A stretch of 64,000 nt of DNA, taken from assembly GCF_028641065.1 (NCBI RefSeq), contig NW_026575759.1, positions 186,001-250,000 of the forward strand, given 5' to 3'. The translations under genes were made by a program, and so were the position numbers. This stretch comes from Leucoraja erinacea (lineage: Eukaryota). The notes beneath the pieces are model-generated. The model saw nothing but the letters and a program-made list of their open reading frames with translations, searched no databases and had not been told where the DNA came from. This document shows, one piece after another, positions 1 through 64,000 of this stretch; the stretch's first letter is position 1; every line of letters begins with the position of its first letter.

Positions 1-780
1 CACTTTGGTGGCAAAAACAGGAAAGTAGATTATTATCTGAATGGTGGCCGATTAGAAAAGGGGGAGATGCAAAGAGACCTGGGTGTCATGGTACACCAGT
101 CATTAAAAGTAGGCATGCAGGTGCAGCAGGCAGTGAAGAAGGCGAATGGTATGTTAGCATTCATAGCAAAAGGATTTGAGTATAGGAGCAGGGAGGTTCT
201 ACTGCAGTTGTACAGGGTCTTGGTGAGACCACACCTGGAGTATTGCGTACAGTTTTGGTCTCCTAATCTGAGGAAAGACATTCTTGCCATAGAGGGAGTG
301 CAGAGACGGTTCACCAGACTGATTCCTGGGATGTCAGGACTTTCATACGAAGAAAGACTGGATAGACTCGGTTTGTACTCGCTAGAATTTAGAACATTGA
401 GGGGGGATCTTATAGAAACTTACAAAATTCTTAAGGGGTTGGACAGGCTAGATGCAGGAAGATTGTTCCCGATGTTGGGGAAGTCCAGAACAAGGGGTCA
501 CAGTTTAAGGATAAGGGGGAAATCTTTTAGGACCGACATGAGGAAAACCTTTTTCACACAGAGAGTGGTGAATCTCTGGAATTCTCTGCCGCAGAAGGTA
601 GTTGAGGCCAGTTCATTGGCTATATTTAAGAGGGAGTTAGATGTGGCCCTTGTGGCTAAAGGGATCAGAGGATATGGGGAGAAGGCAGGTACGGGATACT
701 GAGTTGGATGATCAGCCATGATAATATTGAATGGTGGTGCAGGCTCGGAGGGCCGAATGGCCTACTCCTGCATCTATGTT
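1..780 (+). mobile_element. CR1 LINE 3' fragment (RT C-terminal region and 3' UTR), runs off the window start
   Basis: ORF 67..702 has [19 protein letters not shown]...[11 protein letters not shown]...[14 protein letters not shown], the hallmark CR1 ORF2 C-terminus. Confidence 0.92.
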
Positions 781-917
781 TCCACGCTGTATTTCTAAAA
801 CTAAAAGTAAATCTAGGCACTGAAAGTCCTACCAGCAGAGGGGTACATAGGCTTTGCACAATTTAACCCAACTTTCTTACTCTCATGATTCAAAACTAAT
901 CTGTAACTTACTAAATG

Positions 918-1858
918 TTTAAGAAAAAACTGCAGATGCTGGAAAAATCGAAGGTAGACAAAAATGCTGGAGAAACTCAGCGGGTGAGGCAGCATCTATG
1001 GTGCGAAGGAATAGGCAACGTTTCGGGTCGAGACCCTTCTTCAGACTGATGTGGGGGGGGGGACAGGAAGAAGAAAGGAAGAGGCGGAGACAGTGGGCTG
1101 AGGGAGAGCTGGGAAGGGGAGGGGAAGGGGAGGAGAAAGCAAGGACTACCTGAAATTTGGAGAAGTCAATGTTCATACCGCTGGGGTGTAAACTCACCAC
1201 CCACACCAAATCCTGGCATCACATCACTCCAGTCCTCAAACAACTTCACTGGCTTCCCATCTCCCACCGGATCACCTACAAAATCCTGATCTTCACCTAC
1301 AAAGCCCTCCACCATCTGGCCCCCCCATATCTCACTGACCTCCTCTCCCCCTACCAACCCTCACGGTCCCTCAGATCCACATCAGCAGGTCTCCTCTCCA
1401 TCCACAAGTCCAACCTCCGCAGTTTTGGGGACCGAGCCTTCTCCAGGGCAGCTCCCAGGCTCTGGAACTCCCTCCCCCAACTTATCCGCAGTTCTGTGTC
1501 CCTCACCATCTTCCAGTCCCGCCTCAAGACCCATCTCTTCAATTCTGCCTATCCTTGGCCCCACGTCCCCCTCCCTTTTCATCTGTGCTTGAATTGCCTC
1601 GTATTGTGTTTTGAATTGAATTCTGTCTTTACTTTGTGTACTAGTCATGTCTCTACTATTTATTTCATTCCGCTTACATGTTTTTCCTCTACTTGCTAAA
1701 TTTTTGTAAGGTGTCCTTGAGACTCTTGAAAGGCGCCCATAAATAAAATTTATTATTATTATTATTATTATTAAACTGCCCAAGCGAAATATGAGGTGCT
1801 GCTCCTCCAATTTGCGGTGGGACTCATTCTGGCCATGGAGGAGGCCCAGGACAGAAAG
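918..1858 (-). mobile_element. Penelope-like element 3' fragment (GIY-YIG C-terminus and hammerhead-like motif), interrupted by an L2 insertion
   Basis: LSVLGLLHGQ...KLEEQHLIFRLGSL/HPSGMNIDFS, the same peptide as at 34526-35100; split at a duplicated TAAACT. Confidence 0.8.
1195..1771 (+). mobile_element. L2-clade LINE 3' end with (ATT)n tail and 6-bp TSD
   Basis: HITPVLKQLHWLPI..RI.YKIL...RAFS.AAPRLWNSLP...LKTHLF; TAAACT duplicated at 1189-1194 and 1772-1777. Confidence 0.88.
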
Positions 1859-2109
1859 CAACTTACTTTTTTTATTACGCTCCTGGTCCAGATAAAAGAC
1901 AAGACATGCATAGAACAAATTGCATACAAATAAATTACACACAAAAACACAATACATGGTTTAAGATCAAGAATCTGTGTCCTACAACAAGGCAACTACT
2001 GTATACCAATGTCTCCACGGCTGGGATTGGTAGCATGTATGTTTTGTTTTTAAGGCCAAGATGATTTCATTTTCAGAGTAATTAATCTGGAACATACATT
2101 TATACATAA

Positions 2110-3095
2110 GATTTAGACAATAGACAATAGGTGCAGGAGGAGGCCATTCGACCCTTCGAACCAGCACCGCCATTCAATGTGATCATGGCTGATCATCCCC
2201 AATCAGTACCCCGTTCCTGCCCTCTCCCCATATCCCCTGACTCTGCTATCTTTAAGAGCCCTATCTAGCTACCTCTTGAAAGTATCCAGAGAACCGCCCT
2301 CTAAGGCAGAGAATTCCACAGACTCACAACTCTCTGTGAGAAAAAGTGTTTCCTCATCTCTGTTCTAAATGGCTCATCCCTTATTCTTAAACTGTGTGGC
2401 CCCTGGTTCTGGACTCCCCCAACGTCGGGAACATGTTTCCTGCCTCTAGCGTGTCCAAACCCTTAATAATCTTATATGTTTCAATAAGATGCCCTCTCAT
2501 CCTTCTAATCTCCAGAGAATACAAGCCCAGCCGCTCCATTCTCTCAGCATATGATAGTCCTGCCTTCCCGGGAATTAACCTTGTAAACCTGTGCTGCACT
2601 CCCTCAATAGCAAGAATGTCCTTCCTCAAATTAGGGGACCAAAACGGCATACAAATATACCAATGTCTCCAAGGCTGGGATTGGTTGTATGTGGTGCTAA
2701 ACCTTATAGAATTTGGCTTGTACACACTAGAATTTAGAAGATTGAGAGGGGATCTTATAGAAATTTACAAAATTCTTAAGGGGTTGGACAGGCTAGATGC
2801 AGGAAAATTATTCCCGATGTTGGGGAAGTCCAGAACTAGGGGTCACAGTTTAAGGATAAGAGGGAAGTCTTTTAGGACCGAGATGAGAAAATCATTTTTT
2901 ACACAGAGAGTGGTGAATCTGTGGAATTCTCTGCCACAGAAGGTAGTTGAGGCCAGTTCATTGGCTATATTTAAGAGGGAGTTGTGGCCCTTGTGGCTAA
3001 ATGTGGCCCTTGTGTACGGAGAGAAGGCAGGGATGGGATACTGAGTTGGATGATCAGCCGAATGGCCTACTCCTGCACCTATTTTCTATGTTTCT
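2110..3095. mobile_element. Two CR1 3' fragments in opposite orientation (about 2110-2645 minus; about 2710-3095 plus)
   Basis: CR1 peptides in ORFs 2387..2725(-) and 2394..3044(+). Confidence 0.85.
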
Positions 3096-3247
3096 ATATT
3101 ATGTTTGATAAGGCCAAGATGATTTCATTTTCAGAGTCATTAATCCGGAAAAGACAGTTTGTAAAGTATTGACACCTGCAGTAACAAACATTTCACTTGC
3201 ACTACACCATCTATGTCTCTTAAGTAATATTCTCATGTCATCATTAG

Positions 3248-3635
3248 TTCAAGTTCAAGTTCAAGTGAGTTTATTGTCATGTGTCCCTGTATAGGACAAT
3301 GAAATTCTTGCTTTGCTTAAGCTCACAGAAAATAGTAGGCATTTACTACAAAACAGATCAGTGTGTCCATATACCATGATATAAATTTATACACACATGA
3401 ATAAATAAACTGGTAAAGTACAAATAGCAGAAAGTGGTTATTAATAATCAGAGTTTTGTCCGAGCCAGGTTTAATAGCCTGATGGTTGTGGGGAAGCAGC
3501 TATTCCTGAACCTGGTCGTTGCAGTCTTCAGGCTCCTGTACCTTCTACCTGAAGGTAGCGGGGAGATGAGTGTGTGGCCAGGATGGTGTGGGTCTTTGAT
3601 GATACTGCCAGTCTTTTTGAGGCAGCGACTGCAAC
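3248..3635 (-). mobile_element. Rex1/Babar-like LINE 3' fragment
   Basis: KKTGSIIKDPHHPGH.LISPLPSGRRYRSLKT.TTRFRNS.FPT.IRLLN and a (CTTGAA)n tail. Confidence 0.7.
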
Positions 3636-3952
3636 AGTTACTTTCAGTCTCTGTGAGCTTGCTTTTCTGTAGTTTGACCACAGGCATGCAGTATAGAGTG
3701 GTGTACAATATGCTCTGAACAGAGACCACTTCACTCCATCTGTACACGCACTAAAGTTGCGTAAGAGAATGTTTGCTTTTGCAGGCTTTGATTTTTTTTT
3801 TTGTTGCACTATATTGGGGTTTTCATATATGTTTTTTTTGTGTTTCGAATGTTATCTATTTAGTACTGTGTACACATACCTGCTGTGCTGCCGCCCGTAG
3901 GAATTTCATTGTTCCAGTTCGTGCGATTCTTGCCTCTCATCCCTCGCCTCTT

Positions 3953-4263
3953 TTTTTAGTTTAGAGATACAGCGCGGAAACAGTCCCTTCGGCCCATCGG
4001 GGCCGCGCCGACCAGCGATCCCCGCACACTAACACTATCCTACTCCCACTAGGGACAATTTTTACATTTACACCAAGCCCATTAACCTACAAACCTGTAC
4101 GTCTTTAGAGTGTGGGAGGAAACCGAAGATCTCGGAGAAAACCCACGCAGGTCATGGGGAGAACGTGCAAACTCCGTACAGACAGCACCAGTAGTCGGGA
4201 TCGAACCCGGGTCTCTGGCGCCGCATTCGCTGCAAGGCAGTAACTCTACCGCTGCCCCACTGT
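3953..4263 (-). mobile_element. tRNA-derived V-SINE (HE1-like), near full length
   Basis: A/B-box head (GGCAGCGGTAGA...GGTTCGATCCC), V-domain-like core GTTTCCTCCCACACT and CR1-like tail CTGTATCTCTAAACTA. Related copies at about 16645-16937(+), 29975-30275(+), 37275-37520(-) and 63890-64000(+). Confidence 0.82.
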
Positions 4264-4827
4264 GCTGCCCAATGGACTCTCATCCCTTGTCTCTTGATAT
4301 AATTCTCCTTACTGTATAATTAAATTGGTTTGGCTATAAATGTAAAATTGTCCCCAGTGTTGTGCAGGGTAGTGGCAATGTGCGGGGATCACCGGTCGGT
4401 GGGCTGAAGGGCCTGTTTCTGCTCTATCTCTAAACTAAACTAAAACTGCTGTATAATTGTCATAGAACTTTAAAACAAAGCACTTTGAAAGCGATTTGTT
4501 ACTATTTATGCATCTGGATTTTTAATAAATATTAGTTTGTTTAGTTTATTGTCACGTGTACCGAGGTACAGTGAAAAGCTTTTGTTGCGTGCTAACCAGT
4601 CAGTGGAATGACAATACATGATTACAATCGAGCCATCCACAGTGTACAGATACATGATAAAGGGGATAATGTTTAGTGCAAGATATAGTCCAGTACCGTC
4701 TGGTCAAAGATAGTCCAAGTGTCCCAAATGCAATACATAGTAGCTCAGGACTGCTCTCTAGTTGTAGGTAGGATGGTTCAGTTGCTTAATAACAACTGGG
4801 AAGAAAGTGATCAAAATTGACTTGAAG

Positions 4828-5380
4828 TGTTTAAGAAAGAACTGCAGATGCTGGAAAAATCAAAGGTAGACAAAAATGCTGGAGAAACTCAGCGGGTAAG
4901 GCAGCATCTATGGAGCGAAGGAATAGGTGACGTTTCGGGTCGAGACCCTTCTTCAAACTGAGAGGGTGAGGGGGGGCGGCTGGGAAGAAGAAAGGAAGAG
5001 GCGGAGACAGTGGGCTGTGGGAGAGCTGGGAAGGGGAGGGGAAGGAGGGAGAAAGCAGGGACTACCTGAAATTGGAGAAGTCAATGTTCATACCGCTGGG
5101 GTGTAAACTACCCAAGCAAAATATGAGGTGCTGCTCCTCCAATTTGCGGTGGGGCTCACTCTGGCCATGGAGGAGGCCCAGGACAAAAAGGTTGGATTCG
5201 GGAGGGGGAGTTGAAGTGCTGAGCCACCGGGAGATCGGGTTGGTTATTGCGAACTGAGCGGAGGTGTTGGGTGAACGGATCACCAAGCCTACGCTTGGTC
5301 TCACCGATGTAGAGCAGCCGACATCTAGAGCAGCGGATGCAATGGATTAGGGTGGAGGAGGTGCAGGTGAACCTCTGCCT
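4828..5380 (-). mobile_element. Penelope-like element 3' fragment
   Basis: VRQRFTCTSS.LIHCIRCSRC.LLYIGETKRRLGD...HFNS...KLEEQHLIF (GIY-YIG domain). Confidence 0.82.
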
Positions 5381-5509
5381 CACTGAAACTGGAGTTAACA
5401 ATTAACATGACTGTGCATTGATTGGAATAAGACACTGCCCCAGTATCTCCAAATAATCTCGATGCCTAGGAACGATTGAATTCTCATGGTTATTTTCTTG
5501 TCTCTACAG

Positions 5510-5563
5510 GTTTGCGGCCAAACTAATCGCTGGAGTGCTGGACTTCAAGTGTAAGCTCGACAG
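5510..5563 (+). CDS. CRAT: CRAT-like coding exon (54 nt): [17 protein letters not shown]
   Basis: tctctacag|G acceptor and AG|gtaagt donor; matches CRAT 'FAAKLIEGVLDFKVMID'. Not in the ORF track. Confidence 0.9.
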
Positions 5564-8500
5564 GTAAGTGTTTCCAGTTGACATCTTGGACCTGTCCCTG
5601 ACATCACACCTGGTTTGTCATTGGCAAGTTTGGAAAGGTCCCTACAAAGCTCTGTGGCGCAGCGGTGGAACTACTGCCTTACTGCGCCAGAGACCCGGGT
5701 TCGATCCCGACTACGGGGTGCTTGTCTATACGGAGTTTGTACTTTCCCCCTGTGACCTTCTGCAGTTGTACAGGGCCCTAGTGAGACCACACCTGGAGTA
5801 TTGTGTGCAGTTTTGGTCTCCAAATTTGAGGAAGGACATTCTTGCTAGTAAAAAGTAAAATTTATTTATATAGCACGTTTAAATCAACTCGCGTTGAGAC
5901 CAAAGTGCTTTACATAGAAAGAAAATAATAATTAGGCTTCCGTACATCCATAGAAAAATTAAAATTAAGAAAAATGACACAACATATTGTATACTTCAAC
6001 ACAAACGTCCCCCACAACAGAATACAAAATTTCCACTGTGGGGAAAGACATCAAAACGTTCAGTCCTCTCCCTCTGTGATCACCCGAGGTCGGGGCCTAT
6101 TTGTGGTCTCCGCAGTCAGTCCGATGTTTTCAGGCCCTCTTGCCAGAAAGCTGGAATGCCGGCATCGGGTGAACACTCCTCGGCGGCTTGGAAATGTCTG
6201 GAGCGGCCGCTCCCTCCCCGGAGACCGCACGCAGCACCCGAAGTCTTCAGACCGCGCTGGTTGGAGCTCCGACTCTGGTGATCTCGAATCCCAGGCTCCG
6301 CGGTGTTTAAATCCAGCGCCGCCCGCCCGCGACTGGACGCTCCACAGCCGCAGCTCCTTGGATGTATATCGGCGGTCACAGTACTCGGTAAGGCATCACC
6401 CACTCCGTGTTGGTGTCCCAGCACTGCACCGCCGCCGAAGCTGTAGTCCCGGCCCATCCCGACAGGAAACGCCGCAACAGTCTGATGGTAGGCCGCGAGG
6501 AAGGGGCGAAGAAGCAGCTCGGAGGGAAACCGCCTCTCCGACCAGGTAGGGACCAGGAAAAGTTTCCCCCTTCCCCTCCCCCCACCCACCACATAAAAGA
6601 AGACCTCCAACAAACATTTTGAAGTAACAGGACTAAAAATAAAAATAAAAAAGGGTGAAAGGACGGACTGCAGGCGGAGCAGCCATACACAACGGCGCCC
6701 CACTCCTGCAGTCCGCCATCTTGAGGGAGTGCAGCGTTGGTTCACCAGGTTAATTCCCGGGATGGCGGGACTGTCATATGTTGAAAGAATGGAGGGACTG
6801 GACTTGAATACACTGGAATTTAGAAGGATGAGAGGGTACCTTATTGAAACATATAAGATTATTAAGGGATTAGACTCGCTAGCGGCAGGACACATGATCC
6901 CGGTTGGAGGAGTCCAGAACCAGGGGCCACAGTTTAAGAATAAGGGAAAGACCATTTAGAATGGGGATGAGAAAAAACTTTTTCACCCAGTGAGTTGTGA
7001 GTCTGTGGAATTCTCTGCCTCAGAAGGCAGTGGAGGCCAAGTCTCTGGATGCCTTCAAGAGAGTTAGATGGAGTAGAGCTCTTAAAGATAGCATATAAAC
7101 ATAGAAATTAGGTCCAGGAGTAGGCCATTCGGCCCTTCGAGCCTGCACCACCATTCAATATGATCATGGCTGATCATCCAACTCGGTATCCCGTACCTGC
7201 CTTCTCTCCATACCCTCTGATCCCCTTAACCACAAGGGCCACATCTAACTCCCTCTTAAATATAGCCAATGAACTGGCCTCGACTACCCTCTGTGGCTGG
7301 GAGTTCCAGAGATTCACCACTCTCTGTGTGAAAAAAGTTCTTCTCATCTCGGTTTTAAAGGATTTCCCCCTTATCCTTAAGCTGTGACCCCTTGTCCTGG
7401 GCTTCCCCAACATTGGGAACAATCTTCCTGCATCTACCCCTTGAGAATTTTGTAAGTTTCTATAAGATCCCCTCTCAATCTCCTAAATTCTAGAGAGTAT
7501 AAACCAAGTCTATCCAGTCTTTCTTCATAAGACAGTCCTGACATCCCAGGAATCAGTCTGGTGAACCTTCTCTGCACTCCCTCTATGGCAATAATGTCCT
7601 TCCTCAGATTTGGAGACCAAAACTGTACACAATACTCCAGGTGTGGTCTCACCACGACCCTGTACAACTGCAGTAGAACCTCCCTGCTCCTATACTCAAA
7701 TCCTTTTGCAATGAAAGCTAACATACCATTCCCTTTCTTCACTGCCTGCTGCACTTGCATGCCTACTTTCAATGACTGGTGTACCATGACACCCAGGTCT
7801 CGCTGCATCTCCCCTTTTCCTAATCGGACACCATTTAGCGGAGCCATGGGATATGGGGAGAAGGCAGGAACGGGGTATTGATTATGGAAGATCCGCCATG
7901 ATCACAGTGAATGGCGATGCTGGCTTGTAGGACCGAAACGCCTATTCCTGCACCTATTGTCTATTGACTTGCGTGGGTTTGCTCCAAGATCTTCAGTTTC
8001 CTCCCACACTCCAAAAACGTACAGCTTTGTGCGTTACTTGGATTGGTATGAATTTAAAATTGTCCCTGGTGTGTGTTAGTGTAGGGTAGTGTTAGTGTGT
8101 TGGGATCGCTGGTCGGCGGTAACTCTGTGAGACGAAGGGTCTGTTTCCACACCGTCTCTCGAAACTAAACTAAACTAAAAATATCATTAGTTCTATCATT
8201 ATCCAAATGAAGCCACAGTGTTATCTGATCTTTTTATCCTTCAATAGAACATAGAACAGCACAGCACACAAACTATGCAAACAATTTATGGCTCTTTGAC
8301 ATCGTATCAAATTTGTTGGAACCTGACCAGATTTATTTTTAACTTCAGTTTAACTGGTAGACTTAAGAGCCTGTCCCACTTGGGTGTCATTTACGTGTCA
8401 TTTACGCAACATCATTTAAGCATCACGATGCACGTGTCGTGACGCCCTCGTGATGCGCGCATGGTGCGTGGTGACATGCGGTTGTGCGCGGTGTCCCAGG

Positions 8501-11500
8501 ATTTTGGGATGCACAAAATCTTCGCGCGCCACCTGCATAACGCGCAAATGACGCCCAAGTGGGACAGGCCCTTGGGCCCACCGAGTCCGTACCGACCAGC
8601 GATCGCCCCCGTACAACAGCACTACCCTACACACACTACGGACAACTTCCAATTTGCAGAGGGGCATTTAACCTCCAGACCCGCACGTCTTTGGAGTGTG
8701 GGGGGAAACCGGAGCGGCCGGAGAAATTCCACACGGTTCATGGGGAGAACGTGCAAACTCTGCACAGACAGCACCCGTAGTTGGGATCGAAACGCCGTGC
8801 CTGCCCCTAATGTACTCGTTCTACAGCGTCTCGTGATTATTCCCGGACGTTGACGTAGCCATTTTGTTCTCGTTTTGTTTTCCTCTTTAGTCAGTCGCTT
8901 GCAACTGAGTACAGTCGGGCGAACCCCCTCTGCATGGATCTGTACGCCAAGATCCTGTCCTCCTGTCGTATCCCTGGGCCCAAACACGACACCCTGATCA
9001 ATTACGGGTCCACCAGGAGTCCACCGACGCACGTCACCGTAGTCCGCAACTTCCAGGTGAAACCTCAACTTCCAGATAAGCTGTGAATTACATAGACTTG
9101 GCATTGGTTCTGTCTTTAATGCAGCGTGTGTGTGTATGTGTGTGTGTGCGTGTGTGTGTGTGTGTTTAAGTATGCATGTATATGAGAGTGTGTAAGTATG
9201 CATGTGTGTGTGTTTAAGTATGCATGTGTGTATGCATGTGTAAGTATGCATGTATATATGCGTGTGTATGAATATACGTGTGTGTAAATATGTGTGTGTT
9301 TGTGTGTGTGTAATTATGCATGTATATATGTGTGTGTGTAAGTGCATGGGTGTGTGCATGTATGCACGTGTATGTGTATATATTTGTGCGTGTTTACAAG
9401 TATGCATGTATATGTGTGTGCAAGTATGTGTGTGTGTGTGTGTGTGCGCATGTATGCACGTATATCAAGTTCAAGTTCACATTTATTGTCACAGGCAATA
9501 GACAATAGACAATGGGTGCAGGAGTAGGCCATTTGGTCCTTCGAGCCAGCACGGCCATTCAATGTGATCATAGCTGATCAAATCACTACCCCGTTCCTGC
9601 CTTCTGCCCATATTCCCTGACTCCGCTATCTAGCTCTCTCTTGAAAGTATCCAGAGAACCGGCCTCCACCGCCCTCTGAGGCAGAGAATTCCACAGACTC
9701 ACAACTCACTGTGAGAAAAAGTGTTTCCTCATCTCTGTTCTAAATGGCTTACCTCTTACTCATAAACTGTGGCCCCTGGTTCTGGACTCCCGCAACATTG
9801 GGAACATGTTTCCTGCCTCTAGCATGTCCAAACCCTTAATAATCCGCAATAAAATCCCTTCAATTCCTTCTAAACTCCAGAGTATACAAGCCCCGCCGCT
9901 CCATTCTCTCAGCATATGACAGTCCCGCCATCCCAGGAATTAACCTGGTGAACCTCAATAGCAATAATATCCCTCAATAGCAATAATATCCCTCAATAGC
10001 AAGAATATCCTTCCTCAAATTAGTGGACCAAATCTGTACACAATACTCCAGGTATGGTCTCACTAGGGCCCTGTACAACTGCAGAAGAACCTCTTTGCTC
10101 CTATACTCAACTCCTCTTGTTATAAAGGCCAACATGTCATTGGCTTTCTTCACTGCCTTCTGCACCTGCATGCTTACTTTCAGTGACTGATGAACAAGGA
10201 CCCCCAGATCCCATTGTACTTCCCCTTTTCCCAATTTGACACAATTTAGAAAATAACCTGCCTTCCTGTTTTTGCTCCCAAAGTGGATAACCTCACATTT
10301 ATCCACAGCCACCGACATAATCAAAGACGAGGCTCACTTCCACGCGATCCCAGCACACTAACACTATCCTACACGTACTAGGGACAATTTCACACGTACA
10401 CCAAGTCAATTAACTTACAAACCTGTACGTCTTTGGAATGTGGGAGGAAACCGAAGATCTCGGAGAAAACCCACGGGGGCATGGGGGAGAAAGTACAGAC
10501 CGTACAGACACATACTCTGGAGTTTAGAAGGATGAGAGGGGATTTTATTGAAACATATAAGATTATTAAGGATTTGGACACGCTAGAGGCAGGAAACATG
10601 TTCCCGATATTGGGGGAGTCCAGAACCAGGGGCCACACAGTTTAAGAATAAGGGATGAGCCATTTAGTACAGAGATGAGGAAACACTTTTTCTCACAGAG
10701 AGTTGTGAGTCTGTGGAATTCTCTGCCTCAGAGGGCGGTGGAGGCCGGTTCTCTGGATACTTTCAAGAGAGAGTTAGATGGGGCTCTTAAAGATAGCGGA
10801 GTCAGGGGATATGGGGAGAAGGCAGGAACGAGGTACTGGTTGTTGATGATCAGCCATGATCACATTGAATGGCGGTGCTGGCTCGAAGGGCCGAATGGCC
10901 TCCTCCTGCACCTATCGTCTATTGTCTTTTGTCTTTTGGAGTGTGGGAGGAAACCGAAGATCTCGGAGGCAACCCACGCAGTCACGGGGAGAACGTACAA
11001 ACTCCGTATAGACAAGCACCCGTAGTCAGGATCGAACCCGGGTCTCTGGCGCTGTGAGGCAGCAACTCTACCGCAACGCCACTGGGCCGCCTTAGCTCCT
11101 GTTCAGTTGCGATGGCTCGCGAATTTGCTGACCTTGTTCGAACACTCCTTTCTTTCTTTTAAAATCTTTTTATTAGTTTTTTTCCAAAAAACAAAAACAA
11201 AACCAAAAGAATAATGATCAACATAACAATGATATTGATACATAGGGATCAGGGAAGGAACTGCAGTTGCTGGAAGTGAGTTTACAAAATTGTCAGAAAC
11301 TCAGTGTCCAGCTGTATATGGACAATGAAATTCTTTTCAGGCCAAAACCCTTGTAATCAGCATTTCAGGAGGAGGAGCCCGAATAGGAGACAGCTCAAGG
11401 GTTAAAGGGGATGAGTCCAAGTGCTATCAAAATGTACAGAGGAGGTTGAAACTATCTCCGGAGACCTCTTCAAAGTAAATTGAAGTGAGTTTAAATGTCC

Positions 11501-14500
11501 CTGTGTAGGACAAGAAATTCTTATTTGTAATCAGAAAAAAATCTAAATATGAGTCCAGTGTCAAAATACACATTGAATATAGACCTCCCGGTCTCTATGT
11601 AAATATAGTTAAATGTTTAAAAGAAAACTTATATGTGGAAAAAAAAGAAAAAAGATAAAAGGAAATAAAAAAGGAAAAAAAAGAGAAAAAAGTAAGTAAG
11701 TAAAACTAGAAAAAAAGCAAAACGAATCTGAGCTGAGAATTTCAACAATCTAAGTCCCTGTTTGTCGTCAAGTCCGTTCCACCATATAAAGGTAAAATCA
11801 TTTTTATAATTCTGACATTCCTGCGCTCGCTTATACTTGCAGTTCTTCCACCTGGATGTGTACAACAGCGACGGCTCGCCTCTGACTGTGGACCAGATTC
11901 ACATGCAGCTGCAGCGCATCCGGAATTTCTCCTGGAAGACGGACAAGGAGCCGTTGGGAGTTCTGACGAGCGATCACCGCAACACCTGGGGCCAGGCCTA
12001 CAACACCCTCATGAAAGGTAGAACGAACTCGGAACGATCGCTAGTGCCGAACGAATGGACTAGTTTAGTTTAGGTGAGGGATACAATAGAAACAAGCCCC
12101 TTCACCCCACTGAGTCCGCGCCGCCCAGCGATCTCCCCCCCCCCCCTCACTAACACTGCCCGACACAGAGTCCGGGAACAATTTGCAATTTTACAAAAGC
12201 AAATTAGACTACAAGCCTGCACGTCTTTGGAGTGTGGGAGGAAACCGGAGCACCAGGAGAAAACCCACTCAGGTCCGGGGGTGAACAATACTCCAGGCGT
12301 GGTCTCACTAGGGCCCTGTACAACTGCAGAAGGACCTCTTTGCTCCTATACTCAACTCCTTGTGTTGTGGGGGCCAACATGCCATTCGCTTTCTTCACTG
12401 CCTGCTGTCCCTGCATGCTTGCATTCATTGACTGATGATCAAGGCCCCCCAGATCCCATTGTACTTCCCCCTTTCCCAACTATCTCCAGGACTGGCTGCA
12501 GTTCCCAGGTCGCCTGCGAGCCCCGGGACTAGCTGTAGCGCCCAGATCACGTAAACAATTTTTTTGTTTAAATGCCTGCGGGCCGGATGATTTCGGGCTA
12601 CGGGCCGGATCCAGCCCACGGGCGTAGGTTTCCGACCCCTGCCCTAGACTTTATTTCCTTCCTCATGTATCTATACAATGTGGACGGCTCGATCGTAATC
12701 ATGTATTCGTAATCATGAGTATTGTAGAATATTCTTTATTTGCGAAACATTCCTCAAACTACACGGTACTTGGTGAGGATTTAACGCTTTAAGCTCCTGT
12801 CGACGTGAGGAGCACTAGATGCTGAGCGTACTCAATAGCCCACGAACAAACCCCATGTCGCGACCAATGACGAGGGTTCTGAATAGCCAGCTTCACCACT
12901 AGGTGTCGCGACACATTGTCTTTCCACAGACGGGATAGCACGCAACAAAAAAGCTTTTCCCTGTACCTCGGTACACGTGACAACGAACTGTAAACTCTGA
13001 AAACTTTCCATTGCCGTCTCCCACAGACAAGCTGAACAGAGAGTCGGTCAGGGCCATTCAGCAGAGCATCTTTACCGTGTGCCTGGACTCGCCCGTCCTG
13101 AAAATCTCGGAGGAGAAGTACACGAGCCGGATGGCGGCCCAGATGCTACACGGAGGTGGAAGTTACTCCAACAGCGGCAACCGCTGGTTTGATAAAGCGC
13201 TGCAGGTACAAGTGATGGGACAACAAAGAGGTCCTTCTGCAGTTGTACAGGGTCCTAGTGAGACCACACCTGGAGTGTTGTGTGCAGTTTTGGTCCCCTC
13301 ATTTGAGGAAGGACATTCTTGCTATTGAGGGAGTGCAGCGTAGGTTCACCAGGTTAATTCCCGGGATGGCGGGTCTGTCGTATGCTGAGAGAATGGAGCG
13401 GCTGGGCTTGTACACTCTGGAGTTTAGAAGGATTTAGCACGGAGACCAGGAAACATTTTTTCACAGAGAGATTCAGATTCAGATTCAGATTCAATTTTAA
13501 TTGTCATTGTCAGTGTACAGTACAGAGACAACGAAATGCATTTAGCATCTACCTTGAAGAGCGACATAGCAAACGATTTGAATAAAAAAATAAATAATAA
13601 GTGTCCGGGTCCGTGGGGGGGGCGGTGATTGGCAGTCACCGAGGTACGTTGTTTAGTAGAGAGTTGTGAGTCTGTGGAATTCTCTGCCTCAGAGGGTGGT
13701 GGAGGCCGGTTCTCTGGATACTTTCAAGAAAGAGCTAGATAGGGCTCTTAAAGATAGCGTAGTCGGGGGATATGGGGAGAAGGCAAGAACAGGGTACTGA
13801 TTGGGGATGATCAGCCCTGATCACATTGAATTGGTTTGAAGGGCCTAATGACCTTACTCCTGCACCTATTGCCTATTATCTATTGACAGTGTGTGCTGGC
13901 CATTGTCGTAGAAGTCACAGTCATACTGCGTGGAAACAGGCCCTTCCGCCCAACTTGCCCACGTTGACCAACATGTCCCACCTGCACCCGTCCCACCTGC
14001 CAGCGTTAGGCCCAAATCCCTCCAAACGTTTTCTATCCCTTTTTCCATGCTGTAGGACTCTGGAGAGATGTGTATGAGATGAATCTGAAGAAGGTTCCCG
14101 ACCTTGGGTTGCCAACTTGCTCACTCCCAAATAAGGGACAAAAGGTCCCTTGATTATTCTGGCAAATTAGATTACTGTCTAAATATCAGATTATTATCTA
14201 AATGGCGTCAATTTGGGAAAAGGGGAAGTACAACGGGATCTGTGGGGTCCTTGTTCATCAGTCTATGAAAGTAAGCATGCAGGTACATCAGGCAGTGAAG
14301 AAAACCAATGGGCATGTTGGCCTTTATAACAAGAGGATTCAAATATAGGAGCAAAGAGGTCCTTCTGCAGTTGTACAGAGCCCTAGTGAAACCACACCTG
14401 GAGTATTGTATACAGTTTTGTCCCCTAATTTGAGGAAGGACATTCTTGCTATTGAGGGAGTGCAGCGTAGGTTCACCAGGTTAATTCCCGGGATGGCGGG

Positions 14501-17500
14501 ACTGTCATATGCTGAGAGAATGGAGCGGCTGGGCTTGTATACTCTGGAGTCTAGAAGGATGAGAGGGGATCTTATTGAAACATATAAGATTGCTAAGGGT
14601 TTGAACACGCTGGAGGCAGGAAACAGGAATGATTTTAACAGTAAAAATCTTGTGAAAGTTGGCGTTTTTAAAGGTTTAATCGCGAATAATGTGAAATGTA
14701 GGATGAAATCTTCAGTGAAGCTGATAACTGCTAGCCGGGCCATTGTGACGTCATCAGTGAAAGCTGGTCGTTTTAATTTCAAAGCCTTTTGATGTTTTTA
14801 AACTTCTTACTTATAATCAGTAATAAGTCGAGAAATAAAGCATAAAATGTTCAATGAAGGTGATCTCAGCCTTGAGGGGAAAATTGTCAATCAGAATATG
14901 TAAAAATGTAATGATTACCACGTGATGTTTTTGCGAAGATGTAGACAACCACATATATACACACTTATACTCACGTACAAGATCAGACTTTTAATAAGTA
15001 AATGATGATTAGGGCTTGTTGATCTTCTAAATGATGGACCTTAAGTTTTCTGATTGTATTGCAGTTCATTGTTGGTGAGGATGGATCCTGTGGTGTAATC
15101 TACGAACAATCTTGTGGTGAGGGGCCGCCCATTGTTGCCATTTTGGACCACGTTCTAGATTATTGGTAAGATCTTCTTATAGAGTCCGCACACAAGATTA
15201 GACGTTGTTCAGCCAGGCACTTCTCAGCATCTGCTGCAATGAGAGGTGATCTTATTGAAACATATAAGACTATTAAGGGTTTGGACACGCTAGAGACAGG
15301 AAACGTGTTCCCGATGTTGGGAGAGTCCAGAACCAGGGGCCACACACAGTTTAAGAATAAGGGGAAAGTCATTTAGAACGGAGAGGAGGAAACATTTTTT
15401 CACCCAGAGAGTTGTGAGTCTGTGGAATTCTCTGCCTCAGAGGGCGGTGGAGGCCGGTTGTCTGGATACTTTCAAGTGACAGAGTTCTTGAAGATAGCAG
15501 AGTTGGGAGATATGGGGAGAAGGAAGGAACGGGGTACTGATTGGGGATGATCAGCCATGATCACATTGAATGGTGGTGCTGGCTCGAAGGGCCGAATGGC
15601 CTCTACTCCTGCACCTATTGGCTACCACTGCTCGGACGCATTGGGGCTGAAGGGCCTGTTTCCGCGCTGTATCTCTAAACTAAATTGAAGTCGCATGTTC
15701 CATCTTGCATGCCCCGGATATAATTGTAACTCTTTCAGAAAAATGGTGCACTACAGTGAAGTTTAAATATGGTTTATCAAGTATCATTCCTGATTCAACA
15801 TCTTTCCTTTGTACTTTGCCTTGTGTAGCAAGGACCCGGATACAGTTCGAGCTCCAATGATTCCTCTGCCGTTACCCAAGAAACTGTATTTCTACATCAC
15901 TCCAGAGATAAAGTGGGATATTGAGCATGCAAAACAGAATCTGGACATGTGAGTATCATTGTGGCTGCTTGTGTCAATCAGTTCGACTAGATACTGTCTC
16001 TAACAAAGGCCCAGTTTTTAACTCCTAAAGTATGGCAGTCGTAGGGTTGCCAACTGTCCTGTATTAGCCGGGACATCCCGTATATTGGGCTAAATTGGTT
16101 TCGCCCGTGTCCCGTATTTGACCGCGACTACTCGGGTCAAGGGGTCGGACCCCGCCTCACCCGTCCTGACGTAGTGCAGCCCGTGGAGAGCAGCAGTGGC
16201 AGCGCCTCGCCCATGGCCCCGTCGGTTGGCAGCCCGGACTGCTGTATGAACCTTCGGACCTTCGCTGACCGCCAACACCACCACCTCCCCTCCTTTTCAT
16301 GGCCGATCGTCGGTTCATGAGTTGGACGGGGCGCCGGACTTTGCGTGCGATGTCGCGCGGCCCCCGGGCCAAAACTCCTCAGCTGGCCCCGCCGGCTGGG
16401 CTTTGCGTGCAGTCCAGCACTCCGGGCCAACTCATCATTCTCCCAGCCACGGCCCAGTCGGTCAACGAAATGCCGTCTGGGGAATTTGTCCCATATTTTG
16501 ACCTTTTGTCCCGTATTTGGGAGTGAGGAAGTTGGCGAACCCTAATGCGTCATTCAGCAGAATATGACATCATCATAGAATATAGAAAGGTATAGCACAG
16601 GAACAGGCCCTTCAGCCCACATTGTCTGTACCGAACATGATGCCAAGGGGTGGCACAGTGGCGCAACTGTAGAATCGCAGCCTCACAGCGGCAGAGACCC
16701 GGGTTCATTCGAGACTATAGTTGCTGTCTGTGGGGAGTTTGTGTGTTCTCCCCGTGACCTGCGTGGTTTTCTCCGGTTTCCTCCCACACTCTAAAGGCGT
16801 GCAGGTGTGTAGGGTAATTGGCCCCGGGTATAATTGTTCAATTGTCTCGAGTATGTAGGTTAATGCTAGTGTACAGGGTGAGCACTAGTTGGTGGGGACT
16901 CGGTGGGCCGAAGGGCCTGTTTCCATGCTGTATCTCTTTTTTTTTTTTTAATATTTAATTTTATTAGAAGTACAATCATATGGCACCAAAGTGCCTAATA
17001 TATATTTTACATAGAAACATAGAAATTAGGTGCAGGAGTAGGCCATTCGGCCCTTCGAGCCTGCACCGCCATTCAATATGATCATGGCTGATCATCCAAC
17101 TCAGTATCCCGTACCTGACTTCTCTCCATACCCCCTGATCCCCTTAGCCACAAGGGCCACATCTAACTCCCTCTTAAATATAGCCAATGAACTGGCCTCA
17201 ACTACCCTCTGTGGCTGAGAGTTCCAGAGATTCACCACTCTCTGTGTGAAAAAAGTTCGTCTCATCTCGGTTTTAAAGGATTTCCCCCTTATCTTTAAGC
17301 TGTGACCCCTTGTCCTGGACTTCCCCAACATCGGGAACAATCTTCCTGCATCTAGCCTGTCCAACCCCTTAAGAATTTTGTAAGTTTCTATAAGATCCCC
17401 TCTCAATCTTCTAAATTGTAGAGAGTATAAACCAAGTCTATCCAGTCTTTCTTCATAAGACAGTCCTGACATCCCAGGAATCAGTCTGGTGAACCGTCTC

Positions 17501-18675
17501 TGCACTCCCTCTATGGCAATAATGTCCTTCCTCAGATTTGGTTATATTAAAGAAAGATTAGAATAAGAAAAATAAATTAGATAGTAAAGGATAGAAAAGC
17601 GTGAGATATATAGTGTGTGAAGAAAAAGAAGAAAGACGAATGAGTGAAGAAAGTTGAGAAAAAGAAAATAGGAAAAAGAGAATAAGACATTTAAAAAAAA
17701 ATAAATAAATAAAATTAAATAAAAAAAAAAAAGGGGTAAGGAGATCATTGTTTATAATCTTAACCAACCCTCATCCAGTCGTGAAACAGTTATTTTTTAC
17801 AATTGTGTTGCATCATATGATTCCAAAAAGATGACAAATGGAGACCAACTCGTTATGAATTGGTCTGATTTATCCATTAGGAGGAATCGCATTTCCTCAA
17901 GATGAGCGGTGTCCAACATACTTGCAATCCACATTTTAAGCGTTGGTATTGATGTATTTTTCCAAAATTTAAGTATTAATTTTTTTGCTATTATTAACCC
18001 ATAGTTAAAGAATAAAATTTGAGGTGTGTTCAATTTATTCCCATCTTCCATTACTCCAAATATAATCATTTCCGTATTAGGTTCCATTCTACTCTTGAAT
18101 AATTTTGTAAATATTTTGAAAATATCGCTCCAAAATCTATAAAGTTTTATGCGGGAAACTAAGGAGTGCGTATCTCTAAACTCTAAAATTGAAACGATGT
18201 CTCTGTTCCAGTTTAGTTAACGACCTGGACATCAGCTGCTTCACGTACAGAAACTTTGGCAAAGACTTCCCCAAAAAACATGGCATAAGCCCGGACTCGT
18301 TTGTCCAGATGGCTCTTCAGTTGGCTTACTTCAGGTATGTACTCTGGGAAGGGCTGCCAACTCCCTCACTCCCAAATAAGGGACAAAAGGTCAAAATACG
18401 GGACAAATTCCCCCACGGCAATTCGTTGACCGACTGGTCCGTGACTGGGTGAATGATGAGTTGGCCCCGGGTGCTGGACTGTACACAAAGCCCAGCCGGC
18501 TGAGCCAGCTGAGGAGTTTTGGCCCGGGGGCCGCCCGCACAGTCCGGCGCCCCGTCTAACTCACAAACCGATGACCGGCCGTGAGAAGGAGGGGGGTGGC
18601 GGTGGTGTCGGCGGTCAGCGAAGGTCCTGAGGGTCGGCTGCTGCAGCTGGCCGGCTGCTGCTGCTGCTGCTGCTG

Positions 18676-18708
<33 letters not shown>

Positions 18709-18762
18709 GACGGCTGCTGCTGCCTGCTGCGGGCGAGGCGCTGCTGCTGCTGCTGCCTGCTG

Positions 18763-18813
<51 letters not shown>

Positions 18814-21800
18814 GGCTGCTGCTGCTGCTGCTGCTGCTGCACTCCATGGGCTGCACTATGTCGGGGTGGGTGAGGCAGGGCCGGATGCGGCGCTCCGACC
18901 CGACAGTCCCCTCGACCCGAGTAGCAGCGGTCAAATACGGGACAAGGGCGGTCAACCCAAATTAGCCCAGAATACAGGATGTCCTGGCTCTGTTTTACAA
19001 TGATTGTCCCCTCAGCTTGTAACATTCCTTTTATTATCCAGACTGCTCAAACTTCCGAGGTAGAGAATTCCAAGGTTTCGCCACCCTCTGTGAAAATAAA
19101 GTTCTACGCAGCACTGTTTTAAAATGAGTGGTCCTAATATTGTTGTAGATCAAACAGTATTCCTGATTTGATCCATGTCGGGTCTTGCTGCTGGTGACCA
19201 GATCCGTAAACCATGTCAGGTCTCCTACACTACTGCCAGCTCGTGCATGCGGGCAGCCATGTGGAGTTTTAGATTTAACTTGCGATTCAGAGTCTACAGT
19301 ACTCATCTCAATGGTCTCTGTATGTATATATTCTTACTATTGAGGGAGTGCAGCGTGGGTTCACAAGGTTAATTCCCAGAATGGCGGGACTGTCATATGC
19401 TGAGAGAATGGAGAAGCTGGGCTTATACACTCTGGAGTTTAGAAGGGTGAGAGGGGATCTTATTGAAACATATAAGATTATTATGGGTTTGGACACGCTA
19501 GAGGCAGGAAACATGTTCCCGATGTTGTGGGAGTCCAGAACCAGGGGCTACACAGTTTAAGAATAAGGGGTAAGCCATTTAGAACGGAGATGAGGACACT
19601 TTTTTTCACACAGGGAGTTGTGAGTCTGTGGAATTCTCTGCCTCAGAGGGCAGTGGAGGCCAGTTCTATGGACACTTTCAAGAGAGAGCTAGATAGGGCT
19701 CTTAAAGATAGCGGAGTCAGGGGATATGGGGAGAAGGCAGGAACAGAGTACTGATTGGGGATGATCAGCCATGATCACATTGAATGGCGATGCTGGCTCG
19801 AAGGGCCGAATGACCTATTCATGCACCTAGTGTCTATTATCTATTGTGTACAAATTAAAGTACTTTTGAGTTGGAGTGAAGCTGGGATCACTGCCTTATG
19901 GCCTTTTTATAGTATGTTCCCCTATTATAATCTTTTCTCTTTGCGACCACTTTTAGAATGTACAAGGAGCTGTGTTCTGCTTGCGAGACTGTTTCACTGA
20001 GGAACTTTCATTTGGGGCGCACAGATGTGGTACGATCCTCGTCCACGGATTCCTTGGAGTTTGTGGAAAGCATGGACAATGAAAAAATTGAGGTAATTCA
20101 TCCTTGGAAGTTCACAAAAAATATAGCATCTCTCCAACAACTAACTTTACGAGGATGTTGCCAGGACTCGAGGGTGTGAGCTACAGGGAGAGGTTGAGCA
20201 GGCTGGGTCTCTATTCCTTGGAGCGCAGGAGGATGAGGGGTGATCTTATAGAGGTGGATAAAATCATGAGAGGAATAGATCGTGTAGACGCACACAGTCT
20301 CTTGCCCAGAGTTGGGGAATCGAGGACCAGAGGACATGCAGTACCTTTCAGGTGAAGGGCGAAAGATTTAATAGGAATCTGAGGGGTGACTTTTTCCATA
20401 CAAAGGGTGATGGATGTGTGGAACAAGCTGCCAGAGGAGGTAGTTGAGACTGGGACTATCCCAAAGTTTAAGAAACGATTATAAAGATACATGGATAGGA
20501 CGGGGAGACACAAAATGCTGGAGTAACTCAGCGGGACAGGCAGCATCTCTGGAGAGAAGGAATGGGTGACGTTTCGGGTCGAGATCCTTCTTGGGATAAG
20601 ACAGGTGTGGAGGGATATGGGGCAAACACAGGCGGGTGGGACCAGTGTAGATGGGGCATGTTGGCCACCATTGGTAGTCGGGCCAAATGAGCCTGTTTCC
20701 ACGCTGAATGACTCGATGACTAACACTGGCAGCAATTGAGGTGTTGCCTCACAGCGCCAGAAACCGGGTTCGATCCTGACCTCGGGTGCTGTCTGTGCAG
20801 AGTTTGCACGTTTTCCCCGTGACCGGGTGGGTTTTCTCCAGGTGCTCCGGTTTCCTCCCACATCCCAAAGACAGAAAGGATGGGTTGCACTTGAACCCGA
20901 GAGGGACCAATATCCTAGCGGGGAAATTTGCAAAGGCAGCTGGGGAGACTTTAAAATAGAATAACCATATAACAATTACAGGTTGGGGCGAGGGACTCAA
21001 ATAGCGAAAGGTAGTAGAAAGGTAGTAGACAGAATGGGAGGCAGGAAGCAGAAATGGGAAGCACTCGGACACAAGAGGAGAAAGGAAAAAAAGGAAATAA
21101 ACAGAGAATAAGAGACGGGGGTTTTCTTAAATGTGCATATTTTAATGCTAGGAGCATTGTAAGAAAAGTGGATGAGCTTAGAGTCTGGATAGACACCTGG
21201 AAGTATGATGTTGTGGCGATCAGTGAAACGTGGTTGCAGGAGGGCTGTGATTGGAAACTAAATATTCCAGGATTTCGTTGCTTCAGGTGTGATAGAATTG
21301 GAGGGGCAAGAGGTGGAGGTGTTGCATTGCTAGTCAGGGAAGATATTACAGCAGTGCTTTGGCAGGATAGATTGGAGGGCTCATCTAGGGAGGCTATTTG
21401 GGTGGAATTGAGAAGTGGGAAAGGTGTAGCAACACTTATAGGGGTGTATTATAGACCGCCAAACGGGGAACGAGAATTGGAAGAGCAAATATGTAAGGAG
21501 ATAGCAGAGATTAGTAGTAAGCACAAGGTAGTGATTGTGGGAGATTTCAACTTTCCACACATAGACTGGGAAACACATTCTGTAAATGGGCTGGATGGGT
21601 TGGAGTTTGTAAAATGTGTGCAGGATAGTTTTTTGCAGCAATACATAGAGGTACCTACTAGAGGAGGGGCAGTGCTGGACCTCCTGTTAGGAAATGAGAC
21701 TGGACAGGTGGCGGAGGTATGCGTTGGGGAGCACTTCGGGTCCAGTGATCACAATACCATTAGTTTCAATATAATTATGGAGAGGGTCAGAACTGGACCT

Positions 21801-24800
21801 GGGGTTGAGATTTTTGATTGGAGAAAGGCTAACTTTGATGCGATGCGAGATGATTTAAAAGGAGTGAACTGGGACATTTTGTTTTATGGGAAAGATGTAG
21901 AAGAGAAATGGAGGACATTTAAAGGGGAAATTTTAAGAGTACAGAATCTTTATGTTCCTGTTCGGTTGAAAGGAAACAGTAAAAATTGGAAAGAGCCCTG
22001 GTTTTCAAGGGAAATTGGACATCTTGTTCGGAAAAAGAGGGAGATCTACAATAATTATAGGCAGCATGAAGTAAATGAGGTGCTTGAGGAGTATAAGGAA
22101 TGTAAAAAGAATCTTAAGAAAGAAATTAGAAAAGCTAAAAGAAGATATGAGGTTGCTTTGGCAAGTAAGGTGAAAGTCAATCCAAAGGGTTTCTACAGCT
22201 ATATTAATAGCAAAAGGATAAGGAGGGATAAAATTGGTCCATTGGAGAGACAGAGTGGACAGCTATCTGCAGAGCCAAAAGAGATGGGGGAGATAGTGAA
22301 CAATTTTTTTTCTTCGGTATTCACCAAAGAGAAGGATATTGAATTATGTGAGGTAAGGGAAACTAGTAGAGTAGCTATGGATACTATGAGGTTCAAAGTA
22401 AAAGAAGTACTGACACTTTTGAAAAATATAAAAGTGGATAAGTCTCCAGGTCCTGACAGGATATTCCCTAGGACATTAAGGGAAGTTAGTGTAGAAATAG
22501 CCGGGGCTATGACAGAAATATTTCAAATGTCATTAGAAACGGGAATAGTCCCCGAGGATTGGCGTACTGCGCATGTTGTTCCATTGTTTAAAAAGGGTTC
22601 TAAGAGTAAACCTAGCAATTATAGACCTGTTAGTTTGACTTCAGTGGTGGGCAAATTAATGGAAAAGATACTTAGAGATAATATATATAAGCATCTAGAT
22701 AAACAGGGTCTGATTAGGAACAGTCAACATGGATTTGTGCCTGGAAGGTCATGTTTGACTAATCTTCTTGAATTTTTTGAAGAGGTTACTAGGGAAATTG
22801 ACGAGGGTAAAGCAGTGGATGTTGTCTATATGGACTTTAGTAAGGCCTTTGACAAGGTTCCTCATGGAAGGTTGGTTAAGAAGGTTCAACTGTTGGGTAT
22901 AAATGCAGGAATAGCAAGATGGATTCAACAGTGGCTGAATGGGAGAAGCCAGAGGGTAATGGTGGATGGCTGTTTATCGGGTTGGAGGCAGGTGACTAGT
23001 GGGGTGCCTCAGGGATCTGTGTTGGGTCCTTTGTTGTTTGTCATGTACATCAATGATCTGGATGAAGGTGTGGTAAATTGGATTAGTAAGTATGCAGATG
23101 ATACCAAGATAGGGGGTGTTGTGGATAATGAAGAGGATTTCCAAAGTCTACAGAGTGATTTAGGCCATTTGGAAAAATGGGCTGAAAGATGGCAGATGGA
23201 GTTTAATGCTGATAAATGTGAGGTGCTACACCTTGGCAGGACAAATCAAAATAGGACGTACATGGTAAATGGTAGGGAATTGAAGAATACAGTTGAACAG
23301 AGGGATCTGGGTATAACCGTGCATAGTTCCTTGAAGGTGGAATCTCATATAGATAGGGTGGTAAAGAAAGCTTTTGATATGCTAGCCTTTATAAATCAGA
23401 GCATTGAGTATAGAAGCTGGGATGTAATGTTAAAATTGTACAAGGCATTGGTGAGACCAAATCTGGAGTATGGTGTACAATTTTGGTCGCCCAATTATAG
23501 GAAGGATGTCAACAAAATAGAGAGAGTACAGAGGAGATTTACTAGAATGTTGCCTGGGTTTCAACAACTAAGTAACAGAGATAGGTTGATAAGTTAGGTC
23601 TTTATTCTCTGGAGCGCAGAAGGTTAAGGGGGGACCTGATAGAGGTCTTTAAAATGATGAGAGGGATAGACAGAGTTGATGTGGACAAGCTTTTCCCTTT
23701 GAGAATAGGGAAGATTCAAACAAGAGGACATGACTTCAGAATTAAGGGACAGAAGCTTAGGGGTAATATGAGGGGGAACTTCTTTACGCAGAGAGTGGTG
23801 GCGGTGTGGAATGAGCTCCCAGTGGAAGTGGTGGAGGCAGGTTCATTGGTATCATTTAAAAATAAATTGGATAGGCATATGGATGAGAAGGGAATGGAGG
23901 GTTATGGTGTGAGTGCAGGCAGGTGGGACTAAGGGGAAAAGAAAATTTGTTCGGCATGGACTTGTGGGGCCGAGATGGCCTGTTTCCGTGCTGTAATTGT
24001 TATATGGTTATATGGTTATATGTGGGTTTTAATTGTATAATTTAAATTTCCCCTCGTGAGTAAGATGCGAAACTGGCATAATGTAGAACTAGTGTGAATT
24101 GATGGACAGCGTGGACTTGATGGGCCGAAGGGCCTGTTTCCATGCTGTGTCTCTAAACTGAACTAAAGAGGCCAGCATTTAGTTGGTAGAACAGGCCCAA
24201 CAGAGGATGTACTTCATACGGCAGCTGAGGAAACACAATCTGCCACAGGCAATGATGGTCCAATTCTACACGGCCATTGTAGAGTCTGTCCTCACCTTCT
24301 CCATCATGGTCTGGTTTGGCTCAGCCACCAAGCACGACACCCGGAGGCTGCAGCGAATCGTCCGATCAGCAGAGAAGGTTATTGGCTGCACCCTTCCCTC
24401 CATTGATGAACTGTACACTGCAAGGGCCAGGAAGCGAGCAGGCAAGATCATCTCTGACCCCTCTCACCCTGGCCACAAACTCTTTGAATCACTTCCCTCT
24501 GGAAGGCGACTCCGGACTGTCAAAGCTGCCACAGCCACACATAAAAGCAGCTTTTTTCCACTAGTTGTAGCTCTACTCAGTAACCAAAAACCTGTAGCCT
24601 CCTTTTGCTCTGGTATTTTATTTAATTCACATGTTTAATCGATAATGTTTTATTATTATTAATGTTTAATGTGTCATTCCTAACTCACTGTATGTCATGT
24701 TGTCACTTGCGGGCAGAGCACCAAGGCAAATTCCTTGGATGTGAATACTTGGCCAATAAACTTATTCAATCGTTCATAAACGTATTCATTCATCCCAAAG

Positions 24801-27800
24801 ACATGTGGGTTCGTAGGTCAATTGTCTGATGTAAATTTCCCCTGGTGTGTAGGATGCGAAACTGAGATATCGCAGAACTAGTGTGAAAGGGCGACTGATG
24901 GTATGCATGGACTCGATGGGCCGAAGGGCCTGCTTCGATGCTGTATCTGTAAACTAAACTAAAGAGGCCAGCATTACTGCTCTGATCAGCTTTTACATTC
25001 GGCAACGAGACATTTAGTTATAAAACAAAAAATAGCAAATATATTTTTTCCCAACAGTATTGCGTTTCACTATAATTAACTGTGTGTCCTTCCACCCCCC
25101 TCACCCTCTCAGGCAAACCAGAAGGTTGCGGCTTTGAGGAGAGCTATTGACTGCCACAGCGCATACACCGACATGGTAAGGAAAGATCAGGGTGAGCTGC
25201 ACAAAGTGCTGGAGTAACACAGCTGATCCGGCACTGTCTCTACAATAGGTTCACAAGGTTAAATCCCGGGATGGCGGGACTGTCATATGCTGAGAGAATG
25301 GAGCGGCTGGGCTTGTACACTCTGGGGTTTAGAAAGATGAGACATATAAGATTATTAAGGGTTTGGACACGCTAGAGGCAGCAAACGTGTTCCCGATGTT
25401 GGGGGAGTCCAGAACCAGGGGAATGTGAGGAGGGAAAGATTTAATGTGAACCTGTGCATAATTAAGAATAAGGGGTAAGCCATTTAGAACGGAGATGAGA
25501 AAACACTTTTTCACACAGAGAGTTGTGAGTCTGTGGAATTCTCAGCCGGTTCTCTGGATACCTTCAAGAGAGAGCTTGATAGGGCTCTTAAAGATAACGG
25601 GGTGAGGAGATATGGGGAGAAGGCAGGAACGGGGTACTGATTGGGGATGATCAGCCGTGATCACACTGAATGGCTGTGCTGAGTCAAAGGGCCGAATGGC
25701 CTCCTCCTGCACCTATTGTCTATTGTCTATTGTCAAAATCTTGTATAAACCTGCATCTGCAGCTCTCACATAAATGTGTTTTGTTCTGCTCACAGGCGCT
25801 GAAAGGCTTGGCAATTGACAGGCACCTGTTGGGACTGAAGCTGCAGGCTATCGAGGAAGGGCTGAGCGTGCCGGAAATCTTCATGGACACATCCTTCGCT
25901 GTGGCCACTCACTGGAGACTCTCGACGGGACAGGTCAAGTCATGTCAACTTTATTTGTCACTAAAGGGCCTGTCCCACTTGGCAATTTTGTTCGGCGACT
26001 GCCGGCATCGTATCAGTGTCGCCGAAAGATTTTGAACATTTTCAAAATCCAGCGGCGACAAAAAAAATGTTGCGACACTTGAAATAACACCTGATACGCC
26101 AGTCAATGATGCCGGCAGTCGCCGGAAAAATCACCAAGTCGGACAGGCCCTTTGCACATGCAAGATGTACAGTGAAATGAAACAATGAGATGTACAATGC
26201 CTACGGTGCTGGCTCGAAGGGCCGAATGGCCTACTCCTGCACCTGCACCTATTGTCTATAGATTGTGCAAAACAACAGAACAGAACCAGAATTAAAAAAA
26301 AGACACAACAGTATTCACACCCTGGTGAGATCAGAGTTTACAGTCCTGACGGCCTGTGGCAAGAAACTCCGTCTCATCCTCTCTGTTTGACAGCGGAGGC
26401 GTTTGCCTGACCGTAGCAGCTGGAACAGTCCGTTGCTGGGGGGGTAGGGGTCCCCCATAATGTTGCTGGCTTTGGATCTGCACCTCCTGATGTATAGGTC
26501 GTGCAATGGAGGGGGAGTGTAGTTCCCATGGTGTGTTCGGCCGAACGCACTACTCTCTGCAGAACCTTCCTGTCCTGGGCAGAGCTGTTGCCAAACCAGA
26601 TCGAGATGTTTCCAGTCAGGATACTTTCTACGGCACCAGAGTAGAAGGATTGAAGGATCATAGAAACATAGAAACATAGAAATTAGGTGCAGGAGTAGGC
26701 CATTCGGCCCTTCGGGCCTGCACCGCCATTCAATATGATCATGGCTGATCATCCAACTCAGTATCCCGTACCAGCCTTCTCTCCATACCCCTTGATCCCC
26801 TTGGCCACAAGGGCCACATCTACTCCCTCTTAAATATAGCAATGAACTGGCCTCCACTACCCTCCGTGGCAGAGAGTTCCAGAGATTCACCACTCTCTGT
26901 GTGAAAAAAGTTCTTCTCATCTCGGTTTTAAAGGTTTTTCCCCCTTAGCTCCCCTTGTCCTGGACTTCCCCACATCGGGAACAATCTTCCTGCATCTAGC
27001 CTGTCCAACCCCTTAAGAAATTTTGTAAGTTTTCTATAAGATCCCCTCTCAATCTCCTAAATTCTAGAGAGTATAAACATCCTCAGAGAAACTCCTGGTT
27101 CTGGACTCCCCCAACATTGGGAATATGTTTCCTGCCTCTAGCGTGTCCAAACCCTTAATTTGGTCCATATCCCTCCAAACCTCTCACTTGCATCTGGAGT
27201 TTTTCATTGCAATTTGGTAAAAGAAATGGTGCTGAAATCACGTGCGATACCTAATTATATGTTGACGGTCCTTCTGCAGTTGTACAGGGCCTTAGTGAGA
27301 CCACACCTGGAGTATTGTGTGCAGTTTTGTTCGCCTAATTTGAGGAAGGACATTCTTGCTATTGAGGGTGTGCAGTGTAGGTTCACCAGGTTCATTCCCG
27401 GGATGGTGGGACTGTCATATGCAGAGAGAATGGAATGGCTGGGCTTGTACACTCTGGAGTTTAGAAGGATGAGAGGGAATCTTATTGAAACATGTAAGAT
27501 TATTAAGGGTTTGGACACGCTGGAGGCAGGAAACATGTTCCTGATGTTGGGTGAGTCCAGAACCAGGGGCCACACAGTTTAAGAATAAGGGGTAAGCCAT
27601 TTGGAACGGAGATGAGGAAACACATTTTCACACAGAGAGTTGTGAGCCTGTGGAATTCTCTGCCTTAGATGGCGGTGGAGGCCTGTTCTCTGGATGCTTT
27701 CAAGAGAGAGCTACATAGGGCTCTTAAAGATAATGGAGTCGGGGGATATGGGGTGAAGGCAGGAACGGGGTACTGATTGGGGATGATCAGCCGTGATCAC

Positions 27801-28116
27801 ATTGAATGGCGGTGTTGGCTCAAAGGGCCGAATGGCCTACTCCTGCACCTAGTGTCTATTGAATGGGTGTTCTTAACCTGAGACTCTTTCCCTTTCACAG
27901 GTCTCTGCCAGAGCTGACTGTGTGATGTGCTTCGGCCCGATGGAGCCAGACGGATATGGGGTTTGGTACAACCCTTTGGAGGACCACATCAATTTCTCCG
28001 TCTCTGCCTTCAACTGCTGTGAGGAGACGAATGCGGAATGGTTCTCCAAGTCGCTGGAGACGGCCCTCTCCGACCTGCACAGCTTGGTCTTGGGAGCTAC
28101 CGGTCAGACCTCTTAG
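5510..28116 (+). CDS. CRAT: Carnitine O-acetyltransferase-like gene (CRAT paralog), 5'-partial; 11 coding exons: 5510-5563, 8891-9056, 11843-12017, 13027-13205, 15065-15165, 15829-15948, 18212-18334, 19957-20092, 25113-25175, 25796-25933, 27901-28116
   Basis: All exons have AG/GT boundaries and splice into one open frame (1471 nt, about 489 aa, TAG at 28114-28116). The translation is colinear with vertebrate CRAT ([79 protein letters not shown]). The N-terminal exons were not found in the window. Probably a paralog rather than the canonical ortholog. Confidence 0.93.
5848..6720 (-). mobile_element. Non-autonomous retroelement of about 870 bp with an L2-type 3' tail and GC-rich 5' part, inserted into a CR1
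   Basis: Splits CR1 exactly at cttgcta|ttgaggg. The minus-strand 3' end reads TGTAAAGCACTTTG...TGCTATATAAATAAA plus short repeats. No recognisable protein. Confidence 0.65.
7095..7836 (-). mobile_element. CR1 3' fragment inserted antisense into another CR1 3' end
   Basis: ORFs 7434..7847(-) and 7174..7422(-); the + strand CR1 resumes at about 7837. Confidence 0.88.
8366..8572. mobile_element. MITE with GCCTGTCCCACTT-type TIRs (PIF/Harbinger-like)
   Basis: agagcctgtcccacttgggtgtcattt ... aaatgacgcccaagtgggacaggccct. Confidence 0.75.
8891..9056 (+). CDS. CRAT: CRAT-like coding exon (166 nt): [55 protein letters not shown]
   Basis: tcctctttag| acceptor and CAG|gtgaaa donor; PLCM..Y..ILSSCR.PGPK motif. 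Confidence 0.92.
9125..9465. repeat. Degenerate (TG)n/(TATG)n microsatellite
   Basis: Directly visible. Confidence 0.95.
9497..10305 (-). mobile_element. CR1 3' fragment
   Basis: ORF 9974..10324(-) DKCEVIHFG...[12 protein letters not shown]; (CTATTGT)n tail. Confidence 0.88.
11843..12017 (+). CDS. CRAT: CRAT-like coding exon (175 nt): [15 protein letters not shown]...GQAYNTLMK
   Basis: cttgcag| acceptor and G|gtagaa donor; within ORF 11837..12073. Confidence 0.92.
13027..13205 (+). CDS. CRAT: CRAT-like coding exon (179 nt): [20 protein letters not shown]...[12 protein letters not shown]
   Basis: cccacag| acceptor and CAG|gtacaa donor; contains the NRWFDK carnitine acyltransferase signature. 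Confidence 0.94.
15065..15165 (+). CDS. CRAT: CRAT-like coding exon (101 nt): [33 protein letters not shown] (catalytic-His exon, His replaced by Gln)
   Basis: attgcag| acceptor and TG|gtaaga donor; aligns to 'FIVAEDGSCGLVYEHAAAEGPPIV'. Not in the ORF track. Confidence 0.92.
15829..15948 (+). CDS. CRAT: CRAT-like coding exon (120 nt): [39 protein letters not shown]
   Basis: ttgtgtag| acceptor and AT|gtgagt donor; PLP.PKKL.F.ITPEIK motif. Confidence 0.92.
16042..16544. mobile_element. Non-autonomous DNA transposon with TAGGGTTGCCAAC-type TIRs (hAT-like)
   Basis: tagggttgccaact ... agttggcgaacccta with subterminal TGTCCCGTATT repeats; no TSD is obvious. Confidence 0.7.
16938..18169 (-). mobile_element. 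L1-like LINE 3' end with poly(A) and 8-bp TSD, containing a nested CR1 (about 17010-17540)
   Basis: ORF 17797..18087(-) [11 protein letters not shown]...P.LKMW...W.PF; T-run at 16938; GTATCTCT duplicated at 16930-16937 and 18170-18177. Confidence 0.8.
18212..18334 (+). CDS. CRAT: CRAT-like coding exon (123 nt): [40 protein letters not shown]
   Basis: ctgttccag| acceptor and AG|gtatgt donor; FGKDFPK...[12 protein letters not shown] CoA-binding segment. Confidence 0.93.
18350..18990. mobile_element. Second, inverted copy of the 16042-16544 element, carrying a CTG expansion
   Basis: Reverse-complement similarity along its length; the shared pseudo-peptide [20 protein letters not shown] appears on opposite strands. 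Confidence 0.8.
18654..18840 (+). repeat. Interrupted (CTG)n trinucleotide repeat, about 60 units
   Basis: Directly visible. Confidence 0.97.
19957..20092 (+). CDS. CRAT: CRAT-like coding exon (136 nt): [45 protein letters not shown]
   Basis: cttttag| acceptor and GAG|gtaatt donor; SLR.FHLGRTD..RS motif. Confidence 0.92.
20872..24022 (+). mobile_element. Near-intact 5'-truncated CR1 LINE: ORF1 C-terminus, ORF2 (APE endonuclease + RT), 3' UTR and (ATATGGTT)n tail
   Basis: The ORF1 esterase-like end [17 protein letters not shown]...LK* is at about 20875-20959, followed by ORF2 and a microsatellite tail at 24001-24022. The element is inserted into a SINE. Confidence 0.92.
21054..23932 (+). CDS. 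CR1 ORF2 (endonuclease-reverse transcriptase) with one 1-nt frameshift near 23588
   Basis: EN motifs FNARS, ISETW, YRPP, GDFN and SDH; RT motifs [30 protein letters not shown] and YADD. The 847-aa ORF 21054..23597 is continued by the frame of ORF 23654..23932. Confidence 0.9.
24190..24790 (+). mobile_element. Rex1/Babar-like LINE 3' fragment
   Basis: [13 protein letters not shown]...[18 protein letters not shown]...DPSHPGH.LF..LPSGRR.R. Confidence 0.75.
25113..25175 (+). CDS. CRAT: CRAT-like coding exon (63 nt): [21 protein letters not shown]
   Basis: ccctctcag| acceptor and ATG|gtaagg donor; aligns to 'HQKVELLRKAVQAHRGYTDR'. Confidence 0.88.
25796..25933 (+). CDS. CRAT: CRAT-like coding exon (138 nt): [46 protein letters not shown]
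   Basis: ctcacag| acceptor and CAG|gtcaag donor; DRHLLGLK motif; the STS motif reads STG. Confidence 0.93.
25965..26151. mobile_element. MITE with AGGGCCTGTCCCACTT TIRs (PIF/Harbinger-like)
   Basis: agggcctgtcccacttgg ... ccaagtcggacaggccct with a near-palindromic interior. Confidence 0.78.
26280..27860. mobile_element. Cluster: Rex1/Babar-like fragment (-, about 26280-26660), CR1 (-, about 26660-27160) and CR1 (+, about 27268-27860)
   Basis: ORFs 26374..26661(-), 26315..26920(-) and 27160..27582(+). Confidence 0.78.
27901..28116 (+). CDS. CRAT: CRAT-like last coding exon: [25 protein letters not shown]...LGATGQTS*
   Basis: cctttcacag| acceptor; FGP..PDGYG.YNP motif; TAG stop at 28114-28116. 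Confidence 0.93.
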   Translation, partial: VSARADCVMCFGPMEPDGYGVWYNPLEDHINFSVSAFNCCEETNAEWFSKSLETALSDLHSLVLGATGQTS

Positions 28117-28249
28117 GGGGACCGGTCTGGAAGAGGCCGCCCGCTATACAAAGGGAGCCATGATCCCTTGCTCTGAGAGGTCTCCTTTGCAATATGAACT
28201 AGTATGATAGTCAGGCTGATGGATGTTAGTTTCATATGATCCTGCAACT

Positions 28250-28713
28250 NNNNNNNNNNNNNNNNNNNNNNNNNNNNNNNNNNNNNNNNNNNNNNNNNNN
28301 NNNNNNNNNNNNNNNNNNNNNNNNNNNNNNNNNNNNNNNNNNNNNNNNNNNNNNNNNNNNNNNNNNNNNNNNNNNNNNNNNNNNNNNNNNNNNNNNNNNN
28401 NNNNNNNNNNNNNNNNNNNNNNNNNNNNNNNNNNNNNNNNNNNNNNNNNNNNNNNNNNNNNNNNNNNNNNNNNNNNNNNNNNNNNNNNNNNNNNNNNNNN
28501 NNNNNNNNNNNNNNNNNNNNNNNNNNNNNNNNNNNNNNNNNNNNNNNNNNNNNNNNNNNNNNNNNNNNNNNNNNNNNNNNNNNNNNNNNNNNNNNNNNNN
28601 NNNNNNNNNNNNNNNNNNNNNNNNNNNNNNNNNNNNNNNNNNNNNNNNNNNNNNNNNNNNNNNNNNNNNNNNNNNNNNNNNNNNNNNNNNNNNNNNNNNN
28701 NNNNNNNNNNNNN
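28250..28713. other. Assembly gap (N run); other gaps at 36259-36463, 49742-50148, 57560-57700 and 58187-58423
   Basis: Runs of N. Confidence 0.99.
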
Positions 28714-29058
28714 TACAACTACAAATTTGCTTTCAAAGGTCAAAGTGTAATACATTTGTTCCCCCAATATGATTCTTCCTCTTGCCTATGGCGTGCACAA
28801 CTTGTTCTATTTGATCTTCTTTGATTGAGCATGCCAGGTTGATTGCATTCGTCAAAACAGGGCAGACCACGTGAAGGTTGGAATCCCCCCCCCATATGAA
28901 TGATGGACCCCAAGTCGTCAAATGTATATTATCTGTTACAAACGAGGTGTGCTCGTGAGGTTGCGAGAGATTTATTAAATAGATTGGATTTCCTTTCATA
29001 AGTGACATCATCTCCAGCAACCCACCAGTTTCCACTGCATAGGACACTACACACGTGC

Positions 29059-29064
29059 AATAAA
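29059..29064 (+). terminator. Candidate polyadenylation signal (AATAAA) for the CRAT-like gene
   Basis: First AATAAA seen downstream of the stop codon, but an N-gap (28250-28713) lies in between. Confidence 0.3.
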
Positions 29065-30313
29065 CCTGTTACAACCATGCATTAGCTGCAATTATTTGCG
29101 ATTTATCGTCTTTGCAGGGGCATTTTCGCATTCTCTAACGGCCTCTTTCATTCAGAGTCCAGTGACTGTCTAATTTAGCACTGTTCCCCAATCGATAACA
29201 CTCATCTTGAATCATTTCTATCTCTATCATCAGCCCTCACTCCAAAGATCTGGTCTGTTTCCCATTCACTAATGTTCATATCTTGAACTATTTCGATCAT
29301 TAATTACTGTGCATCGTTCATCCCTGCTTCAGACTTACTAAAGATATCTCGTTTTCACACCTTGCCCTTCCATATCTCTGGTTTCCCTCTCCCCGTACTC
29401 TCAGCATGAAGAAGGGTCTGGACCCGAATACTCGCCTGTTCCTTCTATCCAGAGATGCTGCCTGTCCCGCTGAGTCACTCCAGCATGTTTTTGTGTGTCT
29501 ATGTTCGATTTAAACCAGCATCTGCAGTTCCTCCCTGCACATTTGGTCTGGGGGAAGGAATGGGTCGAGATCCTTCAGACTAGCTCTGCTCAAGGTCGGG
29601 ACCCGAATTGTCACCTATTCCTTCTCTCCAGTGATGCTGCCTGACCCACTGAGTTACTCCAGCATTTTCTGTCGATCTGCCCCAGCAGAGCAAGGATGGA
29701 CTGGGTGCAATAGGCCACAGTGCACAAGTTGGTCCTGCTGAGTTACTCCAGCATTTTGTGTCTATCTTCAGCATAAACCAGCATCTGCAGTTCCTTCCTC
29801 CTTACTGCAAGGATCTAGTGTGTTCCCTAATCAATAATGTTTATATCTTGAATGCATTTGATATCCATCGATCGGTAATCACCACCCATTGTTCATCCCT
29901 TAGAATAAGGATCTTGTCTGTTCCCTAATCAATAATGCTCATATCTTGATTAATTTCTATGTCTACCAACACTGTGTGTGCAGCGGTAGAGCTATTGCCT
30001 TACACCATCAGAGACCAGGGTTCGATCCTGACTACGGGTGCTGCCTGTACGGAGTTTATACGTTCTCCCCCGTGACCAGTGAGGGTGTTCTCCGAGATCT
30101 TTGGTCACTCCAAACCACACTCCAAAGAAGTCCAGGGCTTAATTGGCTCAGTGTATATGTAAAATGGTCCCTGGCGTGTGTAGGGTAGTGTTAATGTGTG
30201 GGGATAGCAGGCCCGTGCGGACTTGGTGGGCCGAAGGGCCTGTTTTTCTGCATTGTATCTCTAAATTGAACCAAGCTAAACTACCACCAACCATTGTTCA
30301 TCCCTTGGTGTAA

Positions 30314-30528
30314 TGCCCCTGTCCCACTTAGGAAACCTGAACGGAAACCTCTGGAGACTTTGTGCCCCACCCAAGGTTTCCGTGCGGTTCCCGGAGGTTT
30401 TTGTCAGGCTTCCACTACCTGCAACCTCCGGCAACCACCTGCAACCTCCGGGAATCGCACGGAAACCTTGGGTGGGGCGCAAAGTCTCCAGGGGTTTCCG
30501 TTCAGGTTTCCTAAGTGGGACAGGGGCA
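30314..30528. mobile_element. Palindromic MITE with TAA target-site duplication (PIF/Harbinger-like)
   Basis: TAA|tgcccctgtcccacttaggaaacc ... ggtttcctaagtgggacaggggca|TAA; arms about 85 bp and near perfect. Confidence 0.88.
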
Positions 30529-31719
30529 TAAGGATCTGGATTGTCACAAATTGCCACAATCTCTTGGTATAAGGATCTGGATTGTCACAATTGTTACTTT
30601 GGAGATTTAAGCAGTATCCATTATTCATCTTGTGCAGCTTGGCTTAGATTTTTCAAGTTCCATCTCAAAGATGGTGAAAATAGTCGCCATTCGCAAAGAT
30701 AAAATCTTTCATTTACTTTGCTTGTTGGAGATTTCCTGCAAATATTCGAGTTAAATGCCAGATTGAGCTCTCTTTGTCTTTAAGGTTTGTGAATTTTATT
30801 AACAAGAAATGGTGAGATGTAACAACCTTCAAAATAAATAACTTCATGTAACTGATCTTTTATTGGTACTAATTTCAACAATTTTGTTTAAAATTAAGTT
30901 TTGTTGCTTGAGGCATTAATATGCAGAGGGATCTTGGGGTCCTAGTCCATAACTCCCTGATGTTCAGCTGGGAAAGGCGGCAGAGAAGATTTCCGACGAT
31001 GTTGCTGACACTCGAAGGCCTGAGCTACAGCGAGAGGTTGAGCTATGCCAGGACTTTGTTCCTTGCAATGCAGCAGGAAGAGGGGTGATCTTATATAGCG
31101 GTGAGGAGAATAGATTTTTGGGACACGCTAGAGGCAGGAAACATGTTCCCAATGTTGGGGGAGTCCAGAACCAGGGGCCACACAGTTTATGAATAAGGGG
31201 TAAGCCATTTAGAACGGAGATGAGGAAACACTTTTCACACAGAGAGTGGTGAGTCTGCGGAATTCTCTGCCTCAGAGGGCGGTGGAGGCCGTTTCTCTGG
31301 ATGCTTTCAAGAGGGAGCTAGATAGGGCTCTTAAAGATAGAGTCGGGGGGATATGTGGAGAAGGCAGGAACGGGGTACTGATTGGGGATGACCAGCCATG
31401 ATCACATTGAGTGGCGGTGCTGGCTCGAAGGGCCGAATGGCCTCTACTCCTGCACCTATTGTCTATTGAATCTGAGAGGTAGCTTTTTCACACAAGACGT
31501 GGTGGGTGTATGGAACAAGCTGCCAGAGGAGGTAGTTGAGGCTGGGACTATCCCAGCGTTTAAGAAACAGGTACATGGATAGGACAGGTTTGGAGGGATT
31601 ATGGACCCAAACCCCGCTCTAAGGTCTTTGATATGGACCAAGCGCAGGCAAGTGGGACTAGTGTAGCTGGGACATACATGTTGGCTGGACCCTTGATCTT
31701 TCCAACCTTCAATCCCTAT

Positions 31720-31980
31720 ATTAGTTTCACTCTCTCCGCTCCGCCCATGCATGCCCCATTTTTGCGGAAACGCAAGTCTGTGTTAATCTCCTCTCCCGAC
31801 GGTCGTCGTCCTCGTCCAGTGAAGGTCACGGTGGAAGGAAGCGGTCACTCAGAGCCCGGTCACTCCATTCTGTTTGCTGGTTGCCGGTTGCAGACTCGGT
31901 GGGGAGGGGGAGGACCCCCGGGCGAAGAGCGGGGACGAGGGAGGAGGCGAAGCGGCCGCGCCGGGGGATTGACCAGGTGA
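31720..31980 (+). promoter_or_regulatory. CpG/GC-rich non-repeat segment; candidate promoter and non-coding first exon of the butyrophilin-like gene
   Basis: Dense CpG, a CCGCCC box at 31741 and a possible donor CAG|gtgaca at 31976/31977. The BTN leader exon has a strong acceptor at 35612, so an upstream exon is expected. The assignment is inference. Confidence 0.35.
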
Positions 31981-32023
31981 CAAAGCGATCGCTGCCCCTG
32001 TTTGTCGGTGGAAGGGAACCTGT

Positions 32024-32080
32024 GTTGCCCACACCACACGTTGCCCACACCACACGTTGCCCACACCACACGTTGCCCAC
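32024..32080 (+). repeat. 16-bp tandem repeat (GTTGCCCACACCACAC), about 3.5 copies
   Basis: Directly visible. Confidence 0.9.
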
Positions 32081-32349
32081 AGCCCCCACTGGGTGCGCTC
32101 GGGTCGTTGCCCCTTTAGAGAATCTGGAGAGACACAAGGAACTTGGTTTACAACTTGCCAACAATGTCCCAGCTACACTAGTCCCACCTGCCAGCGCTTG
32201 GTCCATATCCCAGCTATCACAATGAATGGCGGTGCAGGCTCGAAGGGCCAAATGGCCTCCTCCTGCACCTATATTATGTGTTTCTCCCAACGTCCATATT
32301 TATGCACTGACTGATGACTCCAGCACTTTGTGTCTTTTCCTGGCAGGTG

Positions 32350-32792
32350 ACAGGAGGTGGGTGGGGCTGGGAGTGGGGCTGAGGATGGGAGTGAGGGTGG
32401 AGGTGAGGGTGGGGGTGGGGGGGGTGATGATGCGGGGTGAGAGTGGGGGTGAGGGTGGGGATGGGGGTGAGGGTGGGGGGGGTATAATGGGGGTGCGGCT
32501 GAGGGTGGGGGTGGGGTGAGGGTGGGGGTATTGGTGGGGTGGGGTGGGGGAAAGGTCAATTGGTGGGGGTGGGGCTGGGAGTGGGTGAGGATGGGGTGGG
32601 GGTGGGGCTGGGGGTGAGGGTGAGGATGGGGGTGGGGCTGGGAGTGAGGGTGGGGGTGGGGCTGGGAGTGGGGTGAGGATGGGGGGGGGGGCTGGGGTGA
32701 GGGTGAGGATGGGGGGGGGGCTGGGGGTGAGGGTGGGGGTGGGGGGGGGCTGGGAGTGGGGTGGTGGGGGGGGGCGGGGGTGGGAGCGGGGA
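32350..32792 (+). repeat. G-rich low-complexity tract (GGGGTGA/GGGGCTGGGAGT units)
   Basis: Directly visible; dozens of runs of three or more G. Confidence 0.92.
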
Positions 32793-32885
32793 AGTTGATT
32801 AGTAAATGGTAAGGAGAAAGGCCAGAAATAAAAAAGTCATAGAACATGAGATCAGATGTTAAGCGAAGAGAGATATGGGTTGTGA

Positions 32886-33395
32886 AGTCAAGTCAAGTCA
32901 AGTTTATTTGTCACATACACATACAAGATGTACAGTGAAATGAAAGTGGCAATGCCTGCGGAATTGTGCAAAACAACAGAATAACAGAACAGAACAGAAC
33001 CAGTATTTACATTAAAAAAAAGACGCCACAATATTTTTGCCCTGGTGAGATAATGGTTTACGGTCCTGACGGCCTGTGGGAAGAAACTCCGTCTCATCCT
33101 CTCTGTTTGACAGCGGAGGTGTTTGCCTGACCGTAGCAGCTGGAACAGTCCGTTGCTGGGGTGGTAGGGGTCCCCCATAATGTTGCTGGCTGTGGATCTG
33201 CGCCTCCTGGTGTATAGGTCCTGCAGGGGGGTGAGTGTAGTTCCCATAGTGTGTTCGGCCGAACGCACTACTCTCTACAGAGCCTTCCTGTCCTGGGCAG
33301 AGCTGTTCCCAAACCAGATTGTGATGTTTTCGGATGCTTTCCACAGCACCAGAGTAGAAGGATTGAAGGATCCTCGGAGAGACTTATCCTCAGAA
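32886..33395 (-). mobile_element. Rex1/Babar-like LINE 3' fragment with (CTTGA)n tail
   Basis: ORF 32888..33268(-) [20 protein letters not shown]...SFFPQAVR. Relatives at about 35835-36258(+) and 59505-60118(-). Confidence 0.72.
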
Positions 33396-34444
33396 AGGAT
33401 TATAGGTGGAAGGGGATCAGGAGGTAGTGGGAGAGGAAGGTGATAAATGGGTTCAAATCCAGGTGAAGCAATGAGAAATGGGGGGGTGGGGGGGGGGGGG
33501 GGGGTGTGGGGGGGGGGGGGGGGGGGGGGGGGGGAAGAAATGGGAGATTGTATGTGTTGGGTAATTCCATTGAACCATTTTGCTTGGCCCACCAGGACCT
33601 GCTGGATCTCCCGGTTGCCGACCATTTTAACTCCCCTCCCCATTCCCACATTGACCTTTCTGTCCTGGGCCTCCTCCATTGCCAGAGTGAGGCCCAGCGC
33701 AAATAAACAACTTCGGTATTCTGACTGCGCATGTTCAGGTCATAGGTCACAAGTGACAAAAGCTTCTCGTTAGCCGTGCATGGACACACGGACCTGCGCC
33801 TCATCCGCAGCGGGGATCGATCCCGGGTCTCCGGCACCGCAATCGCTGCCGAACCGCTGGTCTCCAGTTTATTTATTTATTTATCCATTCATTCTAATAT
33901 GTAATTACTGATTCTGTTCTATTCTGTTCTGTGTTTTTTGCACAATCCTCGGGCATTGCCACTTTCATTTCGCTGCACATCTCGTATGTGTATGTGACAA
34001 ATAGACTTGACTTGACTTGACCGCAACTGGACCATCCCCGTTCCCTCCCGAGTGCCATCCCCCCCAACCCACCCCCTCCTGTCGGTCCAGAGACGGCCAG
34101 GACGTCGGGAGTCAGACGGGCGCGGCGCCCACAGGCAGCGCGGAGAAGCAGCGCTAAATCCAGCTCATCTCTGCCCGTCTCACAGGGCTAACCGACAGCC
34201 CTGCCTGGACTGACGGGAACGAAGGCCCAGCTGCCGAGAGTTTTTATCGCTCGTGACTTTTGACAAATCCCATGATTCCTTGCGTTTTTCGTAATACCGA
34301 ACTCGCTTATTGGAGCAGCACCTCATATTTCGTATGGGTAGCTCACAACGTTGAATTCCCCAATGTTATGTAACTTCTCCTACACCTCCCTCTCCCCTTT
34401 GCCCCCTCCCTCCTCCCTTGTCACTTCACCGGTTCCACACTTGA

Positions 34445-57483: not shown

Positions 57484-59018
57484 GTGACATATTTGCACAC
57501 CAGATTTCTTAATCATGTTTTTCACGCTCTTTTAGAGAGGTGTGTGTATATGAATGTGTNNNNNNNNNNNNNNNNNNNNNNNNNNNNNNNNNNNNNNNNN
57601 NNNNNNNNNNNNNNNNNNNNNNNNNNNNNNNNNNNNNNNNNNNNNNNNNNNNNNNNNNNNNNNNNNNNNNNNNNNNNNNNNNNNNNNNNNNNNNNNNNNN
57701 GTAGTTGTGTGTGTGTTTATGTGTATGTATGTGTACATGTGTCTATATTTGTGTGTGTGTGTGTATATGTATAAAAGATGGACACAAAATGCTAGAGTAA
57801 CAGCGGGACAGGCATCATCTCTGTATAGAACAAATGTGTGTGTGTGGGAGAACGTGTGTGTGTGTGTATATGTGTACATGTGTCTATATTTGTGTGTGTG
57901 TATATATACACACTGAACCTTTTTCTTGTTTATTATATTGTTTACCGTGTACTATGTTTACATATTCTGTTGTGCTGCTGCAAGTAAGAATCTCATTGTT
58001 CTATCTGTGACCCTATGACAATAAAACACTGTTGACCCTTGGCTCTTAATCCTATTTTCCTTTTTCTCCCAATTTAAGGGCCAAGCAAAGGGTTTCTTAG
58101 ACACTCTGGAAGAGAAGAGATGGGCGATTTTGGAAATAGAGCAACAGCAGAAACAGAAGATCGCTGAGATTAGGGTAATGTGTCTTNNNNNNNNNNNNNN
58201 NNNNNNNNNNNNNNNNNNNNNNNNNNNNNNNNNNNNNNNNNNNNNNNNNNNNNNNNNNNNNNNNNNNNNNNNNNNNNNNNNNNNNNNNNNNNNNNNNNNN
58301 NNNNNNNNNNNNNNNNNNNNNNNNNNNNNNNNNNNNNNNNNNNNNNNNNNNNNNNNNNNNNNNNNNNNNNNNNNNNNNNNNNNNNNNNNNNNNNNNNNNN
58401 NNNNNNNNNNNNNNNNNNNNNNNCAAAAGTTGTAGGTCAACTTGTTCTATTTGATCTATATGTTTGTGCACGTCAGGTTGATTGCATTAGTCGAAACAGG
58501 GCTGACCACGTGAAGGTTGCAATGTCCCACCACTGTGTGTGTGCGCGTGTATGTTTTGTACCACACACAACGCTATTACGGACCCCTTTATACCATATTT
58601 TGGTTACAGTGGTGCAGTGTCACTGGCGCTGTAAGGTAGCAACTCTACTGCTGTGGCACTGTGCCGCCCTTTATAATAGCGGGCAGTCGGGAATAGCGGG
58701 CACCGTTGCCCACCCACTAAGGTCCACCCGCGTTTTAATGCGAGTTCGCTGCATTGTTACCGTTTGCCGCAATTCCTTTTGCAGGATCAGTCGCTCAGCC
58801 TGAAGACCCGCATCACCTCCGAGTTTGCCGAAATGCACCAGTTTCTCACCGAGAAGGAGGAACATCTCACCGGAAGCCTACAACTGCACGAGGGAGAGAT
58901 CCTGGGAGCAATGGAGAAAAATCTTCAGGAAATCCAGGAGCATTCAAAATTAATTTACGACGAGCTGCAAAAGTTCCAGGAGCAGGTGGAGCAGAAAGAC
59001 GGGATCCTCTTCCTGAAG
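57073..59018 (+). CDS. TRIM-family E3 ubiquitin ligase (TRIM39/TRIM27/A33-like; RING, B-box2, coiled coil), 3'-partial; exons 57073-57483, 58079-58174, 58785-59018
   Basis: The C3HC4 RING (CPLC...CGHNFCRSC...CPEC) and B-box2 (CEEH...FCETD...ICYTC...HRDH) are intact. They are followed by 96-nt and 234-nt phase-0 coiled-coil exons typical of PRY-SPRY class TRIMs. Later exons were not identified in the window. Confidence 0.9.
58079..58174 (+). CDS. TRIM coding exon 2 (96 nt): GQAKGFLDTLEEKRWAILEIEQQQKQKIAEIR
   Basis: Polypyrimidine tract with tttaag| acceptor, and AGG|gtaatg donor. Confidence 0.87.
58785..59018 (+). CDS. TRIM coding exon 3 (234 nt, coiled coil): DQSLSLKTRITSEFAEMHQFLTEKE...DGILFLK
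   Basis: ccttttgcag| acceptor; I.SEF..MHQFL.EKE motif; ends at ...FLK with a putative GC donor AAG|gcaagg. Confidence 0.85.
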
Positions 59019-60117
59019 GCAAGGATAGTTATATGTTCAATTAGCGCGCACGGAATGATGTTGATAATGAAGGGCCAGACCTACTGAAGCAACTCAATGG
59101 GTCAGGCAGCATCTCTGGAGAAAATGGATAGGTGACGTTTCAGGTCAGGAAGAAGGTTCTCAACACGAAACGTCACCAAGTCAATAGACAATAGACAACA
59201 GGTGCTGGAGTAGGCCATTTGGCCCTTCGAGCCAGCACCACCATTCAATGTGATCATGGCTGATCATCCACAATCAGTTCCTGCCTTCTCCCCATATCCC
59301 CTGACTCTGCTATTTTTAAGAGCCCTATCTAGCTCTCTCTTGAAAGCATCCAGAGAACCGGCCTCCACCGCCCTCTGAGGCAGAGAATTCCACAGACTCA
59401 CCACTTCTCTGTGAGAAAAAGTGTTTCCTCATCTCAGTTCTAAATAGCTTACCCCTTATTTTTAAGCTGTGGCCCCTGGTTCTGGACTCCCCCCAACATC
59501 GGGAGTCAAGTCAAGTCAACTTTATTTGTCACAAACACATACAAGACGTACAGTGAAATGAAAGTGGCAATGTTTGCAGAATTGTGCAAAACAACAGAAC
59601 CGAACCAGTATTTACATTTTGTTTAAAAAGACACTCCAGTAAATGAGTCCCTGGTGAGATAGGAATTTACAGTCCAGGTGGCCTGTGGGAAGAAACTCTG
59701 CCTCATCCTCTCTGTTTGACAGCTGAAGCGCTTGCCTGACCGTAGCAGTCCTTTGCAGGGAGAGTAGGAGTCCTCCATAATGTTGTTGGCTCTGTATCTG
59801 CTCCTCCTGATGTATAGTTCCTGCAATGGAGGGGGAGTGTAGTTCCCATGGTGCATTCGGCCGAACGCACTACTCTCTACTGAGCCTTCCTGGCCTGGGC
59901 ATAGCTGTTCCCAAACCAGAGAGACTCTGAATTTCCTCAGCTGCCTGAGGTGGTAAAGGCGCTGCCTTGCCTTTCTCACCAGTGCGGCAGTGTGTGTTGT
60001 CCATGTCATGTGGGTTGTCCTCTGTGATGTGGACTCCCAGGTATTTAAAGCAGCTCGCCCTATCAACAGTAGTCCCATTTAACCCCAGTGGCGTGTATGT
60101 CCCCTGTTGTTGTGAGG

Positions 60118-60703
60118 ACATAGAAACATAGACAATAGGGTGCTGGAGTAGAGGCCATTCGGCCCTTCGAGCCTGCACCGACATTCGATATGATCATGGC
60201 TGATCATCCAACTCAGTATCCCATCCCTGCCTTCTCTCCATACCCCCTGATCCCTTTAGCCACAAGGGCCACATCTAACTCCCTCTTAAATATAGCCAAT
60301 CAACTGTGGCCTCAACTACCTTCTGTGGCAGAGAATTCCACAGATTCACCACTCTCTGTGTGAAAAATGATTTTCTCATCTCGGTCCTAAAAGACTTCCC
60401 CCTTATCCTTAAACTGTGACCCCTAGTTCTGGACTTCACCAACATCGGGAACAATCTTCCTGCATCTAGCCTGTTCCAACCCCTTAAGAATGTTGTAAGT
60501 TTCTATAAGATCCCCCCCTCAATCTCCTAAATTCCAGCGAGTACAAGCCGAGTCTATCCAGTCTTTCTTCATATGAAAGTCCTGACATCCCAGGAATCAG
60601 TCTGGTGAACCGTCTCTGTACTCCCTCTATGGCAAGAATGTCTTTCCTCAGATTAGGAGACCAAAACTGTACGCAATACTCCAGGTGTGGTCTCACCAAG
60701 ACC
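60118..60703 (-). mobile_element. CR1 3' fragment
   Basis: ORF 60484..60708(-). Confidence 0.85.
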
Positions 60704-61453
60704 AACAATCTATGTTCTCCAGAGATGCTGCCTGATCTGCTGAGTTACTCCAGCATTTTAGGTCTACCTTGCAGTTACCTCCCACCACCCCATGCTGTGC
60801 CCTACCTTTTCCTGCCCCTCCTCTCTTCTAGTTTTTCCCTCCCCCACTGCCCTCCCCACCCGAAATAGTCCATCTGAAGAAGGGAACAAAAAGCTGGATG
60901 AACTCAGTGGGACAGGCAGCGTCTCTGGAGAGAAGGAACGGGTGACATTTCTGGTCGGGTCTGAGGAAGGGTCTCGACCGGAAACGTCACCCGTTCCTTC
61001 CCTCCAGAGATGCTGCCTGTCCCGCGGAGTTACTCCAGCTTTCTGTGTCTATCTTCAGTTTAAACCAGCATCTGCAGTTCCTTCAGTCCCCTGCAGTTGG
61101 GGGAGCCCAGAACCAGGGGCCACACAGTTTAAGAATTAGGGGTAAGCCATTTAGAATGGAGACGAGGAAACCCTTTTTCTCACAGAGAGTTGTGAGTCTG
61201 TGGAATTCTCTGCCTCAGAGGGCGGTGGAGGCCGGTTCCCAGGTTACTTTCAAGAGAGAGCTAGATGGGGCTCTTAAAGATAGCGGAGTCAGGGGATATG
61301 GGGAGAAGGCAGGAACGGGGTACTGGTTGTGGATGATCAGCCATGATCACATTGAATGGTGGTGCTGGCTCGAAGGGCCGAATGGCCTACTCCTGCACCT
61401 GTTGTCTATTGTCTATTGACTTCCTGCATAAAGTGAAGAAGGGGCCCTGTTCA

Positions 61454-61775
61454 GAAACGTCACCTATCCATATTCTCTGCCTGACCCGCTGAGTTACTCC
61501 AGCACTCTGTGAAACGTCACCTATCCATGTTCTCCACAGATGCTGCCTGACCCGCTGAGTTACTCCAGCACTCTGTGAAACGTCACCTAACCATGTTCTC
61601 CACAGATGCTGCCTGACCCGCTGAGTTACTCCAGCACTTTGTGAAACGTCACCTATACATGTTCTCCACAGATGCTGCCTGACCCGCTGAGTTACGTCAG
61701 CACTCTGTGAAACGTCACCTAACCATGTTCTCCACAGATGCTGCCTGACCCGCTGAGTTACTCCAGCACTTTGTG
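61454..61775 (+). repeat. 66-bp tandem repeat, about 5 units, same unit as 35328-35520
   Basis: Produces the 22-aa periodicity in ORF 61387..61785(-). Confidence 0.92.
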
Positions 61776-64000
61776 TTATGGTCAAGATTCCATCATTTGC
61801 AGTTCCTTATGTCTCTCATGAATATGAATCTTCATTTTTTCCTCTCCCTGCAAGTTTAAAAACTTCACTAAGTCCACTCTGCGCACTTTCATAAATGTAA
61901 ATTTCACTGTTGGAGCATCTCACATTTTCGTCTTTCACGGAGGAAACAACCGTATTATTTTCAGTCCTTCCTGTTGCTTGCATTCTTTGACCATGTATAG
62001 TCGGTATAAGGAAGAGACTACAGATGCCGGTTTAAACCGAAGATTCACACCAAATGCCGGAGTTACTGCGTCTCTGGAGAGAAGGAATGGGTGACGTTTC
62101 GGTTTGGGACCAAAGAAGGGTCTCGACCCGAAACATCAGCCGTTCCTTCTCTCCAGCGATGCTGTCAGTCCCGCTGAGTTACTCCAGCATTTTGTGTCTA
62201 TTATATTGGTATAAATCGCCTTCATAACTTTTCCTGAACTTATCATTTGTATTTATAGGCAGCTTGCAATTAGATGGCATTTCTATTGAAAATAGAGAAA
62301 AAATGCTGGAGAAACTCAGCGGGTGCGGCAGCATCTATGGAGCGAAGGAAATAGGCAACGTTTCGGGGCGAGACCCTTCAGGTTTCGATCCAAAACGTTG
62401 CCTATTTCCTTCGCTCCATAGATGCTGCTGCACCCGCTGAGTTCCTCTAGCATTTTTGTGTACCTTCGATTTTCCAGCATCTGCAGTTCCTTCTTAAACA
62501 CAGGCTATGTGGGAGAGCTGGGAAAGGAGAGAGAAAGCAGGGACTACCTGAAATTAGAGAAGTCAATGTTCATACCGCTGGGGTGTAAACTACCCAAGCG
62601 AAATATGAGGTGCTGCTCCTCCAATTTGCGGTGGCACTCACTCTGGCCATGGAGGAGGCCCAGGACAGAAAGGTCGGATTGGGAATGGGAGGGGGAGTTG
62701 AAGTGCTGGGCCACCGGGAGATTAGGTTGGTTAGATCGGACTGGGCGGTGGATCTGGGCGAAGCGATTGCCAAGCCACTATTGGATTTCTATTGCATTTT
62801 TTAATTTGGAGTGCAGGAGGCTGAGGGGTGGACTTATGAGGGTACAATATCATGAGGGGACTAAAGATAAAGTGGATGCTCAGTGTTTTTCCCCCAGAGT
62901 AGAAGATTCAAACACGAGAGGGACCAGACTTTAAGTGATAAATTTAAGAGGGACTTCAGCAGCAACTTCATCAATAGACAATAGGTGCAGGAGGAGGCCA
63001 TTCGGCCCCTTCGAGCCAGCACCGCCATTCAATGTGATCATAGCTGATCATCCCCAATCAGTACCTCGTTCCTGCCTTCTCCCCATATCCCCTGACTCCC
63101 CCATCTTTGAGGCCTATATAGTTTTCTCTTGAGCTATATAGTTTCCAGAGAACCGCCCTCTGAGGCAGAGAATTCCACAGACTCACAATTCTCTAGGTGA
63201 AAAAGTGTTTCCTCGTCTCTGTTCTAAATGCCTTACCCCTTATTCTTAAACTGTGGCCCCTGGTTCTGGACTCCTCCAACATCGGGAACATGTTTCCTGT
63301 CTCTAGCGTGTCCAAGCCCTTAATAATCTTAGGTAGACAAAAGTGCTGGAGAAACTCAGCGGGTGCAGCAGCATCTATGGAGCGAAGGAAATAGGCAATG
63401 TTTTGGGCCGAAACACTTCTTCAGATCCTTAATAATCTTATATGTTTCAATAAGATATCCTCTCATCCTTGTAAATTCCAGAGTGTACAAGCCCAGCCGC
63501 TCCATTCTCTCAGCATATGACAGTCCCGCCATCCCGGGAATTAACCTTGTAAACCTACGCTGCACTCCCTCAATAGCAAGAATGTCCTTCCACAAATTAG
63601 GGGACCAAAAGTGCACACAATATTCCAGGTGTAGTCTCATTGGATAGTCAGTATCTCGTATGAGCTGCCAGAGGTAGCTAAAGAAGCAGATGAAATGACA
63701 ACTCTTTATTTTACACTACTATAGATACAGCACAGAAACAGGCCCTTCGGCCCACCGAGTCTGTGCTGACCAACAATTATCCCACACACTAGGGACGTTA
63801 CGTGTGGCAACCCAGGCTGCCACACGTGCAAACTCCACCCAGACAGCTCCCTGTGGCCAGGATTGAACGCGAGTCGCTGACGTAGTAAGGCGGAATGGTG
63901 GCACAGCGGTAGAGTTGCTGGCTGACAGCGTCGGAGACTCAGGTTCGATCGCGACCACGGGTGCTGTCTGTGCGGAGTTTGCACGTTCTCCCCGTGACCT

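Follow-up and report, generated by a model that had tools for sequence, protein, structure and literature searches.

The carnitine acetyltransferase (CRAT) paralog cratb of the little skate Leucoraja erinacea is, on balance, probably a selected mitochondrial pseudoenzyme, which, judging from its residues, would have given up His-based carnitine acetyl transfer while probably still binding CoA or short acyl-CoA. That cratb has a role different from the textbook reaction is very probable, because the gene has been kept intact across its clade despite the loss of the catalytic His.

Within the 64-kb window, that is, the whole stretch of DNA analysed, the gene is represented by 11 GT-AG exons on the forward strand between 5510 and 28116, which encode 489 amino acids. 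All 489 residues of the joined exons are identical (100%) to residues 143-631 of XP_055521752.1, the 631-residue RefSeq protein "carnitine O-acetyltransferase b [Leucoraja erinacea]". AG/GT borders flank 11 of 11 exons, a single frame runs through them and the sole stop is terminal, which bears out the clean splicing of 11 exons claimed in an earlier note on this DNA; the span proposed there, 15065-25933, contains just six of the eleven, the part of the gene in the window being 5510-28116, and the exon with the catalytic-base position ends at 15165 and not at 15168. The gene is a duplicate of CRAT, as that note held, yet it was already annotated as cratb and had not gone unnoticed. Exons for residues 1-142 are absent from the window (best E 0.54) and lie upstream of it. 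Exons were searched singly and joined solely for comparison with database proteins and for the classification of codon changes, full-length work being conducted on XP_055521752.1. Eight of the nine exons tried scored 23-51 bits with PF00755 (cut-off 22.3), which rules out a chance match; full-length orthologs also carry this domain, and the skate product is a member of the choline/carnitine O-acyltransferase family PF00755. The features are as follows:

5510..5563, forward strand: first cratb exon inside the window (residues ~143-160); AG/GT borders, tblastn with database proteins, 100%-identity model.
8891..9056, forward strand: cratb exon; tblastn, exon model, PF00755 E 8.9e-09.
11843..12017, forward strand: cratb exon; PF00755 E 9.6e-13, the single listed difference in related organisms being synonymous.
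13027..13205, forward strand: cratb exon; tblastn, exon model, PF00755 E 2.6e-11.
15065..15165, forward strand: cratb exon with the catalytic-base position, YEQSCGEG; PF00755, alignment to solved CrAT.
15107..15109, forward strand: CAA = Gln at CRAT position 343; direct reading, alignment to solved CrAT.
15829..15948, forward strand: cratb exon; tblastn, exon model, without a Pfam match by itself.
18212..18334, forward strand: cratb exon with FGKDFPK...SPD (K419, K423 and D430 kept); PF00755 E 9.7e-14.
19957..20092, forward strand: cratb exon with SACETVS...GRTD (Y452C, S454T; E453 and T465 unchanged); direct reading, alignment to solved CrAT.
19982..19984, forward strand: TGC = Cys at CRAT position 452; direct reading, alignment to solved CrAT.
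25113..25175, forward strand: cratb exon; tblastn, exon model.
25796..25933, forward strand: cratb exon with IDRH (R518 unchanged) and LSTGQ; direct reading, alignment to solved CrAT.
25928..25930, forward strand: GGA = Gly at CRAT position 554; direct reading, alignment to solved CrAT.
27901..28116, forward strand: final cratb exon with TAG stop, M564 and F566 unchanged; exon model.

A (GCT)68 microsatellite occupies 18637-18840.

The three active-site exons were compared with PDB chains by phmmer, the residue number being the chain index plus 29, and aligned to mouse and human CrAT without gaps. Four substitutions were identified in skate: H343Q, Y452C, S454T and S554G. YEHAAAEG of solved CrAT reads YEQSCGEG, LSTSQ reads LSTGQ, and SACETVS stands at the Tyr452/Ser454 site. 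The general base His343 of the Y-E-H-x3-E-G motif is missing (Gln), as is the S-T-S motif (S-T-G) with Ser554, the oxyanion-stabilising residue; replacement of the catalytic His abolishes activity in CPT2, CPT1, COT and ChAT. Of the four carnitine carboxylate ligands, Thr465 and Arg518 are present, Tyr452 and Ser454 being the altered pair. The CoA contacts Lys419, Lys423, Asp430 and Gln555 are present in four of four cases, Lys419 and Lys423 being the CoA 3'-phosphate lysines. On the carnitine side F566, E347, W102 and Y107 are unchanged together with T465 and R518, as are E453 and the acyl-pocket residue M564, the short-acyl gate. Direct reading upholds the three codons reported in the earlier note (CAA, TGC and GGA), and the alignment agrees with its list of retained residues (K419, K423, D430, E347, E453, T465, R518 and M564). 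His343 has been described as the CRAT catalytic residue (PMC11852590).

In a tree that includes teleost and amphibian sequences, as had been proposed, the 31 cratb sequences form a separate clade (SH-aLRT 100) on a stem of 0.45 changes per site, with canonical vertebrate CRAT as its sister (support 91), and both clades track the species tree. Skate cratb groups with Rhinoraja cratb (99); the canonical CRAT proteins of Rhinoraja and Chiloscyllium belong to the sister clade. The span of cratb takes in elasmobranchs, teleosts, coelacanth, lungfish, caecilians, salamanders, squamates, turtles and alligator; for birds, mammals and frogs none was present in the protein lists obtained. cratb arose when CRAT was duplicated, before cartilaginous and bony vertebrates diverged, and the skate gene belongs to the vertebrate cratb orthogroup. 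Comparison of 94 canonical CRAT with 158 cratb sequences indicates that position 554 is Ser in 94/94 of the former and Gly in 158/158 of the latter, and that position 452 is Tyr in 94/94 and Cys in 146/158, the other residues including Ala or Thr (squamates), Ser (turtles, gar), Gly (alligator) and Asn (lungfish). Position 343 is His in every canonical sequence (94/94); in cratb it is Gln in 133, His in 13, Ala in nine and Pro in two, the His being found again in all listed Cypriniformes and one mormyrid. All three replacements recur throughout this old gnathostome clade. Parsimony requires six changes at position 343, one at 554 and none at K423, Q555 and T465. Given that position 343 varies in this way within the clade, Gln343 itself is not what selection keeps.

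Conservation in cratb is near complete at K423 and Q555 (158/158 each), T465 (157/158), K419 and M564 (156/158 each). Skate and other non-teleost cratb keep D430, E453 and S552, which are N, D and R in teleosts, where Ile is also found at 454; the D430N change is shared by bichir, gar, bowfin and teleosts, all of them ray-finned fishes. Because teleosts have altered D430 and E453, retention of the CoA pocket is argued mainly from K419, K423 and Q555. Sauropsid copies are more eroded, with K419Q/R and, in alligator and one snake, R518G/C. When the two clades are compared, seven columns are invariant within each yet carry a different residue in each, and 27 show conservation but differ between them.

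The C-terminus (...GQTS) is without the (A/S)KL peroxisomal signal (PTS1), and zebrafish Cratb has likewise been reported without PTS1 (PMC8919083). The N-terminal 45 residues of XP_055521752.1, which lie outside the window, hold six R/K and no D/E, a composition compatible with a mitochondrial presequence. It is suggested that this basic extension would import the protein into mitochondria. In the absence of His343 and the oxyanion Ser554, canonical His-based acetyl transfer between CoA and carnitine would not be expected and, if that chemistry is lost, it would follow that selection maintains another property, most likely the ability to bind CoA or short-chain acyl-CoA through the CoA half of the tunnel, which is retained. 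Mitochondrial cratb would then be a ligand binder that buffers, senses or regulates the acetyl-CoA/CoA pool; we infer a sensor, scaffold or regulator role. The His343 members, in Cypriniformes and the mormyrid, might carry out partial chemistry.

Gly554, Cys452 and the seven clade-distinct columns point to a new constraint and possibly to a new reaction, not mere binding. A tentative reading is that cratb was neofunctionalised in mitochondria and has been kept since before the cartilaginous/bony split, either as an acetyl-CoA/CoA sensor or regulator comparable to CPT1C or for a new acyl-CoA-dependent reaction. On this possible, though less than probable, account Gly554, Cys452 and the CoA/short-acyl pocket would serve the new activity, which would be at work in jawed vertebrates other than mammals and would have disappeared from mammals, birds and perhaps frogs. 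It is more doubtful that cratb is an enzyme for a different reaction (another acceptor, acyl-CoA hydrolysis or acyl transfer via Cys452) with residues that date from the long stem. Such an enzyme would account for the invariant Gly554, the frequent Cys452 and the 7 plus 27 columns that differ between clades, and a long stem (0.45) followed by slow evolution is the pattern expected of neofunctionalisation; furthermore, teleost Arg552, at the site of the carnitine trimethylammonium, and Ile454 suggest that the carnitine site was rebuilt and not abandoned. However, there are two difficulties: first, the general base is not conserved, since position 343 drifts between Gln, His, Ala and Pro, and no alternative catalytic residue was identified. 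Second, Cys452 is no universal nucleophile, given its replacement by Ala, Thr, Ser, Gly or Asn in squamates, turtles, gar, alligator and lungfish.

The AF2 model of XP_055521752.1 has a pLDDT of 84.9 and a pTM of 0.86, and its top Foldseek match is mouse CrAT (1ndb_A; TM 0.91/0.96, rmsd 1.3 A over 583 columns), so that the two-domain CrAT fold is predicted to be kept. This unchanged fold, together with unchanged T465, R518, F566, E347, W102, Y107 and M564 in skate and the name carnitine O-acetyltransferase b or -like in all sources, could be taken to indicate a weak yet physiologically sufficient carnitine O-acetyltransferase, as the database name implies. This scenario is unlikely: the general base and the oxyanion Ser are gone and Tyr452 and Ser454 are altered, all of them residues that each of the 94 canonical CRATs retains, and databases assign the name automatically, by homology.

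The loss of several catalytic residues, the greater erosion in sauropsids and the lack of listed copies in birds, mammals and frogs would also be expected of a duplicate becoming a pseudogene under relaxed selection. Nevertheless, this is very improbable, given the constraint on the gene. Every lineage sampled has preserved an intact ORF since the gnathostome ancestor, and cratb evolves only slightly faster than CRAT in matched species pairs (skate-shark identity 84.2% vs 87.7%; gar-bowfin 84.8 vs 89.9%). Across 30 diverse cratb sequences 177 of 626 columns are invariant. In contigs of three related organisms the listed exon differences are synonymous in 7/7 cases, with none nonsynonymous, although there are 448.3 nonsynonymous and 124.7 synonymous sites in the four exons that this comparison covers, a set outside which the Tyr452 and Ser554 exons lie; two of the seven, both synonymous, are the only ones listed in the exon at 15065-15165. 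Exon divergence is 0.4-0.9% vs ~2-5% in flanking unique intron, approximately 5-fold lower, and full-length transcripts exist. cratb is under strong purifying selection. A young, lineage-specific, decaying duplicate was considered separately; the tree, the evolutionary rates and a ratio of synonymous to nonsynonymous differences of 7:0 rule it out.

Logan contigs 2.1-2.3 kb in length contain the whole 631-residue ORF, whereas the genomic gene spans >22 kb; cratb is spliced into mRNA. Raw polyA RNA reads from another organism (~6% of one run) reached a depth of 0.5-2 on three exons, with none on the exon at 15829-15948 and no exon-exon joints at the listing threshold in that sample. Given how sparse these reads are, the case for expression is made by the transcript-sized Logan contigs, and support for the codon in RNA reads, a check that the earlier note had proposed, is partial (depth 0.5-1.9 on three exons, none on 15829-15948). 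The identical skate protein occurs on 25 contigs (NCBI and Logan), and near-identical Gln-bearing proteins occur in six more Logan contig sets and in Amblyraja, Pristis, Rhinoraja, Mobula, Narcine and Stegostoma. Error in assembly or base calling as the source of the CAA codon has a negligible probability, no point in its favour having been found against the 25 contigs and the Gln of related species; at 15107-15109 an error is ruled out by those contigs and by contigs of three other organisms that cover the codon with no difference listed. In summary, the clade, the constraint, the near-invariant K419, K423, Q555 and M564 and the 1.3 A fold favour the earlier view, that chemistry was lost under selection while fold and CoA side were preserved, over decay or a base error.

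Although the gene itself is annotated, no paper on its missing catalytic residues was found in the open-access literature, and fish transcriptome work counts cratb as a peroxisomal/beta-oxidation enzyme (PMC11463132). Databases all name it carnitine O-acetyltransferase; the residues argue that this reaction is impossible, and the peroxisomal signal is missing. If this is true, pathway annotation is wrong at this node for most non-mammalian vertebrates, and cratb adds a strongly conserved protein to a metabolic family that is otherwise well studied. The clade supplies natural variants both at 343 (Gln, His, Ala, Pro) and at 452 (Cys, Ala, Thr, Ser). Zebrafish may not represent the clade, since its Cratb, going by the listed Cypriniformes, probably carries His343.

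Among known systems, CRAT/CrAT itself (EC 2.3.1.7; 1ndb, 1nm8) shares with skate cratb PF00755, ~58-60% identity, a model rmsd of 1.3 A, an exon structure of the same type and the residues K419, K423, Q555, T465, R518, M564, F566, E347 and W102. In contrast, cratb has His343>Gln, Ser554>Gly, Tyr452>Cys, Ser454>Thr and Val569>Met, is without the C-terminal AKL/SKL, forms a separate long-stem clade and is not in the mammal, bird or frog lists obtained. The product encoded in the window is the L. erinacea RefSeq member of the cratb orthogroup ("carnitine O-acetyltransferase-like"; carnitine O-acetyltransferase b in ZFIN/NCBI), with which it shares the x-T-G-Q motif, Cys452, Gln343 and the absence of PTS1, and nothing sets skate apart from it. 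CPT1C, a brain paralog of carnitine palmitoyltransferase 1, is a malonyl-CoA sensor with little or no transferase activity. As a paralog of the same superfamily whose function is probably its retained ligand binding, it serves as a precedent for a sensor in place of an enzyme; however, CPT1C, a membrane protein of mammals only, still has the catalytic His, whereas cratb is without the His, is soluble, has a putative presequence and is found outside mammals. ChAT (2fy2, 1q6x) shares its fold with the cratb model (TM 0.88-0.89) and exemplifies how, within the family, the carnitine-carboxylate site has been remodelled to take another acceptor, but ChAT retains the catalytic His and has only ~40% identity, and on the tree cratb groups with CRAT.

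The gene in the window is the annotated cratb (XP_055521752.1, "carnitine O-acetyltransferase b [Leucoraja erinacea]"), which was already known and named. Exons were sought as stop-free stretches and by tblastn with relatives, their borders were refined by demanding AG and GT, and a single model with 11 exons on the + strand and one terminal stop was left. Its 489 residues match residues 143-631 of the 631-residue RefSeq product (P0386) without a single difference, and this identity marks the window as little skate DNA and establishes which gene it is. Searches took the exons one at a time, and full-length analyses were made with P0386. The 11 clean exons described in the earlier note were recovered, but not the span of 15065-25933 assigned to them, as only six of the 11 lie inside it; no exons for residues 1-142 were found within the window. 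Tested singly, eight of nine exons passed the cut-off of Pfam PF00755.

Exons of cratb in the window (AG/GT refined model)
5510-5563, + strand, cratb exon
8891-9056, + strand, cratb exon
11843-12017, + strand, cratb exon
13027-13205, + strand, cratb exon
15065-15165, + strand, cratb exon with the His343 position
15829-15948, + strand, cratb exon
18212-18334, + strand, cratb exon
19957-20092, + strand, cratb exon with the Tyr452 position
25113-25175, + strand, cratb exon
25796-25933, + strand, cratb exon with the Ser554 position
27901-28116, + strand, last cratb exon

Direct reading of the window confirmed each of the three altered codons that had been claimed, CAA at 15107-15109, TGC at 19982-19984 and GGA at 25928-25930. 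The three active-site exons, each compared with PDB chains by phmmer, give gap-free alignments with mouse and human carnitine acetyltransferase, in which YEHAAAEG of the PDB chains is YEQSCGEG in skate cratb, CATYESASLR is aligned with [10 protein letters not shown], and LSTSQ is LSTGQ. With the usual residue number taken as the chain index of the mouse CrAT structure 1ndb plus 29, the changes are His343>Gln, Tyr452>Cys, Ser454>Thr and Ser554>Gly. The residues said to be retained were likewise all found, namely Lys419, Lys423 and Asp430 on the CoA side (FGKDFPK...SPD), Arg518 (IDRH), Thr465 (GRTD), Glu347, Glu453 and Met564.

The surroundings of the gene are rich in repeats. On the same strand as cratb, the intron between exons 19957-20092 and 25113-25175 holds an uninterrupted LINE ORF of 859 aa (21018-23594, +) with endonuclease (Exo_endo_phos, E 9e-16) and reverse transcriptase (RVT_1, E 1e-34) domains, which is possibly young or active, and the intron after exon 18212-18334 holds a (GCT)n microsatellite of ~68 units with 85% matches (18637-18840). 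Fragments of one LINE 3' region, with the recurring motif ...[19 protein letters not shown]...[10 protein letters not shown]..., are scattered across the window on both strands (e.g. 1-699, 2391-3041, 13216-13434, 14349-14789, 15170-15700 and 19279-19751); read depth over them is in the millions, so the reads are limited in what they show for introns. Downstream of cratb, Pfam identified exons of a butyrophilin-like gene (36619-37023, 38313-38699 and 48813-49661, +) with Ig V-set (E 1e-12), butyrophilin-type Ig-C (PF22705, E 6.5e-21) and SPRY/B30.2 (E 1.9e-18) domains, and an ORF at 58680-59084 resembles a TRIM coiled coil, with no Pfam match. Human CRAT maps to 9q34, a region classed with the MHC paralogous regions, and the linkage of cratb to a butyrophilin would therefore fit an origin by whole-genome duplication.

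Relatives, gathered by a representative-library search with the last exon and by word-indexed protein searches, are named "carnitine O-acetyltransferase b" or "-like" and belong to elasmobranchs (Stegostoma, Chiloscyllium, Mobula, Narcine, Rhinoraja, Pristis and Amblyraja), coelacanth, lungfish, a caecilian, salamanders, squamates, turtles and alligator, and to bichir, paddlefish, gar, bowfin and over 100 teleosts. The matches listed include no cratb of a bird, mammal or frog, which is not proof of absence; the sole bat match is a canonical CRAT. Two records are odd: P0304, which clusters 154 teleost cratb, is called 'Catalase [Epinephelus coioides]' at source, apparently by mistake, and P0001, the top match of the representative search (575 aa, with a canonical-type active site, YEH and TYESAS), repeats a C-terminal exon-like segment about five times and is probably a gene model spanning tandem copies or an assembly artefact. 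A tree was built from 58 proteins with IQ-TREE (quick search, LG+C20). A branch with an SH-aLRT of 100 sets its 31 cratb rows apart, on a stem 0.45 changes per site long; their sister group (support 91) consists of the 21 canonical CRATs, and the invertebrate proteins fall outside. Given that the branching order within both clades matches the species tree, the duplication is judged to predate the split of cartilaginous and bony vertebrates, and by parsimony His343, Tyr452 and Ser554 were lost along the stem of the cratb clade.

An alignment of 252 full-length proteins allows the two clades to be compared site by site. All 94 canonical CRATs are invariant at His343, Glu347, Lys419, Lys423, Asp430, Tyr452, Glu453, Ser454, Thr465, Arg518, 552-555 (STSQ) and Met564. 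Among the 158 cratb, position 554 is always Gly, position 343 is Gln in 133, His in 13, Ala in nine and Pro in two, and position 452 is Cys in 146, Ala in five, Thr in three, Ser in three and Phe in one; of the two changes whose sharing across orthologs was to be checked, Ser554>Gly is thus universal in this set and His343>Gln predominant. Lys423 and Gln555 are kept in all 158, Thr465 in 157, Lys419 and Met564 in 156 and Arg518 in 142, and Trp102 is retained except in one sequence gapped there. On the 58-row tree, positions 343 and 452 each need six changes, position 554 needs one, and Lys423, Gln555 and Thr465 need none. These counts and the parsimony reconstruction indicate that the residue at the old catalytic-base position no longer matters to selection, and that Gly554 and the CoA-side lysines are firmly held. 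The named cratb with His343 are all from Cypriniformes or a mormyrid, and their His is, by parsimony, secondary. These proteins (P0273, P0275-P0277, P0281-P0286, P0347, P0376, P0169 and P0426) still have Gly554, Cys452, Asp453 and Arg552. Zebrafish is absent from the matches listed; as a cypriniform it probably has His343 and may be unrepresentative as a model for Cratb. Position 343 is Ala in salamander, Cyclopterus and Mastacembelus and Pro in Prochilodus and Epinephelus.

Teleost cratb bears further changes, which affect the carnitine side and two of the CoA contacts (S454I, S552R, E453D and D430N), D430N being common to teleosts, bichir, gar and bowfin. Sauropsid cratb (P0181, P0269, P0407-P0410, P0420, P0423 and P0415, from turtle, alligator and snake) is more eroded than the others: Lys419 is Q or R in turtle and alligator, Arg518 is G in alligator and C in snake, and the turtle branch is long (0.33), so that constraint may be relaxing in this group. 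Seven columns are invariant in each clade with a differing residue (V114L, G121A, H207R, Q242K, R382Y, S554G and S594C, CRAT>cratb), and looser thresholds raise this to 27 conserved but different columns, which points to new constraints and not to loss alone.

An AlphaFold2 model of P0386 built from a 51-sequence alignment (mean pLDDT 84.9, pTM 0.86) has mouse CrAT 1ndb_A as its top PDB match (TM 0.91/0.96, rmsd 1.3 A, 60% identity). In CrAT, His343 is the general base and Ser554 the oxyanion serine, Lys419 and Lys423 are the lysines of the CoA 3'-phosphate, and Met564 is the gate that restricts the acyl pocket to short chains. Cratb has neither the general base nor the oxyanion serine; strong constraint acts on the CrAT fold, on the lysines of the CoA 3'-phosphate, on Gln555 and on the Met564 gate. 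Exchange of the catalytic His in CPT2, CPT1, COT and ChAT abolishes activity. For this reason, and because His343 has been described as the catalytic residue (PMC11852590), canonical His-based acetyl transfer would not be possible in cratb. As to location, an (A/S)KL terminus is present in nearly all canonical CRATs listed and absent from every cratb, the skate protein ending in GQTS, and zebrafish Cratb has been described as without a PTS1 in a paper on zebrafish peroxisomal proteins (PMC8919083). The first 45 residues of P0386 contain six Arg/Lys and no Asp/Glu, a basic N-terminus compatible with a mitochondrial presequence. The property under selection would most likely be the mitochondrial binding of a ligand, CoA or short acyl-CoA, serving a putative buffering, sensing or regulatory role.

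The main rival is that cratb runs a new reaction with residues acquired on the stem branch, such as Gly554 and Cys452. We regard this as a serious but clearly lesser possibility: no base is conserved anywhere in cratb, and Cys452 is lost in squamates, turtles, gar, alligator and lungfish. Residual canonical carnitine acetyltransferase activity is unlikely. Decay is very improbable: first, cratb evolves only slightly quicker than CRAT in matched species pairs (identity 84.2% vs 87.7% for skate-shark, 84.8 vs 89.9 for gar-bowfin, 94.3 vs 91.7 for anole-Sceloporus), and 177 of 626 columns are invariant among 30 diverse cratb. Second, contigs of three related organisms (B, C and D) aligned to 11800-16000 cover four cratb exons including the His exon, and all seven exon differences in the list, which only the best-supported enter, are synonymous; with 124.7 synonymous and 448.3 nonsynonymous sites this has a chance of ~2e-5 under neutrality. 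Third, exon divergence is 0.39% (B) and 0.87% (C) vs ~2.1% and ~4.7% in unique intron flanks (piece table), intron figures that include repeat edges. A sequence error can practically be dismissed, no difference being listed at 15107-15109 in the same contigs, and the earlier note's view that neither decay nor a single base error is at work is borne out.

The codons are also seen in RNA. The gene spans more than 22 kb and Logan contigs of 2.1-2.3 kb encode the entire 631-residue protein (P0152 and P0390-P0395), so these contigs must be spliced cDNA; the three sites in them read Gln, Cys and Gly, and P0386 itself is encoded on 25 contigs. The raw polyA RNA reads of another organism (E) are sparse, with a depth of 0.5-1.9 on three exons and zero on a fourth, weak support alone; nearly all their first mates are on the minus strand, as expected for + strand RNA in most stranded libraries.

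In the open-access literature, cratb appears only among differentially expressed genes of the "peroxisome pathway" or for its missing PTS1, and no paper was found there linking carnitine acetyltransferase with "pseudoenzyme". On the alignment and tree, cratb is a conserved branch, devoid of the catalytic residues, within the carnitine acyltransferase family. In summary, we favour, with some confidence, the suggestion that cratb is a mitochondrial binder of CoA or short acyl-CoA that has dispensed with the canonical chemistry and may act in buffering, sensing or regulation, a role for which CPT1C would offer a precedent within the superfamily.
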